Shown here: positions 1 through 64,000 of the stretch, piece after piece
Layout: the number at the start of each line of letters is the position of its first letter
Position numbering within the stretch: position 1 is the stretch's first letter
Assembly (NCBI GenBank): GCA_015486075.1
Contig: WFSG01000032.1
Span: 106,862-170,861, forward strand
Direction: 5' to 3'
Length of the DNA stretch: 64,000 nucleotides
DNA from: Deltaproteobacteria bacterium
GTDB lineage: Bacteria; Desulfobacterota; Desulfomonilia; UBA1062
Notes under the pieces: model-generated
What the model was told of the DNA's origin: nothing
Seen by the model: only the letters and a program-made list of their open reading frames with translations
Database searches by the model: none
Made by a program: the position numbers and the translations under genes

Positions 1-249
1 AGACAGATTGTCCTTGTCCCAGCACTCGATGTCAATGAAACTGAGTATCTTTTTCACAGGCATGTAGTGCAGGAGAATCTCGCTGTTGCCACCCCAGGAG
101 TTTTTTATGATAAAGTATAACTCCTGGTCAGGTAATGCATCTAACAGCATGCGGACATTTGGAGAGTTTATCAAGTGATCGGCCCGCTTATCCATACTCA
201 GGCTGAGCAACTGATTTATTTCATCCTGTATTGTGTCTGGTAGTCCCAT
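1..249 (-). CDS. DUF6178-like hypothetical protein, N-terminal part (runs off window start)
   Basis: Not in ORF track. My translation from ATG 249: MGLPDTIQDEINQLLSLSMDKRADHLINSPNVRMLLDALPDQELYFIIKNSWGGNSEILLHYMPVKKILSFIDIECWDKDNLS, open to position 1. The LPxQELYxxIK...DxxCWxxD pattern resembles deltaproteobacterial DUF6178. Confidence 0.65.
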   Translation of the reverse strand, partial: MGLPDTIQDEINQLLSLSMDKRADHLINSPNVRMLLDALPDQELYFIIKNSWGGNSEILLHYMPVKKILSFIDIECWDKDNLS

Positions 250-315
250 GACTATCTGGTTATCATATGTTAAGATGCGTGATCAAGCCTGGCCTGATCG
301 CACTTGGAATGTGCC

Positions 316-1599
316 TTATTCAAGTGGATTGAAGACAAGGCCAGTTGGTATCTTGGGATAAAAGTAAGTTGATTTGTGTGGCATTTTCAGGCCCTGTTTC
401 GCAACATTCATTATCTCTTGCATAGAGCTGGGGTTCATAAGAAAAGCAGCATCTGCATCTCCTTTTTCTACCATGCTAATTGCTTCCTCGGCCAGACTGG
501 TATACAGTATGCGGCCTTGGCTGACAAGGTTGTCGATTCCAAGGATTGGTTCAATTATACACTCGTGGAGGATAGTGACATCCAGTTTCCTGAGTAATGG
601 ATGCATGCTCGCCGGCATGTACTTGTCTATTGCCTCCTCATCAATGGGTTTTAAAAGGTAGTATCTAGGTATGCCTGATACTAGCAGTCCAAAATGTCCC
701 TTGCCACTTTTTTTAAGCATATTGAGGAAGGTATTCCTATTGTCATAAGGTATCATATTAAAGAGTTCTTTTATCCTGTACTCGAAGTCTACAAGGCCTA
801 TGCCCATGCTGTCCACTATCACCCTGTGTGTTGGGAGTATGCTGAGTTCTTCATCTATGTTTGCAAGGTACATCATAACATAGTCAAATGGCTGTAGCCC
901 ATCTTTTTTGCCTGTGACTGTTCTCATACGATCGCGATAGGTCTTTGCTGTCTCATAACGGTGATGGCCGTCCGCTATGAGTATGGTCTTATCAATTAGC
1001 ATGGAGGAGACCATGTCTATTATCTCGGGAGAGTCTATTATCCATACTCTATGCGATTCACTAGATACATGGAACTCCACATGGGGTTCTTCTAAAGGAG
1101 GTTTTATTAGCGATGTAATCATCCTTGAAGGATCTGAATAGATCCCGAAGATAGGGCTAAAGTTGGCTTTTACCTCGGTGAGCAGACGAAGGCGGTCAAG
1201 CTTTGGGCCCTTGTATGTATTTTCATGGGGGAGTATATCTTTCTTCTTGCCTTCACTGAGTCGTACAGTTACAATAATACCCGACCTTGTGTAAGATCTT
1301 TCACCTATTGTATAGCTATGTTCATGGTAATATATGCTAGGTGACTGATCCCTTATGAGTACCCCCTCTTTTTGCCATTTAATCCAGAGTTCCCTTGCAC
1401 GCGTGTAGCGGTTATTAGTCTTTGAATCCCTGGAGTGCTGTTTGCCGAGTATAAGCCTTATGGCGTTGTATGGGTCTTTGGAGTGTAATTCTTCGCTCTG
1501 CTCTGGAGTTATTACATCATAGGGTGGGCATATCACGTTCTTCATTTCAACTCGGTTAGGATTATACCTAACTCCCCTGAAAGGCCTTATCTGTGGCAT
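316..1599 (-). CDS. DUF1015 family protein
   Basis: IRPFRGVRY, CPPYDVI, ILPHENT, IADGHHRYET, ILPTHR and KSTYFYPK motifs. Start moved to ATG 1599, which follows an AAGGAG SD. Confidence 0.9.
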   Translation of the reverse strand: MPQIRPFRGVRYNPNRVEMKNVICPPYDVITPEQSEELHSKDPYNAIRLILGKQHSRDSKTNNRYTRARELWIKWQKEGVLIRDQSPSIYYHEHSYTIGERSYTRSGIIVTVRLSEGKKKDILPHENTYKGPKLDRLRLLTEVKANFSPIFGIYSDPSRMITSLIKPPLEEPHVEFHVSSESHRVWIIDSPEIIDMVSSMLIDKTILIADGHHRYETAKTYRDRMRTVTGKKDGLQPFDYVMMYLANIDEELSILPTHRVIVDSMGIGLVDFEYRIKELFNMIPYDNRNTFLNMLKKSGKGHFGLLVSGIPRYYLLKPIDEEAIDKYMPASMHPLLRKLDVTILHECIIEPILGIDNLVSQGRILYTSLAEEAISMVEKGDADAAFLMNPSSMQEIMNVAKQGLKMPHKSTYFYPKIPTGLVFNPLE

Positions 1600-1769
1600 G
1601 CAACAACTCCTTATCTGATTAGTTGTGGGTTCAAAAACAAGAACCACGTATGTTTACTACATAAATGAATCAGAATTCAATACCCATTTGATCCATGTTG
1701 GATAGCACAGCTAAAGTCTTGAATTAAGTTTAAAGTTTTGGCTCCTCGTTCCCGATCAACTGCATTGGT

Positions 1770-3140
1770 ATGGCATATATACTCGTAGTGGAAGATGACA
1801 TAGAACTCGGACAGGTTTTATTACGCCAACTTAGGGAAAAAGGGCATGATGTAGAGTTGGTGGGGGACGCAGAAGCGGCTATAGCGAGGACTAATAGGTA
1901 TATATACGACCTGATATTAACGGACCTAAAACTTCCAGGGATGGATGGTATTGAGCTATTGAAGAGGATAAAGGCCCTAAATACCACTACCATCGTGATT
2001 GTAATGACGGGTTATGCATCCGTAGACACAGCTGTGATAGCGATGAAGACGGGTGCACAGGACTTCATCCAGAAGCCTTTTGGCTTTGATGACTTGATTC
2101 GCAAGATAGATGATGCGCTGGCTATAAGGAGGCTAAAAAATGAGGTGGACTACCTTCGACACCGCCAGACTGATATCATCTATAGGACTTCTGATATAAT
2201 CGGCGTGAGCAAAGAGTTAAAACATGTTTTGAATATGGTAACCAAGGTGGCTGGATCAGATTCCACTGTGCTCATAACAGGTGAAACAGGCGTTGGAAAA
2301 GGTCTGATCGCGGGTGCTATACATCACAATTCACCTAGGTCTGAGAACAACTTCGTACAGGTTAATTGTGCTGCTTTGCCTCAAAATCTTCTCGAAAGCG
2401 AGCTTTTTGGTCATGAGAAAGGTGCTTTCACTGGTGCTGTAAAGGTAAGGATAGGGAGATTCGAGCAGGCAAATATGGGGACCATTTTTCTAGATGAGAT
2501 AGGTGATATGGACCTGTCTTTGCAGGCAAAGGTGCTTAGGGTGCTGGAGGATAGGGAATTTGAACGTCTTGGAGGAAACAGAACCATAAAAGTTAATGTA
2601 AGGGTGATAGCAGCTACTAACAAGGATATAGTAAGCCTTGTTAAGGATGGTAGCTTCAGGGAAGATTTGTATTATAGGATAAATGTTTTTAACATACACA
2701 TACCACCGATAAGGGTACGGAAGGATGATATAGGACCCCTTGTACATTACTTTATCAAGAAGTATTCTATCGAGTTCAATAAGCCTGTTTCTGACATCTC
2801 GCCTGTGGCACTTAACATCATGATGCGCTACGATTGGCCTGGTAATGTAAGGGAGATAAGAAATTGTATTGAAAGGGCTGTGCTTTTGGCTGAATCAGAT
2901 ACAATAACACCGGCAGAGCTTTCCATAGTTAATGCTAATCAGGTAGATGATGATATAGATCAAGAATCCAGCCTTTCTTCGCTAGAGCTCAAGGAAAAGG
3001 AAATGATTCTTGATGCATTGGAAAAGAGCGATTGGATACAGAAAGATGCCGCTGCAATGCTTGGGATCAGCAAGAGAGTGATCCATTACAAGATCAAAAA
3101 GTACGGGATAACCCATCCAAGGTGGATCAAGAACAGATAA
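1770..3140 (+). CDS. Sigma54-dependent response regulator (NtrC/AtoC family: REC-AAA+-HTH)
   Basis: VVEDD and TDLKLPGMDG receiver motifs, GETGVGK, ESELFGHEKGAFTGA, FLDEIG, WPGNVRE, and a Fis-type HTH. Confidence 0.95.
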   Translation: MAYILVVEDDIELGQVLLRQLREKGHDVELVGDAEAAIARTNRYIYDLILTDLKLPGMDGIELLKRIKALNTTTIVIVMTGYASVDTAVIAMKTGAQDFIQKPFGFDDLIRKIDDALAIRRLKNEVDYLRHRQTDIIYRTSDIIGVSKELKHVLNMVTKVAGSDSTVLITGETGVGKGLIAGAIHHNSPRSENNFVQVNCAALPQNLLESELFGHEKGAFTGAVKVRIGRFEQANMGTIFLDEIGDMDLSLQAKVLRVLEDREFERLGGNRTIKVNVRVIAATNKDIVSLVKDGSFREDLYYRINVFNIHIPPIRVRKDDIGPLVHYFIKKYSIEFNKPVSDISPVALNIMMRYDWPGNVREIRNCIERAVLLAESDTITPAELSIVNANQVDDDIDQESSLSSLELKEKEMILDALEKSDWIQKDAAAMLGISKRVIHYKIKKYGITHPRWIKNR

Positions 3141-4995
3141 TATCCATGTACACGGATGTGATATCAGGGTCTATAATATGTTGCTCAGATAACCTTTTTA
3201 ACTCATCGACAGCGCTTTCATGTGGCAGGCCCTGGCGGTAAAGCCTTGGCGAGGTAATGGCGTTGAATGTATCCACTAATCTGTATGCCCTAGCGCCCAG
3301 TGGGATCTCTTCGCCTTTCAGTCCCCTTGGATATCCGCTTCCATCTAAGTTCTCATGATGATATTCGACAATTTCTCGGTCAAGGTCTAATAATATTGGT
3401 AAGTCCTTTATCATTGAAGATGAGATTATGGGATGTTTCCTTATGCTGGATGTATCGAAGTAACCCACCTTTGTCTTTGTGAACAAGGATGTGGGTATAC
3501 CTAGGTAGCCTATATTAGCGGCCAGAGACGATATTGCCCACCTGTTAGCAACCGGTTCTTTCATGCCAAGCTTTTTTGCAAGCGTATACATGTGGTCGGA
3601 AACCCTTAAGGAATAACCCATTGGATAGGCTGCCCTGATGTCAGATAGGAGTGAGGCAATGATCATTATAGATGTGTACCAGTTGCGTATGTCATTGTCT
3701 AACCTTTCTGCCACTGCCCATGCAGGTGTTAAGTAGGTGACGATCCAGCCATACACCTCATCGGATAGACCTTTTATGAGGAGGTAGCCCATGATTTTGT
3801 TTTCCCACTTTATTACTCTTCCGGGCGGATGCTCTTTTATAGATATCTCCGACGCCTGAGTTTGTAGCTTTATAATATTTAGTAAGCTGTTCAATTCATT
3901 AATGGTAGGCACCGAGCACAGTAATCTTTTTACCTCGAGCTCCAGTGATTGGTTTAGTGGGTCCATTATGCCAGTGTCACTGAAGGATACACAGTCTGAT
4001 CCGTTTTTCTTGGCATGGGATAAAGACTGGATTACTGCGTTGTGAAGTGCCCTCGAGTCCTGAGCCTCAATAGGGAAGGTAGCGATTCCAGATAGTATAT
4101 TGTTAGATGTGCCTTCTCCAAGGCTATGCATGGCATTCTTCACCACGGCCTTTGCCTGGTTCGTAGAACATCCTGGTAGTATAACGAAGAAGCTGCTTTC
4201 GTCGTACCTGATGACCTTGTCGTAGCACCTGAGATTTGCCTTTAGTTTTTTTGCAAGTAGCTTGAGTGTTCGTGCCCCAGCGTTCGTATCAAGCGAAAGG
4301 CCGAACTTATATAGATCCCTAATTGCGATAAGTGCAACACTCAACTCGTACGACAACCTTCTTGCCTGCTCTTCATACTGGTGCAGGATATCAAGTATAA
4401 TACTTTTTTGGGGTGTATCTATTCGGATATCCAGGGTGTTGTCTATGGACTTGCCGAACTCAAGGGAATCTATAAGGGCTTTCTCGGAGTACAGTATTAG
4501 GTTTTTTGTAAGAACAAGATCGTCGAAATTAAAAGGTCTACCCTTTTTTCGGTATAGTTCGACACAACCTATGCTTCTTGTGTCTATGTATATGGGAAGG
4601 CCTATCATGGATGAGAAATCTAGGGGAAATTCCTCTTTGGGGATGTCTAGTGTATTGGAATCTGTGATAAGAAGTGGTTGCATGGTATCTCTTAAGAATT
4701 TTGTAAACATATTGCCGGTTTCTATATTGGAAGGTATTCTTTCTTCTATGCCCCTACAGAACCAGCGTTTCCTCGGTTCCCAGATATAAAGCAAACCAGT
4801 ATCATAGGGGACAATACGCTCAAGCAGATAGAAAAAGATATCTGGCAATTTATCTATGCTGATGTCTAGACTGGTTACGAGGGCAGCCTGGAAAAGTTGC
4901 TGGACTTCTTCGGGATTCTTCTTGATTATCCCTGGTGATAGTTCTAGGGGCTTATCAACACTAAAAGGAAAAAGTTTTCTGTTATTATACCACAC
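3127..4995 (-). CDS. GAF + degenerate GGDEF + degenerate HD-GYP protein (probable c-di-GMP receptor)
   Basis: GAF-like N-terminus (SMIGLPIYIDTRSIGCVEL), LRCYDKVIRYDESSFFVILP, and HHENLDGSGYPRGLKGEEIPLGAR. The HD dyad is replaced (SSLAANIG). Confidence 0.75.
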   Translation of the reverse strand: MWYNNRKLFPFSVDKPLELSPGIIKKNPEEVQQLFQAALVTSLDISIDKLPDIFFYLLERIVPYDTGLLYIWEPRKRWFCRGIEERIPSNIETGNMFTKFLRDTMQPLLITDSNTLDIPKEEFPLDFSSMIGLPIYIDTRSIGCVELYRKKGRPFNFDDLVLTKNLILYSEKALIDSLEFGKSIDNTLDIRIDTPQKSIILDILHQYEEQARRLSYELSVALIAIRDLYKFGLSLDTNAGARTLKLLAKKLKANLRCYDKVIRYDESSFFVILPGCSTNQAKAVVKNAMHSLGEGTSNNILSGIATFPIEAQDSRALHNAVIQSLSHAKKNGSDCVSFSDTGIMDPLNQSLELEVKRLLCSVPTINELNSLLNIIKLQTQASEISIKEHPPGRVIKWENKIMGYLLIKGLSDEVYGWIVTYLTPAWAVAERLDNDIRNWYTSIMIIASLLSDIRAAYPMGYSLRVSDHMYTLAKKLGMKEPVANRWAISSLAANIGYLGIPTSLFTKTKVGYFDTSSIRKHPIISSSMIKDLPILLDLDREIVEYHHENLDGSGYPRGLKGEEIPLGARAYRLVDTFNAITSPRLYRQGLPHESAVDELKRLSEQHIIDPDITSVYMDIICS

Positions 4996-5052
4996 CCCTC
5001 ACACCCACTTTCACCTGAAGGCAGTCATTGTGACACACCCTTGGCGTAAAGA

Positions 5053-5172
5053 TCAGGATTGAACGCTATCCCAGTATGCTTCGAACTCTCTGCAGGCCTT
5101 CTTTAGGGCACTGATTGTCCTGATGCCCATCCTTTCGAGTTCTTCGAGGATCTCTCTACGAGTAAGTTTCAT
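5053..5172 (-). CDS. Small hypothetical protein, 39 aa (MKLTRREILEELERMGIRTISALKKACREFEAYWDSVQS)
   Basis: ATG 5172 follows GGGGG. It lies just downstream of a sigma54 promoter; the longer track ORF would run through that promoter. Confidence 0.55.
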   Translation of the reverse strand: MKLTRREILEELERMGIRTISALKKACREFEAYWDSVQS

Positions 5173-5220
5173 CGAAACCCCCATCTCCTGATCTTTATTT
5201 TTCTTTATTGTTTTAAGCAA

Positions 5221-5236
5221 AGCAAAGTTAATGCCA
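5221..5236 (-). promoter_or_regulatory. Sigma54 -24/-12 promoter
   Basis: Minus strand TGGCAT-TAACT-TTGCT matches TGGCAY-N5-TTGCW. Confidence 0.8.
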
Positions 5237-5251
5237 TAGTAAGCCTTATTA

Positions 5252-5264
5252 TAATGCATTGATT
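5252..5264 (-). promoter_or_regulatory. IHF binding site
   Basis: Minus strand AATCAA-TGCA-TTA matches WATCAR-N4-TTR exactly, just upstream of the sigma54 element. Confidence 0.65.
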
Positions 5265-5406
5265 TCATTGTTTTATTATGATGAGAAAAAATTATGGTTC
5301 AGAAATTTACAAATTCGAGCACAAAATGGGAAATAATTGGTAACTTATTGGGTAAGTTTTTTCCATCAGGCAAGATAAAATTTTCTACTATGATTTTGTT
5401 TTGACC

Positions 5407-6933
5407 CTAATAATGATCAGTTCTGATACCCATAAGCCATGCACATGTGAAGTATATTAAGGCTCCACCAAGGATAGACGCGACTAGGAATGAAAGACTA
5501 GCAATGGTTAATCCCTTCTTCCAGAAATGGACATGCACAGCTGGTATTAGGCATATGAGCATAATTATTCCTGATATAGACATCTTTGCCAGTCTAATGT
5601 ATGAACTTGCCGAGATGACGACTCCTCTTCTGTGTAGGAGGTATTGAAGGATAGCAACCTGTATTACAACTGATAGAGATGTGGCAAGTGCCAGTCCAAC
5701 ATGCCCCATGTATGGCATCAGCGCGAGACTCAACACAAGGTTAATACCAAGGGTAATCCAAGCCACCTTGACCGCTGTACCCGCGTTTTGCATGGCATAA
5801 AACGCCTGGGTGAGTATTCTTGATATACCTATTGCCCACAGACCAAGGGCATACATCCTTAAGGCCTTTGCAGTAAGTAGGGCGTCGACCTGTTGGAATT
5901 CTCCCCTTACAAAGAGGAGTGATACTATGGGTTCGGCTAGGACAAAAAGTCCAATGGATGAAGGGACAGTGAAAAAAAGTATGGTGTCAGTTGCCTTTTC
6001 CACAAGGCTAGACATCTCCTTCATCTCAACCCTGGCAGATGCCTGGCTCATCACTGGGAGCATGACATTACCCACGGCAAAGGCAAATATACCGAGTGGC
6101 AGTTCTACTAACCTGTTAGCATAGTAAAGGTAGGACACGCTCCCACGAGGAAGGAAAGATGCAAGGATCGTCCCAGTAAGTACGTTTATCTGGTATACAG
6201 AGGCTCCTATAGCTGCTATACCCATGAGTTTTAGGACCTGCTTTACCCTATTGTCCATGAAATTAAAGGAGGGTCTTATGGGTACCTTGTGCGATCTTAA
6301 GGGGCCTAGTTGTAGTACTATTTGCATAAGTCCGCCCAAGAGCACTGACCATGCAAGTGCATCCGCAGCCGTTTTAAAGAAGGGTAAAAGTATATAGAAG
6401 AAGATAGGGATGCCTATCATGGAGATGTTCAGTAGTATTGGGGCTGCTGCCGGTGCAGCAAAGTGCCCAAGTGAGTTAAGTATACCCATGAATATAGCCA
6501 CGATGCTTACAAGTAGTATGTAAGGAAACATGATCCTGGTAAGGTGCAGGGCAACGTTGAATGTATTCGTGTTGACAAAACCCGGGGCTATGGCGGTTAC
6601 TATGGCAGGGCTTATTATCTCGCCGGTTATGACTATAAGTCCTAGGGTAATAACCATGAGTGTTAAGATCTTTCTGGACAGAAGAAAAGCCCTATCCATG
6701 CCTTCCTTCTCCATAGTCTCGTTGAATACGGGTACAAATGCTACGTTGGTTGCGCCTTCTGCGAGTAACCTTCGAAGGAGGTTCGGAATCCTGAAGGCCA
6801 CGAAGAATGCGTCTGCTATTGGTCCTGCACCTATAAGCCAGGCAATTACCGCGTCTCTTAAGAATCCTAGACCTCTGCTGAAGGCCGTAAGTGTTCCCAC
6901 CAGGGCTATGTTTTTATTGACCTTATGATTCAT
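5407..6933 (-). CDS. murJ: Lipid II flippase MurJ (MviN)
   Basis: SRGLGFLRD, ADAFFVAFRIPNLLRRLLAEG and YYANRLVELPLG motifs; polytopic membrane protein. Confidence 0.95.
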   Translation of the reverse strand: MNHKVNKNIALVGTLTAFSRGLGFLRDAVIAWLIGAGPIADAFFVAFRIPNLLRRLLAEGATNVAFVPVFNETMEKEGMDRAFLLSRKILTLMVITLGLIVITGEIISPAIVTAIAPGFVNTNTFNVALHLTRIMFPYILLVSIVAIFMGILNSLGHFAAPAAAPILLNISMIGIPIFFYILLPFFKTAADALAWSVLLGGLMQIVLQLGPLRSHKVPIRPSFNFMDNRVKQVLKLMGIAAIGASVYQINVLTGTILASFLPRGSVSYLYYANRLVELPLGIFAFAVGNVMLPVMSQASARVEMKEMSSLVEKATDTILFFTVPSSIGLFVLAEPIVSLLFVRGEFQQVDALLTAKALRMYALGLWAIGISRILTQAFYAMQNAGTAVKVAWITLGINLVLSLALMPYMGHVGLALATSLSVVIQVAILQYLLHRRGVVISASSYIRLAKMSISGIIMLICLIPAVHVHFWKKGLTIASLSFLVASILGGALIYFTCAWLMGIRTDHY

Positions 6934-6951
6934 GCATGTATGGTTCTATCT

Positions 6952-7665
6952 CTAGTTTATATTTCTCTGCACATGTGCATAGATGTGCACCACAACCTTT
7001 GAAGGATAATCTAAGTCCGTTTTGAAGACCGCTGCCCCGTAAATGAAGCCGTTCTTTACCAACTTTGGTTTGAATGTAAGCGTAAAGGTCTTTATACCAC
7101 CTGGAGAAAGTACAAAGGGTCCTACATGGTTCAATTCTATTTGCGTGAAGGGGGTGATTGTCATATTGGTTACTTGTATCGTTTTCTTGCCTTTGTTCAG
7201 AAGTGTTATTGTCTTTTTATATTCCTCACCTTCAAGGACCGTCCCAAAGTTGATATACTTAGGGTTTACAACCAGGGTCTCGATGACCTTCATGCTTATA
7301 CGTAGACTTATATCCTTTGCCGAGGGATCATTTGTGTGGACATGAATAACCTTTCTTAGAATTCCCTTTCTGTTCCTTGTTGAGACCTTAACCCTTATCC
7401 TTGTGTATTTCCCACTTGCTATTACATGCCCTCCCGGGACATCTATGGAGACTCCTCATGTATGTCCAATATCAAGGATGAGTGGTTTGTCACCTGTGTT
7501 CTTGATAGTAAACTCGTGAATTACGACCTTACCCTGGGGGATGATGCCTGCGTAGAAGTCTCTGTGATGGATGACGGCATGTGGAGCAGCAGACGCGATG
7601 GTAGCCAAAAATAGAAATAGAAGAGACAAGGTAAAGCATATTGTGTAACCTTTTCTGTAAACCAT
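6952..7665 (-). CDS. Exported DUF1573 (Ig-like) domain protein with in-frame UGA, probable selenoprotein (Sec70)
   Basis: Track ORFs 7456-7683 and 6952-7293 are in the same frame and separated only by TGA 7456-7458. Read-through gives HEFTIKNTGDKPLILDIGHT-U-GVSIDVPGGHVIASGKYTRIRVKVSTRNRKGILRKVIHVHTNDP, an intact DUF1573 pattern. There is a GGAGG SD and a signal peptide. Confidence 0.75.
7423..7445 (-). promoter_or_regulatory. Putative bacterial SECIS hairpin
   Basis: +11 to +33 after UGA: UAG-AUG(U)CCC-GGGA-GGGCAU-GUA. The stem has a bulged U at +17 and a G-first GGGA apical loop. Confidence 0.6.
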
Positions 7666-7933
7666 GCGAACACCTCCATACATAACATGGTATATCTGGA
7701 TTATTATGTATTCCGCGATTGTTTGTCAAAGTATTAAAATGTGTTGCTATTGAACAAAGGTCGTTTTGTTATTACTTGAAGGCTGGATTAAATGTTTTTT
7801 TATTTTTTTTATATCGAGAGTTTTATCCTTAACACGATTTGCCGTATAGTTCTTAAGATACACCCTGAAGCTAGGACAGACAATGGGAGGATATGGTTGA
7901 CTTTTCTTTGCCTAGATAATACTCTATGTCTCC

Positions 7934-9079
7934 ATGAGAGGTAAGCTTGAATATCCAAGCGGGCTGATAGAGCTGGTATCGGTAGAAGTGGAGATGATTG
8001 ATCCTGAATACAGGGAATTATGGCTCGGATATAACTACACTTGCCCGGGTGGTGAGTACAAGTCGACCATGGTAATACCCATTACTGATTCAGTTGGCAT
8101 GGCTCATCATTTCTTCGAAGAGCTGGTGGAAGAAGCTAGGCGTTTGTCAGAGATAGACGGAGGATATTCAGAAGGTCCGGGCTTTTTCCTTTCGAACAAG
8201 TCAGGTACGTTTTTCCTGATAAAGAATCTATGCCAGCAGGTAATAAATGTTCTCTCAATGGAGGGTCCATTGGAAGAAAATAGACTTTACATTGACCTAA
8301 GCACAACAGGTATACATTTCAAGGACCCAGCCAAGAGCCTAACTGGAATGGACTTTGATCAAAGGCTCAAGGTCTTTATGACAAGGGCAAAGGAAAAGAT
8401 ATCTCAGGGGTTTTATACTCTGGCTGCAGATGACCTTGAGAAGGCAAGGGCACTATGTTCTAACAGCCCGATAGTTTATAAGTTGCTTGGTATCTGTCAC
8501 AGGGAGCTAGGTCACCTAGATCTTGCCTTGGAGATGTTCTCAAAGGCCATGGACATAGATGACAGGGATAAGGACACGTTTCTTTACCTGGAAGAAACAG
8601 GATTTTTCCTGGATGACATGGAGTTTTGCGAGAATATACTGGAAGAGATGCTAAGCCTGTATCCTGATGATATAAGGGGGCTTGTAGAGCTCGCTAATGT
8701 AAGGTACCAGATGGGTAGGGATTACGTGGATATACTGGACAAGGCATTTTCTATTGATAGCAAGGAGACAAAAGAGGTTATCCTGCAGACCTTTGTCTTC
8801 AAGCGTTCCAAGAGCCATAACCCCGATCCAAAGTTGATTTCAGCTAGGGATGTCTCGACCATAATGGGTGTGTCCCTTGAGACTATCAAGGGCCTTGTGA
8901 AGTTGAACAGAATACCTTCAAGGGAGACAGAGGAAAGAAGTGGTTTTGTGTTTGATGAGGATGAGCTCAAGGCTTGGATTGACGTGTACACTAGATATGG
9001 GCTAATGGACAATGAGATCGAAAGAGCTACAGATAAATTCAACGGGAATTCAGATCAAGGCATGGCTCTTCTCACCTGA
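7934..9079 (+). CDS. TPR-repeat protein with C-terminal excisionase-like HTH
   Basis: TPR helices (VYKLLGICHRELGHLDLALEMFSKA). The C-terminal LISARDVSTIMGVSLETIKGLVKLNRIP...FVFDEDELKAWI resembles HTH_17. Confidence 0.65.
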   Translation: MRGKLEYPSGLIELVSVEVEMIDPEYRELWLGYNYTCPGGEYKSTMVIPITDSVGMAHHFFEELVEEARRLSEIDGGYSEGPGFFLSNKSGTFFLIKNLCQQVINVLSMEGPLEENRLYIDLSTTGIHFKDPAKSLTGMDFDQRLKVFMTRAKEKISQGFYTLAADDLEKARALCSNSPIVYKLLGICHRELGHLDLALEMFSKAMDIDDRDKDTFLYLEETGFFLDDMEFCENILEEMLSLYPDDIRGLVELANVRYQMGRDYVDILDKAFSIDSKETKEVILQTFVFKRSKSHNPDPKLISARDVSTIMGVSLETIKGLVKLNRIPSRETEERSGFVFDEDELKAWIDVYTRYGLMDNEIERATDKFNGNSDQGMALLT

Positions 9080-9773
9080 GGCTCTGGATAGGAGGCTCAG
9101 GCCTGTTGTGATTTTGTGTCATGGTATACCAAGCTCCGCGCCCGATCCTCAAGACAGAGGTTATACGCCGCTTATAGAGTCGCTGGTTGAGGCAGGTTTT
9201 CATTGTACCTTCTTTAATTTCAGGGGATGCGGGGAGTCCTGTGGCAATATTGATATGGATGGCTGGTATGAGGACTTGTGTTCAGTTATGGAAAAGATAT
9301 ACGGTATACCCGGTATTGATCCCTTCTCTGTGCATATACTAGGTTTTAGCGCAGGGGGAGCAATAGCCACAAAGATGGCTGCCTTGGATGAAAGGATAAG
9401 GAGTGTTATGCTAATGGCAACGCCGGCTGACTTCTCCATAATCCTGCCTCCTGATCCAGATTTCTTAAGACAATACTTCTTAGAGATAGGTCTAATTAAG
9501 GATAACTCTTTCCCCCCCGATATAAGGACCTGGTATGATACCTTTTTAGATCTAGACACTCCTAGATGGGTTCCCTTTCTCTCTCCCAGAAAAATATGCG
9601 TGGTGCACGGCGAGGAGGATACCTTAGTACCGGTGGAACATGCCAGGCGCATATTCTCTGCAGCGCTCAACCCCAAGAAGATCATTATATTAAAAGATGC
9701 CCCTCATCAGCTCAGGAAAGACCACAGGGTGGTGCCATTGATAAAGGAATGGTTGATGGAGGTTTCAGACTAG
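9012..9773 (+). CDS. Alpha/beta fold hydrolase
   Basis: ILCHG, FNFRGCGES, GFSAGG nucleophile elbow, VHGEEDTLVP and a C-terminal His. Confidence 0.9.
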   Translation: MRSKELQINSTGIQIKAWLFSPEALDRRLRPVVILCHGIPSSAPDPQDRGYTPLIESLVEAGFHCTFFNFRGCGESCGNIDMDGWYEDLCSVMEKIYGIPGIDPFSVHILGFSAGGAIATKMAALDERIRSVMLMATPADFSIILPPDPDFLRQYFLEIGLIKDNSFPPDIRTWYDTFLDLDTPRWVPFLSPRKICVVHGEEDTLVPVEHARRIFSAALNPKKIIILKDAPHQLRKDHRVVPLIKEWLMEVSD

Positions 9774-9807
9774 GTTGACAAGCAGGCTAGAATACACCCA
9801 CGAGAAT

Positions 9808-10452
9808 ATGTATTACCCGGTTTTCCTCGATCTCAGGGATAAACTCTGTGTCGTGATAGGTGGTGGAAGGGTGGCTCAAAGGAAGGTGGAATCACTGGTA
9901 AGTGCAGGGGCAAGGGTGAAGGTCATATCAGGTGATATACTTGATGAGATCAGCTCTATTGATGGGGTTATACTTGAGAAGAGGAAATACGAGGATGGTG
10001 ATCTTAAAGGGGCTTTTCTGGTTATAGCTGCTACCGATGATCCCGATGAAAACCTTAAGATAACTAGGGAAGCCAAGGCCAGAGGTATTCTTTTGAATGT
10101 TGTTGACAAGATAGAGCTATGCAACTTTATTATGCCTTCTGTAGTAGAAAAGGGGCCACTAAAGATCGCGATATCGACAGGTGGCTTTTCCCCTGCATTG
10201 GCAAGAAGACTACGCGTGAAGATTGGTAAATATATAGGAGAAGAGTTTGAAATCCTGGCAAGAATTCTGGCAAGGATAAGGCCCATTGTTGTTGGAATGG
10301 GTGGTGATGCTAACATGCACAAGCGTATATTCGAAGTACTTATAGATTCTTCCCTTCTAGATGCAATCCGTGAGGGTAATAGGGAGCAGGTAAATGATAT
10401 TATTTATCAGGCGCTGGGCATACAGATAGACATCGGGGACTTATTATTATGA
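9808..10452 (+). CDS. sirC: Precorrin-2 dehydrogenase / sirohydrochlorin ferrochelatase (CysG N-terminal, SirC/Met8-like)
   Basis: YYPVFLDL, VIGGGRVAQRK, NVVD..CNFIMP and AISTGGFSPALAR. Start placed at ATG 9808. Confidence 0.9.
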   Translation: MYYPVFLDLRDKLCVVIGGGRVAQRKVESLVSAGARVKVISGDILDEISSIDGVILEKRKYEDGDLKGAFLVIAATDDPDENLKITREAKARGILLNVVDKIELCNFIMPSVVEKGPLKIAISTGGFSPALARRLRVKIGKYIGEEFEILARILARIRPIVVGMGGDANMHKRIFEVLIDSSLLDAIREGNREQVNDIIYQALGIQIDIGDLLL

Positions 10453-11270
10453 GTATAATAACTATAACTAGTTTTCTATACATAGCCGCCTTAGCGGCGT
10501 TTGTAATTATGCTCCTAAGTAGAAAATCCCTGATTTTGCTCTTTGCTAGGGCCTTATTCCTGGCATCGGTAGCGTCTCACGGCATACTGATGTTGATACT
10601 TTCCATTAATCTGCACGAGGTACCTTTAAGTTCCGTTCCCCAGGCAATTAACATGATGATATTTATCTCTTCTTTGGCATTTATACCCATTGTATTGAGT
10701 AGAAAGACATACCTGTTGGGTGTTTTCTTCCTGCCGTTTGCATCTTTTGCACTACTATGGGTCTTGCCAGACATAGGCCTTTCAGCGCCTGCCACTTTCC
10801 GTTTCCACACTTATTGGTATCCGCTACATACCCTGAGCGTTATAACAGGGGAGGCTATGTTTGTGGTGGCAGCCGTAACATCTATAGTATACCTTGTTCA
10901 CGAACATATAATAAGAAAAGGGGATTTTCACTCATCGGTATCTTCATCCTTGCCTGCACTCACCCTGCTTGATAGGATCCTCTACATAAGCGTTTTAGTG
11001 GGGTTTCTGGCAATAACTTCTGGTATGATCATGGGTACACTCTGGGCACAGAGCAAGGGGCTGCACTTATCCAAGATAATGCCCAAGATAATAGCAGGGG
11101 GCATTGTATGGATCATATTTGCCGTATGTCTGCACCAGAGATTTGCCATTGGCTGGAAAGGAAGACGTACGGCAATAGTCACGCTCATAGGATTTAGCTT
11201 GATGATTGTATTACTCTTCTTAATTAACATGTTATTTCCACACGCGCATGGACTAGGTCTGTTGCTATGA
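10449..11270 (+). CDS. ccsA: Cytochrome c assembly / HemX-like membrane protein (CcsA family)
   Basis: About 8 TM segments, WYPLH, LPALTLLD, GMIMGTLWA and GWKGRR; typical position upstream of hemA. Confidence 0.8.
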   Translation: MSIITITSFLYIAALAAFVIMLLSRKSLILLFARALFLASVASHGILMLILSINLHEVPLSSVPQAINMMIFISSLAFIPIVLSRKTYLLGVFFLPFASFALLWVLPDIGLSAPATFRFHTYWYPLHTLSVITGEAMFVVAAVTSIVYLVHEHIIRKGDFHSSVSSSLPALTLLDRILYISVLVGFLAITSGMIMGTLWAQSKGLHLSKIMPKIIAGGIVWIIFAVCLHQRFAIGWKGRRTAIVTLIGFSLMIVLLFLINMLFPHAHGLGLLL

Positions 11271-12574
11271 TAAGGATAGAGTGCATCAGCATAAATTACA
11301 GGCATGTGCCTGTAGACATACTGGAAAGGGTAAGGATACCTCCAGAGGCGGTTGTACCCATGTTACCCCCGGGTTCAGAGGCATATACCTTGAACACGTG
11401 CAACCGTGCCGAGATATACTGGACAGGCATGGAAAAGCAGGGTGTCTTTAACATGGTTTCCGGACTTATAGGAGTAGCACCAGGCTACCTTGACCGTATA
11501 TCAGTGCATTTGAGAGGAGAAGACAGTGTTAGGCATCTTTTCAGGGTAGCGTCTGGCCTAGATTCTATGGTTCTTGGCGAACCCCAGATACTGGGCCAAG
11601 TGAAAGATGCTTACAAGGCTGCCCTAGATGAGCACATGGTTTCTATTATATTTAATAAGCTTCTTCACAGGGCCTTCAGGACAGCAAAGCGTATCAGAAC
11701 AGAGACAGCCATAGGCAAGTTTCCTGTTTCCGTTGCATCTGAGGCAGTGGAATTGGCATGCCACGTGTTTGATGAGATCCAGGGAAGTCAGGTTCTTGTA
11801 ATAGGCGCGGGAGAAATGGCCACGATAGCTGCAAAGAGGCTTAAGGACAGAGGGGTATCAAGGATATCTATCCTCAACCGTACCTTTGGACGCGCAAAGG
11901 AGTTGGCAGTAGAGCTGGGCGGTATGGCGCTGAGTTTCAGTGAGCTGCACGAGGCGGTGAGGACGAGTGACATTATAATCACCTCCACGGGTTCTCAGGA
12001 GCCTATAATAACAAAGGACATGATGAGCGAGATAATGAAAGAGAGACATTATAGCCCTGTAGTAATGATAGATATTGCCCTACCTAGGGATGTGGAACCC
12101 GATGTGAGTAAAGTGTACAACTGTTATCTTTATGACCTTGATTCACTGAAAAAGGTTGTTTCAGTAAACTTTACACAAAGGGAAAATGAGATTGAAAAGG
12201 CCGAAGAGATTATAGAATATGAAGTAGGAGTTTTCAGTAGGTGGTTAAAGGGGCTTAATGCTCATGGTACCATAAGGGATCTGTATAACCTGATGGAATA
12301 CTACATATCAGAGCAATTGGAGGAAAAGGCTGCTTTGGTAGGAGAAAAGGAGAAGGCTATTCTAGAAGATGCTCTCAGGTCAATGGCTAAAAGGCTTTTT
12401 AACAGGCCTGTCTCCTTTATGAAGAGATATCCCAAGCTAGACTATATAGAACATACAAGGAGGATATTCCGTCTGGATGAAGACTATCAGGATAGGCACA
12501 AGAGGCAGCAAGCTGGCACTAGCGCAGGTAGAGATAGTAATAAGCTTGATGAGAAATATAGAGGAAAATCTTGA
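11267..12574 (+). CDS. hemA: Glutamyl-tRNA reductase
   Basis: TCNRAE, HLFRVASGLDSMVLGEPQILGQVK, VIGAGEM and DIALPRD. Confidence 0.95.
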   Translation: MIRIECISINYRHVPVDILERVRIPPEAVVPMLPPGSEAYTLNTCNRAEIYWTGMEKQGVFNMVSGLIGVAPGYLDRISVHLRGEDSVRHLFRVASGLDSMVLGEPQILGQVKDAYKAALDEHMVSIIFNKLLHRAFRTAKRIRTETAIGKFPVSVASEAVELACHVFDEIQGSQVLVIGAGEMATIAAKRLKDRGVSRISILNRTFGRAKELAVELGGMALSFSELHEAVRTSDIIITSTGSQEPIITKDMMSEIMKERHYSPVVMIDIALPRDVEPDVSKVYNCYLYDLDSLKKVVSVNFTQRENEIEKAEEIIEYEVGVFSRWLKGLNAHGTIRDLYNLMEYYISEQLEEKAALVGEKEKAILEDALRSMAKRLFNRPVSFMKRYPKLDYIEHTRRIFRLDEDYQDRHKRQQAGTSAGRDSNKLDEKYRGKS

Positions 12575-13361
12575 TGTCGAGGTACGCAAGATACATACTA
12601 CCGGAGACAGGCTTGTCAATGTATCCCTTGACGAAATAGGTGGTAAGGGCCTTTTTGTAAAGGATATTGAGGAGCAATTGCTTGAAGGTGATATAGATAT
12701 TGCAGTGCACAGCCTGAAGGATATGCCAGCAGACCTTCATGAGGGTCTTTATCTAAGTGCGTTTGTTAAGAGGGACGATCCCAGGGATATGCTTTTTACA
12801 AATGGCAGTTACACACTTTATTCTTTACCCAAGGATTCTGATTTAGGCACATCTAGCTTGAGGAGAAAGTACCAGGTAAAGTCGGTAAGGCCTGACGTGA
12901 ATATCGTTAATATCAGGGGTAATGTAACTACCAGGTTAGACAAGATCGGTAAGAGTGTAGATGGTGTGATACTGGCTGCTGCAGGCATAAAACGCCTAGG
13001 ATTAAGGGCCGGTGTACCACTGGACATCAGGACCATAATTCCGGCTCCTGGACAGGGTGTAATAGCCTTGGAGACAAGGAAAGATGACAAAGATATAATA
13101 AATTTTACAAAGAACCTTGACCACGGTGCAACGAGGTTATGTGTTGAGACAGAAAGGGCATTTCTCAAGACCCTGGGTGCTGACTGCAACTTTCCAGTTG
13201 CCGCACATGCCCTTCTTGAACATGCTGATATCATTCTGCACGGCATGCTTGGGGACATGAACAGACCATACCTGATGGTACGGAAAACAGTAAGGGGTAA
13301 AGATACGTCTATAGGTAGTATTCTTGCTGAGGAACTTGTTGAAGAACTGGAGAGAAATTGA
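12477..13361 (+). CDS. hemC: Hydroxymethylbilane synthase
   Basis: IGTRGSKLALAQ, GGKGLFVK, AVHSLKD, GTSSLRR, IRGNVTTR and LGADC. Confidence 0.95.
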   Translation: MKTIRIGTRGSKLALAQVEIVISLMRNIEENLDVEVRKIHTTGDRLVNVSLDEIGGKGLFVKDIEEQLLEGDIDIAVHSLKDMPADLHEGLYLSAFVKRDDPRDMLFTNGSYTLYSLPKDSDLGTSSLRRKYQVKSVRPDVNIVNIRGNVTTRLDKIGKSVDGVILAAAGIKRLGLRAGVPLDIRTIIPAPGQGVIALETRKDDKDIINFTKNLDHGATRLCVETERAFLKTLGADCNFPVAAHALLEHADIILHGMLGDMNRPYLMVRKTVRGKDTSIGSILAEELVEELERN

Positions 13362-14848
13362 ACAGGACAAAGGTATACCTCGTTGGCACAGGACCTGGGG
13401 ACCCTGAACTCCTTACCCTGAAGGCAGAAAGGGTTATCAGGACTGCGGACGTTCTTGTGTACGACGACCTAATACCTCCCGAGGTTATGGGCCTTGTTGG
13501 AAAGCACGCTCTGACCATATATGTGGGCAAGAGGGCTGGCAAGCACAAGATGGGACAGGAGGAAATAAACGGTCTTATGGTAAAACTGGCCCTGGAAGGA
13601 AAGACCGTGGCAAGGCTTAAGGGCGGGGACCCTTGCATATTTGGAAGGTGCGGGGAAGAAGCAACTTATCTGAAGGAACATGGTGTAGATTTCGAGATCA
13701 TTCCAGGTATAAGTTCAGCAACAGCAGGACCAGTCTCGGCAGGTATACCACCTACCCACAGGCAACTGTCTTCGTCTCTCAGGATAGTTACTGCACACGA
13801 AGATCCCACGAAGAAAGATAGCCTCTTGGACTGGGAGAATTTGGCCCGGGATAAGGGCACAATTATATTTCTCATGGGTGCATCCCGCATAGGTGCCATT
13901 GCAAAGAGGCTCATTAAAGAGGGCATGGACGGGGATAGACCATGTGCTCTTATACAGGATGCAACCACGGGTTCCCAGAGGCATGTTTTATCTACCCTGG
14001 AAAAAGTAGCTGAGGATGCAGCTTTGGCAGGTATTGCTTCCCCATGTATAATGCTGGTCGGTAACGTGGCAGTTCTTGCACGAGATCTCTTCAGACCAGC
14101 CAAGCTTCCCCTTGAGGGAAGGTCTGTGCTTATAACTAGGCCCGTTCATCTCGCCTGGGAGTCTGCCCTTCTATTCTCTTCCCGCGGTGCCAAAGCATAC
14201 GTATACCCGCTCATAGAGATCTCTAAGCTCGATTTTGATATACCTAGGATAGACTCCTATGACATGTTTATTTTTACATCCCAAAACGCTGTTACTATTT
14301 TCATGGAAAGACTTTTCAGTGCTGGCCTGGATGCTAGGGTATTTGGAGGCAGGGAGATTGTGGCCATAGGACCAGGCACCACGGGCGCCCTGAATAAATA
14401 CGGCATTAGGGTTGATACTATAGCTGGGACATATACTGCAGAAGGGATAGTGGATGCCATTGGCATGAAAGACCTTAAGGGTCGATTTATATGCATTCCA
14501 AGGGCAAAGGGCGCAAGGCCTTATTTGGTTAAGGCCTTGGAGGGTATGGGTGCATATGTGAGAGAGATCTTGGTATACGAAAGCAGGATGCCGGCTAATG
14601 CATGTAAGGAAAGTTTCTACCGCGTGCTCTCTAAAGTGGAATCGGTTATATTCACTAGCCCTTCGGGTGCAAGTAATGCTTTTAAGCTTCTTGGAAAGGA
14701 TACAATACACATTCTTGCCTCGAAGACAGTTATTGCTATTGGACCTGTAACAGCCAATTTTCTTAAGGCCTCGGGCCTTGAGCCGGACTTGTCAGCAACT
14801 ATACATACAGATATGGGTATTATTGAAGCCATGAAAGGAGCAGCATAG
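13358..14848 (+). CDS. cobA: Uroporphyrinogen-III C-methyltransferase / synthase fusion (CobA-HemD)
   Basis: VYLVGTGPGDPELLT and RLKGGDP, followed by a HemD domain (FTSQNAV, AIGPGT, FTSPSG). Confidence 0.92.
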   Translation: MNRTKVYLVGTGPGDPELLTLKAERVIRTADVLVYDDLIPPEVMGLVGKHALTIYVGKRAGKHKMGQEEINGLMVKLALEGKTVARLKGGDPCIFGRCGEEATYLKEHGVDFEIIPGISSATAGPVSAGIPPTHRQLSSSLRIVTAHEDPTKKDSLLDWENLARDKGTIIFLMGASRIGAIAKRLIKEGMDGDRPCALIQDATTGSQRHVLSTLEKVAEDAALAGIASPCIMLVGNVAVLARDLFRPAKLPLEGRSVLITRPVHLAWESALLFSSRGAKAYVYPLIEISKLDFDIPRIDSYDMFIFTSQNAVTIFMERLFSAGLDARVFGGREIVAIGPGTTGALNKYGIRVDTIAGTYTAEGIVDAIGMKDLKGRFICIPRAKGARPYLVKALEGMGAYVREILVYESRMPANACKESFYRVLSKVESVIFTSPSGASNAFKLLGKDTIHILASKTVIAIGPVTANFLKASGLEPDLSATIHTDMGIIEAMKGAA

Positions 14849-16026
14849 TGATAGGCATATCAAAACTTTATTGCGGAACAGTGGAGGCATCAGACCCCAT
14901 AAGGTATGGGAGGCGTTCGAGGGCCCTCCCCGCGCACCTTTTACAGTTCTCCGAGGATAAGAAGCCTGTTATAGTCTGGAATATAACTAGCAGGTGTAAC
15001 CTCAAGTGTATTCATTGTTATGCCTCTGCAGGTGGAGGTCAGACTAAGGAACTAACCACGGAACAGGGGCTTGGTCTTATTTCGCAGCTAAAGGATTATG
15101 GCGTACCTGTTATACTTTTCTCTGGGGGAGAGCCCTTTATGAGACAGGACTTGGTACAGCTTGTGAGGTCAGCTGCAAATAGTGGTATAAGGGCAGTTAT
15201 ATCAAGTAATGGGACCCTGATAACAAGGGATATGGCAAACAGACTTGCCGACGTTGGCCTATCTTACATAGGTGTGAGCCTGGACGGGATGGAGGGAGTT
15301 AATGACAAGTTTAGGGGAGTGCAAGGTGCATTCAAGAAGGCGATGAAGGGTATGCAGAATGCCATGGCAAGCGGCATAAAGGTAGGCTTAAGGTTCACGA
15401 TGAACAAGAGGAATTATACTGAAATCCCGGCTATATTTGACCTCATGGAAGCAGAGGGTATACAGAGAATTTGCTTTTATCACTTGGTTTATACGGGACG
15501 GGCGCGAGATTTAATGGCAGAGGACCTTACGCATGAAGAAACGAGGAAGACCCTTGATCTTATAATGGAGAGGACAAGAGAGATGATAGAGAAAAAAGGC
15601 ATTGATGTTGAGGTCTTGACCGTTGATAATCATGCCGATGGTCCCTACCTATATCTTCGCATGTTAGAGGAGGGTAATAAAAGAGCACCTGATGTGTTGG
15701 ACTTGTTAAAGATGAATGGCGGTAATTCAAGCGGCCTGGGTATAGGATGCATAAACTGGGATGGAGATGTGTATCCTGATCAGTTTTGGCGTAACCACAA
15801 GTTGGGGAATATTCTGGAGAAAGAGTTCAGCGAAATATGGGAAGACAGGTCTAATGAGTTTCTAATGAAGCTCAAGAACAAGAAGCTTCATATTAAGGGT
15901 AAATGCCAGAGATGCAAATGGCTTGATGTATGTGCTGGTAATTTCCGTGCAAGGGCAGAGGCGGCGACAGGTGATCCATGGGGGGAAGATCCCGCCTGTT
16001 ACCTGACGGAAGAGGAGATTAGTTAA
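14848..16026 (+). CDS. ahbC: 12,18-didecarboxysiroheme deacetylase, radical SAM (alternative heme pathway)
   Basis: MIGISKLYCG, LLQFSEDKKPVIVWN, CNLKCIHC, VLTVDNHADG and SPASM cysteines. Confidence 0.92.
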   Translation: MIGISKLYCGTVEASDPIRYGRRSRALPAHLLQFSEDKKPVIVWNITSRCNLKCIHCYASAGGGQTKELTTEQGLGLISQLKDYGVPVILFSGGEPFMRQDLVQLVRSAANSGIRAVISSNGTLITRDMANRLADVGLSYIGVSLDGMEGVNDKFRGVQGAFKKAMKGMQNAMASGIKVGLRFTMNKRNYTEIPAIFDLMEAEGIQRICFYHLVYTGRARDLMAEDLTHEETRKTLDLIMERTREMIEKKGIDVEVLTVDNHADGPYLYLRMLEEGNKRAPDVLDLLKMNGGNSSGLGIGCINWDGDVYPDQFWRNHKLGNILEKEFSEIWEDRSNEFLMKLKNKKLHIKGKCQRCKWLDVCAGNFRARAEAATGDPWGEDPACYLTEEEIS

Positions 16027-16090
16027 TCTTATTATATTGATTTGAATGTAATCTTAATTAAAGGTATACAGATTAATGGTTTAAACTGGT

Positions 16091-16133
16091 AGTAGCCACC
16101 CCTTGTTTTTATGCAAGGGGTGGCTACTTTTTT
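16091..16133 (+). terminator. Rho-independent terminator after ahbC
   Basis: AGTAGCCACCCCTTG-N8-CAAGGGGTGGCTACT is a perfect 15-bp stem followed by a T-run. It abuts the stop codon of the convergent Cache gene. Confidence 0.85.
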
Positions 16134-16134
16134 A

Positions 16135-17451
16135 TCATGGATCTACAATCTTGTCTTCGTCGTAATGTTTGGCGGCTTCCTCGGCCTCGGGTGGTACTTC
16201 TGCATCAATTGAACGCGTTATGCCCCTTGCAAGTAGCGTGGATATTAAGAAGAGCAATATTACTGCTACGACAAGGATTATAATGATCGTGCTAATCCAT
16301 GTCTGAGCTTCTTTCTCTATCTTCTTTGATGTCTTCATTGCTTGTTCCTGGAACTTTTCTATATCCACGCCAAGTCCAACCCATCCAAAGCCACCGGGAG
16401 GAGGATAATCTTTTGAGAAGAAAGGTATTGGGGCGTATGCAACAAACTTTGTGTGACCCTCAAACTTGTATAGCTTGATGCCAGAGTGTCCTGCCGATGC
16501 ATCTTGATCAACCCCGTATAGGGCTGGATTGGTATGCCTCAGAAGCCTGAGGTTGAGTACTTGTTCGCCTTTTTTAGCCATCTCGTTACGGTTTTCCTTT
16601 GTGACAGGTGGGACTCTTTTACCGTTCTTGAGTAGTCCCTCTATGAAGTAGTCATTGGGATGTGATATGATAAAACCCCTGTTATCGACCATATATGCGT
16701 AATTTCCCGTCGACGCGTTAGCCTCAAGGACGCGTTCAGGCTGTGTGGGTATTATGTTATCCGTGAACTTGGCAAGATGCCTGGCGTCTAAGGCTAGTTC
16801 AATTACCCCTGCAAAACCATTTTTGTTGAAAATTGGCGTTGCAAACCTTATTACGCCCAAAAAACGTTTTCCCTTTTTGAAATCGAACTTGTTTACGTAC
16901 CAGCCAGTGACATGAGATATATAGACCTCTCCCTTGGAGAGGTTCTTGGCCTTGAGGAAATAATCTTCTGATTTGTAGGTGGTATTCAAGGGGTTACTTA
17001 CGTTTACCAGTTTCTCTTTAGGCACTATCTTGCCATTTACTATTTTTATCAGCTCGTTTCCCTTTTTATCTATCAGACTCATCTCCTTGTACAACGGTGC
17101 CTGTATCTTGAGGACCTTTGAATCTTTCTTCACCCAGAGAGCTTTTCTGTTCTCGTTTACAAATTTTTTGTAAGCATCTGGATCTGGTGGTAAAATCGTT
17201 GCAATCAATACATCCCTTTGCCTTTCCTTAAGGAAGTCAGCTATATCCCCAGCTATGGACTTTGCCCTCAGGAGGATTTCCTCCTGGGACTTTTTGTCCA
17301 GTACAGTAATGGCTTGTTTCTTGGATGAGCTACCCAGTTGAAATATACTGAAGGCAATAAGGGAAGATATCAACAGCAAGGGGATGACAACGAGCAGGAA
17401 GAACAGTCTCGCTACAGTGAAAAATCGTCTAGCTTTTTTGCTTTCAGCCAT
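16135..17451 (-). CDS. Stand-alone dCache-domain membrane protein (2 TM, no cytoplasmic output domain)
   Basis: TM1, a large extracytoplasmic domain (YKEMSLIDKKGNE, IRFATPIF, YAYMVDNRGFIISHP, KFVAYAPI), TM2 and a tail of about 30 aa. Confidence 0.8.
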   Translation of the reverse strand: MAESKKARRFFTVARLFFLLVVIPLLLISSLIAFSIFQLGSSSKKQAITVLDKKSQEEILLRAKSIAGDIADFLKERQRDVLIATILPPDPDAYKKFVNENRKALWVKKDSKVLKIQAPLYKEMSLIDKKGNELIKIVNGKIVPKEKLVNVSNPLNTTYKSEDYFLKAKNLSKGEVYISHVTGWYVNKFDFKKGKRFLGVIRFATPIFNKNGFAGVIELALDARHLAKFTDNIIPTQPERVLEANASTGNYAYMVDNRGFIISHPNDYFIEGLLKNGKRVPPVTKENRNEMAKKGEQVLNLRLLRHTNPALYGVDQDASAGHSGIKLYKFEGHTKFVAYAPIPFFSKDYPPPGGFGWVGLGVDIEKFQEQAMKTSKKIEKEAQTWISTIIIILVVAVILLFLISTLLARGITRSIDAEVPPEAEEAAKHYDEDKIVDP

Positions 17452-17506
17452 TCCCTACCCCCCTGACTTTTTATTGTTTTCTTGAAAACATCTAAGACCA
17501 ACTTGA

Positions 17507-17881
17507 TTAACCAAATAGAAATGTTTTGTAGGGGTTGACGTAGAGAAGTATAAGCGCAATGACAAGTGCGTAGATGGCAATTGACTCTGCCATTGCCATA
17601 CCTACCATCATAGTCATCATGATCTTCCCCTGTACACCAGGGTTTCTTCCAACCGCTTCTGATGCACCAGCCGCTGCATTACCGATACCTGCACCTGCGC
17701 CTATTGCTCCAAGCCCCATAGCAAGACCTGCTCCCACCATGGCACCTACCGAGAAGATAACCTTTATCAATGGGTCATTCTCTGTTATGGTTTCCGCTGC
17801 GAATAGGCTTGGTGAAATGCCTAGCACGAATGCAAAGACAGTGGTCAGAAACATCAATACTTTTTCGGTTTTCCGAAGCAT
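17507..17881 (-). CDS. atpE: ATP synthase F0 subunit c with N-terminal leader
   Basis: GLGAIGAGAGIG, GRNP loop and AMAESIAIYALVIALILLYVNP. ATG 17881 follows AGGAGAGAGG. Confidence 0.93.
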   Translation of the reverse strand: MLRKTEKVLMFLTTVFAFVLGISPSLFAAETITENDPLIKVIFSVGAMVGAGLAMGLGAIGAGAGIGNAAAGASEAVGRNPGVQGKIMMTMMVGMAMAESIAIYALVIALILLYVNPYKTFLFG

Positions 17882-17976
17882 AACCTCTCTCCTTTCCTTA
17901 TTTTTTATACGCACCTTTTGGATGCGCCTTTTTTCATAAATTTGCAAGAACATACACCAATTGCTGCCAGTCTTAC

Positions 17977-17992
17977 AGCAATAAATATGCCA
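17977..17992 (-). promoter_or_regulatory. Sigma54 -24/-12 promoter for atpE and the Cache gene
   Basis: Minus strand TGGCAT-ATTTA-TTGCT. Confidence 0.8.
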
Positions 17993-18019
17993 TGGCCTTG
18001 TCCACTTGGGTAGTAAGCA

Positions 18020-18032
18020 TAATACACTGATT
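18020..18032 (-). promoter_or_regulatory. IHF binding site
   Basis: Minus strand AATCAG-TGTA-TTA matches WATCAR-N4-TTR, between the promoter and the palindrome. Confidence 0.6.
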
Positions 18033-18085
18033 TCTGGACATATTTTAGATTATACTCCAAAGGACACGCTTGGTTCAATGCAACG

Positions 18086-18109
18086 TATCGTTAAATAATT
18101 TTAACGATA
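18086..18109. promoter_or_regulatory. Inverted repeat, putative enhancer (UAS) for a sigma54 activator
   Basis: TATCGTTAAA-TAAT-TTTAACGATA has perfect 10-bp arms and lies about 100 bp upstream of the -24 element. Confidence 0.6.
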
Positions 18110-18342
18110 TTTAATGAAAATTGAAACCACTGAAAGATGACCCTTGGACGTGTGGTTATATATTGAGGGTTTTTACCCTTTGCTTTTAACTAGTTGTCAG
18201 TTCTAGGCCCATTGATATTTGCGTTTATTTTATTGAAAGTATATTGAGAATATAGGGATGTGCTTGTAGTATCATGGATATTAAGCTAAACTTTTATCGG
18301 ATATGATAGATAGCTGCCTTGGCGGCCAGAGAAGGGTCTATT

Positions 18343-18513
18343 ATGAGAGAGATACTATCCGTGGCAACCTATCTTCTCGTATGGTTTGCTTGCCAGAGAG
18401 TGCTATGCATACAGAGCGGATTGACTAAGCTCATTATCTCACTTAGTGCTGCTATACTGGTATACGTAATCGTGGTTTTGATGGACCGTGTACAGAACAA
18501 CAAGGAAGAGTAA
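18343..18513 (+). CDS. Small hypothetical 2-TM membrane protein (56 aa)
   Basis: Two hydrophobic stretches and a charged tail; ATG 18343 follows GAAGGG. Confidence 0.5.
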   Translation: MREILSVATYLLVWFACQRVLCIQSGLTKLIISLSAAILVYVIVVLMDRVQNNKEE

Positions 18514-18585
18514 GTAATATAGAGTGTTCCTATATCTCAGAGAAGTGTATATCACGGTGCAAGATTTATATTAAAGCAGTTAAGT

Positions 18586-21198
18586 ATGAAAAAGCATTTT
18601 TTCATGACTAATGTAAGGTTATCAATCTGGCTTGCAACAGTGGCTGTTATAGCCCTGATAGTTCTTTTAGCCATGACCATAAACTACGCTAGAGAGAAGG
18701 CCGTGGTAAGGCAGTTTGGCTTGCAACAACAAACCATTGCGTTCGAGATAACCAAGGGTATCGAAAACCTCATAACCAGTGTAAAAAGGAACATGCTTAT
18801 TATATCCGAGCTTCCTCCTAGGCTAGGTAATAGCAATAAAGAGAAATGTAAAATTATTGAATCCGTTTATAGGCATCTCGGGACAAACGTAGGTATTATT
18901 GGTTTCTTGGATTATAAGGGTAGGTTTATATGTGGGTCCCCTCCATTAAGAGGAAAAGAGTTCAAGGGGATTAATTTTTGGGATACCGTGTTATACAAGG
19001 AGAAGAGTGCTACGAGGAAGCCTGTCATTGAGCATGTTTATTCGCACTTGTTGGTAGGTCCTGAAGACAGATCAGGGTCAATACTAATTACAGTACCTGA
19101 CTTTGATACATCTGGAGGATTGCTAGGGACTATCTTTGCCTACATGCCACTTAGCATGATTGTTGATCAGTACGTAAAGACAGCTATTGTTAATCCCAGG
19201 AGTAGTTTCTTGATAGCAGATGAAAATGCTAATGTAGCCGCAAGCTCAGTTACGTGGTGGATAGGAAGGAATGCTAGGTCTATTTTCTTCGGTACTGAGC
19301 ATGGAAAACACCTAGAGGGCAAGGCACTGTTTAAAAAGGAGGGTTACAGCGAGTTTGTATTGAATGATTCCAAGGTGGTGACAAAGAAGGTTGTGGTTGC
19401 CTATTCCCCCCTTTATATTGGAGATAAGGCATGGACTCTGGCAATAGTCACTCCGTACTACGTAGTAGTATCCATGATAAGGGGAACATTTCTTTACATT
19501 GTTGTTGGTACATTAAGCTTAGTCATATTGGTTACTATTACTGGTATGTCTATTGCCTCCTCAGCTGCAAAGAGGCTACGTATGGAAGAAGAACTCAAGA
19601 GACTCAAAGAAAGGGATACTTGGCAGAGGAGGATACTCAGGGAAAAGAGGACAGTAGAGGGTATCATAGAGGGATCTCCTGTACCAACATTCGTTGTGAA
19701 CAAGGATCACAAGGTGGTCTTTTGGAATAAGGCATGTGCTGAACTTACCGGTTATGCCAGAGAGAAAATGATTGGTACAGACGAACAATGGCGACCCTTC
19801 TACGGGGAGAAACGCCCGGTTATAGCGGATATTATAATTGATAACGAGCCAGATGTACTTGCCAAGTACTATGCTGTCAAGGGAATCAAAAAGTCAGCCA
19901 CTGTAAAGGGTGCATATGAAGCAAGGGATTTCTTCAAAAATCTTGGTGGTAAGGATAGACACTTGTACTTTCTTGCGGCCCCTATATACGACGAGAATGG
20001 CAAGATCATGTATGCCATAGAGACATTGATGGATGTTACCAGGGAAGTCGAGATGGCGCGTAGTCTAAAGGAAAATGCAGAGATATTACAAAACGAGTTG
20101 AATGAAAACATAAGGCTCAGAAAGGAAAAAGAAAACCTGTATAATTATCTCCAGACAATAGTGGAGAGTCTACCTGACAAGATATTTGAGATCAGTCCAG
20201 AAGGAATAATCAGCTATGTAAACAAGGAAACCATAGGAGAGGGAAGAACCGAATCTAGTAAGATGAAGGGTAAACATTTCACCGAGTTTGTAGACCCTGA
20301 ACACAAGGAGTTTGTATTAAAGAAATGGGAGGATGCCAAGAAAGGTATCTTTATGCCCTATGAGCTCAAGGTAACGGCAAGAGACGGAAGCAAGAGGGAT
20401 TTATTGATAACCCCTAGGCCTGTAAAGGGTACGAACCGTTACCTGTTAGTGCAGAGAGATATTACAGAGTTAAAGAAGCTTGAAAACAAGTACTACGAAA
20501 GCAAGCATCTAGCAGCTCTTGGGCAGCTTTCGGCAGGCATTGCCCACGAGGTAAGGAACCCACTCTCCTCCATCAAGATGAGCCTGAGGATACTGCAGAA
20601 GAGACTTAATCCGGTGGGAAACGATCTAAAAAGGTTCGAGATAGCCCAGAGAGAGGTAGAACACCTTGAAAGGCTGGTCAACGATGTGCTTATTTTTGCA
20701 AGGCCATCGGAGCCCAAGAAGAAGCCGTCTGACATAGTCAATATCCTGGAGCAGGCGCTCTCAATGGTAGAACAGCCTATAGTGGATAAGGGTATAAAGG
20801 TTGAAAAGGTACTTGACAAGGCCATAGGTGCTGTGAACGTGGATCCAGTGATGTTGGAGCGTGCGTTTATAAACATATACCAGAATTCAATAGATGCAAT
20901 GGATCAGGGAGGTGTGCTTACCATAACAGCCAGCAGATTAACCGATGATGGGGACTATGTGGTAATCGAGGTCAAGGATAATGGTTGCGGAATAGATAAT
21001 AAGGACATGCCGTATTTATTTAATCCATTTTTCACAAGAAAGAGATACGGAACAGGCCTGGGGCTTTCCCAGGTTCAGAGGATTGTGGAACAACACGGTG
21101 GTAAGATAGAAGTATTAAGTAAGAAGGGAAGGGGTACGAGGTTTATAGTAACGCTGCCCTTAGGTACTACTAACAAGGGAAAAGCTACTGCCACTTAA
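18586..21198 (+). CDS. Sensor histidine kinase (TM-Cache-TM-PAS-PAS-HisKA-HATPase)
   Basis: AHEVRNPL H-box, NIYQNSIDA, DNGCGI, FNPFFT and GTGLGL; PAS motif FWNKACAELTGY. Confidence 0.95.
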   Translation: MKKHFFMTNVRLSIWLATVAVIALIVLLAMTINYAREKAVVRQFGLQQQTIAFEITKGIENLITSVKRNMLIISELPPRLGNSNKEKCKIIESVYRHLGTNVGIIGFLDYKGRFICGSPPLRGKEFKGINFWDTVLYKEKSATRKPVIEHVYSHLLVGPEDRSGSILITVPDFDTSGGLLGTIFAYMPLSMIVDQYVKTAIVNPRSSFLIADENANVAASSVTWWIGRNARSIFFGTEHGKHLEGKALFKKEGYSEFVLNDSKVVTKKVVVAYSPLYIGDKAWTLAIVTPYYVVVSMIRGTFLYIVVGTLSLVILVTITGMSIASSAAKRLRMEEELKRLKERDTWQRRILREKRTVEGIIEGSPVPTFVVNKDHKVVFWNKACAELTGYAREKMIGTDEQWRPFYGEKRPVIADIIIDNEPDVLAKYYAVKGIKKSATVKGAYEARDFFKNLGGKDRHLYFLAAPIYDENGKIMYAIETLMDVTREVEMARSLKENAEILQNELNENIRLRKEKENLYNYLQTIVESLPDKIFEISPEGIISYVNKETIGEGRTESSKMKGKHFTEFVDPEHKEFVLKKWEDAKKGIFMPYELKVTARDGSKRDLLITPRPVKGTNRYLLVQRDITELKKLENKYYESKHLAALGQLSAGIAHEVRNPLSSIKMSLRILQKRLNPVGNDLKRFEIAQREVEHLERLVNDVLIFARPSEPKKKPSDIVNILEQALSMVEQPIVDKGIKVEKVLDKAIGAVNVDPVMLERAFINIYQNSIDAMDQGGVLTITASRLTDDGDYVVIEVKDNGCGIDNKDMPYLFNPFFTRKRYGTGLGLSQVQRIVEQHGGKIEVLSKKGRGTRFIVTLPLGTTNKGKATAT

Positions 21199-21244
21199 GA
21201 GAAAGACAAAGTATTCGGTTTCTCGCGTAAAGAGGATATATTTC

Positions 21245-22621
21245 ATGTCAAGGATCCTTGTTATTGATGATGACCGGTCCATATGTGAGACATTAGAGCT
21301 TTACCTGGAAGAGGAGGGTTATGATGTCCAGACAGCTTTGACCGGTACTGAGGGCCTGAGAAAATTCGTGGAGATTAGTCCAGACCTCGTGATTTTGGAC
21401 ATAAGGCTTCCTGATGTGGATGGTTTCAGGATACTGGAAGATTTGAAAGAGGAGGACGAGAACGTCAAGGTGATAATGATAACCGCTCACCATGACATGG
21501 CCTCTACGATAAGGGCCATGAAAGAGGGTGCGTTTGATTACATACACAAACCAATCGATATTGATGAACTTGAGATTGCCATTAAAAAAGCGCTGAAGGC
21601 ATTGGATATGGAGAGAAAAATAGATGGCCTGCTAGGGGAGCCATTTCGCGATTTCAAGATGGGCGATATCATAGGTAGCGGCCCAAAGATGAACGAGATA
21701 TTCAAGACAATTGGTGTGGTATCACAGGGCAGGGCCACTGTCCTCATACAGGGAGAAAGCGGTACAGGCAAGGAATTGATCGCAAAGGTCATACATAGTA
21801 ATACTACTAGGGACGAGCCTTTTATAGCTGTCAATTGTTCGGCCATTGTCGAGACATTACTAGAGTCAGAGCTCTTTGGCCATGAAAAGGGCGCATTCAC
21901 AGGTGCAGTGGCAAGGAAACCAGGCAAGTTTGAACTTGCACGTTATGGTACAATCTTTCTCGATGAGATAAGCGAGATGTCGTTAAACCTGCAGGCTAAA
22001 CTTTTAAGAGTTTTGCAGGAAAGAGAATTCGAAAGGGTCGGTGGAAAAGACAGAATAAAGGTCAATGCCAGAGTAATAGCCGCCACGAACAAGGACCTCT
22101 GGGAGCTTGTGAAGCAGGGTAAATTTAGGGACGATCTATACTACCGCCTGAACATAGTAACCATAAACATACCACCCTTAAGAGAAAGGAAGGAGGATAT
22201 TCCTCTGCTTGTTGACTATCTTCTTAAGAAGATAAACCATGACCTACATAAAAACATCGTAGGTGTATCTGACGAGATGATGGAAACCTTCTATAAGTAC
22301 AACTGGCCTGGGAACGTGCGAGAACTGGAGAACCTTCTTGTAAGGGCATCTGTTCTTGCAAGGGGCCATATACTAGGTCGGGAAGACTTTCCAGAACTCA
22401 CTAGTCCCCCAGTGACAGCAGGAAAAGTTGAAACTAAGGATGAAGCCCGCGATGAGTACGGAAGGTTCCTTACACTTGAAGAGGTAGAAGAAAGACACAT
22501 AAGAAGGATAATTAACGAGACCAAGAAGAACAAAGGAGAGATTTGCGAGATATTAGGTATATCACGCCCAACGTTCGAAAGAAAGCTCGAAAAATACGGT
22601 ATAAAGTTTGAAAGAGATTAG
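21245..22621 (+). CDS. Sigma54-dependent response regulator (AtoC/ZraR-like)
   Basis: VIDDD, LDIRLP, GESGTGKE, ESELFGHEKGAFTGA, WPGNVREL and HTH (LGISRPT). Confidence 0.95.
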   Translation: MSRILVIDDDRSICETLELYLEEEGYDVQTALTGTEGLRKFVEISPDLVILDIRLPDVDGFRILEDLKEEDENVKVIMITAHHDMASTIRAMKEGAFDYIHKPIDIDELEIAIKKALKALDMERKIDGLLGEPFRDFKMGDIIGSGPKMNEIFKTIGVVSQGRATVLIQGESGTGKELIAKVIHSNTTRDEPFIAVNCSAIVETLLESELFGHEKGAFTGAVARKPGKFELARYGTIFLDEISEMSLNLQAKLLRVLQEREFERVGGKDRIKVNARVIAATNKDLWELVKQGKFRDDLYYRLNIVTINIPPLRERKEDIPLLVDYLLKKINHDLHKNIVGVSDEMMETFYKYNWPGNVRELENLLVRASVLARGHILGREDFPELTSPPVTAGKVETKDEARDEYGRFLTLEEVEERHIRRIINETKKNKGEICEILGISRPTFERKLEKYGIKFERD

Positions 22622-22817
22622 TTAAGAACATTGACGATGAGCGCCTGAAAGACAGTTTTTTAAGTAGCGTACTTCTGCCTTGATGAGAATGAAGATATAA
22701 TTTAACATTTCATTCAACATTTTATTAAAGACTATTAACATTTCTTTTAAAAATCTTATTTATTTTGATCTAGGCCGGGTTATCCTATCTAGGATCCTTT
22801 GCCAATAATACCTTTCA

Positions 22818-22874
22818 AAACAATTAGTTATAAATATTATCCTTGCTTTGTGCAAATGTGGCACGGTTATTTCA
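22818..22874 (+). promoter_or_regulatory. Putative sigma54 promoter (22859-22874) with IHF-like site (22818-22830)
   Basis: TGGCAC-GGTTA-TTTCA has a perfect -24 and a variant -12 (TTTC). AAACAA-TTAG-TTA has one mismatch to the IHF consensus. Confidence 0.55.
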
Positions 22875-22914
22875 TTACTATGGGTGAAGGTAAGAGAAAA
22901 AGGAGGTAAAGGTC

Positions 22915-23190
22915 ATGAAAAGAATATTCCAGACATTGTTACTTACCGCTTTTGTGTTACTGACCACAGTATCTTTTGGCTATGCCGAATACATGGCAAC
23001 GAATGCGGCTAATTTCCCCTATTTTCACCTCGGTTGCCTAATAATGGGTGGTCTAATCATAACCTCTTTAAAATACAGATATCCCAAGATGTATCTGAGT
23101 GAGGCAATTGGTTCCTTTGCTCTTTATGCAATACTCGTGGCCATATTCACTGCACCGGTAATTGACGCGATAAAGTCACTGGTCAGCTAA
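22915..23190 (+). CDS. Hypothetical small membrane protein (signal/leader + 2 TM), 91 aa
   Basis: Strong AAGGAGGT SD, leader ending GYA-E, and two hydrophobic helices around KYRYPK. Confidence 0.8.
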   Translation: MKRIFQTLLLTAFVLLTTVSFGYAEYMATNAANFPYFHLGCLIMGGLIITSLKYRYPKMYLSEAIGSFALYAILVAIFTAPVIDAIKSLVS

Positions 23191-23207
23191 TCGTAGTGTG
23201 GTACAGG

Positions 23208-23234
23208 TAGGGGGCGGTCGTGGGCTGCCCCCTA
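23208..23234 (+). other. GC-rich intercistronic stem-loop without U-tract
   Basis: TAGGGGGCGGTC-GTG-GGCTGCCCCCTA forms 12 bp including two G-U pairs. Confidence 0.7.
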
Positions 23235-23268
23235 AAGATCCTTTAAGAGAAATAAGGAGGTGCACATC

Positions 23269-23505
23269 ATGACAGGCACTGGGAATAAGGCGCATGGAAA
23301 GCACAACAATATGCAGATCTTAATGATTAGTGCATGGGGCTTCACCATGGTAATATCTTCTTTCCTGTTTCTGTTCATAGGCCACTGGATTGATAACAAG
23401 TTCAACACAGAACCTAAGTTTATGACTGGCTTACTGGCCTTGGCTGTGTTTCTGTGTATCTGGAGATTATACGAAGAGGCCATAAAGAAGAGCAAGAAGT
23501 GCTAG
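23269..23505 (+). CDS. AtpZ/AtpI family protein (ATPase gene 1 / AtpQ-like)
   Basis: GFTMVISSFLFLFIGHWIDNKFNTEPKF fits the family GxWxDxxxxTxP pattern; ATG 23269 follows AAGGAGGT. Confidence 0.8.
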   Translation: MTGTGNKAHGKHNNMQILMISAWGFTMVISSFLFLFIGHWIDNKFNTEPKFMTGLLALAVFLCIWRLYEEAIKKSKKC

Positions 23506-23857
23506 GAACTAGAAGTTCAGGTAGGTTAAATGGTAGGTTTATTGGGGTGCATGGCCAAAGATAAAGGTCTTAACGTATAAGTTACTGATTGTACAAAAGT
23601 ATAAAAAACCTTCCCTGCGTGGATGCTACACTAATTTAGTCATAGTTAACCTAGAAATTAGTCTTTCTTCATTCAAGAATCTATGCATTGGGTTGAATGT
23701 TGTTTTGTATTGTTGCGTTTTTCTTTGATACATAGTGTATTACAAATAATTGGTATCTAAATGCATTCGATTTATCTTGTTTTGATAAATTTACCTGTTG
23801 ACAACTATACTCTCAGGTGAAAAATCATCTTGATCTAAGGAACGCTAGAGGTGGTAC

Positions 23858-25522
23858 ATGAAGTCAAGGATCGAGAAACTGTTGAAGTTAGCCGTTAATG
23901 AGCTTGCAGGTAGGGACGTACTTTCAGACCCAGGGATGGTAGATATTCTGGTGGAAAAACCTTCTAAGAAGGAATTCGGTGATTTTACAACCAATGTGGC
24001 CATGCTTATAGCTTCTGCAGAAGGTAAGCCACCCAGGGATATCGCGTCCATGATAGTCAATACAATAAGAGATAGTCATGTTGATATATTCTCAAGCGTA
24101 GAGATTGCCGGTCCTGGGTTCATAAATTTCAGGGTTAGTCCTGCATACTGGGTAGGGGTACTTAAAGATATATTGAATAATAAAGACGACTACGGGAAGA
24201 GTGCCTATGGTAAGGGTAAGAGGGTACAGATAGAGTTTGTAAGTGCTAACCCAACAGGGCCGTTACATGTGGGACATGGTAGGGGCGCTGCTGTTGGAGA
24301 TACACTGGCAAACATACTTAAGGCAACAGGTTTTCATGTTGAGACAGAGTATTACATAAATGACGTTGGCAACCAGATGAACACTCTAGGTCGATCTGTT
24401 TTTGCTAGGTATCTTGAGCTTCTTGGGAGGAAGTTAGATTTTCCTGAAGACGGGTACCAGGGGGATTACATAAAGGATATTGCCGAGGAAATAAGGAAAA
24501 GGTATCACGATGACTTGTTGCATTATTCAACAGATGAAGCTGTAGCACTGTGCAGGGACTTTGCTTCTGATGTTATACTAGAAGGAATAAAGGAAGATCT
24601 GGATTTGTTCGGCATAAAATTCGACAGGTGGTTCAGCGAGAAAGTCCTACATGAGGATGGTAAGATACAACAGGCCATTGACACCCTTGCGTCAAGGGAT
24701 CTTGTTTATAACTCAGATGGTGCCCTGTGGTTCAGGTCAAGCAGGTTTGGAGACGAAAAGGACAGGGTTGTAAGAAAGAGGGATGGCACCCTTACCTATT
24801 TTGCATCTGACATCGCATATCACATGGACAAGCTGGCAAGGGGTTATGATACGATTATAGATATATGGGGTGCAGATCATCATGGATATGTTTCAAGGAT
24901 GAGGGCAGCTGTGAAAGCCCTCGGCGGAAGTGAACGGAGCTTCCATGCCCTTTTGATACAGCTCGTATCCCTTGAAAGGGCAGGCAGGCCTGTGTACATG
25001 TCAACGCGGAAGGGTGAGTTCGTTACCTTGAGGGAGATCTTAGATGAGGTGGGAAAGGATGCTGCACGTTATTTTTTCCTAATGCGTAAATGTGATAGCC
25101 ACCTCGTGTTTGATCTGGAACTTGCAAAGAAGAAGACAGAAGAGAACCCGGTGTTCTACATACAGTACGCGCATGCAAGGATATGCTCGATTCTAAGAAA
25201 GGCATCTGAGATGGGCATGGTACCCGATGTAGATGGCGCTGACCTGGATTATGTCTCCAAGGGAGACGACCTTGAGCTTATCAAAGTCCTGGCAGGCTAT
25301 CCCTCGCTTCTTGTCTCGTGTGCACGTAGCATGGAACCCCATCATGTGTCCTTTTACCTGCTGGAGCTTGCAGGTCTTTTTCATAGGTTTTATAATAAGA
25401 ACAAGGTGATATCGGATAACAAGGAACTCAGCCTGGCTCGACTTTGCCTGGTAGATGCAGTGAGACAGGTCCTGGTCAGCGGGTTGTCCATTATGGGCAT
25501 AGATGCCCCAGAGGTTATGTAA
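23858..25522 (+). CDS. argS: Arginyl-tRNA synthetase
   Basis: AGPGFINF, EFVSANPTGPLHVGHGRGA, WGADHHGY, MSTRKG and YIQYAHAR. Confidence 0.97.
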   Translation: MKSRIEKLLKLAVNELAGRDVLSDPGMVDILVEKPSKKEFGDFTTNVAMLIASAEGKPPRDIASMIVNTIRDSHVDIFSSVEIAGPGFINFRVSPAYWVGVLKDILNNKDDYGKSAYGKGKRVQIEFVSANPTGPLHVGHGRGAAVGDTLANILKATGFHVETEYYINDVGNQMNTLGRSVFARYLELLGRKLDFPEDGYQGDYIKDIAEEIRKRYHDDLLHYSTDEAVALCRDFASDVILEGIKEDLDLFGIKFDRWFSEKVLHEDGKIQQAIDTLASRDLVYNSDGALWFRSSRFGDEKDRVVRKRDGTLTYFASDIAYHMDKLARGYDTIIDIWGADHHGYVSRMRAAVKALGGSERSFHALLIQLVSLERAGRPVYMSTRKGEFVTLREILDEVGKDAARYFFLMRKCDSHLVFDLELAKKKTEENPVFYIQYAHARICSILRKASEMGMVPDVDGADLDYVSKGDDLELIKVLAGYPSLLVSCARSMEPHHVSFYLLELAGLFHRFYNKNKVISDNKELSLARLCLVDAVRQVLVSGLSIMGIDAPEVM

Positions 25523-26069
25523 GGGCCATGCAGTGAAGAGAAAACGCAGGAGAAAGCCTTATAACCAGCCTGTTATCGTTAACCTATTTCTGTTTTTTCT
25601 CTCTGTTACAGCGCTCATAGGTGCAGCACTACTTTTTAATCATGCGCTAAATTCACCTGGAATACCCTTGAGGCTAGGTTCTTATGGCAAGGCCTCCGTG
25701 GGTGTGGATAAGGTTTTTGAGCACAATAAAGCTATTCGGAATGCTCCTCCTTCCAACAATGTATCTGACAAGGGAATAAGTAAAGCTGGCAAGTATGAAT
25801 ACAGCTTCTACGATATCCTTGCCCGGGAACACAAGTTCTCGTCTAGTAATAATTACTGTATACAGATAGCAGCTCTAAAGAACAGGACATCTGCAAGGGC
25901 CATTGTGAGGAGGCTAAAGAAAAAGCACTTGCATGCCACTATAAGGAAGCAAGGAGGATGGTATCTGGTACAATGGGGAAGTTTTCCCACGAGGAAGGCT
26001 GCCGAAAGGTATAAAAAGGAATTGTCTAAATTTCTAAAAAGAGAGTGCATCGTGGTAAGAATTTTATGA
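25503..26069 (+). CDS. SPOR domain membrane-anchored protein (FtsN-like); start may be GTG 25533
   Basis: TM segment, YSFYDIL, and a C-terminal YCIQIAAL...WYLVQWGSF SPOR domain; usual position after argS. Confidence 0.85.
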   Translation: MPQRLCKGHAVKRKRRRKPYNQPVIVNLFLFFLSVTALIGAALLFNHALNSPGIPLRLGSYGKASVGVDKVFEHNKAIRNAPPSNNVSDKGISKAGKYEYSFYDILAREHKFSSSNNYCIQIAALKNRTSARAIVRRLKKKHLHATIRKQGGWYLVQWGSFPTRKAAERYKKELSKFLKRECIVVRIL

Positions 26070-26175
26070 GATACTTTAATGCTGTGCTGCATTGTGGTCA
26101 GATAGCCAAGGCGAGGCTCCTACAACGATAAATCCTGGATCCACAAACATCTTTGTGCTAGATTGAATTAGCCCT

Positions 26176-27234
26176 ATGGACAAGTACAATGTAATCCATA
26201 TAGTTGGTGCCAGGCCACAGTTTATCAAGTTGTCCTCAGTACTAAGGGCATTTGACTCTAAGGACATACCGTGCAAGGTTATACACACTGGCCAGCACTA
26301 TGATTACGAGATGTCATCATTGATGTTCGAGGAGCTGGGGTTAAGGGATCCAGAATACAACCTGGGTATTGGTTCATCGACACATGGGAGACAGACAGCA
26401 GAGATGCTCTCGAGCATAGAGAATGTATTACTCAAGGAAAAGCCACCCGTGGTTATCGTGTATGGGGATACAAATTCCACCCTCGCTGGGTCACTTGCCT
26501 CTGTCAAGCTGAAAATACCGGTTGCACACGTTGAGGCTGGGCTCAGAAGTTTTGAGAGGTACATGCCAGAAGAGATAAACAGGGTACTCACCGATCATAT
26601 GTCTGAACACCTTTTTTGCCCCACTCTAAGGGCAGTAAAGCAGCTTGAGCTGGAGGGTCTAAAAGGTACTTTTACGGGCGATGTTATGGTGGATGCCATG
26701 AACATTTTTTCTGGGAAAAGTCCACCATGTCCTGTTGAGGGTGAGTTTGTACTTGTGACTATACACAGGCAGGAAAACACGGATAATAAGGATAGACTAG
26801 CCAAGATATTGGCAGGTATAGAGATGCTCTCGCACGAGCTAAAGGTTGTATTCCCGATACACCCCAGAACAAGGAAAGTCCTGGAAAACATGAAATTTTC
26901 TTTGCCAGAAGGCCTTTCATTGATCCATCCTGTGGGTTATTTGCACATGCTTTCTATGATAAGGGGAGCAATATGCGTTGTCACGGATTCAGGCGGGGTT
27001 CAGAAGGAGGCATTCATGCTAAAGACTCCATGCGTGACCGTGCGCAATAAAACAGAGTGGCCTGAGACAGTTGAAGCCGGATGGAATAGGCTTGTTGAAG
27101 CTGATGATGCCTCCATCTACGGTGCGGTGATGGACATGAAAAATATCCATCCGGGTCAAGGAGATGACATGCCCTTCGGCGACGGCAGGGCAAGTCACTA
27201 CATAGCACAGTACATCAAAGAACACTGCCTCTAA
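26176..27234 (+). CDS. wecB: UDP-N-acetylglucosamine 2-epimerase (non-hydrolysing)
   Basis: GARPQFIK, HTGQHYD, YGDTNST, HVEAGLRS, PEEINR and TDSGGVQKE. Confidence 0.95.
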   Translation: MDKYNVIHIVGARPQFIKLSSVLRAFDSKDIPCKVIHTGQHYDYEMSSLMFEELGLRDPEYNLGIGSSTHGRQTAEMLSSIENVLLKEKPPVVIVYGDTNSTLAGSLASVKLKIPVAHVEAGLRSFERYMPEEINRVLTDHMSEHLFCPTLRAVKQLELEGLKGTFTGDVMVDAMNIFSGKSPPCPVEGEFVLVTIHRQENTDNKDRLAKILAGIEMLSHELKVVFPIHPRTRKVLENMKFSLPEGLSLIHPVGYLHMLSMIRGAICVVTDSGGVQKEAFMLKTPCVTVRNKTEWPETVEAGWNRLVEADDASIYGAVMDMKNIHPGQGDDMPFGDGRASHYIAQYIKEHCL

Positions 27235-27300
27235 GTTTTTGTATCCTGGGCCTATTTGGTATGTACTCATGGGGTAATTTAGATAGTAAGGGGAGGTGTT

Positions 27301-28269
27301 ATGAAATGGACTGGTAAGCCAAGGTCAAAAAAGAAGGCCATTGATCCCAAGCAGATGTTACGGAGGGCTGAGAGAGAGGCAAGAAAGGGTAAAAAAGAGG
27401 ACGCACTATGCCTGTTCACCAATTTGGTGGATATCTACCTAGGACAGGGAGCGGGTCTTAAGGCAATTGCAGTAGCCAAGAGTGCAAGGAGCATTCTTGG
27501 ACCAGGACCCAAGACACAGGGAATGTTGATCAAGATATATTCCAATGTAGGTCTAAGGGGGGATGCCGAGAAAGAGTATAGGGAGTACTCGGGCCAAATG
27601 GCAAAGGATAACATCCCTGTTTTCTCTGGCATGGGCTACGGAGAATTTGCAGACTTTATGGACATAATGGAGATTATAAGAACCAAGAAAGGAAACCTTA
27701 TCATAAAACAAGGTCAATCTGGAGAGGATATCTACATAATAACCGAGGGCGAATTCGAGGTAATCAGGGATGGTAAAAGGGTTGGCATGCTCAAAGAAGG
27801 GGATTTATTCGGGGAGATAGGTTTTTTTCGCCACAGACTAAGAACTGCGTCGGTAAGGTCAGTTGATAGTGGCGAGGTGGTAAGGTTACCCTCCGATCAA
27901 TTGAGGGAACTGTGCGATAAGTACCCCCTTGTGGAACAAAGGTTGGAAGAACTTTACACAGAACGTGTTCTAAAGAAGGCAGGGGAAGATCTTATGCTTG
28001 GGCACTCACTTTCTAACTACCAGGTATCTCACCTTAGTATAAGGAAAGGTGATGAACTACCCAATTTTTCAGATGCCACTGTAACAGTAGTCAAGAAGGG
28101 CACGATAGAGATAAACTATGACAAAGGTGGCCTAAGCGTAAAGAGATACATGGGGCCGGGTAGCGTATTCAGGTTTCCTGGGATAAGGGCACAGGTTAAG
28201 GCAGCAAGCGATGTTGAGATTGTACAGGCCGAGATTACTTTTCTAGAAGACCCGAAAGATATGCCATAG
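27301..28269 (+). CDS. Cyclic nucleotide-binding domain protein with TPR-like N-terminus
   Basis: IIKQGQSGEDIYIITEG and GDLFGEIG...RTASV, plus a degenerate second CNB-like repeat. Confidence 0.85.
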   Translation: MKWTGKPRSKKKAIDPKQMLRRAEREARKGKKEDALCLFTNLVDIYLGQGAGLKAIAVAKSARSILGPGPKTQGMLIKIYSNVGLRGDAEKEYREYSGQMAKDNIPVFSGMGYGEFADFMDIMEIIRTKKGNLIIKQGQSGEDIYIITEGEFEVIRDGKRVGMLKEGDLFGEIGFFRHRLRTASVRSVDSGEVVRLPSDQLRELCDKYPLVEQRLEELYTERVLKKAGEDLMLGHSLSNYQVSHLSIRKGDELPNFSDATVTVVKKGTIEINYDKGGLSVKRYMGPGSVFRFPGIRAQVKAASDVEIVQAEITFLEDPKDMP

Positions 28270-28990
28270 CTATTCCAGCAGCAATGGCAACGTTTAGAGA
28301 CTCTACCCCTGATATGGGTATGCTCACGCTTTCCTTGGATATTCTCATCAGCTCAGGGCTTATACCTGTGCCTTCACGGCCAAGGCATAATGCAATTCTG
28401 TCTGTTTGCTTGATCTCATCTAGGGATAATCTACCGTAAGGAGTGAGGCTCAAGATGGCGTGAGGTATGGCCTTCAATTGTGAGATCGAAGCCCTTGCTA
28501 TCTTAACACCAAGGCATGAGCCCATGGATGCACGTACAGCCTTTGGCGAGAACGGGGATGCACTATCGCCCGTAACTATTACCATGCCAAATCCAAATGC
28601 CTCTGCAGTTCTCACTATGGTTCCAACATTGCCCGGATCCTGAACGCCGTCTAAAACTATTATCCTCTTGTAAAGCGAGGATTCCGATATTTGGGCCCAG
28701 GGTATGGGAACGAGAGCGATGATACCCTGTGGAGAATCTGTATCTGATAGCTTTTTGAATATTTCATCGCTCACAACTATACACGGGAATCCTGGTTCTC
28801 CATTTTTTCTTATGTAGGACGGTGTTATTGCGGATGCAATAGGTTCTATACCCCTTCTCAGGGCGTCTTCCACCAAGCGTTTCCCTTCAAGGACCAATAA
28901 TCTGCGCGACATCTTAAGCCGTATAAGATCCTTAAAGGCCTTGTTGTGTGTGCTCCTTATGGGTACTGCTTTAGTCCTTGGTCTACCCAG
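28235..28990 (-). CDS. TrmH/SpoU family RNA methyltransferase (start extended to probable CTG 28990)
   Basis: LDGVQDPGNVGTIVR, RASMG, LGREGTG and ESLNV. An upstream in-frame IRSTHNKAFKDL segment fits the family N-terminus. Confidence 0.88.
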   Translation of the reverse strand: MGRPRTKAVPIRSTHNKAFKDLIRLKMSRRLLVLEGKRLVEDALRRGIEPIASAITPSYIRKNGEPGFPCIVVSDEIFKKLSDTDSPQGIIALVPIPWAQISESSLYKRIIVLDGVQDPGNVGTIVRTAEAFGFGMVIVTGDSASPFSPKAVRASMGSCLGVKIARASISQLKAIPHAILSLTPYGRLSLDEIKQTDRIALCLGREGTGISPELMRISKESVSIPISGVESLNVAIAAGIAMAYLSGLLEK

Positions 28991-28993
28991 ATA

Positions 28994-29758
28994 CTATTCC
29001 CCTTTTTTAATCAGGGTTTTTATGTATGGGCTTACTATGTCAATGGGTAGAGGTACAATGGTATTGGTTGAACCCTCTGAAGACATCTCCCTTATGGTTT
29101 GTAAGAACCTCAGCTGGAGCGCGATAGGCTCCTGTGCAATGAGCTCGGCTGCATCGAGCAGTCTCCTTGCCGCCTGAAACTCACCCTCGGCATTTATGAC
29201 CTTTGCCCTTCTTTCTCTCTCGGCTTCAGCCTGTCTTGCCATGGCCCTCTGCATCTCTTCCGGAAGGTCAATATGCTTGAGCTCGACCGCAGATACCTTT
29301 ATACCCCATGGATCAGTCTGTCTGTCCAAGATGCTCTGTATGTGAGAGCTTACTTCTTCCCTCTTGGAAAGCAGCTCATCCAGCTCTGCCTGGCCGCACA
29401 CAGAGCGAAGCGTGGTCTGAGAGAGTTGGCTCGTTGCATAAAGGTAGTTCTCAACCTCTATAACTGCCTTCAATGGCTCGATAACCCTGAAATAAACTAC
29501 TGCGTTCACCTTTACCGTAACGTTGTCTTTGGTTATCACATCTTGGGGGGGTACATCCTGTACCACGGTCCTAAGGCTTATCCTCACATAGCGGTCAATC
29601 AGAGGTACTATTATTATAAGCCCTGGTCCCTTTGGTGCTGATAGTACCCTGCCGAGTCGGAATACAACTGCCCTCTCATACTCATTTAGCACCTTGATCG
29701 CAGAGAACAGAAAAAACAGAATGATAACGACTATAGTTATGCCTACATATCCGCCCAT
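28994..29758 (-). CDS. SPFH/stomatin-like (slipin) protein
   Basis: [28 protein letters not shown] and [15 protein letters not shown]; ATG 29758 follows GGAGG. Confidence 0.93.
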
Positions 29759-29802
29759 ACCCACCTCCCTTTTAGAGTTTTTTAGAGATATCGAAATATA
29801 TA

Positions 29803-31404
29803 TTAGATACCTTTGTTATCTGTGCCCATGGCCACGTTCAGGCTTTTGTCCTCGAGCATTGCCAGTCTCTTTGCCGCTACGTGCTTAAAAAAGGCAAGGT
29901 CTTCACCCTTAAGAGGAGGTCCTGCTACTGGTTTGAGCCTTAGTGGATTTATAAACCTGCCATTATGCCTTACCCTGAAATCTAGATGGGGACCTGTAGC
30001 CAATCCTGTCATACCTACATACCCAATTACCTGACCCTGATGTACATATTTACCTTTTGTGATCCCCCTAGCATACCTAGAGAGATGTGCATAGTAAGTG
30101 TAATAATTGTTCTTGTGTCTTATTCTAATACTATTTCCATATCCGCGTATCCATCCCTTGTAAATGACCCTTCCATCGCCAAGCGCTACGATAGGGGTAC
30201 CCATTGGGGCCGCGTAGTCCACACCGAGATGTGGTCTCCATACGTGTAGTATTGGGTGGAACCTGTGGTAGGTAAACCTAGATGAAATTCTGGTATATTT
30301 AAGAGGTGCTTTTAAGAACAACTTGTGTACAGGCCTTCCAGTCTCGTCATAATAGCCCTTCTTACCTTTGCCATCATCAAAGTAAATGGCAGTGAATTTC
30401 TTGCCCTGATTGACAAACCTTGCCGCCATTATCCTGCCAAACCCCTTGAACTTGCCCTCAACATAATATTTCTCAAAAACCAGGGTGTAGCTATCCCCTG
30501 GTCTTATCTCCTTGAAGAAGTTTATATCCCAGGCAAAGATGTCAGCTAGAGACATTATTACTTCGGGCGTGAGTCCAGCGGTGATACCGGAGTCATATAG
30601 ATTGTCCTTGATTACCCCGTGCGCCCGTGCATAGCTTATCTCAACCTTGAGGTCTTTCAGCTCTGCTGCGTAGCTACCCTCTAATGGGGTTACGACCAGC
30701 CTCCTGAAGTCATCGACCTGGTACTCTAGCCTTCCAAGGCGAACAGGTATTGACACCGAAACCCATATGTTCATTTCATGCCCGGGTTTAACCCGTGACA
30801 GGTCAAAACAGGACTTTGCTGATTCTGATATCTCTTCAATCTGGAATGGAGATATTTTAAGATCTGAAAGTGTCTTGTACGCACTTTGTCCTTTTTTCAA
30901 CTTCACGTTGACCTCTTTTAGTTTTCCAGCGAAATCAGGTGGAAGTACTGGATTTGTCTGTTCCATTACTGCGTTGATGTCTTCGCCATGTATTTCCATA
31001 ACAAGTTTTTTGATCTCACTTACCTCATACTCAAGCCTTATGAGTGATTGATCCTTTCCCGAGAAGACGAGGACTACCTTGTGGGCAGGTAAGATCTTTG
31101 AAAGGTCGAAGTATTTTCTTGCTGCATCTACAATCTTGTGTATGTCTGCATCGGAGACCCCGTTGTCCATAAGAATGGAGTATATGGAATTGCCTTTGTC
31201 AACGGTAAGAGTCCTTATTATTGGCTTTGGTTCAATACAAGATGTTGTTGCCATGTCTGAATAGCTAGTTCCCTGCGCTTTGCTTTCAGGTGGTGCATTA
31301 TCCTTTGCATTGTCATGGCATGCGTACATAGCCAAGGGTAGTAAGGATAACAACAGCGTAAAAAAGATACTAGGAAGCCTACGGCTTCCACTACGCAACA
31401 TCAT
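29803..31404 (-). CDS. M23 peptidoglycan DD-metalloendopeptidase (MepM-like), probable lipoprotein
   Basis: [18 protein letters not shown] and ATGPHLDF; lipobox-like MYAC. Confidence 0.9.
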
Positions 31405-31469
31405 GGCCTAGTTTATATAAATTAAAACTTGTTATGGCAAGGTTTTTTCTGTTCTGGTACAAAACGCAC

Positions 31470-32117
31470 ATGTATGCATTTGTAGCTGATGTTCATATCA
31501 GGCCAGGCTTTGTTCAAGATGAGGATGATTTCCTTTTGTGGCTAGAAGCAATGCTTAGTAGGGCAGATGCCGTGTTCATACTGGGTGATTTATTCGATTA
31601 TTGGTATACTGGCATGGAAAGGGATCACCAAGGCATGATGAATGCACTGAGTTCCCCCAAGGTTTATCTTTTCCCAGGCAACAGAGATTTCTTACTTGGA
31701 AATCATCCTTCGGCTAGGATAAATGTTTTTTCAGAGGAGCAGGTGCAACGCATATATGGGGAAGATGTCCTAATTTGCCATGGCCATACACTAACGGTAC
31801 GCGACCCCGGGTTTAAGATACTCCACTGTTTTGGATGGCCTGTCATAGCATTTCTAGACAGGGTTCTCCCCGAGAAGGTCAAGCAGGCAATCTCAAGATT
31901 TCTCGTAAGGTCCTCGGCTCAAGTGAGAGCGCCTTCTGTATCCATACAACTAGACACGGCGTCAAGGCGGGGTGTTGACAGAGTGGTTTGTGGTCACCTT
32001 CATAGGGGTATCATGAAAGATGGGCTTATTGTTTTACCTAGCTTCCTAGACGAGGGTGCATGGCTTGAGTGGGACGAATATGGGCCTGTTTTCTGTAAAG
32101 GGACTATTTCAACATAA
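31470..32117 (+). CDS. lpxH: UDP-2,3-diacylglucosamine diphosphatase (LpxH-like)
   Basis: ADVH, LGDLFDYW, GNRDFL, CHG and CGHLH metallophosphoesterase motifs. Confidence 0.8.
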   Translation: MYAFVADVHIRPGFVQDEDDFLLWLEAMLSRADAVFILGDLFDYWYTGMERDHQGMMNALSSPKVYLFPGNRDFLLGNHPSARINVFSEEQVQRIYGEDVLICHGHTLTVRDPGFKILHCFGWPVIAFLDRVLPEKVKQAISRFLVRSSAQVRAPSVSIQLDTASRRGVDRVVCGHLHRGIMKDGLIVLPSFLDEGAWLEWDEYGPVFCKGTIST

Positions 32118-33255
32118 TCCTTGCCAGCACAGGCATTGCAACTAGGGCGCCCAATGCACTACCAAGGTTCGCAAAGACTACCACCATAAGTATTCTCGTG
32201 ATCGGGTTTTTCCAGAAACCTTTGATACTTGAAATATCGTCCTGCAAGGATTCGAAATCTGAGACCTTGGGTTTCCTAAGGTAGGCCTCACTCAGGCCAG
32301 CAAACCACCCGGCTGCAAGGGTTGGATTAAGTGACGTGATGGGGGATGCTATTGCTGCGATAAGTATACTGAGCGGATGAGCTAGGGCCAGGGTTGAACC
32401 TAGTGCAGCGAAAAAGGCATTGCTAAGGAGCCACCACTTCATCATCTCGTATCCTTTTTCCCTGCCTCCGCTGAAGAAACCGAGTACAATTACAATACCA
32501 ATAGCAAGTGGTATAAGATACTTTAAAATGTGCCTTCCACCCGGAGGAATCAGCTCCAGCCGTTCAATATTCTCGGGTACATGGTTCAAGTTTTTCCTGA
32601 TGCCACCTATATGTCCTGCCCCGACTACGGCAACCACCTTTCTGGATCTGATGTCAGAGATTTTTCTTGCCATGTACTCATCCCTCTCGTCCAGGAGTAC
32701 CTTTTTCACGCTTGGCGCCTTCTCTGCCATTTCTTCAACAGCGAGGCTTATTACGTCTGTCCGCTTGAGTTTCTCTATCTCTTTCTCGCCCACTTCTTCT
32801 GTAGAGAACATGGTGCTTATCAGTGCCCAAAACAGCCTCAAGCGTTCTTTAAAAGATAGCATCCTCCATAGGCGCTTCATGGTCACCTGGATATCCCTGT
32901 CCAGTAATGCCACTGGAATACCTTCCTTGTCGGCCTCCTCCACCGCAGCACTCATCTCTGCGCCCGGCTTAACTCCTAGCCTGTCGCCAATTCTTTTCTG
33001 GAAGGATGCTATAACAAGGTTTGCAAGGAGAAATGCTGTTTTCTTTTCCTTAATCACGCTAAAGATATCGGTATCTTCCCAGGGCTGTGGATTTCTTAGG
33101 ACATTATACCTTTTTTGGCATAGCTCGATACCAACTGTTTCTGGCCTGAACCTTGATATTGCTTCTTTTACCTCTGCCACGCTACTAGATGATACATGGG
33201 CGGTGCCTACAAGGAGGATTTCCTTGTTGTTTGTGGTTATGAGCTCTTCTGACAT
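32104..33255 (-). CDS. TraB/GumN (pheromone shutdown) family protein
   Basis: LVGTAHVS, PGAEM, LLDRDI, DERD, VVGAGH and C-terminal TMs. Confidence 0.92.
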   Translation of the reverse strand: MSEELITTNNKEILLVGTAHVSSSSVAEVKEAISRFRPETVGIELCQKRYNVLRNPQPWEDTDIFSVIKEKKTAFLLANLVIASFQKRIGDRLGVKPGAEMSAAVEEADKEGIPVALLDRDIQVTMKRLWRMLSFKERLRLFWALISTMFSTEEVGEKEIEKLKRTDVISLAVEEMAEKAPSVKKVLLDERDEYMARKISDIRSRKVVAVVGAGHIGGIRKNLNHVPENIERLELIPPGGRHILKYLIPLAIGIVIVLGFFSGGREKGYEMMKWWLLSNAFFAALGSTLALAHPLSILIAAIASPITSLNPTLAAGWFAGLSEAYLRKPKVSDFESLQDDISSIKGFWKNPITRILMVVVFANLGSALGALVAMPVLARIMLK

Positions 33256-33399
33256 GGCATAACTAATACATGGGTGTATTGAGAGGAGTCAAGCATAGAA
33301 AATTATTAACACATTAATCTTGATCTAGCGTGTCCGTCAAGACGGAGTCCAGTTATGTATTGTTATGGAAGACTATATTAGAGCCTTAAAGAGGCTGTA

Positions 33400-34362
33400 T
33401 CAATACGCATGGCAGGCTACAAGATGTCCATCTTCCTTTTCCTCAAGGCGTGGCCTTGATTGGGAGCATATGTCCATTGCCATGTCACACCTCGGCAGAT
33501 AGCTACAGCCTGTCCCACTGTATGCTAAGTAGTCCTTTTTGCTTGTGCAATTTATCCTTTTTTCTCGCTGGCCCACGCGTGGTATTGATGCAAGCAGGCA
33601 GCGGGTATATGGGTGCATAGGCGTGTTAATGATGGTATCTGTTGGTCCCAGCTCAACGATTTTCCCCATGTACATTACAGCTATCCTATCTGATACGTAG
33701 TTTACCACGGATATATCGTGTGAGATGAATAGGTAAGAAAGTTTGAGCTTTTGTTGTAGTCCCACAAGAAGGTTTAAGACCTGTGCCTGTATGGAGACGT
33801 CAAGGGAGCTGACCGGTTCATCGCATATAAGCAACCTAGGTTCAAGTGCAAGTGCCCTTGCAATCCCTATCCTCTGCCTTTGTCCACCTGAGAATTCATG
33901 AGGATACCTGTTGGCCACGTCCAAGGGTAGTCCTACCAGTCCTAGCAGCTCTAGTGCTCTTTTCCTGATTTCTTTGCGGGATGCCACGGCATGTACTATA
34001 AGTGGTTCTTCAATAATGGATATAACCTTCTTTCTGGGACTCAATGAACCGAATGGGTCCTGGAATATAACCTGCATTCCCCTGCGCACATGTCTTATGG
34101 CTATCTTGTCCATGTCGGGCCTAAGTTCATAGCCATCAAACATCACCCTGCCGTAGTCTGGTCTTTCCAGCATCAGCAGGAGCCTTGCTAATGTTGACTT
34201 CCCGCATCCCGATTCTCCAACAAGGCCAAGCGTTTCATTTGGGTATATCTCGAGGTCAACTTTATCTACTGCCGTTATCCTACCAACTGATCTGTTCGTA
34301 AGGCCAGTCTTTATATGGTAATCCTTGTGGATGCCTTTAACTGTTAGTATAGGTTCCCTCAT
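33400..34362 (-). CDS. oppF: Oligopeptide/dipeptide ABC transporter ATP-binding protein (OppF-like)
   Basis: GESGCGKST, YPHEFSGGQRQR, DEPVSSLD, HPYT and a C-terminal Cys cluster. Confidence 0.88.
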   Translation of the reverse strand: MREPILTVKGIHKDYHIKTGLTNRSVGRITAVDKVDLEIYPNETLGLVGESGCGKSTLARLLLMLERPDYGRVMFDGYELRPDMDKIAIRHVRRGMQVIFQDPFGSLSPRKKVISIIEEPLIVHAVASRKEIRKRALELLGLVGLPLDVANRYPHEFSGGQRQRIGIARALALEPRLLICDEPVSSLDVSIQAQVLNLLVGLQQKLKLSYLFISHDISVVNYVSDRIAVMYMGKIVELGPTDTIINTPMHPYTRCLLASIPRVGQREKRINCTSKKDYLAYSGTGCSYLPRCDMAMDICSQSRPRLEEKEDGHLVACHAY

Positions 34363-35372
34363 ACATGCCTCCAGCACCTTACCATGTGGGAACCCTCCAG
34401 TAAGGTAGCAGGTGGTTCTTTCTCAGAGCATATGCTCATTGCAACCTCGCACCTATCGTGGAATGGACATCCTTTGGGTACATCTCTAAATGTTGGTACT
34501 GTACCTGGTATGGGTTTGAGCCTGTACGACTTGGCCGTTTTCCCAAGTACTGGCCTTGAACGCATAAGACCAATTGTATAAGGATGTAGTGGGTTAGAAA
34601 ATAATGTGTCAACCTTGGATGACTCTACCACCTTTCCCATATACATAACCGATACGTCCTGGCAGGTCTCGGCAACAACACCGAGGTCATGGGTTACAAG
34701 TATTATGGATGTGTTGATTTCATCCTTTAACCCTTCCATAAGTTCTAGTATCTGTGCCTGGCTGGTTACATCAAGGGCAGTGGTTGGCTCATCGGCTATC
34801 ATTAACTTTGGCTTGCAGGCGAGAGCCATCCCAATCATGACCCTCTGGCGCATACCACCGCTCAGCTGGTGGGGATAGTCCTTTATGCGTTTTTCCGGCT
34901 GTGGTATACCTACCATTGCCAGGACTTCTATGGCTTTCTGGAGTGCAAAGGATCTTGAGCCTCTGAGTTCCCTTTGATGTAAGGCTATAGTTTCAGCTAC
35001 CTGTTCACCAATGGTGAATACAGGATTTAGTGATGTCATTGGCTCTTGGAATATCATAGAAATCTCGGCGCCTCTTATCTCACGCATGGATTCTTCATCA
35101 AGGCCGACTATATCTTTACCTTCAAACCATATATGTCCTCCCACTATCCTTCCGGGCCTAGGAACCAAGCGCATTATGGAAAGTGCCAGCATGGTTTTCC
35201 CGCACCCTGATTCGCCTACTATGCCGGTGGTAACAGACCGTTTAAGACTTATATTCACCCCGTCCAGGGCCCTTACTATCCTTTCGCGGGTAAAAAAATA
35301 CGTACGTAGATTCTCTATGTGAAGAATTACGTCATCTGTTTTTATTTGCGCGTTAGGCAGTTGCATTAACAT
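34359..35372 (-). CDS. oppD: Oligopeptide/dipeptide ABC transporter ATP-binding protein (OppD-like)
   Basis: [39 protein letters not shown] and HPYT. Confidence 0.88.
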
Positions 35373-35483
35373 GGGTTTTATACGAAAAGCCTGTTGTACA
35401 CAAGGGATAACCTGCTGGAAGATTCTCAGTACAGATGCATCTTTGTGTACTTTGCCAGATGTTACATATCTATCAGATTTCTG

Positions 35484-37688
35484 TCACAAAGGGGCCTCTT
35501 GCAATAGCCTTTGTTTAAGCGATGTATACCTCTCATTTGGCTTTGCATTGTTTACAGCCATGGCTATTGCTTTGAAGTTGCCTACTATAACAACCAACCG
35601 TTTGCCCCTTGTAATAGCAGTGTAGAGTAAGTTTCTCTTCAACATTATATAATGCTGGGTATGAAGCACAATCACAACCGCTGGAAACTCGTTTCCCTGA
35701 GACTTGTGAACAGAACAAGCATAGGCGAGGGACAACTCGTCTAGATTATGAAGATTATAACATACCTGTCTGTTGTAAAAATCCACCTTCACCTCAGCAT
35801 CGTTTTTCAGCTGCCTAATCGAGGATATCCTTCCTATGTCACCGTTAAAGACGCCCAGTTCGTAGTTGTTTTTCAACTGCATGACCTTGTCTCCGGGTGC
35901 AAACCTTTGACCTGACCTATTAATGCCCTTTCTTGAAGGGTTCAGGATTGCCTGTAGATGTTCATTGAGGCTGGAAACGCCCACAAGGCCTCTGTGCATA
36001 GGTGCCATTACCTGTATATCTTCTATAGGGTCAAGTCCGAATCTCTCTGGTATCCTTGATGCAACAAACTCCTTAACGGTCTCAAGTATATCTTCGGGGC
36101 TCTCCCTTCTGATAAAGAAAAAGTCGCCTTTGCCTTGCCTTGGCTTGAGGTAGGGGATCTCTCCCCTGTTAACCTTATGTGCGTTTACAACTATGAGGCT
36201 CTTTCTTGCCTGTCGGAAGATCCTATCTAACTTTACAGTCTTAATCTTTCCCGATGCTATCAAGTCTTCGAGCACTTTTCCTGGTCCTACCGATGGGAGT
36301 TGGTCCGCGTCTCCAACAAGTACAAGGCGAGCATGGTTAGGCAATGCCTTGAGCACGTTGTAAAAAAGCACTATGTCTACCATGGAGAATTCGTCTATGA
36401 TCAACATGTCTACCTTTAAAGGCCTTTTCTGGTTCCTGTCAAATTGCATCTCGTTTGGATTGAACTCTAGCATGCGGTGAATTGTCCTAGCGTTCCTGCC
36501 TGTTGCCTCGCCAAGCCTCTTTGCTGCTCTACCAGTTGGTGCGCATAATTGGATCCTTATTCCTTTCTTTTCCAGTATTTCTATTATGGCACGTATCAAG
36601 GTTGTCTTGCCTGTCCCAGGTCCCCCGGTTATGATTATAATCTTGTCCTTTATTGCAGATGACACGGCATTCCTTTGCTCGCCTGCCAGAGTTATACCAT
36701 GCCTTGACTCAAACCACGCAATTGCCCTGTTAATATCTACGGGTATGGGGGTGATGGAGGTCTTCATAATGGTACTGAGCCTGGCTATAACGCCTGACTC
36801 TGATGCATAGATAGAAGGCAGATATACTGTCTTTGACTCGCCTGTGTTCTCCAAGAACACGAGGGATCCCATGCTTAATTCCTTGATTGCATCCTCAATA
36901 ATGTCCCTTTCAATATCGAGATCATGACTTGTGGTATCGACGAGGCCCTCGTAGGGGAAGTAGACATGCCCCTTGTCTGACAGTTGTCCCAGCACGTACA
37001 GTACTCCGGCTTTTGCCCTTTTATGAGACTGAGGGGAGATCCCTATTGAAGATGCAATCCTATCGGCTGTCTTGAAACCTATCCCGTGTATATCCATTGC
37101 TAGCCTATAGGGGTCATCGTGTAATATACCTATGGTGTCTTTGCCGTAGGCCTTGTAAATCCTTGGCGCATAAGCACTCGAGACGCCGTAGGATTGTAGA
37201 AGTATCATGACCTCCCTAATATCTTTTTGCTTTTTCCATGCATCAACGATTCTTCCGGCCCTTACTGGGCCTATCCCATCCACCTGTGTAAGCCTTTCTG
37301 GATGATTCTCAATCATATCAAGCACGGCCTCTCCAAATGTTCCCACGAGCCTTTTTGCCATCTCCCTGCCAATACCTCGTATCATGCCCGAGGACAGGTA
37401 TTTCTCTATGCCTTCTGTTGTTGCTGGCCTTAGGCTTGAGAAACTTGAGACCTGAAACTGTGGCCCATATACAGGGTTATGTACCCATTTACCTTTTAGT
37501 TTCAAGTGTTCACCCGGCTGTATTCCGGCCAGGTTACCAACTGCCGTTATCTTCCTACCTTTTGATATGATCCTTATTACGCTCCAGCCATTTGAGCTGT
37601 TGAAGTATACTATATGGTCTAGGGTTCCTTCGACTTCACGGTAGTCATGGTCTTCCTTTAACATATGCATCCTGTACCTGCCCCTCAC
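35484..37688 (-). CDS. recD2: ATP-dependent RecD2-like DNA helicase (start may be ATG 37670/37664)
   Basis: HhH repeats, GIGFKTAD, TGGPGTGKTT, IIDEFSM, GDADQLPSV, HKSQG and YTAITRG. Confidence 0.93.
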   Translation of the reverse strand: MRGRYRMHMLKEDHDYREVEGTLDHIVYFNSSNGWSVIRIISKGRKITAVGNLAGIQPGEHLKLKGKWVHNPVYGPQFQVSSFSSLRPATTEGIEKYLSSGMIRGIGREMAKRLVGTFGEAVLDMIENHPERLTQVDGIGPVRAGRIVDAWKKQKDIREVMILLQSYGVSSAYAPRIYKAYGKDTIGILHDDPYRLAMDIHGIGFKTADRIASSIGISPQSHKRAKAGVLYVLGQLSDKGHVYFPYEGLVDTTSHDLDIERDIIEDAIKELSMGSLVFLENTGESKTVYLPSIYASESGVIARLSTIMKTSITPIPVDINRAIAWFESRHGITLAGEQRNAVSSAIKDKIIIITGGPGTGKTTLIRAIIEILEKKGIRIQLCAPTGRAAKRLGEATGRNARTIHRMLEFNPNEMQFDRNQKRPLKVDMLIIDEFSMVDIVLFYNVLKALPNHARLVLVGDADQLPSVGPGKVLEDLIASGKIKTVKLDRIFRQARKSLIVVNAHKVNRGEIPYLKPRQGKGDFFFIRRESPEDILETVKEFVASRIPERFGLDPIEDIQVMAPMHRGLVGVSSLNEHLQAILNPSRKGINRSGQRFAPGDKVMQLKNNYELGVFNGDIGRISSIRQLKNDAEVKVDFYNRQVCYNLHNLDELSLAYACSVHKSQGNEFPAVVIVLHTQHYIMLKRNLLYTAITRGKRLVVIVGNFKAIAMAVNNAKPNERYTSLKQRLLQEAPL

Positions 37689-37771
37689 TAAGAGGCTAAA
37701 ATAACCCTTGTAATTGAATCCGAATGGCGTGTGAACTCTACTGAAAGTTGTTTTCCTTATTAATCAGGCTA

Positions 37772-38128
37772 TTAATAACTTACCTTCCTGTCGCCTGTAG
37801 CAACCATGAAGTGCACCTGCAATACACCCTCTTTTGACCTTATAATCCTTGCTATCTCAGGATGCAGGTTTTCATCTATAGGCTCTACCTGGGAGACATA
37901 CTGCTTTGTATCAGGTGTTAACTTTGTATGCCATTTTTTGATAAAGCCAGGCACGATTGCATATCCACAGCCTGAGGATCCACAGCAAGATGTATCTACA
38001 ACCCCGTACCCCAGAAAATAGAGAATTTGCTTGTCCTTGTATGCGAGTTTTTTTTCCTTTGTTATCACGTAGTGCCCTCCTATGGCATTTACCTCCTCGT
38101 TCAATACAGGATGTACAAACTCGATCAT
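37772..38128 (-). CDS. Hypothetical protein with DTSCCGSSGC motif
   Basis: 118-aa ORF with an AAGGAG SD and clustered cysteines. Confidence 0.75.
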   Translation of the reverse strand: MIEFVHPVLNEEVNAIGGHYVITKEKKLAYKDKQILYFLGYGVVDTSCCGSSGCGYAIVPGFIKKWHTKLTPDTKQYVSQVEPIDENLHPEIARIIRSKEGVLQVHFMVATGDRKVSY

Positions 38129-38307
38129 ACATGGCTCCTTTTCTTTCAGGGTTAAACACTCGGGTTAAATTAATAAATTATATCTTATAGATAACCCCAA
38201 TGGACCTATCTTTCAAGCACATTGTGTACCTAAAGTTTGAAGGTGTTAACACCGATGAATCAATATACCACCTAGGTAATCTAGGGCAGGAAGGGTAAGA
38301 GAGAAAA

Positions 38308-39342
38308 ATGGGATTTATTGACCATCTTTTTGGAAAGAAAAAGATTTCAAAGGATCTACGTGAATGCAAGGAAGCCCTTGAAAAACGCCCTAGTGACCTC
38401 AATCTTATGAAGAAACTAGGCGATCTCTATCTTAAATCAAATGACCCGGAGAACGCAGCCGAGATATATGTAATGCTAGCTGACAGTTACAGTGATAGGG
38501 GGTTTTATCCAAAGGCAACAGCGCTTTACAAGCAGGCTCAGAAGCTATTGCCCACCTGGAAGGTTGCACATGAGAAACTGGCCGAGCTTTACCAGATGCA
38601 GGGCTTTGTTAGAGAGGCGGCAAATCAATATGTAAAGCTTTCCGAGCTCATGGAGCAGGAAGGCAATGAGGAAGAGGCAATAGCATTTATGCAAAAGGCC
38701 GCTGAGCTTGATCCAGCACTGAAGGAACTAAACAAAAAGGTAGATAAGTTCGAGGTGAAGGAAAAGGCCATGTTGGAAGGAATGCCAAATGCAACGCATA
38801 GTCCACAGGTCCAGGGTACTGATTTTTTTGATCTCAAGGACGAGCTGGACAAAGAGATAGATATGCTAGATATCCATGATACTGTAGCAATGGGTGGGTC
38901 TGAGAATGACGATATCACTGATGTCAAGACCGTGTTCAAGGCCATAGAGGACAGTGCTATGGATGAGAACGCAAACGATCCTTTGTTTTTGTACAATATG
39001 GGTCTTGCCTATAGAGAGACAGGTCTCCTTGACGAGGCGATTGATGCATTTAAGAGAGTGATATCAACCGGGGAGAAGCTCTTTGACTCCTACACAATGC
39101 TCGGTGTGACTTTAAGGGAAAGGGGCCTTCATAGGGATGCTATAGAGACATTTAAGAAAGCAGCTACACTCGAAGAAGCCTCCCAGGAGATGAAGATGGG
39201 TATACTTTATGAGATTGGTCAGACCTATAAGGCAATGGGGGAAACAGATCGTGCATTGTCGATATTTAGAGAAATTCAGAAAGAACACAGGGATTTCAGA
39301 GATGTAGAGAATGAGATAGCGAAGCTCGCAGGGGAGGGCTGA
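38308..39342 (+). CDS. Tetratricopeptide repeat protein
   Basis: N- and C-terminal TPR arrays separated by an acidic linker (DFFDL...; LYNMGLAYRETGLLDEAI). Confidence 0.88.
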   Translation: MGFIDHLFGKKKISKDLRECKEALEKRPSDLNLMKKLGDLYLKSNDPENAAEIYVMLADSYSDRGFYPKATALYKQAQKLLPTWKVAHEKLAELYQMQGFVREAANQYVKLSELMEQEGNEEEAIAFMQKAAELDPALKELNKKVDKFEVKEKAMLEGMPNATHSPQVQGTDFFDLKDELDKEIDMLDIHDTVAMGGSENDDITDVKTVFKAIEDSAMDENANDPLFLYNMGLAYRETGLLDEAIDAFKRVISTGEKLFDSYTMLGVTLRERGLHRDAIETFKKAATLEEASQEMKMGILYEIGQTYKAMGETDRALSIFREIQKEHRDFRDVENEIAKLAGEG

Positions 39343-39343
39343 T

Positions 39344-40207
39344 ATGGCGGTTATAAACTATGCAAAGAGAGAAATATCGGCAAAGATAGTATATTATGGC
39401 CCTTCCCTGTGTGGAAAGACTACCAATATCCAGTACATATATACGAGTATAAAACCCGAACAAAAGGGTAAGTTGGTATCTCTGGCAACAGAGGCTGACC
39501 GCACGCTTTTCTTTGACTTCCTCCCTGTCGAGATCTCGAACATAAAGGGTTTCAAAACTAGGCTCCATTTCTACACAGTGCCTGGACAGGTTTACTATAA
39601 TTCAACTAGGAGGGCTGTACTCACTGGTGTTGATGGCCTGGTCTTTGTTGCGGATTCACAGAGAGATAAGATGGAGGAAAATATAGAAAGTCTCAAGAAC
39701 CTGGAGGAAAACCTCAATTACTATGGCAAAAGTATTAAGCAGCTCCCCCTTGTATTTCAATACAACAAGAGAGATTTGCCAGACGTTATGCCCGTTTCAG
39801 AGATGAACCAGGTTTTAAATCCTGACGGGTATCCCTTTTTTGAGGCCGTTGCCACAACGGGTGAAGGGGTTCTGAAGACACTTACCACAGCCACGAGGAT
39901 GGTTTTAAAGTATATAGAGAAGGGTAGCAACGGAGAGCAGGTAAAAAGAGATGTCATAAACGATGTCAGGCCACGGGAACAGCCTGGAGAAGAAAGGACC
40001 TTGGATGTAGTCAGCCCTGCAACTAGGGAGAATGATGGAGCAAAGCCGGTAGAGGGTGGACGTATACAGATCGTTGGCACGGGTGATGCTAGAATTATTT
40101 CTAATAACGCAATTAGTATACCGGTCAGGATCAAGTTTGAAGGAGACGGGGCAACATATACCATGGACTTGGCGATAAAGATAGATAGCTTAATACCAGA
40201 GGGTTGA
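39344..40207 (+). CDS. mglA: MglA-family small GTPase with C-terminal extension
   Basis: KIVYYGPSLCGKTT, DRTLFFDFLP, YTVPGQV, VFVADSQ and QYNKRD, followed by a tail of about 95 aa. Confidence 0.85.
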   Translation: MAVINYAKREISAKIVYYGPSLCGKTTNIQYIYTSIKPEQKGKLVSLATEADRTLFFDFLPVEISNIKGFKTRLHFYTVPGQVYYNSTRRAVLTGVDGLVFVADSQRDKMEENIESLKNLEENLNYYGKSIKQLPLVFQYNKRDLPDVMPVSEMNQVLNPDGYPFFEAVATTGEGVLKTLTTATRMVLKYIEKGSNGEQVKRDVINDVRPREQPGEERTLDVVSPATRENDGAKPVEGGRIQIVGTGDARIISNNAISIPVRIKFEGDGATYTMDLAIKIDSLIPEG

Positions 40208-40211
40208 AGGT

Positions 40212-41699
40212 GTGTATTCAACTGCAGGTATATTACCGATCGGTTATATCAAAAGGCTATTTGATTTATGGCCATGTTCATCTGCAGTATTAGGCGATGT
40301 TTACCTTTCTGTTGTCTTGGCTACAATACTGTTGTTTACACTGATTGGCATCTGTTTCATAGTCAAATATACATCTCATATAAGGAATGATCTTAAAAAC
40401 ATAATAAGCGCTGATCTAAGCAATCTGGCATTGAACCTGTGGATAGGGTTTATCCTCATGCTACCATACTTTTTCAGGGCCGGTGTATTGTGGTTCGTTC
40501 TCTGGTGGTTTCTTGTATTCTGGGTATACTTGGCCAAAGCAGAGAAGAAGCTAGTAATGATCTTCATATTCCTTGTGTTCATATCAGGCTGGATTGCCCA
40601 TGTGGGAGGCGGATTCGTTACCTACGGGACAACTCATGTAGACAAAGAGATATACCTGACAGAGAACAATATGGCTAAGCCTAAAGATGTTATTGCCTTA
40701 ACATCGTGGATCGCTTCTCATCCCGACGATGCTGAGCCCATGAATACTATGGCCCTTGTGGAAAAAAGGCGTGGTAATTTTACACATGCCGTAGATCTTC
40801 TCAAGCATGCCCTTGACCTGGAGCCTACCAATGCGAGGTTCTATAATAACCTGGCCATAGCACTTGCAGGCATGTCGAGGTATCAGGAGGCTATCACCGC
40901 GTTAAAAGATGCCATTGCTCTTAATAGGCATTCGGTCATCTACCATTATAACATGAGTAGGATCTATCAGAAGACTTATAATCTATACGATGCGGACAAG
41001 GAGTTTGGACTTGCAAGCAAGATTGATCCCATGCGGGTAAGTGCTTTCCTCTCAAGGGGAGACAAGGATATAGAGCACACGTTTATAGAAGAAAGGATTC
41101 CTGTGGGAAGGCTTATCTACAGAGAGATGACACCCTCAGAGGATCTTAGCAGGGCATCAGAGGCATTGTGGGCCATGGGTTTTGGATTATTAAAGAAAGT
41201 GTATGCGCCACTCATAGGCATGGTTGCCTGTATTGTAATCCTTATACTCGAGCACATACCAAGGGAGCGGTTTACCAAGAGATGCTCTAGGTGCGGTAGG
41301 TTGTATTATGTGGGTTCTAGTTCTTCGCATGGACATTCTTTATGCCTACAGTGTCATTGGCTCGATATGAAATCCAAGAAGAAGCTCGAAAATGTCCTTA
41401 CTCAGAAGATATCGGAGGTAAAGAAATACAGATTGTTAATGAGCGCCTATACTGCAAGGCTAGAATTGGCCATGCCAGGTCTAGGCTCTATTGTGGGGGA
41501 TAGGACAAGCATAGGCGTCACTAGGATTTACATGCTTGGACTGTCACTTGTACTGATCATAACAGGTGGCCAGTTCGTTTATTCTTTAGTTCCATCTGGT
41601 CTTGATGTAAGGCCAGCCATAAGGATGCTAGGGATGTTCATCCTAGGTGTCCTTTATTGGCGTGCTTACTCAATGCCTCCAGGGGCAAAGGGGGTATAA
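40212..41699 (+). CDS. Polytopic membrane TPR protein with CxxC-CxxC zinc-ribbon-like motif
   Basis: TM helices, TPRs (YNNLAIAL, HYNMS) and CSRC...CLQC. Confidence 0.8.
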   Translation: MYSTAGILPIGYIKRLFDLWPCSSAVLGDVYLSVVLATILLFTLIGICFIVKYTSHIRNDLKNIISADLSNLALNLWIGFILMLPYFFRAGVLWFVLWWFLVFWVYLAKAEKKLVMIFIFLVFISGWIAHVGGGFVTYGTTHVDKEIYLTENNMAKPKDVIALTSWIASHPDDAEPMNTMALVEKRRGNFTHAVDLLKHALDLEPTNARFYNNLAIALAGMSRYQEAITALKDAIALNRHSVIYHYNMSRIYQKTYNLYDADKEFGLASKIDPMRVSAFLSRGDKDIEHTFIEERIPVGRLIYREMTPSEDLSRASEALWAMGFGLLKKVYAPLIGMVACIVILILEHIPRERFTKRCSRCGRLYYVGSSSSHGHSLCLQCHWLDMKSKKKLENVLTQKISEVKKYRLLMSAYTARLELAMPGLGSIVGDRTSIGVTRIYMLGLSLVLIITGGQFVYSLVPSGLDVRPAIRMLGMFILGVLYWRAYSMPPGAKGV

Positions 41700-41700
41700 C

Positions 41701-42672
41701 ATGTCTTTAGTAGGTACCTTAAAAGGTTTTGGCGTAACAGAGATATTTCAGCTCATAAATCAACAGATGAAAACTGGAACTCTCGTTGTTAATGCACCCA
41801 GGGCTAAGATATCTATCTTTTTCAGCGATGGCTATATAAGGGGCATATATTCTGATTCATGGGATGCAGACCCAAGGGTCAAGATACTGGTCGATGGAGG
41901 TTTTGTTAAGCATAAAGACTTGGAGGTAGCAAAGGGAGGCGAAAAGGAGAGTCTTAATTGGGTCGATATTCTTATAGCCCAGAACAAGCTGAGCAAGGCC
42001 TTGCTGGATAAGATTACTAACGTAGTCTTGAGGGATCTATTCTTTGATATCCTCAGGTGGGGGGAGGGGAATTACAGGTTTGAAGAAGGGGTAAACGCTT
42101 CCAGAGAAATGATTGAATGCAATGCTCAGGCCGAGAATATAATGCTGGATACATTGAGAAGCATTGACGAGTGGCCGCTAGTAGAACAAAAGGTACCACC
42201 GCTGGATTACTACCCCGTGGTTATAATGCCTGTCACAGAGGGCATAGTTCAAAAGTTTAAGCTTACTGACAAAGACATACGTATATACGACCTGATTGAC
42301 GGTAACAAGACTATAGACACCCTTATAAACGAATCCCTGGAAACACGTCACGACGTGCTAAGCTCGATCGTGAGGTTAATGGATGCCTTTCTAATAGAGG
42401 TGTTCCCAAAGGAAACCATAAAAGGATCAGACAGGTTTTCTAAGATGCAGACAGTGTTTGCAGGTTTGAAGAAAGTCTTTGCGTACATACTGCTCCTGGT
42501 AACTGTCGTGGCTCTAGTATACATATCAAGGCCGGGTCTCTACGTACCACTGTGGCCAAATCCCGTGGTAACTCAATATATATATGCACAAAAAGAAATC
42601 GCTAACAATTTTAAGTATTCTAAGCAGGCGATACCGCTTTTACATTCAGATAAAGATAATTATAACCATTGA
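41701..42672 (+). CDS. DUF4388 (PATAN-like) domain protein with C-terminal TM
   Basis: MSLVGTLKGFGVTEIFQLI..KTGTL, WGEGNYRF, IDEWP and LIDG. Confidence 0.85.
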   Translation: MSLVGTLKGFGVTEIFQLINQQMKTGTLVVNAPRAKISIFFSDGYIRGIYSDSWDADPRVKILVDGGFVKHKDLEVAKGGEKESLNWVDILIAQNKLSKALLDKITNVVLRDLFFDILRWGEGNYRFEEGVNASREMIECNAQAENIMLDTLRSIDEWPLVEQKVPPLDYYPVVIMPVTEGIVQKFKLTDKDIRIYDLIDGNKTIDTLINESLETRHDVLSSIVRLMDAFLIEVFPKETIKGSDRFSKMQTVFAGLKKVFAYILLLVTVVALVYISRPGLYVPLWPNPVVTQYIYAQKEIANNFKYSKQAIPLLHSDKDNYNH

Positions 42673-44332
42673 GGCGTTTTTTATAGGGAGTGAATGCAAT
42701 GTTTGCTACTCTCGGTATATCTTCGCGAGCAAGGCCCTTAGAGTGAAATACAGCGTTAAATATCCTGTTGTTCTGCTTAAGTACCATGTTAAAACCATTA
42801 TTGCCCGATTTCTGTATGTTCACTATCCTCATTCTAGGAATCATGAAAATAGGCTCAGGGTTGCCTATGCCAAACGGGCCCATCATCTCGAGTTCATCTA
42901 GCAGGCCTGGGGTCAGGTCTTGGCTCGATATCTCCATGTCAACTATTACGTCAGGTTTATGCTTTGTTTTCTCTGCTGCCAACACGGAATTCAATGCCTC
43001 TGAAAAGGAAAGTATTTTTTCTGCATCAATGTTGATTCCAACCGCCATTGTATGGCCGCCGAATGAATTCAGCAGGTGTGAGACTTTAAAGACAGCCTTG
43101 TACAGATCTATCCCTTCTACTGATCTACCAGACCCCTGGCCAATACCATCTGCTATTGATATTATTATAGAAGGTTTTGAGAACCTCTCGGAGATACGAG
43201 AAGCAACGATACCTATAACACCTCTATGCCAGTTTGTTCCTGCCACTACGATGGCTTCACCTGCATTTCCATTCTCCTCCACTATTGTAAGCACCTCTTT
43301 AAAGACCTTTTGTTCCTCGACCTGTCTCTGCCTGTTGAGCACATGCAGTTGCATGGCTATCTCTCGTGCCTTTTGTGGGTCATCCGTTGTGAGCAGCTCA
43401 AATGATGTATAGGCATTGGATATTCTCCCCGCGGCATTTATCCTAGGCCCTAGTATAAACCCGATATCCCTGGCAATTACCGTGCTTCTTATACCTGAAA
43501 CATCTGCAAGTGCAGAAATACCTGCACGATTACCCTCGTTGAGTACCTTAAGGCCTTCCTTGACGAGTATACGATTGATGCCAGTTAGTGACACTACATC
43601 CGCTATGGTGGCCATCGCCACTAGGTCAAGGTCTTCTCTGAGGTTTGGCAGGTTCTCCACTCCCTTATCTCTCAAGAAGGACCTTAACGCCACAATGAGG
43701 TGAAAGATCACACCTGCACCGCATAGGTCCTGGTCAGAGAAAGGACAGTCTCCCTGCTTGGGGTTGATAATACTGTAGGCATCCGGGAGGTTCATATCTG
43801 GTTCGTGGTGATCGGTTATGATGACATCCATACCTAGTGATTTTGCATGATCTACCTCCTTAAGGGCATTTATGCCGCAGTCGGCAGTTATGAGTAGGCT
43901 TACTCCCCTGGCATGCAGTTCATCTATCCCTCTCTTATTGAGTCCGTAGCCATCCATGGCCCTGTCAGGTATAAATACAATAGGTGCTGGATAACCAAGT
44001 TTGAGCAGAAACCTGTATATCAATGCGGCACTGCAGACACCATCGACATCATAATCAGTAAAGATACCAATCTTTTCTCCCCCAATGAGTGCCCTTGAGA
44101 TCCGTTCGCATGCCCTATGCATGCCCTTCATAAGTACTGGATCACGTAGGTCACCCAGGCTTGGTGCAACGAAATGCATTATATCCTCAGCTGTTTTTAA
44201 ACCCCTTATCTTCATCAGTGACCTGAATGCCGGGCTAAATTTGAGATCCGAGAATACGCCCTTATCCACTTTTCCCCGTATGATCCAGTTGGCATTGAGC
44301 ATCTTGGACCTCTTAGATACTGGGTCGTACAT
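42620..44332 (-). CDS. recJ: Single-stranded-DNA-specific exonuclease RecJ
   Basis: DYDVDG, DCG, TDHH, TIADVV, PRINAAGR, GSGRS and GGH. Confidence 0.95.
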   Translation of the reverse strand: MYDPVSKRSKMLNANWIIRGKVDKGVFSDLKFSPAFRSLMKIRGLKTAEDIMHFVAPSLGDLRDPVLMKGMHRACERISRALIGGEKIGIFTDYDVDGVCSAALIYRFLLKLGYPAPIVFIPDRAMDGYGLNKRGIDELHARGVSLLITADCGINALKEVDHAKSLGMDVIITDHHEPDMNLPDAYSIINPKQGDCPFSDQDLCGAGVIFHLIVALRSFLRDKGVENLPNLREDLDLVAMATIADVVSLTGINRILVKEGLKVLNEGNRAGISALADVSGIRSTVIARDIGFILGPRINAAGRISNAYTSFELLTTDDPQKAREIAMQLHVLNRQRQVEEQKVFKEVLTIVEENGNAGEAIVVAGTNWHRGVIGIVASRISERFSKPSIIISIADGIGQGSGRSVEGIDLYKAVFKVSHLLNSFGGHTMAVGINIDAEKILSFSEALNSVLAAEKTKHKPDVIVDMEISSQDLTPGLLDELEMMGPFGIGNPEPIFMIPRMRIVNIQKSGNNGFNMVLKQNNRIFNAVFHSKGLAREDIPRVANIAFTPYKKRLNGYNYLYLNVKAVSPA

Positions 44333-44410
44333 CTTTTAGCTAGTCCCGCACATAGATAATTGGCTAAGAATTTCTATATGTGATAATTTTTTTATACCCA
44401 TGTTTTCCTG

Positions 44411-45151
44411 TTATACCATGTAGCGTTCTACTTCTTTTCTCGTCCTCGGCATGTCCTTTACCTTTACCTCCATGCTTATGGTGGAATCGTATCCCCTTTT
44501 TTTAAGGGCAGTAAATATGGCCGGGTAATCCACTACTCCATCTCCCAGGCACAGGTGCAAGTCGTCCTTGACGCTAACACCGCCGTAATTGTCATGTACA
44601 TGTACATGTTGTATCCTGTTGAAGTAGTTATCTATGAAATCAAAGGACGTATTTGTGTTAGCAAGTAACTGTCCATGGCCTATGTCAAGGGTCATCATGA
44701 GGTCAGGTACAGCATCGAAAGCACTGCCAAAACTATCGTATCTTTCGCTGAGGTTTTCTATGCATAATACTACGCCCCTGTCTTTCGCATATGAGACCAT
44801 CTCTTCAACAAGGGATATCTTTTTGTCTAAAAGGGCTTGTGATACCCATCTTCTATCCATCCAGAAGTGGAATGTCCCCTTTTTAATACCCAGCCTAGTG
44901 GAGAGATCTACGAGCTTTCTAATTCTGGGGACAAACTTTTCTTTTAATACCTTTGGATCAAATGGATTATCCTCATTGGGATAGTGCGCCATGAATTTAA
45001 CGTTATAGATCTCCTTGAGATTATTTAATTCTTCTAATTCTTTCTCAACCCTTGGTGGGTCCAGAAGTGAATACTCGACAAAAGGATAGCCTAACATGCA
45101 GATATCCATGACTTCTGCGAGATTATGAGCCCTTCCACCAACAGTTACCAT
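44411..45151 (-). CDS. Sugar phosphate isomerase/epimerase family TIM-barrel protein
   Basis: CIENL, LDIGH, HVHVHDN, DLHL and MEV metal-binding pattern. Confidence 0.85.
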   Translation of the reverse strand: MVTVGGRAHNLAEVMDICMLGYPFVEYSLLDPPRVEKELEELNNLKEIYNVKFMAHYPNEDNPFDPKVLKEKFVPRIRKLVDLSTRLGIKKGTFHFWMDRRWVSQALLDKKISLVEEMVSYAKDRGVVLCIENLSERYDSFGSAFDAVPDLMMTLDIGHGQLLANTNTSFDFIDNYFNRIQHVHVHDNYGGVSVKDDLHLCLGDGVVDYPAIFTALKKRGYDSTISMEVKVKDMPRTRKEVERYMV

Positions 45152-45191
45152 GCGAATCCACCCCGGCAGTTATTTGAAACCTTTATTGGCA

Positions 45192-45209
45192 TTATGATAA
45201 TTATCACAA
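45192..45209. promoter_or_regulatory. Palindromic operator with Rex/CRP/HcpR geometry
   Basis: TTATGATAA|TTATCACAA is one mismatch from perfect and fits TGTGA-N6-TCACA. Confidence 0.45.
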
Positions 45210-45524
45210 ACCTTCGTGTCCGGACAACCTTAAAGGCTTAGGGAGTATATGGGTACTGTTATATACCACGAAGCAAGGAGTTTATTGCTTAATGTGCTTT
45301 GCAAAGCATTAAATTTTCTTGGCCGGTAACGTTATGAGAGTATAGAGGACAAGGTTGGCTTAGTTAAGGTTACACTGTCTTACATGGGTATTAAGATTGA
45401 TTTTGCATGCCAGTTCGGTTATAGGTTTATTGTGTAGGATTGTGCAAGCGAATATTGCCCTTATTAAGGAGTAATCGTTATCTTCATAGCATGAAGTCGG
45501 GTATAATTACAAATAGTTGGAGAC

Positions 45525-47333
45525 TTGATGTCGAATATTGATACTACTTCTCTCGACCTGAGGCGTATCACAAAACTGATATTCTTAAGCATGGTTATAG
45601 GGGTAGTATCTGGTCTCGGGGCATTTTGCTTTTTCTACCTAATTAAACTCGGAACGAATTTTTTCCTCATACACCTTGCAGGTTATACGCCACCCACTAT
45701 TGATGAAGCAACAGGTGAGGTAATACCCTTGTATCCTGTCCTGATGGATCACATATTCACTCACAAGAGTGGGATTAGTTGGGTTCTCGCCCTTATACCC
45801 ATGATAGGGGGGCTGATTGCAGGTTTTATTGTTTACACATGGGCCCCTGAGGCAGAGGGTCACGGCACGGATGCTGCGATAGAGTCGTTTCATGAGAAGA
45901 GGGGAATAATAAGGCCTAGGGTGCCATTCATCAAGATCATCGCATCTGCCATTACCATTGGTTCTGGCGGGTCTGCTGGCAGAGAGGGTCCTATAGCGCA
46001 GATTGGTGCAGGGTTTGCGTCCTATCTGGGCACTAAGCTTGGTCTCACCGATAAAGAGCGTAGGACAATGCTTGTCGCTGGCATTGGCGGTGGAATAGGT
46101 AGCATTTTTAGGGCACCACTTGGGGGAGCCCTGTTTGCTGCCGAGGTAATATACACCGAGGCAGAGTTTGAATACGAGGCCATTATACCGGCCATTATCT
46201 CTTCCATAGTGGGCTATTCAGTCTTTGCATCCATAGTGGGATGGGGTTCATTATTCCACACGCCTGATTTCAGCTTTCGCAATCCCATAGAGTTTGTCTT
46301 TTATTTCTTACTCGCCATTGCCTGCGCTGGCCTGGGCTATTTTTACGTGGCCACGTTTTATGGCATGCGAGACAGATTTTTTAAGAAGATACCGATACCA
46401 CCACATTTTAAACCTGCGATCGGTGGGGGGCTGCTCGGCCTACTGGCCCTTTTCTACCCGCAGGTACTGGGATCTGGCTACGGTTGGATTCAGCTTGCAA
46501 TATATGGCAAGCTAGCCATAGGTCTGATGCTTGTGCTCGCCATAGCAAAGATACTTGCAACTTCGTTTACCATATCATCCGGTGGTAGCGGTGGAGTTTT
46601 TGCCCCGTCCCTGGTAATCGGGGCAATGCTAGGAGGTGCCTTTGGTGGAGTCGCGCACCACTTGTTCCCAGGCGTGGTTAGTAATCCTAATGCATACGTA
46701 ATAGTTGGTATGGCCGGTTTCTTTGCGGGTGCGGCTAATACACCTATATCCACCCTTATAATGGTGTGTGAGCTTAGTGGAAACTATGGACTGCTGCCGC
46801 CATTAATGCTGGTATGTACCACTGCGTTTCTATTCCTAAGAAAACTTACCATATACGAAAAGCAAGTTCCTACGCGTATTGATTCCCCTGCGCACAAGGG
46901 TGACTTCATAATGGACGTCCTAGAAGGGCTAACGGTCAGGGATGCTGTAAGGATACCTTCCGAGGTAACACTCGTAAAGGAGAATGCCCCTTTAAGGGAC
47001 ATAGTGGACCTTATAACTAGAAGCAGGTCGTCCTATTACCCAGTTGTTGATTCATCTGGCCTGATGACAGGTGTATTCGACATACATGACGTCAGACGGA
47101 TACTAACGGACGAGATACTGGCAAACCTTGTGATAGCGAGCGATATAGCAACTGAAGACGTGATAACCGTTAGGCCAGATGAAGACCTTAGCAGTGTCCT
47201 AAGAAAGTTTTCACTTAAGGATCTTGAGGAACTTCCGGTAGTGGATCCAGTGAACCCAAGGAAAGTAATAGGCATGATAAGTAGGAGGGATCTTATAAAC
47301 GCCTATAATCAGAGGGTTACAATTAAACAGTAA
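45525..47333 (+). CDS. ClC family chloride channel/antiporter with two CBS domains
   Basis: GSAGREGP, FRAPLGG, GGVFAP, GNY and a C-terminal CBS pair. Confidence 0.93.
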   Translation: MMSNIDTTSLDLRRITKLIFLSMVIGVVSGLGAFCFFYLIKLGTNFFLIHLAGYTPPTIDEATGEVIPLYPVLMDHIFTHKSGISWVLALIPMIGGLIAGFIVYTWAPEAEGHGTDAAIESFHEKRGIIRPRVPFIKIIASAITIGSGGSAGREGPIAQIGAGFASYLGTKLGLTDKERRTMLVAGIGGGIGSIFRAPLGGALFAAEVIYTEAEFEYEAIIPAIISSIVGYSVFASIVGWGSLFHTPDFSFRNPIEFVFYFLLAIACAGLGYFYVATFYGMRDRFFKKIPIPPHFKPAIGGGLLGLLALFYPQVLGSGYGWIQLAIYGKLAIGLMLVLAIAKILATSFTISSGGSGGVFAPSLVIGAMLGGAFGGVAHHLFPGVVSNPNAYVIVGMAGFFAGAANTPISTLIMVCELSGNYGLLPPLMLVCTTAFLFLRKLTIYEKQVPTRIDSPAHKGDFIMDVLEGLTVRDAVRIPSEVTLVKENAPLRDIVDLITRSRSSYYPVVDSSGLMTGVFDIHDVRRILTDEILANLVIASDIATEDVITVRPDEDLSSVLRKFSLKDLEELPVVDPVNPRKVIGMISRRDLINAYNQRVTIKQ

Positions 47334-47383
47334 TAGTGGTAGCGAATTCAGTAAAATATTTCTTAATTAAGATTTATACAGGA

Positions 47384-47491
47384 TCAGGACTTGGGCTGTG
47401 TGTCTGATGTCTTTTTCTTTCTTTTGCGTTTTAGTCCGTAAGTCCCTCTCCAGATCTTACCTCTCTTGGTTTTTCTGTCCCCTTTTCCCAT
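47384..47491 (-). CDS. thx: 30S ribosomal protein THX (bS31)
   Basis: Not in ORF track. [35 protein letters not shown] matches the MGKGD.+T.+GKI..GTYG signature. Confidence 0.92.
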
Positions 47492-47544
47492 AACTCATCC
47501 TTGCCTTTTGTAGACATTAAAATTTATCATAATTAAAGCAACGT

Positions 47545-47576
47545 ATGTAGTTACCTAGTATACTAGGTAACTACAT
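47545..47576. repeat. Perfect 32-bp palindrome with no spacer
   Basis: ATGTAGTTACCTAGTA|TACTAGGTAACTACAT. Confidence 0.9.
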
Positions 47577-47628
47577 TTAGTTCAAGTATGCTTACATTAC
47601 AGCTGGGTATAGCCGTGGCAGATGTATT

Positions 47629-48189
47629 TTATCTTTTGGTTGTTTTTTTTAGCGTGTCTGCCATTTTTTTTACCAGCGGACCATCCTTTCTCCAGACCCA
47701 GCATGTATCAATAAGGTAGCTAGGGTCAGGAAGATCCCACATGGACTCAATGGATATTGGTTTACTTGCCTTTAGTGCCCAGTATCCTTGGACTACGGCA
47801 GGGGCCATGGCCAAGAGCAAGGCGTTAAGATGAGTGCACCCCCTCGGACCTCCGAGCGTATCCTTTACCCAGGATGTGAAACCAGGAGCAATCCGATGTC
47901 CCACAAGTGGTTTAAGACTTTCCCTTGTTTTTATGCACTCATCACTAGGTACGTCTATCATATCCACGTCAACATCCTGCACGACAAGGTCTTTACCCCT
48001 CACGAGTAGCCTTATCTTGAGGTTATGTATAACCCCAGGAGGGAAGGTCTCTCCAGCGGTTAACGAATATGTGGTCCTTAACCTTTCGTCTCTTAATGTG
48101 CCCTCCACCAAAACTGTGTCATCGCCAATGTCATAGGTGGAAATATTTATACTCCTTGTATGTATTTTTTCACTTGTGTTGCTTACCAT
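47629..48189 (-). CDS. DUF2889 family protein
   Basis: IHTRSI, IHNL, LGGPRGCTHL and IDTC. Confidence 0.85.
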   Translation of the reverse strand: MVSNTSEKIHTRSINISTYDIGDDTVLVEGTLRDERLRTTYSLTAGETFPPGVIHNLKIRLLVRGKDLVVQDVDVDMIDVPSDECIKTRESLKPLVGHRIAPGFTSWVKDTLGGPRGCTHLNALLLAMAPAVVQGYWALKASKPISIESMWDLPDPSYLIDTCWVWRKDGPLVKKMADTLKKTTKR

Positions 48190-48243
48190 ACCTTAGGCCC
48201 CTTTTTTATGATTTGATACTAGCATTATGCTGATCTCAGCTTG

Positions 48244-49605
48244 TTAATCATTGTTGCCTTCTCCAGGTATAACAATCAACTTCAAGTTCTTGACATCTTT
48301 AACCTTTACCGTATCACCTGGTTTGAGGTTTCCAGGGCCTTTGGCATGCCAGTATTCGCCGTGGCAAAATACTTGGCCATTGCCTTGTTCATTCCAGATA
48401 TAGACCTCTGCTGCTTCACCGATGAGGCCTTCCATGCCAGTCACCGCTGGTCTACTGTGTACCTTGATGACTAGGTATATGCATATGACGAAGAAGGCAG
48501 AAAAAAGAATGGCAATGGGTAGTATGACGCCCATTGATACTCTGGCATATAACTCTGGCGTCCTGAAGAGGAGTATTGAACCAAGTATGAAAGATATCAC
48601 GCCTCCCACAGTGAGTAATCCGAAGCTTGGAACCTTGATCTCGGCTATGAACAATATGATGGCAAGCAAGATCAATGCGATCCCTGCGTAGTTCACTGGT
48701 AGGGTATTGAAGGCAAAGAATGCCAGTATGAGTGAGATACCGCCTATCACCCCAGGAAGTATGGCACCCGGACTGGCCAATTCAAAGTACAGACCTGCAA
48801 GACCTATCATCATGAGTATATAGGCCACATTAGGATTTGATATCTTTGAAAGTAGCCGGTATCTGAATCCCATGGGTCTTTTTACTATGGTAGCGTCCTT
48901 GGTCTTTAGGACAAAGGTGGTTGAATTCTTTTTCACCTTCCTTCCATCAAGCTTGGTAAGGAGATCAGTAAGGTTATTTGCAATCAGGTCCACTACACCT
49001 TTTTTCAGCGCTTCCTCTGCCGGGGTTGATATGCTTTTACGTATGGCAGCCTCCGCCCATTTCTCATTTCTTCCACGCATGCGGGCGATGCTACGTACGT
49101 ACGCCACGGCATCATTAGTAACCTTTTCAACCATGGTTTTGTTTTCCCCCGATTTCTCACCGGAGGTGCCTATGCTAACGGGGTGAGCTGCACCAATATT
49201 TGTTCCGGGTGCCATAGCAGCAATGTCGGCGGCTATCGTTATAATAGCACCTGCAGATGCGGCCCTTGCCCCTTTTGGTCCCACATACACAACCACAGGT
49301 ATATTGGAATTCATCTCCTTCTTTACTATTTTTCTCATTGCAGTGTCCAGGCCGCCCGGGGTGTCAAGCTGGATTATAACAGCTGATGCACCGCTTGCTA
49401 TAGCATAATCTATGTTTTCGGAGATATACGATGCTATAGGGGGGGTAATGGCATCATTTACATTAAGTTGCACGACACTTGACGCCAGCGCTCTCAGGGG
49501 TAGAAGCATAATCATGACGGAGATTATGAACAGCCTGCTTTTTATTGTACCTAAGTGGGTACTGGTAAGCCCAATTCTTTTAACACCTTTTTTATATCTT
49601 CCCAT
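48244..49605 (-). CDS. nfeD: Membrane-bound serine protease NfeD (long form; start uncertain)
   Basis: LDTPGG, AASAG, APGTNIGAAHPV, a TM domain and a C-terminal OB fold (GEYW). Confidence 0.92.
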   Translation of the reverse strand: MGRYKKGVKRIGLTSTHLGTIKSRLFIISVMIMLLPLRALASSVVQLNVNDAITPPIASYISENIDYAIASGASAVIIQLDTPGGLDTAMRKIVKKEMNSNIPVVVYVGPKGARAASAGAIITIAADIAAMAPGTNIGAAHPVSIGTSGEKSGENKTMVEKVTNDAVAYVRSIARMRGRNEKWAEAAIRKSISTPAEEALKKGVVDLIANNLTDLLTKLDGRKVKKNSTTFVLKTKDATIVKRPMGFRYRLLSKISNPNVAYILMMIGLAGLYFELASPGAILPGVIGGISLILAFFAFNTLPVNYAGIALILLAIILFIAEIKVPSFGLLTVGGVISFILGSILLFRTPELYARVSMGVILPIAILFSAFFVICIYLVIKVHSRPAVTGMEGLIGEAAEVYIWNEQGNGQVFCHGEYWHAKGPGNLKPGDTVKVKDVKNLKLIVIPGEGNND

Positions 49606-50207
49606 ACGTCCCTCTTTTTTGATGGATTCTGTAGCAGATAGCTAGGGTGATATGTGGGCATTAACTTTATGCCCATAAAATCATGGAATCTGCCCCTTAG
49701 TTTGCTTAGTGGTGTACTAGTTACCAGCAGGTTTTGAGTTGCAACCCTTCCGAGCGCAACGATTATCTCAGGCCTAACCACCCCTATCTGTTCATGGAGA
49801 AATCCTATACATTTTTCAACTTCTCCTGGGAGTGGATCCCTGTTACCCGGTGGTCGGCACTTCAATATGTTTGCAATATAGACCTTAGACCTAGGGATAC
49901 CCATGCCTTTCTCTATTATATCTGTAAGTAACTTTCCCGCGGGCCCTACAAAGGGTCTCCCTGTCCTGTCCTCCATAGCACCCGGTGCTTCTCCTATGAA
50001 CATGACCCTGGCATCTGTGTTCCCTTCTCCAAATACGATGTTGCTTCTGGTTTTCCATAGGGGACACCTTCTACAATCACCTATCTCAGTCCGGATGGAT
50101 TCCATGCTGCTGTTCTTGGTATTGGTTGTTCTTGTTGGTGGCAGGATGACAAGATCTCCAATCCAGGATATTTCTTCTTTTAATGTCCCTATTAGTGAAT
50201 TTTTCAA
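49551..50207 (-). CDS. Uracil-DNA glycosylase family 4 (Fe-S)
   Basis: CRRCPL, GEAPG, PFVGPAG, KCRPPGNR and TYHPSY. Confidence 0.93.
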   Translation of the reverse strand: MKNSLIGTLKEEISWIGDLVILPPTRTTNTKNSSMESIRTEIGDCRRCPLWKTRSNIVFGEGNTDARVMFIGEAPGAMEDRTGRPFVGPAGKLLTDIIEKGMGIPRSKVYIANILKCRPPGNRDPLPGEVEKCIGFLHEQIGVVRPEIIVALGRVATQNLLVTSTPLSKLRGRFHDFMGIKLMPTYHPSYLLQNPSKKRDVWEDIKKVLKELGLPVPT

Positions 50208-51442
50208 ACCAGGCGCTCCGCTACCAAGTCAAGAATCTTATTAGCGAGTCTCTGCTTGGGCATGAGTTTAAATCTCTGGACAGTGCCTGATGGGGAGATG
50301 ATGCTACCTGTATTAGTATCTGAGGCAAAACCGCTACCCTTGCTTCCCACTTTGTTGGCAACTATAAGGTCAAGTGCCTTTGCTTCTAGTTTCTTCCCCG
50401 CGTTTTTTTCCAGGCTGTTGGTTTCTGCTGCAAAACCAACGAAGATTTTCTTACCCTTCTTATCTTTTATGCTTGCCAGTATATCAGTGCTTGACGTTAG
50501 TTCAAGTTTATATGTAACAGAGTTTAGCTTTTTAATCTTTTGTTTTTTGTATGTAGAGGGCACAAAATCTGCCACGGCTGCCGCCATTATCAGAACATCT
50601 GCCCAGTCGAGATGTTCTTTCACCGCATTGAACATATCATTTGCAGATCTTACCTCTATGACCTTTGCCCACGGTGCATAGTTTACGTTTACAGGCCCTG
50701 TTATGACCTTTACGCTAGCACCCCTAAGGCATGCGGCCTCTGTAATGGCCTGTCCCATTTTACCGGTTGATCTGTTTGTAATAAACCTTACAGGATCGAT
50801 ATCCTCTAAGGTGGGGCCTGATGTTATGAGTATTTTGATGCCTGATAGATCATTTGTGGAGATAATCTTCCTTGCCTCAAGAACTATCCTTTCGGGCTCC
50901 GGCAATCTTCCCTTGCCCTTCCAGCCGCATGCCAGCTCCCCTTCTCCAGGCTCCAGTACGTACATGCCAGCTGATTCGAGCATGGATATGTTGTCTTGTG
51001 TTAGCTTGTTTGTGTACATGTTTACATTCATCGAGGGGCATACCAGTACGGGTGATGTAGCAGCAAGCACGGTTGATGTAAGTAGGTTGTCAGCTATACC
51101 GTGTGCCAGCTTGGCTATTGTATTTGCCGTGGCTGGGGCGATAAGTATAAGATCAGCCTTGTCTGCAAGCGTTATATGGTTGATATTGATATTATTTGAT
51201 GCGATGTTCCCTTCGAACAGATCCGTGTAAACAGGATGTCCTGTAAGGGAGCTGAGCGTTGTTGGGGTGACAAATTCAGTTGCAGACTTGGTCATTATAG
51301 CATATACATCCATGCCTAGGGCAATGAGGCCCCTAGCTACCATAGGTACCTTGTAGGCAGCAATACCCCCGGTTATGCCTATTAAAACCGTTTTCTTAGG
51401 TTTTGATGGCTTTTCTATTCCGTTTTCTGTAGTGTTCTCCAT
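50204..51442 (-). CDS. coaBC: Bifunctional phosphopantothenoylcysteine decarboxylase/ligase
   Basis: GITGGIAAYK, APATAN, PSMN, LACG, IDPVRFITNRSTGKMG and GFAAET. Confidence 0.96.
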   Translation of the reverse strand: MENTTENGIEKPSKPKKTVLIGITGGIAAYKVPMVARGLIALGMDVYAIMTKSATEFVTPTTLSSLTGHPVYTDLFEGNIASNNININHITLADKADLILIAPATANTIAKLAHGIADNLLTSTVLAATSPVLVCPSMNVNMYTNKLTQDNISMLESAGMYVLEPGEGELACGWKGKGRLPEPERIVLEARKIISTNDLSGIKILITSGPTLEDIDPVRFITNRSTGKMGQAITEAACLRGASVKVITGPVNVNYAPWAKVIEVRSANDMFNAVKEHLDWADVLIMAAAVADFVPSTYKKQKIKKLNSVTYKLELTSSTDILASIKDKKGKKIFVGFAAETNSLEKNAGKKLEAKALDLIVANKVGSKGSGFASDTNTGSIISPSGTVQRFKLMPKQRLANKILDLVAERLV

Positions 51443-51849
51443 ATCTCTGCCCTTGTCCCGAGCGGGTTTTCAGTTATGAGTATGGTGCATATGCCGCCTG
51501 GCTTAGAGAAAAATAGCTTTATAGAGTCTCCGTAGCTGTATTTGTTGAGAAGGCGCCACCCATCCGAGGGCATAGAGGCAATGAAAAATTTCTTTAGAGA
51601 CTGGCTACTGACACGGCCGGTTATTACCAACCTGCCATACCTGTCCATGATGAACGTCTCACCATTGTCCTTGTTCATCTCTCCAGGTATTAGTATATCC
51701 GGGAAATCCAGATACTTTGGTTTTGGTGCTGTACGCTGGGATGACTTTATATTCTTGCTGGCTATCTCCTGCATCTTGGCGCATCCAGCCAGTATGGATC
51801 CTATGGCAAGGGTTATGATGGCAAAATAAACAGCAGTACTCTTTTTCAT
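51415..51849 (-). CDS. Hypothetical lipoprotein
   Basis: ATG 51849 follows AGGAGG; lipobox LAGC; YLDFPDILIP. Confidence 0.8.
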   Translation of the reverse strand: MKKSTAVYFAIITLAIGSILAGCAKMQEIASKNIKSSQRTAPKPKYLDFPDILIPGEMNKDNGETFIMDRYGRLVITGRVSSQSLKKFFIASMPSDGWRLLNKYSYGDSIKLFFSKPGGICTILITENPLGTRAEIWRTLQKTE

Positions 51850-51859
51850 AATTTCCTCC

Positions 51860-52483
51860 TTATAAAAATGGATTAAACCTCCTTTCGGTTCCAATGGTTG
51901 TCGCGGGCCCATGTCCAGGATACACCGTAACATCGTCACCGAGTGGAAGCAACTTGCTCTTTATGGAATTTATCAAGGTGTCGTAATCGCCACCTGGGAG
52001 ATCTGTTCTTCCTATAGATCCTGCAAAGAGAGTATCCCCTGCAAAGCAGGATTTGTTGCTGCGGGAGACAAGTGATATACCACCAGGTGAATGGCCTGGC
52101 GTGTGCAGCACCTCAAGGTAGGTGTTCCCGAAAACAACCTTGTCTCCCTCCTCCAGAAATCTGCTGGGGTTTGGAGGCTGGTCAATATTGACCCCGAAAA
52201 GTCTCGCCATCTTTGAAGCGACCTTTAGTACAGGTAGTTCTGCCTGGTGCATCATTATATCTACATTGAAGTAATCCTTTAGATCCCTGTTGGCACCTAT
52301 GTGGTCGACATGTGCATGAGTGTTCACGATCCCAACCAAACTAAAAGCCTGCGCCTCGATCTCTGCTATAATCCTTTGCCCCTCGCCACCTGGGTCTATT
52401 ACTATGGCCCTTTTGGTTGCCTCGTCTCCTAGTATAAAACAATTCGTCATGAACTCGGTGACAACTAGGGTCGTGATTAGCAT
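51860..52483 (-). CDS. MBL-fold metallo-hydrolase (glyoxalase II / YcbL-like)
   Basis: THAHVDH, HTPGHSPG, GDTLF, GRTD and YPGHG; ATG 52483 follows AGGAG. Confidence 0.92.
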   Translation of the reverse strand: MLITTLVVTEFMTNCFILGDEATKRAIVIDPGGEGQRIIAEIEAQAFSLVGIVNTHAHVDHIGANRDLKDYFNVDIMMHQAELPVLKVASKMARLFGVNIDQPPNPSRFLEEGDKVVFGNTYLEVLHTPGHSPGGISLVSRSNKSCFAGDTLFAGSIGRTDLPGGDYDTLINSIKSKLLPLGDDVTVYPGHGPATTIGTERRFNPFL

Positions 52484-52774
52484 AATTGCTCCTGTATTCC
52501 AAAGACATACTTGCATAACCAGCATGCATTAAAAATCCTTAATTTAAGTAAAGCAAAGCCCATGGTTCTCAAGTGATCCTGTAATCTGCTAGATAACAAT
52601 AATATACAAGTGATTCAAGGTCAACTCTTATCTTTTGAGTAGTTATTAGCATGCTATTATACTTTTTAGATACAAAAAAATGTATTTTTTTATATTTAAA
52701 GTAAATTTATGTTGATTTTATTTATTCAATAGCATATTATATTGCATATAAAGAAGCCATGATAGGAGGAACAC

Positions 52775-53893
52775 ATGAAGATAGGCATCCCGAAGGAAAC
52801 AAAAAGGCTGGAGAATAGGGTAGCCCTGATACCTGATGGGGCTAGGCTCTTAAGGGATGCTGGGCACGAGGTTTATGTGGAAAAGGACGCTGGACTTGGT
52901 GCCGGGTTTCAGGACGATGATTATACCAAGGCAGGTGCAGTCATTGTTAACTCCCATGAAGAGCTGTTTAAGGTCTCTGAGATGCTATACAAGGTTAAGG
53001 AGCCTTTGCCAGAGGAGTATAATCTATTGAGGGAGGGCCAGATCCTATACGCTTTTCTTCATCTTGCTGCGGCAGGTAAACTTGCAAAGGTACTTCTGGA
53101 GAAGGGTATTACATCAGTCGCTTTTGAGACTGTTCAGTTTAACAATGGTCATCTGCCCTTGCTGGAACCCATGAGCGAGGTGGCAGGTAGGCTAGCGGTT
53201 CAGGAAGGTGCAAAGTATCTGGAGAGCACCTATGGGGGTAGAGGCATATTACTTGGAGGCGTACCAGGTGTACCAAGGGCGGAAGTAATGATAATGGGCG
53301 CCGGGACAGTGGGGCTCAATGCTGCAAAGATAGCCCATGGTATGGGTGCCCATGTTAGCATATTGGATATAGACAAGGAGAGGTTGAAGTTCATTGATAA
53401 TATCTTCGATTCGGGGGTTGAGACAATTTATTCCGCTGCTTACAACATAGAGAGGTGTCTTAAAAAGGCCGATCTCCTTATAGCAGCGGTCCTTATTCCA
53501 GGTTGGTCCGCTCCGAAGTTAATAAAGAAGGAGCATATCTCTCTCATGAAAAAGGGATCTGTTATTGTTGATGTAGCAATAGACCAGGGAGGATGTTGCG
53601 AGACCTCCAGACCCACTTATCATGATAGCCCTATCTTTGTGGATAACGGGGTTGTACATTACTGTGTAACCAACATGCCTGGCGCTGTACCGCTTACATC
53701 TACCGTTGCACTGGCAGAAGCAACCCTACCCTATGCATTAAATATTGCAAATAAAGGTCTTGGTAAAGCTGTTAAAGAAGATAGTGCACTATTGAGGGGT
53801 ATTAATACCTACATGGGAAAAGTCACGCACATGGGCGTTGCCCAGAGCCTTGGCCTTCCTTTCAGAAAATTGGGTCCTGATGACATAAGGTAA
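52775..53893 (+). CDS. ald: Alanine dehydrogenase
   Basis: IGIPKE..ENRV, KVKEP, PMSEVAGR, DVAIDQGG and HYCVTNMPGAV. Confidence 0.96.
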   Translation: MKIGIPKETKRLENRVALIPDGARLLRDAGHEVYVEKDAGLGAGFQDDDYTKAGAVIVNSHEELFKVSEMLYKVKEPLPEEYNLLREGQILYAFLHLAAAGKLAKVLLEKGITSVAFETVQFNNGHLPLLEPMSEVAGRLAVQEGAKYLESTYGGRGILLGGVPGVPRAEVMIMGAGTVGLNAAKIAHGMGAHVSILDIDKERLKFIDNIFDSGVETIYSAAYNIERCLKKADLLIAAVLIPGWSAPKLIKKEHISLMKKGSVIVDVAIDQGGCCETSRPTYHDSPIFVDNGVVHYCVTNMPGAVPLTSTVALAEATLPYALNIANKGLGKAVKEDSALLRGINTYMGKVTHMGVAQSLGLPFRKLGPDDIR

Positions 53894-53901
53894 ACTTTAT
53901 C

Positions 53902-55875
53902 CTATTCTAGAGAAAGATCTATATAGCCCTGTCGACTATCCACACCAGCCACCAGGATATCTATGAGATCACCTATCTTGAGCGAACGTTCTTTTAGTTT
54001 GACTGACCTGTCTACAGATATCCTAGCTCCAGCTATCTCAGCCTCAGGTATAAGACCTTCGACGGGTGGATCCAGGATGTCTACAAATATGCCGTAAGGT
54101 TGTATGCCACTTATCACACCCTTGAACCTTTCGCCTAGGTGACCTTCCATATACCTAGTTTTCCTCAGCCTTATGATCTGCATAGTAGCATCCTGTATCA
54201 GTCTCTCTTTCTCCGAGATGGTGGGCGATATCTTCTTAAGATATGCCTGCCACCTGTTAAATTCTTTCTTTGCCATGCCTTGGCCTTTTATAACCTTTTT
54301 GAGTAAGCGGTGTATTATGATGTCAGGGTAACGTCTTATGGGAGATGTAAAGTGTAGATACTTGTCAAAGCCCAGGCCGAAGTGTCCCTTGTCAACGCTT
54401 GAATACTCTGCCTGTTTCAAAGAACGCAGTATCTGTCTGTTTATGAAGGTCTCGATCTCGCTATTGTAGACGCTATCAGTTATTTCCTGTAAAGCCTTGT
54501 TAAGGGTCTTTACCTCTTTCGTTGCCCTTTTGAGCTTATCTAGGTAATGATTGTCTATGCCAACGACCTCCAGTGTTTCTTTTAGTCTCGCTATATCACT
54601 CTCTGAAGGTGGTTCGTGCACGCGGTAGAGTACAGGCATCCTATGCTTTACTAAGATCTTGCACACGGCCCTGTTTGCAAGTATCATGCACTCTTCAATG
54701 ATCTTTTGTGATGGGTCCCTCTCCCTTTTAAATATGGACGTAACTGTCCCTTCGGTATTCATCTCTATGCCTATCTCGGGTAGGTCGAAGTCTAGGCTGC
54801 CCCTTGATTTTCTTTTCCTGTAAAGTATATTGGCCACCCTGTTTAATGTATGAAGCGCATCAATTATCAACGGGTCGTCAATAGGAGAAGGGGCCTTGCC
54901 CTCCATGTAAGGTCCTATATCTTCGTAGCACAGCCTTGCCCTGGAGCGTATAACTGCCTCGTAGCAAGTCTGTTCGATAACCTTGCCTAGTTTGCCCAGC
55001 CTTATTTCGACTACCACGGCCAACCTGTCTTCTCCGGGCTTGAGGCTTAGTTCTCCGTTTGAAAGCACCCCTGGCAGCATCGGTATGGCAATCTCTGGGA
55101 AATATACGCTGAATGATCTTTTAAAGGCCTCCTTGTCTAGCTCTTGTGATCCATCTATTACGGCTGTTACATCGGCTATGGCCACGGTTAGGAGATAGGT
55201 CCCGTCGGCTAGCTTTTCAATGCCGACTGCATCATCGAAATCCTTGGCATCTCTACCATCTATAGTAAAAAGAACCCTTCTCCTTATATCGCGCCTGCTT
55301 TGCACCTCTTTATCATAGTCTATATTCGATACCTCCCTTGCCGCTTTTTCAACCCCTTTTGAGAAAAGCCATGGGAGGGCGTAACTTGATACCACCTGTA
55401 CCAGGTCGGAGCTTGCATTTTCAGGTACACGCAAGCGGTCTATTACCATTGCTGTTCGCGACTTTGATCTTGGTTTCGCCTTGACTGGATCTAGCTTTGC
55501 TATTACTGCCTCGCCATCTTTTGCTTTATTCTCTGAACCGAATGGTACTATTATATTATATGGAAGCGGCTTAAAGGGTAAGATCATACCCCATTTCTCT
55601 AACCTCCGATAGTTGCCCCCTATAGTCTGTTCACGAGGTCGTACGATGGATGTAACCTTTCCCCTGAGGCCCTTTTTGTCCCTTCGGGTCCTGACCTCCA
55701 CTAGGTCTCCATCCACTGCCCCGGAGAGGTCACGTCTCGGTACAAATATGTCTGATTCAGAGTCCGAGTCCACTATGAAGGCGAAACCCTTTGGATTCCA
55801 ACTTACCCGGCCCCTGAACCTGAAACCCTTGCCCATGTTTTTCCTATATCTAGTGCTTTTCTTTTTGTGTTTCAT
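53902..55875 (-). CDS. rnr: Ribonuclease R (VacB/RNase II family)
   Basis: TIDGRDAKDFDDA, IEECMILAN, HFTSPIRRYPD and an S1 domain. Start moved to ATG 55875 because the track extension overlaps the divergent gene. Confidence 0.92.
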   Translation of the reverse strand: MKHKKKSTRYRKNMGKGFRFRGRVSWNPKGFAFIVDSDSESDIFVPRRDLSGAVDGDLVEVRTRRDKKGLRGKVTSIVRPREQTIGGNYRRLEKWGMILPFKPLPYNIIVPFGSENKAKDGEAVIAKLDPVKAKPRSKSRTAMVIDRLRVPENASSDLVQVVSSYALPWLFSKGVEKAAREVSNIDYDKEVQSRRDIRRRVLFTIDGRDAKDFDDAVGIEKLADGTYLLTVAIADVTAVIDGSQELDKEAFKRSFSVYFPEIAIPMLPGVLSNGELSLKPGEDRLAVVVEIRLGKLGKVIEQTCYEAVIRSRARLCYEDIGPYMEGKAPSPIDDPLIIDALHTLNRVANILYRKRKSRGSLDFDLPEIGIEMNTEGTVTSIFKRERDPSQKIIEECMILANRAVCKILVKHRMPVLYRVHEPPSESDIARLKETLEVVGIDNHYLDKLKRATKEVKTLNKALQEITDSVYNSEIETFINRQILRSLKQAEYSSVDKGHFGLGFDKYLHFTSPIRRYPDIIIHRLLKKVIKGQGMAKKEFNRWQAYLKKISPTISEKERLIQDATMQIIRLRKTRYMEGHLGERFKGVISGIQPYGIFVDILDPPVEGLIPEAEIAGARISVDRSVKLKERSLKIGDLIDILVAGVDSRQGYIDLSLE

Positions 55876-55963
55876 TGTGTTGACTAAGCTAACAATAGAT
55901 GTTGACTTGTTCAACGCTAAATAAGTAGACTTATCATGTTTTAATCTCGAGGGGAGAAAGTGG

Positions 55964-56434
55964 ATGCCAAAGAAGGTGCTAATTTTTCTGGTATTAGCTG
56001 TTCTTATAGTTGCCTTTATGTTTCTTGGTATGTCCAGGCATAAGATTTCTACAGGTCTTTTATTATCTAGGGCAAAGCCCAAGAAGGTAGTTATACAGGA
56101 ACTTGAAACCTCCAGTGAACACAGGACATTTAAGACCTCTGACATGGAAGGTCACTGGGTATTCTTTATACACTTTCCTGATAGGACTTTGGCGTTTGAC
56201 ATGTTCATGGACAGGAATGGTAAGATAATAAGGTCTAACAGATCGGGTATGGCAGGTGCCTTGTTCGTTGTGGACAGCAGAGGTAAAGTTCATGCCTCTG
56301 CGCCAGGGCTTGTTATAGACGGGGTCCTTGGCGCGAGCACTTCATACATGAGGGGTGTCATAAAGGAGAAGCGAAGAAGGGGGCCCTTGTGGTTTTCTGC
56401 ATGCAAGGTCTCCGGTGAAAATGCATGTAGATAG
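55964..56434 (+). CDS. Hypothetical membrane-anchored/exported protein
   Basis: N-terminal hydrophobic helix, beta-rich C-terminus, GAGGGG SD. Confidence 0.65.
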   Translation: MPKKVLIFLVLAVLIVAFMFLGMSRHKISTGLLLSRAKPKKVVIQELETSSEHRTFKTSDMEGHWVFFIHFPDRTLAFDMFMDRNGKIIRSNRSGMAGALFVVDSRGKVHASAPGLVIDGVLGASTSYMRGVIKEKRRRGPLWFSACKVSGENACR

Positions 56435-56470
56435 TAAAGAAATCAATACAGCCGAGGATATTGATTAGAT

Positions 56471-57094
56471 GTGAAGGTATCAAAAGTATATGGTCCTGAA
56501 GTCAGGCTAAAACAGATTGGTTCGGAATACGTCGTAGAAAAGACATACAGGGATAAAATCTTACCTGTACGTGTAGTGGGTGCATGCCTTGTCAGCTGGG
56601 AAGCGTTCATTTACTCTAAATTGGATGGGGTACGGGGTATACCCACCTTGCTAGGAAGGCCAGATCCATGCACACTTGTAACCAGGTACATGGACGGTGA
56701 TAACCTGAGAGAGACAGCTAGAAGACCAGGCAGGTCTTATTTTGACAAGCTCGCTGAGATTATCAGTAATATTCATGCAAGGGGTGTTGTACACCTGGAT
56801 CTCAGGAACAGGAGGAATTATGGAATCGATACTGAGGGCATGCCCTATGTGATCGACTTTGGTTCAAGCCTTTATGTTCCATGGCCTAAATTCCTGAGGC
56901 AGGTGCTAGGGAAACTGGACTGGATGGGTTTCTTGAAGGTAAAGGCTAAGCTTGCGCCATGGTTGGTTAGTGCTGATGAAAGGGGAAGACTTGTTAGGGG
57001 TAGCTTATTGAGCTACTTATGGGTGGTAGATAGTATACCCAGGGCTATCCGGAGATTCATACGCTATCTTCGCCTGCGGTTTCTTCACCAGTAG
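56471..57094 (+). CDS. Compact protein-kinase-like protein (RIO1/Kdo-kinase-like)
   Basis: VVEK, a conserved Glu helix, HARGVVHLDLRNRRN and VIDFG. Confidence 0.8.
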   Translation: MKVSKVYGPEVRLKQIGSEYVVEKTYRDKILPVRVVGACLVSWEAFIYSKLDGVRGIPTLLGRPDPCTLVTRYMDGDNLRETARRPGRSYFDKLAEIISNIHARGVVHLDLRNRRNYGIDTEGMPYVIDFGSSLYVPWPKFLRQVLGKLDWMGFLKVKAKLAPWLVSADERGRLVRGSLLSYLWVVDSIPRAIRRFIRYLRLRFLHQ

Positions 57095-57347
57095 CACTCT
57101 TCTTTTTGCTAAGCTCTTCAATCCTACGATTCATTTCTCTCATTCGCTTGTTGTAAGCCACACGTTCTGATATTCCAGTTAAAAAGAGGGGAACCATCCC
57201 TGCAAAGAAGAAAACCATGATCAAGGCCCACAGTGGAAATGAGAACATGAGCTGATAATCTAGGAAAGACAGCACATAATGCTGTGTATTATTTATACCG
57301 AATATGATTAGGAGAAACGTCAATAGAATTATGCTTAGTGATTTCAT
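57057..57347 (-). CDS. LapA (DUF1049) family membrane protein; start ATG 57347 or GTG 57356
   Basis: Two TMs, FGINN..., PLWALI..FFAG and a coiled-coil tail. Confidence 0.75.
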   Translation of the reverse strand: MKSLSIILLTFLLIIFGINNTQHYVLSFLDYQLMFSFPLWALIMVFFFAGMVPLFLTGISERVAYNKRMREMNRRIEELSKKKSATGEETAGEDSV

Positions 57348-57562
57348 ATATTGCACCAAGTGGATAATAGAATATTTCTGATTTTATATCAATCATATTT
57401 AGCCGAGTTCTCTGGTACCTAGGTCGTAGGTTACCCGTTGACTTGGCACCTCGCTGCCTTGCCCTTTGTAGAATGTCTAATCATGCCAAGTTATTATTTA
57501 TCTAAGGCTGCTGGAAGAATGATATTAGGCAGGGCGGTTCCGGGAGAGCCTGAGTTTCCATG

Positions 57563-57591
57563 TTGACATTGATTGGAAGAGACTTTATATA
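57563..57591 (+). promoter_or_regulatory. Sigma70 promoter of the hrcA operon
   Basis: TTGACA-17-TATATA directly upstream of CIRCE. Confidence 0.65.
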
Positions 57592-57596
57592 CAGTG

Positions 57597-57623
57597 TTAG
57601 CAATCTAGTTGGGTGAGTGCTAA
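57597..57623 (+). promoter_or_regulatory. CIRCE element (HrcA operator)
   Basis: TTAGCAATC-N9-GAGTGCTAA has one mismatch to consensus and ends 3 nt before the hrcA ATG. Confidence 0.95.
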
Positions 57624-57626
57624 TAT

Positions 57627-58667
57627 ATGGGGCATTTGTTGGATGAACGCGGTAAGAGTATTTTAGGCGCAATAGTTCAGGAATACATCTCGACGGGCGA
57701 GCCTGTCGGATCCAGGGTTATTGCGAGGAAATACAATCTTAACCTGTCCCCTGCCACCATAAGGAATGTGATGGCGGATTTGGAGGACATGGGTTATCTT
57801 TACCAGCCCCATGTGTCAGCAGGAAGGATACCTACCCCCGAAGGCCTACGTGTTTACTTGGATAGAATCCTCGAGTTGAAATCTATCCCCGTCGTGGATA
57901 AGACTTCTATTGACAGGCATATGTCAAGCAATGTTGCAGACTTTATGAACCTGCTCCATGAAGCATCCCATATGCTAACGGAGTTTTCACATCAGGCATC
58001 CATAGTTATACTTCCGAAACCAACAGCCTTTTCTCTCAGGAAGATAGAATTTGTAAGACTGGACAAGGCTAGGATACTGGTAATATTGGTAAGTAATACA
58101 GGCATGGTCTATAACCATATTGTCTATGGCGAAGACATACCCCAGTCGGAGCTGATCAAGTATAACAATTACCTTAATGAGACATACATGGGACTCACGG
58201 TGCAGCAGATGAGGGATCGCCTTGTAACAGAGATGTCCGGGGAGAAGGCTCGCTTTGACAGGATTATAAGTAAGGCCACTGATCTTGGCATGAAGGTGCT
58301 AGATGAGATGGAGAAGGAGGAGGCCCCTGATATACTAATTGAGGGCAAGGAAAGCCTGTTCGATCATCCCGAGATGGAAGATCTTGAGAAACTAAAGGTT
58401 ATTGTAAAGACGTTTGAGGATAAGGGACGCATTGTACGTATCCTTAACAAGGTCATTGGTGGCAGAGGTGTGAAGGTATTCTTAGGCGACGATCTCTATA
58501 ACATTGGCGTTAGGGACTTCAGCGTGGTGGCAACTAGCTATCACAAGGGGAATCTCCCTGCTGGTTCTCTTGGCGTAATAGGACCAATGAGAATGGACTA
58601 TTCCAGGGTGATACCCCTTGTTGACTACGTGGCAAAAGTCTTGAGTTTTTTACTGGAGGATTTCTGA
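57627..58667 (+). CDS. hrcA: Heat-inducible transcription repressor
   Basis: EPVGSR, SPATIRNVMADLE, PHVSAGRIPT and GVIGPMRMDY. Confidence 0.96.
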   Translation: MGHLLDERGKSILGAIVQEYISTGEPVGSRVIARKYNLNLSPATIRNVMADLEDMGYLYQPHVSAGRIPTPEGLRVYLDRILELKSIPVVDKTSIDRHMSSNVADFMNLLHEASHMLTEFSHQASIVILPKPTAFSLRKIEFVRLDKARILVILVSNTGMVYNHIVYGEDIPQSELIKYNNYLNETYMGLTVQQMRDRLVTEMSGEKARFDRIISKATDLGMKVLDEMEKEEAPDILIEGKESLFDHPEMEDLEKLKVIVKTFEDKGRIVRILNKVIGGRGVKVFLGDDLYNIGVRDFSVVATSYHKGNLPAGSLGVIGPMRMDYSRVIPLVDYVAKVLSFLLEDF

Positions 58668-58668
58668 G

Positions 58669-59253
58669 ATGAGCGAAAAGAATAAAAAGGAAGAAATAGT
58701 TAAAAAGCAGGAAGAGCCAGAGGTCATGAAACAGGAAACTGAAGAAAAGATGCCAGAAGAAGAGGACTTAGAGGTAACCATAGGGAGGCTGAAAGATGAA
58801 GTTGCTTCTCTAAAGGATAGGTACTTGAGGGCCCATGCTGAAATGGACAACATGCGAAAAAGGCTGGAGCGCGAAAGGCGCGACATTGTGCGATTTGGGA
58901 ACGAGTCTCTTCTAAGGGACATGTTAGTTGTTTACGATGCGATAGAGAAGGCGATTGCCACTGGGAGGGAGATGTACCCCGATGATAGTAACTTTATCGA
59001 GGGAATGGAGATGATAGAGAAATTGTTTCTGGAGACCTTGAAACAGCACGGGGTTGAACCTATAAAAGCAAAGGGAGAAGCGTTTGACCCAAGATATCAT
59101 GAGGCAATGATGCAGGTGGAAAGGGATGATCTCGAAGAGGGAATCGTAGTAGATGAGATCGTCAGGGGATTTATGCTTCATGATCGAGTACTGAGACCTG
59201 CCAGGGTTTCGGTCTCCAAGGGTATAGAAAAAACCAATAGGGAGGAAGCATAA
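58669..59253 (+). CDS. grpE: Nucleotide exchange factor GrpE
   Basis: [20 protein letters not shown] and RVLRPARV. Confidence 0.96.
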
Positions 59254-59254
59254 G

Positions 59255-61189
59255 ATGGGCAAGATTCTGGGCATAGATCTCGGGACAACAAATTCATGCA
59301 TGGCAATAATGGAGGCTGGAGAGGCCAAGGTGATACCAAATGCCGAGGGAGCAAGGACTACTCCTTCTGTGGTAGCATTCACAAGCTCGGGTGAAAGGCT
59401 GGTCGGACAGGTTGCAAGGCGACAGGCAATTACCAATTCTGAGAATACCCTTTATGCAATAAAGAGACTCATAGGTAGAAAGTTCGATGACCAAGAGGTT
59501 CAACGTGACATAAAGGTGATGCCTTTCAAGATAGTGAGGGCTGATAACGGAGACGCGGCCGTTGAAGTCGAGGGCCGCAAGTATTCACCACCTGAGATCT
59601 CTGCGATGGTGCTCCAGAAGCTTAAGAAAGATGCAGAGGCGTATTTGGGCGAGAAGATAGAGGATGCAGTAATAACTGTGCCTGCGTACTTCAACGACTC
59701 GCAGAGACAGGCTACAAAGGATGCGGGAAGGATAGCAGGACTTAATGTAAAGAGAATCATAAACGAGCCCACTGCCGCTGCACTTGCATATGGACTGGAC
59801 AAGAAAAAGGATGAAAAGATAGCAGTATTTGACTTTGGTGGAGGAACATTTGATATTTCCATACTGGAGCTAGGTGACGGGGTGTTTGAGGTCAGGTCCA
59901 CGAATGGTGACACACACTTGGGTGGAGAGGATATAGATAATCGCATAATAGATTACCTTGTAAAGGAGTTCAAAAAAGAGACAGGAGTGGACCTGAGCCA
60001 GGATAGAATGGCATTGCAAAGACTAAAGGAGGCAGCCGAAAGGGCAAAACACGAGCTCTCTACCATGATGGAGACCGAGATTAACCTGCCTTTTATCACA
60101 GCAGATGCATCTGGGCCAAAGCATTTGAATATGAAACTGACCAGGGCAAAGTTAGAGGCACTTGTAGAGGATATAATTCAGAAACTGGAAGATCCGTGCA
60201 GGAAGGCGCTTGCGGATGCAGGCCTTTCACCTAGTGATATTGACGAGGTTATACTGGTTGGTGGACAGACAAGGATGCCCTTGGTGCAGGAGAAGGTGAA
60301 ATCCATCTTTGGTAAGGACCCCCATAAGGGCGTGAATCCTGACGAGGTGGTCGCTGTTGGAGCGGCCATCCAGGGTGGAGTCCTTGCCGGGGATGTGAAG
60401 GATGTGTTGCTGCTTGATGTAACGCCACTCTCACTCGGGATAGAGACCCTTGGAGGTGTTTTCACAAAGATCATAGAGAGAAACACGACCATACCAACCA
60501 GGAAATCCCAGATATTCTCCACGGCAGAGGATAACCAGAGTGCTGTAACCATAAGAGTCTTCCAGGGAGAGAGGCCTATGGCCCAGGATAACAAGCTCCT
60601 TGGCCAGTTTGACCTCGTGGGTATACCACCTGCACCGAGGGGTGTACCCCAGATTGAAGTCACCTTTGACATAGATGCAAACGGTATCATGCACGTATCT
60701 GCAAAGGACAAGGCCACTGGCAAGGAGCAGTCAATAAAGATTACGAGTTCATCCGGTCTGAACGAGCAGGATATACAAAAGATGATAAGGGAAGCCGAGG
60801 AACATGCAGAGGAAGACAGGAAAAAACAGGCCCTCATAGAGGCCAGAAACAAGGCTGACAATCTGGTTTATACCACGGAGAAGACACTCAAGGAATATGG
60901 TGAAAAGGTGGATGCCCAGACAAGGTCCAATATAGAGAGCGCACTATCAGATCTTAAGGACGCCATGAAGGGTGAAGACGTGGACCTCATGAACAGGAGA
61001 ATGGATGCACTTACCACGGCTTCACACAAGTTGGCTGAGGCCATGTATGCTGAAGCGGCTTCTAAGGCAGGTCAATCTGCAGGGGCTTCTTCTCAGGCCT
61101 CGGATGCATCGTCTAGTGCATCCTCCTCAGCAAAGGATGAAAACGTGGTTGATGCAGAATTTGAAGAGGTAAAAGGGGACAAGGGTTAA
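59255..61189 (+). CDS. dnaK: Chaperone DnaK
   Basis: [24 protein letters not shown] and VVDAEFEEV. Confidence 0.98.
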
Positions 61190-61213
61190 GTAACTTTCTT
61201 TTATACATTACAT

Positions 61214-61261
61214 GGGAGGCAGGGCATATTGTTAGTTGGCCAGGCTCAGGCCTCCCTCTTT
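61214..61261 (+). terminator. Possible terminator hairpin after dnaK
   Basis: GGGAGGC...GCCTCCC followed by TCTTT; the interior is large and imperfect. Confidence 0.3.
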
Positions 61262-61310
61262 GCAGCAAGCTTATAATATTTAGCTAGTAGGCAGTTGCCT
61301 AGGCTTAGTA

Positions 61311-62468
61311 CTATATCTTTTTCTGACCTTTAGTCAGCTTGCTGGCCTCAAGATAGAGCTTTTCGTAAGAGCTTACCATTTTGCTAATGCTGAAGTGCTT
61401 CATAACCCTTTCACGTGCCCTTATGCCCATCTCTTTGCAGCTTTTGCTCCCGCCTACAAAAAGTTTGCGCCATGCCTGGTACATGGCATTGGGGGATCTT
61501 GCCGGTACCACTAGGCCCGTTGATTCAACCATGAATGCAGAATCACCGGTGTCTGTGACAACACATGGGATACCGCATGACATGGCTTCCCCTATAATGT
61601 TGGGCATGCCCTCTCCGTAGGAGGATGCCAGTGTGCAGACATCCAGGGCATTGAGTATATCCGGGATATCATTTCTTTCATCTAGAAGATGTAGTCTATT
61701 CTTTGGTATTCCACCTGAGATCTGTCCTATGTATGGTGAATTGTCTGAGATTCCCTTTCCTGCAAGAACAAAATGTATATCATGTTGGGCTTTTGACATC
61801 ATGAGTGCAGCTTTGAAGAATGTTACGTAGTCTTTCATGGGGTCCAGCCTTGCCACATGGCCTATTACAAATGCATTATCGGGTATTTTAAGCATCTCTC
61901 TTACCCTTGCTCTAGCCTTATTGTCCGGCCTGAATGTATTTGTATCAAAGCCATTGGGTATGAGTTCCCATCTTCGTGGGCTGTAGCCAAGGCCTTCATG
62001 CCATGTCTTCCCTGACTTTGAGTTGACCACAATGCAATAAGGGAGTTTTGATGTCCATGCCCCTGCCCTTACTGAGATACGGTACATGATGTCGTACCTG
62101 CTCAGATCCATATTGGAACACCTGATGTTCCACAGGACGGGTTTTCTGAAGCCGGCAAAGAGACCAAGAAGGTTTGCATGGTACATCCAGCACTGTACAA
62201 TGTCAGGCCTAAAGATACTAGCTATCCCGAGAAGACGAACTATACCCCTGGGGTCTGGTATCCCCTTTTGCATTCCAAGCTTCATGACGCTAAATCCTTG
62301 TTTCTTCAGGTCTTCGCCCAGTGTCCCTAGGCTCTTCATGGATACTATCACGTTTTGGATCCTTGTCTTGTCCATAGAAGTAACGAGCCTAAATAGGGTT
62401 CTTTCTGCGCCGCCTGTATTGAGACCCGAGATAAGATGCATTACCCTGATATGCCTTGTTGTGTTCAT
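61311..62468 (-). CDS. GT4 glycosyltransferase
   Basis: GGAE, IPNGFD, RLDPMKDY and EGMPNIIGEAMSCG. Confidence 0.92.
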   Translation of the reverse strand: MNTTRHIRVMHLISGLNTGGAERTLFRLVTSMDKTRIQNVIVSMKSLGTLGEDLKKQGFSVMKLGMQKGIPDPRGIVRLLGIASIFRPDIVQCWMYHANLLGLFAGFRKPVLWNIRCSNMDLSRYDIMYRISVRAGAWTSKLPYCIVVNSKSGKTWHEGLGYSPRRWELIPNGFDTNTFRPDNKARARVREMLKIPDNAFVIGHVARLDPMKDYVTFFKAALMMSKAQHDIHFVLAGKGISDNSPYIGQISGGIPKNRLHLLDERNDIPDILNALDVCTLASSYGEGMPNIIGEAMSCGIPCVVTDTGDSAFMVESTGLVVPARSPNAMYQAWRKLFVGGSKSCKEMGIRARERVMKHFSISKMVSSYEKLYLEASKLTKGQKKI

Positions 62469-62494
62469 AGGTCGTTCCTAAAATATATGGTTTC

Positions 62495-64000
62495 CTATGG
62501 ATATGATTCCTTCCACATCATGAATACAAGTAATAACCATATCCTGTCTACTGCCACGGAGCCATTGTCGGTCTTGAATTTAAGCACGGTCTGAAAAGCC
62601 GTATGCATGTCTATTGCGTTCTGTTGCCTGAGGGTATCTGGATTAAGGTATCTATCGACCATGTTCATTAGGTCCCTGTGTAGCCATGAGTATATAGGGA
62701 CAGCGAACCCTTGTTTGGGCCTTGAGAACAGTTCGTTCGGGATGTACCTTGCCAGTATTCTTTTGAGTATGTACTTTGACTCGCCTCCTTTATATTTAAG
62801 GTCGAACGGGAGTTTCATGGCAAGCTCCACTATCCTGTGATCCAAAAAGGGATCTCTCCCTTCAAGGCCTGTAAACATTGTAGCCCTGTCAACCTTTGTC
62901 AGTATGTCATCCGGCAGGTAATGCTCTATGTCCCACATCATCATGGAAGACATGCTGTTATTACCGCTTTCGTTTACTTGTTCCCTTGGATCTACGTAAG
63001 AACCAGTTAACCTTGTCACCTCTTCGGGGAGCCAGTAAGCAACTGCGTAAGGGTACACACGTGATAGTCTATTGTCCCAGTTCATGACCATGTTGTTGAA
63101 TTTTCTGACCCTGTCTTGCATGGCTGGTAACCTTAGACCGGGGATCAACTGCGAGATGCTGGAGATCCTCTTTTCGCCTAGAGAACCGAGGAACCTTCCC
63201 CCTGTTATTACCATGTTACTGGGGAGATGGCCAAGCAGTTTCACAAGCGTATTTATAACCCTGTAGCGGTGGTACCCGCAGAAAAGCTCGTCCCCGCCAT
63301 CAGCGGACAGGCTTACCTTCACGTTTTTCCTGGTCACGGCAGAGACTATCGTGGTTGGAATACCGGATATATCACCAAAGGGTTCATCATATATCTCTGG
63401 CCATATGTTGAGGATCTCTTTAGCCTGCTCAGGTGTTACAATTTCTTCTGTATGCTCTGTTCCGAGGTATTCTGCTATCCTCCTTGCCCAAGATGATTCA
63501 TCGTATTCTTTTTCATTGAAACCTATGGTAAAGGTCTTTATATTCTTATGGGCATGCTTGGCGAGTATGGCAGTAACAAGGGATGAATCCACTCCACCTG
63601 AGAGGAATACACCAACAGGTACATCTGAGATGAGCCTCTTTGTAAAGGCGTCGACCATTATTTCTTCCAGTTTATTTTCCAGTTCCTTGTCAGTTCCTCT
63701 CACAACTGGGTGGTTTAGTGCATCCCTGTATGACCAGTACACTTGCTTATCCACACTGTGATCTTGCCGTACCCTAATCCAGCAGCCCGGTTCAAGCTTG
63801 TAAGTGTGCTTGAATATTGTACGTGGTGCCGATATATAGCCGTAGTGAAAGAATTCTCCAAGTGCAGTGCGGTCTATCTCAAGTCTTTTGTCCAGTAGCT
63901 TATAAATTGCCTTAAGCTCGGATGCAAACGCGAATATACCTGAATGGTTGTAATAATAGAGAGGTTTAACGCCCATGCGGTCCCTGAGCAGGTACAGGCA
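62495..64000 (-). CDS. asnB: Asparagine synthase (glutamine-hydrolysing), polysaccharide-locus type; 5' end outside window
   Basis: The frame is open to the window end (LLRDRMGVKPLYY). FASELK, LSGGVDSS, GGDELFCGY, KVDR and KQGF. Confidence 0.92.
   Translation of the reverse strand, partial: CLYLLRDRMGVKPLYYYNHSGIFAFASELKAIYKLLDKRLEIDRTALGEFFHYGYISAPRTIFKHTYKLEPGCWIRVRQDHSVDKQVYWSYRDALNHPVVRGTDKELENKLEEIMVDAFTKRLISDVPVGVFLSGGVDSSLVTAILAKHAHKNIKTFTIGFNEKEYDESSWARRIAEYLGTEHTEEIVTPEQAKEILNIWPEIYDEPFGDISGIPTTIVSAVTRKNVKVSLSADGGDELFCGYHRYRVINTLVKLLGHLPSNMVITGGRFLGSLGEKRISSISQLIPGLRLPAMQDRVRKFNNMVMNWDNRLSRVYPYAVAYWLPEEVTRLTGSYVDPREQVNESGNNSMSSMMMWDIEHYLPDDILTKVDRATMFTGLEGRDPFLDHRIVELAMKLPFDLKYKGGESKYILKRILARYIPNELFSRPKQGFAVPIYSWLHRDLMNMVDRYLNPDTLRQQNAIDMHTAFQTVLKFKTDNGSVAVDRIWLLLVFMMWKESYP

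Follow-up and report, generated by a model that had tools for sequence, protein, structure and literature searches.

An in-frame UGA almost certainly encodes selenocysteine in an exported DUF1573 protein whose gene lies beside murJ in a family of Desulfomonilia

The apparent in-gene stop codon at positions 7456–7458 of the window (the whole stretch of 64,000 nucleotides that was analysed) almost certainly encodes selenocysteine (Sec) in an exported two-domain protein. Considering the evidence jointly, we regard it as highly probable that the locus is a single undamaged gene whose UGA is decoded, giving an exported 237-residue selenoprotein, and that this gene is paired with murJ; the protein would carry a working selenol with a task tied to MurJ. 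What is new here is the motif around the Sec residue, a clade that falls outside the NCBIfam model NF041425, and the conserved murJ context; the system as such is of a known kind.

Results

The selenoprotein gene, delimited from ORFs, read-through translation, Pfam matches and comparative gene models, occupies 6952..7665 on the minus strand and runs from an ATG at 7665 to a TAG at 6952 (237 codons plus the TAG), with a single in-frame TGA at 7456–7458 that appears as TCA on the plus strand. Translation table 11 divides it into two ORFs in the same frame, 7456..7683 (75 aa) and 6952..7293 (113 aa), lying 54 codons apart. Decoding the TGA as U removes the only interruption between 7683 (or 7665) and the TAG at 6952–6954, and the proposal of an earlier, sequence-only reading that one TGA joins two same-frame ORFs into a 237-aa protein holds. 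The true start is the ATG at 7665, preceded by a Shine–Dalgarno sequence, GGAGGTG (7671..7677, minus strand), with a 5-nt spacer. This layout is common to all 30 of the gene models built (lengths 225–244 aa, N-terminus hydrophobic), in which a GGAGG-type motif stands before the aligned ATG; the "G-G" seen upstream in the read-through of each homologue is the Shine–Dalgarno sequence. The genome carries one copy of the gene. A promoter-like site (TTGACA, 18 nt, AATAAT; 7700..7729, minus strand; 11/12 consensus matches) lies about 35 nt 5′ of the start codon, and is treated as a lead only, because the total of such sites in the region is at the level of chance (6 found against 6.4 expected). Two other TGA-joined frames in the window are not Sec candidates: 34359–37763 consists of RecD2 with an in-frame ABC ATPase after it, and 59953–60867 has no Pfam family. 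ARAGORN found no tRNA in the 64-kb window.

Domain searches place the TGA inside a recognizable fold. Pfam DUF1573 (PF07610) matches residues 41–130 of the read-through at 59.3 bits against a gathering score of 26.1, a score that is reached only when the TGA is read through, and a HYDIN/VesB Ig-like family matches the first domain, which spans the TGA, at 64 bits. The second domain has ASH/Cep192-type Ig matches. An AlphaFold2 (AF2) model, computed from a 22-row clade alignment with Cys substituted for Sec (pLDDT 93.9, pTM 0.75), has an N-terminal helix at residues 2–23, corresponding to the signal peptide, followed by two beta-sandwich domains at residues 30–128 and 131–233. The first of these (7282..7578, minus strand; DUF1573 or HYDIN-VesB type, from Pfam and AF2) holds the Sec loop, with residue 70 between strands 62–66 and 72–75; the second (6967..7275, minus strand) is of the ASH or choice-of-anchor D type according to Pfam, AF2 and structure matches. 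Structural neighbours, from Foldseek against the PDB and a PDB profile search, are generic ASH/HYDIN/PapD-like Ig domains together with 2qsv, an uncharacterised protein of P. gingivalis, and neither search gave a functional lead among these neighbours. The protein passes the DUF1573 gathering threshold and lacks the C-G-C motif, keeping only its first position, as Sec. C-G-C is the motif label of the DUF1573 family, and it is visible here in the Cys homologues.

The N-terminal 26 residues (7588..7665, minus strand) have the features of a signal peptide—a basic n-region, a hydrophobic core, and A-S-A followed by A-P—and an A-x-A then (A/T)-P-(K/R) pattern is conserved at the N-terminus of the homologues. 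These features suggest a signal peptide of the SPase I type, with no lipobox, and they are the grounds on which we infer export to the periplasm. A signal peptide followed by two Ig-like repeats had been predicted for this protein, and Pfam, AF2 and the N-terminal sequence features agree with that layout. The sole Cys of the protein sits within the signal peptide, such that the mature form has none.

The source genome (2.3 Mb in 49 contigs, completeness 100) encodes the machinery needed for Sec insertion. Every component for which the sequence-only reading had recommended a check is present above its curated cut-off: selA (530.9 bits against 267.9), selB (363.1 against 242.25), selD (349.7 against 125, itself carrying one TGA) and tRNA-Sec (77 bits against a gathering score of 47). 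TGA is otherwise an ordinary stop, terminating 14 of the 38 ORFs of at least 250 aa in the window.

The TGA is also shared well beyond this genome. A read-through search of related genomes gave matches in 40 of 41, and within the window's own family (f1) the best match carries exactly one TGA in 23 of 24 matching genomes. In a profile search across 122 genomes of the class, 50 of the 51 other f1 genomes gave a match, and a count of the rows listed puts the TGA form in 48 of the 51; the exceptions are a Cys form (G021), a weak match whose row is unlisted (G121), and one genome with no match (G008). The region in G008 is probably unassembled, since this genome gave no MurJ match either. In the sister family (f2), of which 65 of 70 genomes were matched in the same search, no TGA was found among the matches listed. 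An alignment of 51 sequences, including 20 extra paralogues, places the TGA in one column in all 32 aligned Sec forms of the clade (32 genes from 24 genomes), and Cys occupies that column in L045, a C-C-G-V form, as well as in S/T-C-G-C forms. Homologues with either TGA or Cys at this column had been named as a test of Sec coding, and both kinds exist. The alignment likewise bears out the assignment of the UGA to the first Cys of C-G-C, with T-U-G-V in the window and no second Cys; extended by one residue, the window motif reads H-T-U-G-V.

Selection acts on both sides of the codon. Between the window gene and that of a genus mate (71% identical), dN/dS is 0.188 before the TGA (mature part) and 0.117 after it, the latter value indicating that the downstream part is translated in frame, and there are no frameshifts. 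A Logan contig of sequencing run X1 (16.4 kb, depth 18.8) is identical to the window over 6800–7800. This is not an independent check, because X1 is probably the source sample and its agreement represents a second assembler only. X1 was the only run listed as containing the stretch, and no RNA run was among the results.

Public protein sets present the gene in a different form. The window protein, used as the query of a word-indexed search, returned one match, of 171 aa, and a search with the clade profile returned ten at E ≤ 1e-40, all of 144–171 aa and either unnamed or labelled "hypothetical protein"; of four such fragments read, three start 2–3 codons past the TGA and one (P0159) starts further downstream. 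Judging from these sequences, public sets appear to hold truncated post-TGA fragments only, with the full-length form missing. A profile search of 1.84 billion representatives gave no usable orthologues, its top 150 being giant Ig-repeat proteins of 870–7,635 aa, and searches for related loci in genome contigs, with the window protein and with MurJ, found nothing. The way in which gene callers treat the locus, leaving only these fragments, is what one would see if the TGA were a nonsense mutation in a dead DUF1573 gene, or a base miscalled in sequencing or assembly, and the probable identity of the only available run with the source sample also leaves room for such a reading. We nevertheless give it hardly any credence, given a TGA column common to 32 genes in 24 genomes and a TGA form in nearly all other genomes of the family, together with the lack of frameshifts, the low downstream dN/dS, and the identical contig at depth 18.8.

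It could also be supposed that the TGA is a true stop, such that the locus encodes an exported fragment of 69 residues and a separate C-terminal protein initiated at a downstream start; the two table 11 ORFs, and the common use of TGA as a stop in this genome, are in keeping with that arrangement. We consider it very unlikely. The first in-frame ATG lies 54 codons past the TGA, in the middle of domain 1 and without a Shine–Dalgarno sequence, and the 54 intervening codons are conserved among homologues, including T-N-D-P. The claim that these codons supply the rest of the DUF1573 fold is accordingly upheld: the DUF1573 match and the confident AF2 fold both span the TGA, and, as described below, a hairpin tracks it. 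Sec insertion into an exported DUF1573 protein, as first proposed from the letters of the DNA, is supported by the machinery, the TGA column, purifying selection and the covarying hairpin.

This putative SECIS-like hairpin occupies positions +17 to +33, where the U of the UGA is +1 (7442 down to 7426; feature 7426..7442, minus strand), and overlaps the codons for D-V-P-G-G-H. Its stem has six base pairs (A-U, U-A, G-C, U.G, C-G, C-G) closed by a CGGGA loop. In isolation it folds at −8.4 kcal/mol (z −1.84; 10 of 200 shuffles fold as well), and the hairpins of two relatives at −10.6 and −9.6 kcal/mol; the wider 81 nt around the TGA fold no better than shuffles (z +0.69), and no Rfam family reached its gathering score in the window. 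Comparative support for the hairpin is stronger than that from its folding energy, which by itself indicates modest stability. In an ungapped alignment of the 32 Sec forms, tested against 500 column shuffles, 87.5% of cells are paired, compared with 78.5 ± 1.7% in the shuffles (none of the 500 reaching the observed value), and slid registers pair only 29–56% of cells. Changes on both sides occur in four of the six stem pairs (17 cells), with the other two never varying; the inner four pairs are formed in 128 of 128 cells, and the outer two fail in 13 and 11 of the 32 sequences. The stem also follows the presence of Sec: on average 5.25 of six pairs are kept in the 32 Sec forms, against 2.67 in six non-Sec members of the clade and 1.75 in S/T-C-G-C Cys forms outside it. 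Since the stem overlaps the A/V-P-G-G codons, part of its conservation lies at the level of the protein; yet the non-Sec form L045 retains the residues A-P-G-G and has only two of the six pairs.

The register of the hairpin differs from the one first proposed. A bulged U and a GGGA loop had been described, by analogy with the bulged U17 of the E. coli fdhF SECIS. The hairpin itself stands, whereas the bulged-U/GGGA form is one of two possible registers: at the supposed bulge (+20), 25 of 32 homologues have a C that pairs with G, and for this reason an uninterrupted stem of six pairs, one of them a U.G wobble, is the better reading of the window. The position is no conserved bulge, and the analogy with fdhF U17 fails. 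Under the bacterial SECIS rules, the element is a stem-loop shortly 3′ of the UGA with a G in its apical loop, and the window hairpin has both features. It also fits the emphasis that PMC1976440 places on conserved loop guanosines.

Whether this family had previously been catalogued among selenoproteins was a question left open by the sequence-only reading, and the answer is yes, as OS_HP2 / NF041425. In PMC9312934 and PMC13188914, a DUF1573 domain-containing protein (PF07610, motif UGC) is tabulated as a selenoprotein family, with both citing Zhang & Gladyshev 2007; in that paper (PMC1976440, Table 2), the family is OS_HP2, with two selenoproteins and no Cys homologue. NCBIfam NF041425 is named "OS_HP2 family (seleno)protein" and has a cut-off of 100 bits. 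The wider DUF1573/OS_HP2 family is, then, already catalogued as a selenoprotein family, and the present discovery is for that reason incremental. The window protein scores 63.4 bits against NF041425, below the cut-off, and is not a member by the NCBI model; eight further clade members score 46–92 bits, also all below 100. Four U-G-C-T paralogues of sister genomes pass, at 116–136 bits, and one Cys form reaches 107.5. The window motif, T-U-G-V, departs from the U-G-C listed for OS_HP2. The available part of PMC13188914 makes no mention of CUG, Ig-like, signal peptide or periplasmic, and our literature searches found nothing on a murJ link of a selenoprotein or on the C-U-G-V variant, nothing on Desulfomonilia with selenocysteine, and nothing addressing the function of DUF1573.

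A maximum-likelihood tree of 46 rows, from which five fragments shorter than 200 aa were excluded, separates the window clade (36 rows) from a U-G-C/C-G-C group (10 rows) with support of 99/98. The motif x-C-U-G-V/A occurs in 28 of the 32 clade Sec forms. Of the remaining forms, H-T-U-G-V is shared by the window and the genus mate, on a long branch (0.99), and P-S-U-G-V occurs in two sequences of genome G024; the Cys at −1 was therefore lost twice independently. Sec itself was lost three times within the clade, giving C-C-G-V, D-C-G-C-G-G and S-C-x-S-C-N-G. The search for the clade covered the 122 class genomes and 401 genomes sampled from the phylum, and a single family of Desulfomonilia (Desulfobacterota) is so far its only known source. 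Of the genomes sampled from the phylum, 17 match the clade profile at E ≤ 1e-35: that of the window itself, five of the six from f1, each with a TGA, and 11 more. Six of the 11 non-f1 matches were read, and all are classical x-[C/U]-G-C-T forms with murJ not nearby.

The start of murJ, encoding the lipid II flippase (5407..6933, minus strand; PF03023, 413.6 bits), lies 18 nt downstream of the selenoprotein gene on the same strand, as the earlier reading had measured, and no promoter- or terminator-like site was found in the 18-nt gap. The same arrangement, with murJ directly downstream on the same strand, occurs in 22 of the 24 best-match loci of f1 (L022–L045). By genome, 23 of 24 are murJ-linked, the linked copy in G017 being a second copy (L055); in the remaining genome, G003, one of the gene copies ends at a contig end. 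L045, the Cys form, occupies the same place beside murJ and can on that ground be taken as an orthologue that lost Sec. Across 21 loci, a median of 35 nt (range −4 to 174) separates the gene from the start codon of murJ; the distance is 44 nt or less in 15 loci and 138–174 nt in five. Conserved adjacency and this short median gap lend support to the suggestion of co-transcription with murJ, and on these sequence comparisons the two genes are probable operon partners, with the selenoprotein gene first.

A divergent gene of 381 aa with a weak TPR match (7934..9079, plus strand) is a conserved neighbour on the other side of the selenoprotein gene, with homologues in 19 loci at 426–858 bits, the window's own locus included, and part of the murJ synteny may accordingly be plain inheritance. 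One may go further and suppose that the adjacency is nothing but inherited gene order, with no functional coupling, and that the target of the protein has nothing to do with the flipping of lipid II: f1 is the source of every murJ-linked copy, paralogues away from murJ (L029, L030) keep the Sec motif, and gaps reach well over 100 nt in five of the loci. We consider this a plausible account, with a chance somewhat short of even. Against it, the pair persists across 14 genera in which MurJ is only 53–70% identical, survives where the upstream neighbour has been replaced by an AAA ATPase (L024–L027), and is tightly spaced in most loci. Further, the sister family lacks the clade, and there none of four murJ loci has a DUF1573-like ORF within 1.5 kb; conversely, none of six f2 DUF1573 loci has murJ within that distance.

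Other neighbours are less informative as to function. Within about 8 kb on either side of the gene in the window, no copper, other metal or redox-partner genes were found. The contexts of classical C-G-C/U-G-C forms (15 loci) are heterogeneous, including TPR, TatA, zinc-ribbon, Rieske/cytochrome b and S41 peptidase genes, and no recurrent partner or copper genes were found beside these forms in the 15 loci.

Discussion

The mechanism that we favour can be outlined as follows. Codon 70, UGA, would be decoded as Sec by SelB and tRNA-Sec, guided by the short hairpin with a G-rich loop that begins 13 nt after the UGA, and a Sec-type signal peptide would direct the protein to the periplasm. There, the selenol in the loop of the DUF1573 domain would be the working group of a periplasmic site. 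In most members of the clade, the vicinal C-U-G may form a selenenylsulfide redox switch; the lone Sec of the window, with a His gained at −2, would instead have to draw on a thiol from elsewhere or serve as a metal ligand. The task of the protein would be tied to MurJ and to cell-envelope assembly.

The chemistry of the site could take more than one form. A redox site, in which Sec forms a selenenylsulfide with the adjacent Cys (in the window, with the thiol of a partner), has in our estimation a little less than an even chance. Sec/Cys pairs usually mark reactive Cys residues. Redox selenoproteins do not usually rely on a single Sec that lacks a resolving Cys.

It is also possible that Sec coordinates a soft metal, Cu(I) for example, together with the His at −2 (in relatives, the Cys at −1), and that the protein serves in the periplasm to chaperone or scavenge metal. 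Cu(I) is bound by C-x-C and by vicinal chalcogen pairs, and the change from P-C-U to H-T-U in the window's genus, where His was gained as Cys was lost, speaks for such a role. Predicted metal-site selenoproteins, with UxxC in HMA-type proteins, are tabulated in reviews (e.g., PMC9312934). The absence of copper or other metal genes from the surroundings read, both in the window and beside the classical forms, weighs against such a role, which we would rate as a substantial possibility, appreciably below even. The rest of the probability falls to another or a purely structural role.

A more specific proposal is that the protein is a selenium-dependent periplasmic accessory of MurJ, its Cys-Sec or lone-Sec loop docking on or near MurJ and acting through selenol chemistry on MurJ or its lipid-linked cargo, for example through redox gating or protection against thiol-reactive metals. 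We regard this as unlikely, though worth stating; if it were true, the export of cell-wall precursors would be partly selenium-dependent in these bacteria. More generally, the murJ link, if functional, would tie selenium to cell-envelope assembly.

Aside from these functional readings, the findings bear on annotation and on the evolution of selenoproteins. They correct a recurring annotation error across a whole bacterial family, in which the gene is split or truncated in public protein sets. They trace the remodelling of a selenoprotein active-site motif, from C-G-C / U-G-C to C-U-G-V and on to T-U-G-V with its lone Sec. And the probable operon with murJ is the first hint from conserved gene context that has emerged for this DUF1573 branch.

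Comparison with known systems

The SECIS of E. coli fdhF, a hairpin with loop guanosines and a bulged U17, immediately follows the UGA within the coding sequence. The candidate element described here resembles it in that placement and in the guanosines of its apical loop, and differs in that the "bulged U" is not conserved in the window clade, the stem is only 4–7 bp long, and there is no Rfam match.

Animal thioredoxin reductase carries a C-terminal G-C-U-G redox centre, whose vicinal pair can form a selenenylsulfide ring. A vicinal Cys-Sec-Gly is likewise present in 28 of the 32 clade members, and it is this resemblance of C-U-G to G-C-U-G that favours a selenenylsulfide switch in most of the clade. 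The settings are distinct, however: in thioredoxin reductase the motif is borne on the flexible C-terminal tail of a flavoenzyme, whereas in the clade an internal loop carries it, within a presumably periplasmic protein of Ig-like fold. The window protein diverges further, with Thr at −1 and no Cys in its mature form, and hence does not have the vicinal Cys–Sec pair.

Closer relatives are found among the S/T-C-G-C proteins of the sister family (Desulfomonilaceae-type), which share with the window clade their length, signal peptide and two-domain layout, as well as the motifs H-(D/E)-F...N-x-G-D and (S/T)-N-D-P. Unlike the window clade, these Cys forms have no Sec and no hairpin, and are not beside murJ.

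The nearest catalogued system is OS_HP2. Like OS_HP2, the window clade combines a signal peptide with two Ig-like domains, has a PF07610 domain in which Sec takes the place of the first C-G-C Cys, and occurs in selenoprotein-rich Desulfobacterota. It differs in its C-U-G-V/A or T-U-G-V motif, in which the Cys at +2 has been lost, and in its SECIS hairpin. It also forms a clade of its own in the tree, and its linkage to murJ, not seen in the classical OS_HP2-type forms read, further distinguishes it.

Gene neighborhood of the selenoprotein gene and murJ

Upstream of the selenoprotein gene, and divergent from it, lies a gene on the plus strand (window positions 7934-9079) that encodes a 381-aa protein with a weak TPR match, and in which no Pfam family other than TPR was found. 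This upstream position is conserved: 19 loci, counting the window's own, have the divergent gene there, with scores of 426-858 bits. Its product could act as a regulator of the selenoprotein gene and murJ, the lipid II flippase gene. Farther along the plus strand, a tetrapyrrole gene run (9775-16026) has Pfam matches to a sirohaem-synthase-type NAD-binding protein, a cytochrome c assembly-type membrane protein, GlutR (HemA), porphobilinogen deaminase, a TP_methylase/HemD fusion, and a radical SAM/SPASM enzyme; this run resembles the sirohaem-dependent pathway by which sulfate reducers make haem.

Genome G008 (completeness 96) is the sole member of family f1 without the selenoprotein gene, and no MurJ match was found there at E <= 1e-30. 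This pattern fits a location of the two genes on one unassembled stretch.

Other in-frame TGA codons

The selD gene of the window's genome lies outside the window (locus L010; G000:C41:95950-96858) and contains a single in-frame TGA; its selenophosphate synthetase is therefore predicted to be itself a selenoprotein. Within the window, a single TGA (35484-35486) also separates a RecD2-type helicase ORF from an oligopeptide ABC ATPase ORF in one frame on the minus strand (34359-37763). This was rejected as a selenocysteine candidate, as its domain content is that of two ordinary genes.

Variation within and beside the C-U-G-V clade

Five loci of the C-U-G-V clade, the window gene's own clade within one family of Desulfomonilia, encode non-Sec proteins (L065-L069; genomes G009, G017, and G020), in which the rebuilt Cys patterns S-C-E/D-S-C-N-G and D-C-G-C-G-G replace C-U-G. 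These replacements suggest that the C-U-G site tolerates several two-chalcogen geometries. Elsewhere, locus L029 (G003:C96) carries a tandem of two C-U-G-V paralogues, not near murJ and flanked by genes for an enoyl-CoA hydratase and a TetR regulator.

The window's own genome has only one DUF1573 gene. In sister genomes, paralogues that belong to the catalogued selenoprotein family OS_HP2 and have the classical U-G-C-T motif are present alongside the C-U-G-V clade (L059, L060, L061, L063, and L064, in G005, G020, G015, G018, and G011, respectively). Their downstream hairpin, CUGCUUC...GAAGCAG, is unlike that of the C-U-G-V clade.

Follow-up and report, generated by a model that had tools for sequence, protein, structure and literature searches.

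The size of a c-ring and the content of its ion sites set the ion/ATP ratio of an ATP synthase, and in Acetobacterium woodii several c-subunit genes reportedly contribute to one mixed ring of the Na+ F1Fo ATP synthase. AtpZ and AtpI (UncI) are small membrane proteins encoded at the head of atp operons, and the V-ATPase accessory subunits Voa1, ATP6AP1/Ac45 and ATP6AP2 carry a lumenal domain and place a helix inside the c-ring. Syntrophic degraders of fatty acids and aromatic acids live near the thermodynamic limit. UncI is described as a c-ring assembly helper, and one study calls the role of a plant factor similar to that of bacterial Atp1/UncI (PMC9806626); another presents, as a general model, syntrophs that switch their ATP synthase between making and burning ATP for Rnf reverse electron flow (PMC12994167). 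At times, then, the ATPase of a syntroph has to run backwards to power Rnf.

Layout and predicted regulation of the block

The stretch of DNA analysed here (the window) comprises 64,000 nt from a Deltaproteobacteria bacterium, an uncultured syntrophic bacterium (GCA_015486075.1, contig WFSG01000032.1, positions 106,862-170,861 of the forward strand). All seven genes that an initial annotation had placed at 16135-23505 were found as ORFs at those coordinates, and the borders that it had proposed are real, with a strong terminator between a radical-SAM gene and the 3' end of a Cache gene on one side and argS on the other. As it had also claimed, the block contains no atpB, F, H, A, G, D or C, so that its c-subunit gene lies outside any atp operon and has no a, b, delta or F1 genes for company. 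The features of the block are:

16091-16128, both strands: bidirectional intrinsic terminator, left border; 16-pair stem with 9 GC pairs, then a T-run
16135-17451, minus strand: dCacheA, 438 aa, TM-dCache-TM (Pfam dCache_1, AF2 model, Foldseek)
17507-17953, minus strand: ORF of cA, an extra F-type ATP synthase c subunit (PF00137, TIGR01260); likely gene 17507-17881
17978-17992, minus strand: sigma-54 -24/-12 promoter of cA-dCacheA, TGGCATATTTATTGC (TGGCAT-N5-TTGC; motif match)
18020-18032, minus strand: tentative IHF-consensus match between the activator site and the cA promoter
18073-18117, minus strand: predicted upstream activator site of cA, a palindrome plus further TTNAAC half-sites
18319-18513, plus strand: tm64, 64 aa, two hydrophobic stretches, head of the kinase operon (no Pfam family)
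18586-21198, plus strand: sensor histidine kinase with TM, dCache, TM, PAS, PAS, HisKA and HATPase (Pfam)
21245-22621, plus strand: NtrC-class response regulator and sigma-54 activator with REC, AAA+ and HTH_8 (Pfam, translation)
22700-22750, plus strand: predicted activator site of the p91 promoter, TTTAACATTTCATTCAAC ... TTAACATTTC
22859-22874, plus strand: sigma-54-type promoter of p91 and the AtpZ-like gene, TGGCACGGTTATTTCA (TGGCAC-N5-TTTCA)
22915-23190, plus strand: p91, 91 aa (no known family)
23209-23233, plus strand: GC hairpin between p91 and the AtpZ-like gene, without a T-run
23260-23505, plus strand: AtpZ-family small membrane protein, 81 aa (PF09527)
23858-25522: argS, right border

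Profile searches scored cA at 67.9 bits against ATP-synt_C (Pfam PF00137, cut-off 24) and 47.5 bits against TIGR01260 (NCBIfam, cut-off 43.95). Its likely start is the ATG at 17881, behind GGAAAGGAGAG, which yields a protein of 124 aa with a signal-peptide-like N-terminus and the features of a c subunit: its two helices form a hairpin around a polar R-(Q/N)-P loop in the form RNP, helix 1 is rich in Gly, and helix 2 carries a carboxylate, the Glu of AESIAIY. The cA promoter has the GG-N10-GC signature of sigma-54 promoters and an activator site that falls within the range of 80-150 nt upstream, and rpoN is present in the genome. The -24/-12 element was found before cA in 9/9 loci of relatives and, with a strict pattern, in 63 of 72 loci. 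Its activator site includes the perfect palindrome ATCGTTAAA-ATTA-TTTAACGAT (18087-18108), and TTNAAC half-sites occur at 3.18 per 120 nt before cA (65 orthologous regions) and 1.38 before p91, compared with a background of 0.19. We relied on this density because a narrow genome-wide regular expression combining activator site and sigma-54 promoter returned the p91 promoter only and missed that of cA.

The p91 promoter is atypical, with a perfect -24 element but TTTCA instead of TTGCA at -12, and shares the motif AAC(A/G)TTTC(A/G)TTCAA with the cA promoter. By eye, the element lies 56-69 nt before p91 in 9/9 loci; a regular expression that demanded G or T at the third -12 base recovered six of these nine, missing three TTCCT forms (L044, L095 and L097), and a looser one found it in 9/12 further loci. 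The regulatory wiring proposed in the initial annotation is supported by sigma-54 promoters and a shared activator motif, conserved over dozens of species. The IHF site that it had placed upstream of cA fits in position, but the consensus occurs in the window at chance frequency (8 found, 7.3 expected).

The predicted activator has the marks of the NtrC class (PF00072, PF00158 at 231 bits, PF02954 and a GAFTGA motif) and is 72-78% identical across families. The best NCBIfam matches of the kinase and the activator were AtoS (254 bits, equivalog cut-off 646) and AtoC (485 bits, cut-off 714), respectively, scores so far below the cut-offs that the two are not AtoS/AtoC orthologues. An iterated HMM detected tm64 in 79 of 101 loci of the cA group. 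The tm64-kinase-activator unit is divergent to cA in 60/69 loci and is present in all ten loci from three other families, and in one genome (G017), whose cA locus has no two-component unit, the activator gene still adjoins p91 and the AtpZ-like gene.

The predicted p91 protein comprises a signal peptide and two helices that form a hairpin, the second of which carries an invariant Glu (E63). It was found in 10/10 related genomes that have cA-dCacheA and was not found in eight genomes of the family that do not. A Pfam scan of 13 p91 members at E values up to 1 gave scattered chance matches only and no family, and an hhalign comparison of the p91 family with c subunits gave a probability of 1.7%; the best local match of the latter aligns the conserved Glu residues of both, at a non-significant level. 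The AtpZ-like gene, probably starting at the ATG at 23269, encodes a small two-TM protein scoring 42 bits against PF09527 (cut-off 26.6). It follows p91 in 11/12 loci and here lies after p91 and before argS rather than at the head of an atp operon.

A c gene paired with an output-less Cache gene

Between its two TM helices, dCacheA matches dCache_1 (PF02743) at 54.3 bits (cut-off 45), and after TM2 the protein ends with an acidic tail of roughly 29 aa. It has no HAMP, no kinase and no further Pfam domain, and so lacks the cytoplasmic output domain expected of a sensor kinase or chemoreceptor. The AF2 model (pLDDT 82) gave dCache sensor domains as its top Foldseek matches (3lid, 6iop and 2p7j, E about 1e-10). 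This output-less Cache protein is the constant partner of cA, a relationship that the initial annotation had overlooked. The closest whole-length relatives of dCacheA are dCache-HAMP-(GAF-PAS)-HisKA-HATPase kinases of other Desulfobacterota (31-35% identity, E about 1e-80 against the profile), but unlike dCacheA, these fused kinases have a c gene alongside in 0/11 loci. BLASTP detected no significant similarity between dCacheA and the neighbouring kinase (best E = 1.0), and the idea that their two Cache domains are close paralogues was dropped on this result.

A c gene lies directly upstream of the Cache gene in 24/24 loci of the family and, across genome contigs, in all 72 loci with room upstream; the pairing of c with an output-less TM-dCache-TM partner is obligate. 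Both genes are under strong purifying selection, with dN/dS of 0.01 for cA and 0.07 for dCacheA. Conservation along the Cache protein peaks in TM1, at 0.76 against 0.63 for the periplasmic domain in the lineage of the window (lineage A) and 0.81 against 0.64 in a second lineage (lineage B), which fits a contact inside the membrane. A complex prediction with dCacheA and three mature copies of cA (score 0.02, mark 0.32) counts neither for nor against binding. No Cache domain was found among 46 longer c homologues searched for c-Cache fusions; by domain listing, most contain the c-subunit Pfam domain only, as multi-hairpin forms would, and there was one a-c fusion and one b-c fusion.

The lineage B pair of c and dCache genes has a sigma-70-type promoter and no two-component system, and is present in 18/18 genomes of the family. 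In 10 of 17 loci, or 10 of the 16 with room downstream, it immediately precedes rnfABCDG and a second rnfA-like gene; in the other six with room it does not adjoin rnf. In this genome, the gap between the pair and rnf is 104 nt and contains no terminator-like site. A palindrome in the group-B leader (TTCAGA-N7-TCTGAA) occurs once in the whole genome, so no regulon was drawn from it. Lineage A adjoined rnf in none of 109 loci searched with a query set that included rnf proteins; it is wider than lineage B, and apparently older. This sigma-70-driven c-dCache pair directly upstream of rnf in the family is new here. The initial annotation, which dealt with the window, had overlooked this second, differently regulated pair elsewhere in the genome.

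An alignment of 15 sequences from both lineages showed that G56, G58, G61, G63, G67, R79, N80, P81 and E99 are invariant. Near the helix-2 Glu, cA (MAMAESIAIYALV) closely resembles the housekeeping c (LAMIESLAIYALV), and at one position of helix 1 the family's housekeeping c has Gln and cA and cB have Ile or Met, which may reflect a change of coupling ion. In a c-subunit tree cA forms its own clade; this was a quick tree, which does not settle how lineages A and B and the housekeeping clade branch relative to one another.

The genome encodes a single F1 and two a subunits, and its c genes, of four kinds, lie at four loci. Other c genes inside or beside atp clusters set aside the possibility that cA is the only atpE; one c is a fused four-hairpin form with only one Glu, adjoining a single-hairpin c. 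PF09527 genes number five, two of which head the two atp clusters and three of which lie outside them; no AtpI (PF03899) partner was seen for the AtpZ-like gene. A c gene adjoining canonical atpB is kept in 11/11 related genomes of the family that were compared (G002-G012), and in other families all five genomes checked keep a third c gene 3-8 kb from canonical atpB; no genome examined has cA or cB in place of the housekeeping c. The gene set itself is conserved together in five families, as the initial annotation required, in shuffled arrangements: another family has the order cA, dCacheA, p91, AtpZ-like. Genes of the set occur in MAGs labelled Syntrophus. A search of public runs for the locus listed no RNA run and one DNA run, possibly that of the source sample. 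Taken as a whole, the earlier interpretation of the block as a two-component/sigma-54 switch for an orphan c subunit and Fo accessory genes is supported in part, the tests that it had named having turned out in its favour.

Possible roles of the block

The presence of an extra c gene with its own switch suggests that microbes starved of energy rebuild or adjust their ion-driven machinery in response to a signal. We read the block as a sigma-54 regulon of three units that is conserved among Syntrophales-type Desulfobacterota. Our leading view of its role, possible though somewhat short of probable, is that cA serves as an inducible alternative rotor for the single F1Fo. A signal would lead the membrane kinase (dCache, two PAS domains), co-encoded with tm64, to phosphorylate the NtrC-class activator, which would bind the AT-rich TTNAAC sites and open the two sigma-54 promoters. 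The first would provide cA and its obligate TM-dCache-TM partner, a protein that has lost its kinase half, and the second p91, the hairpin with the invariant membrane Glu, and the AtpZ-family protein. The cell would then make a conditional alternative c-ring, replacing or joining the housekeeping ring on the single F1Fo and changing the ion/ATP ratio or the coupling ion, and the Cache partner, p91 and the AtpZ-like protein may help, within the membrane, to assemble or regulate that particular ring. The data directly show the gene set with its conservation, promoters and selection, and the genome's complement of F1, a and c genes; that the Cache protein binds c, that cA joins the ATP synthase and what purpose this serves in the cell are our inferences.

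An alternative rotor is favoured by the retention in cA of every c-subunit hallmark at a dN/dS of 0.01, by its resemblance to the housekeeping c near the helix-2 Glu, by the presence in the genome of a single F1 alongside two a subunits and four c-gene loci, and by AtpZ-family genes at the head of both atp clusters. Against it, no a subunit is co-regulated with cA, it is not obvious why an alternative rotor subunit should depend on a Cache partner, the paralogous pair immediately precedes rnf rather than an atp cluster, the housekeeping c was never replaced in the genomes examined, the 46 longer homologues include no c-Cache fusion, and cA and cB lack the helix-1 Gln of the housekeeping c.

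Another reading, which we regard as rather doubtful, is a stand-alone membrane complex outside the ATP synthase, a c-ring capped or plugged by Cache helices that might act as an ion or membrane-potential sensor or as a ligand-controlled conductance. The obligate pairing in two paralogous lineages, the greater conservation of the Cache TM helices than of the periplasmic domain, and the absence of any a, b or F1 gene co-regulated with the pair argue for such a complex, as do complete kinases being the closest relatives of the Cache protein, which points to a sensor module cut loose and kept beside c. However, no ion path is known for a c-ring that lacks an a subunit, Fo biogenesis is what an AtpZ-family partner suggests, and the cytoplasmic RNP loop, which contacts the F1 central stalk in ATP synthases, is invariant. 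It seems unlikely that the Cache helices sit in or on the paired c-ring with dCache capping its periplasmic face, so that a small molecule outside clutches, brakes or templates an ion-driven rotor. If true, this would be a bacterial counterpart of the V-ATPase lumenal accessory subunits and the first case of an F-type rotor carrying a ligand-binding domain, with one copy constitutive beside Rnf and one induced by a signal.

The position of lineage B directly upstream of rnf in 10/16 loci with room, across a short gap free of terminator-like sites in this genome, and its presence throughout the family raise the question of whether the pair serves Rnf, as an accessory or coupling element of this ion-motive ferredoxin:NAD oxidoreductase, with the window copy as an inducible version. 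We find this improbable, given the six lineage B loci with room that are not beside rnf and the absence of the wider, apparently older lineage A from the neighbourhood of rnf at all 109 loci queried; no Rnf is known to contain a c subunit. Equally little credence attaches to a part for the Cache protein in the signalling of the neighbouring kinase, whether as co-sensor, decoy or feedback element, with c as ordinary regulon cargo. The protein is built like the sensor half of a kinase and, as predicted from the conserved promoters, would be induced by the two-component system itself, but the Cache domain of the kinase is not detectably similar by BLASTP, the lineage B pair has a sigma-70-type promoter and no two-component system, and, while a c gene accompanies the Cache gene wherever a locus has room upstream, the kinase does not in 9 of 69 loci.

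It is highly improbable that the block is what decay has left of a second atp operon, although a c gene and an AtpZ-like gene are all that it contains of the Fo set. This reading was rejected on the purifying selection on cA and dCacheA, the recurrence of the gene set in five families and the conservation of dedicated promoters, and none of the relatives carries a complete atp operon here.

Comparison with described systems

The literature searched, passages of PMC12994167 included, describes neither a c subunit paired with a Cache protein nor atpE under sigma-54 control, although proteome tables of syntrophs may list these proteins. The regulatory half of the block is nonetheless of a familiar design: as in NtrC-class two-component systems of the DctBD-dctA, ZraSR-zraP and AtoSC types, whose genes diverge from a sigma-54 target operon, a kinase and a REC-AAA+-HTH_8 activator adjoin their target, which has a GG-N10-GC promoter and upstream palindromic sites. 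The difference lies in the targets, here a c subunit and Cache-only, hairpin and AtpZ-like proteins. The 81-aa gene product is, like AtpZ, a PF09527 member, but unlike the AtpZ and AtpI genes of atp operons, its gene follows that of a novel hairpin protein under a sigma-54 promoter, with no a subunit nearby.

The constant association of a proteolipid gene with a membrane protein that has a large outer-face domain recalls, by analogy only, Voa1, ATP6AP1/Ac45 and ATP6AP2; there is no sequence or fold relation, and here the association is known from gene pairing. No described system explains the constant Cache partner and the second copy upstream of rnf, which may point to a new kind of rotor accessory. 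Because the genes are small, conserved and found in MAGs labelled Syntrophus, the idea is open to experiment. If a rotor subunit truly has its own kinase and sigma-54 switch, this would be the first sign that bacteria re-gear their ATP synthase on a signal. A close parallel is A. woodii, which is likewise said to combine several c genes with few F1 sets and a variable rotor make-up. The c genes of A. woodii are, however, said to lie inside the atp operon and to be co-expressed, whereas the extra c gene described here stands outside any atp cluster, with a sigma-54 switch of its own and an obligate Cache partner.

Gene content of the block and ATP synthase genes elsewhere in the genome

The ORF list and family scans of the window confirmed all seven genes that the initial annotation had combined into a candidate system. 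The block comprises the following features:

16091-16128, terminator with a 16-bp stem, forming one border of the block (argS forms the other)
16135-17451, minus strand, dCacheA, 438 aa, dCache_1 domain (54.3 bits, cut-off 45)
17507-17953, minus strand, open reading frame of cA, an F-type c subunit (PF00137, 67.9 bits; TIGR01260, 47.5 against 43.95)
17978-17992, sigma-54 -24/-12 element TGGCAT-N5-TTGC, upstream of cA
between this element and the palindrome, a match to the IHF consensus that carries no statistical weight
18087-18108, palindrome, upstream of cA
strand opposite to cA, 64-aa protein with two hydrophobic stretches
strand opposite to cA, sensor kinase, dCache-PAS-PAS-HisKA-HATPase
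after the kinase gene, activator, REC / sigma-54 AAA+ (GAFTGA) / HTH_8
22859-22874, TGGCACGGTTATTTCA, before p91, with a perfect -24 element and TTTCA as -12
after the activator gene, p91, a 91-aa hairpin protein of no known family
after p91, AtpZ-like protein, 81 aa, PF09527 (AtpZ family, 42 bits, cut-off 26.6)

A ribosome-binding site indicates that cA starts at the ATG at 17881, giving a 124-aa protein with a signal-peptide-like N-terminus. Its partner dCacheA has a TM helix on either side of dCache_1, the first of them N-terminal, and a closing tail of roughly 29 residues; family scans detected no output domain. The kinase and activator, which together with the 64-aa protein are termed the two-component unit here, are of the NtrC class and not orthologous to AtoS/AtoC. 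To the left of the block (window 12477-16026) lie hemC-like, fused cobA/hemD-like and radical-SAM/SPASM genes, the first two labelled by eye from their translations and the third scanned against Pfam; the same trio borders the module in a sister genome.

The assembly of this genome (G000; 2.30 Mb, 49 contigs, completeness score 100%) contains c-subunit matches at four loci, so the window's atpE, which the initial annotation had read as an alternative c subunit, is indeed not the only one. There are two a subunits and a single F1 set: the four PF00006 matches are alpha and beta on contig C41, FliI and Rho. C41 carries the only complete atp cluster, in the order atpZ, atpI, atpB, 326-aa fused c, 85-aa c, b', b, delta, alpha, gamma, beta, epsilon. 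The 326-aa protein (G000:C41:118923-120180) consists of four fused hairpins, with the ion-binding Glu in the first only and Gln in the other three, while the 85-aa single-hairpin c that comes after it has E..SEST..Y. In relatives, open frames of 308-576 aa with 3-7 detected c-subunit matches adjoin a second atpB.

A separate Fo set (G000:C22:11139-12884) contains only atpZ, atpI, atpB and an atpE with a signal peptide, and lacks dedicated F1 genes. Several relatives (G003, G007 and G008) likewise combine a separate a/c set with a single F-type alpha/beta pair, which shares a contig with the fused-c cluster, so a single F1 may serve two different Fo motors. AtpZ-family genes stand at the head of both atp clusters. 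Two further PF09527 genes (G000:C22:18160-18396 and G000:C5:197506-197745) belong to no atp cluster and lack a neighbouring p91. The fourth locus, on C21, holds a second orphan c gene (cB) followed by a 434-aa Cache-only protein (dCacheB) that is 39% identical to dCacheA. Given these other c genes and the C21 pair, the window's atpE is neither a sole copy nor a piece of a broken operon. Separation of a c gene from atpB is not unusual in the phylum, since in families f58, f68 and f87 (genomes G110, G206, G389, G235 and G143) a third c match lies 3-8 kb from a canonical-type atpB, on the opposite strand by listing and not adjoining it.

Conservation of the c subunit–Cache pair

Across 30 related genomes, those Cache-protein homologues that are full-length and stand-alone fell into two lineages: lineage A, the window type (59-89% identity), and lineage B, the C21 type, which is 35-40% identical to A and occurs in all 18 genomes of the window's family. 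A c gene was found directly upstream of the stand-alone full-length Cache gene at 24/24 loci, and at 0/6 loci with weaker or fused Cache matches only. Public MAGs bearing the label Syntrophales, Syntrophaceae, Syntrophus or Desulfomonilia contributed another 80 lineage-A loci, and the c gene preceded the Cache gene in every one of the 72 where the room was at least 450 nt; because related genomes are not independent, these counts are a description of conservation rather than statistics. Judged from these sequence comparisons, what stays constant at the core of the module is the c + Cache pair. All genomes carrying the module, where named, are uncultured MAGs, and a search for expression data returned none.

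When 68 c subunits were placed in a quick maximum-likelihood tree, lineage A, lineage B and the housekeeping signal-peptide c each formed one clade (SH-aLRT 96, 88 and 95, respectively), with a branching order among clades that this tree does not settle. Of 401 genomes sampled evenly across the phylum, 46 matched the Cache profile at E <= 1e-40. Six families have stand-alone forms of about 440 aa; every such form from beyond the window's family is type A, with cA alongside in 11 of 12 loci and no room at the twelfth. At one locus in a single-contig 2.9-Mb genome (L182, G412:C1:575000-594900, at about 9650-11300), cA and dCacheA are each readable only with frame changes, which could reflect real decay of the module or long-read assembly errors; the kinase there appears as two overlapping tblastn segments.

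Sigma-54-type promoters and linked genes

The -24/-12 element lies 87-121 nt ahead of cA in 9/9 relatives' loci, and a strict pattern recovered it in 63 of 72 public cA loci; the nine misses comprise six one-base variants in sequence, one site masked by N and two loci with a misplaced start. The genome contains rpoN. Of the 69 loci with room, 60 have the two-component unit divergent to cA, one has it downstream and eight are without it; the unit was also found at all ten loci taken from three other families.

Inspection by eye identified the TGGCACGGTTATTTCA element or its variant TGGCACGNTTCTTCCT 56-69 nt ahead of p91 in 9/9 loci where p91 follows the activator gene. A regular expression that allowed only G or T as the third -12 base caught six of these and missed three TTCCT forms (L044, L095 and L097), and a looser one recovered the element at 9 of 12 additional p91 loci. 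Upstream of the p91 promoter element are AAC(A/G)TTTC(A/G)TTCAA repeats that are common to the cA upstream region. The regions that the activator would bind lie at 18073-18117 for the cA promoter and at 22700-22750 for the p91 promoter. The density of TTNAAC half-sites per 120 nt is 3.18 in 65 regions upstream of cA and 1.38 in 16 regions upstream of p91, against a background of 0.19 in random pieces of the same loci.

Adjacency of p91 to the activator is rare (5/46 public loci), and p91 was found in 14/101 group-A loci overall. Despite this, its phyletic pattern matches that of the cA-dCacheA pair: p91 is present in 10/10 related genomes with the pair and was not found in the eight window-family genomes without it, although one genome of 77% completeness yielded p91 but not the pair. 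The cA locus of G017 has no two-component unit, and the activator gene of that genome adjoins p91 and the AtpZ-like gene, while in family f58 the gene order is cA, dCacheA, p91, AtpZ-like. This shuffled yet persistent linkage is good evidence that cA, dCacheA, the two-component unit, p91 and the AtpZ-like gene are one functional unit. One relative, G012, has six p91-family matches on six different contigs.

Possible functions and relation to known systems

Both cA and cB retain a Gly-rich helix 1, an invariant R-N-P loop and the helix-2 Glu with near-housekeeping surroundings. The R-N-P loop of c subunits is the meeting point with the F1 central stalk. One helix-1 position is Gln in the family's housekeeping c, Ile in cA and Met in cB, which, from work on Na+-binding c-rings, could mean another coupling ion in cA and cB. 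The gene inventory, with a single F1, two a subunits, four kinds of c gene and an AtpZ-family gene at the head of each atp cluster, is most simply read as making cA a rotor subunit that is produced conditionally. Its ring-specific partners would be the Cache protein, p91 and the AtpZ-like protein; we favor this reading tentatively, at slightly less than an even chance. That the c + Cache pair represents a truly new rotor accessory is unlikely.

An AF2 model of the Cache protein (pLDDT 82) matches solved dCache sensor domains. TM1 is its most conserved segment in both lineages, except that in B the figures for the linker (0.91) and TM2 (0.83) are higher: column homozygosity is 0.76 for TM1 vs 0.63 for the periplasmic domain in A, where TM2 reaches only 0.60, and 0.81 vs 0.64 in B. 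For TM1 this is the opposite of our own expectation for an ordinary sensor and is consistent with a specific contact within the membrane. A stand-alone device of a c-ring and the Cache protein is possible, if rather doubtful.

For lineage B, rnfA, B, C, D, G and a second rnfA-like gene lie directly 3' of the pair in 10/17 loci, one of the other seven having no room downstream. In the window's genome (G000:C21:19943-26382), the pair-to-rnf gap is 104 nt and contains no terminator-like site. The lineage-B pair is preceded by no sigma-54 element; its promoter is sigma-70-type, in which about 17 nt separate a conserved TTGCAT from TGTGTATAAAAT. A leader palindrome after this promoter, TTCAGA-N7-TCTGAA, is exact in 13/17 loci, while the remaining four differ by one base or in spacing (by eye); it occurs once in the genome. 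An Rnf-linked role of the pair is quite improbable.

The remaining Cache-profile matches in the phylum are proteins of about 830-1220 aa without a c gene alongside, and the six that were scanned are dCache-HAMP-(GAF-PAS)-HisKA-HATPase kinases. As these are full kinases, the Cache protein looks like a kinase sensor half that was cut loose and retained with a c subunit. A role as a signaling co-sensor seems no likelier than the Rnf-linked one. Selection on cA and dCacheA is strongly purifying (dN/dS 0.010 and 0.009 for cA in two pairs at dS 0.8-0.9, and 0.15 in one closer pair; 0.07 for dCacheA), and it is highly improbable that the module is a decaying remnant.

The part of PMC12994167 consulted describes neither a c-subunit/Cache pair nor sigma-54 control of atpE. 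The wider literature searched, supplements aside, likewise yielded no description of either. A. woodii also has multiple c genes, but inside its atp operon.
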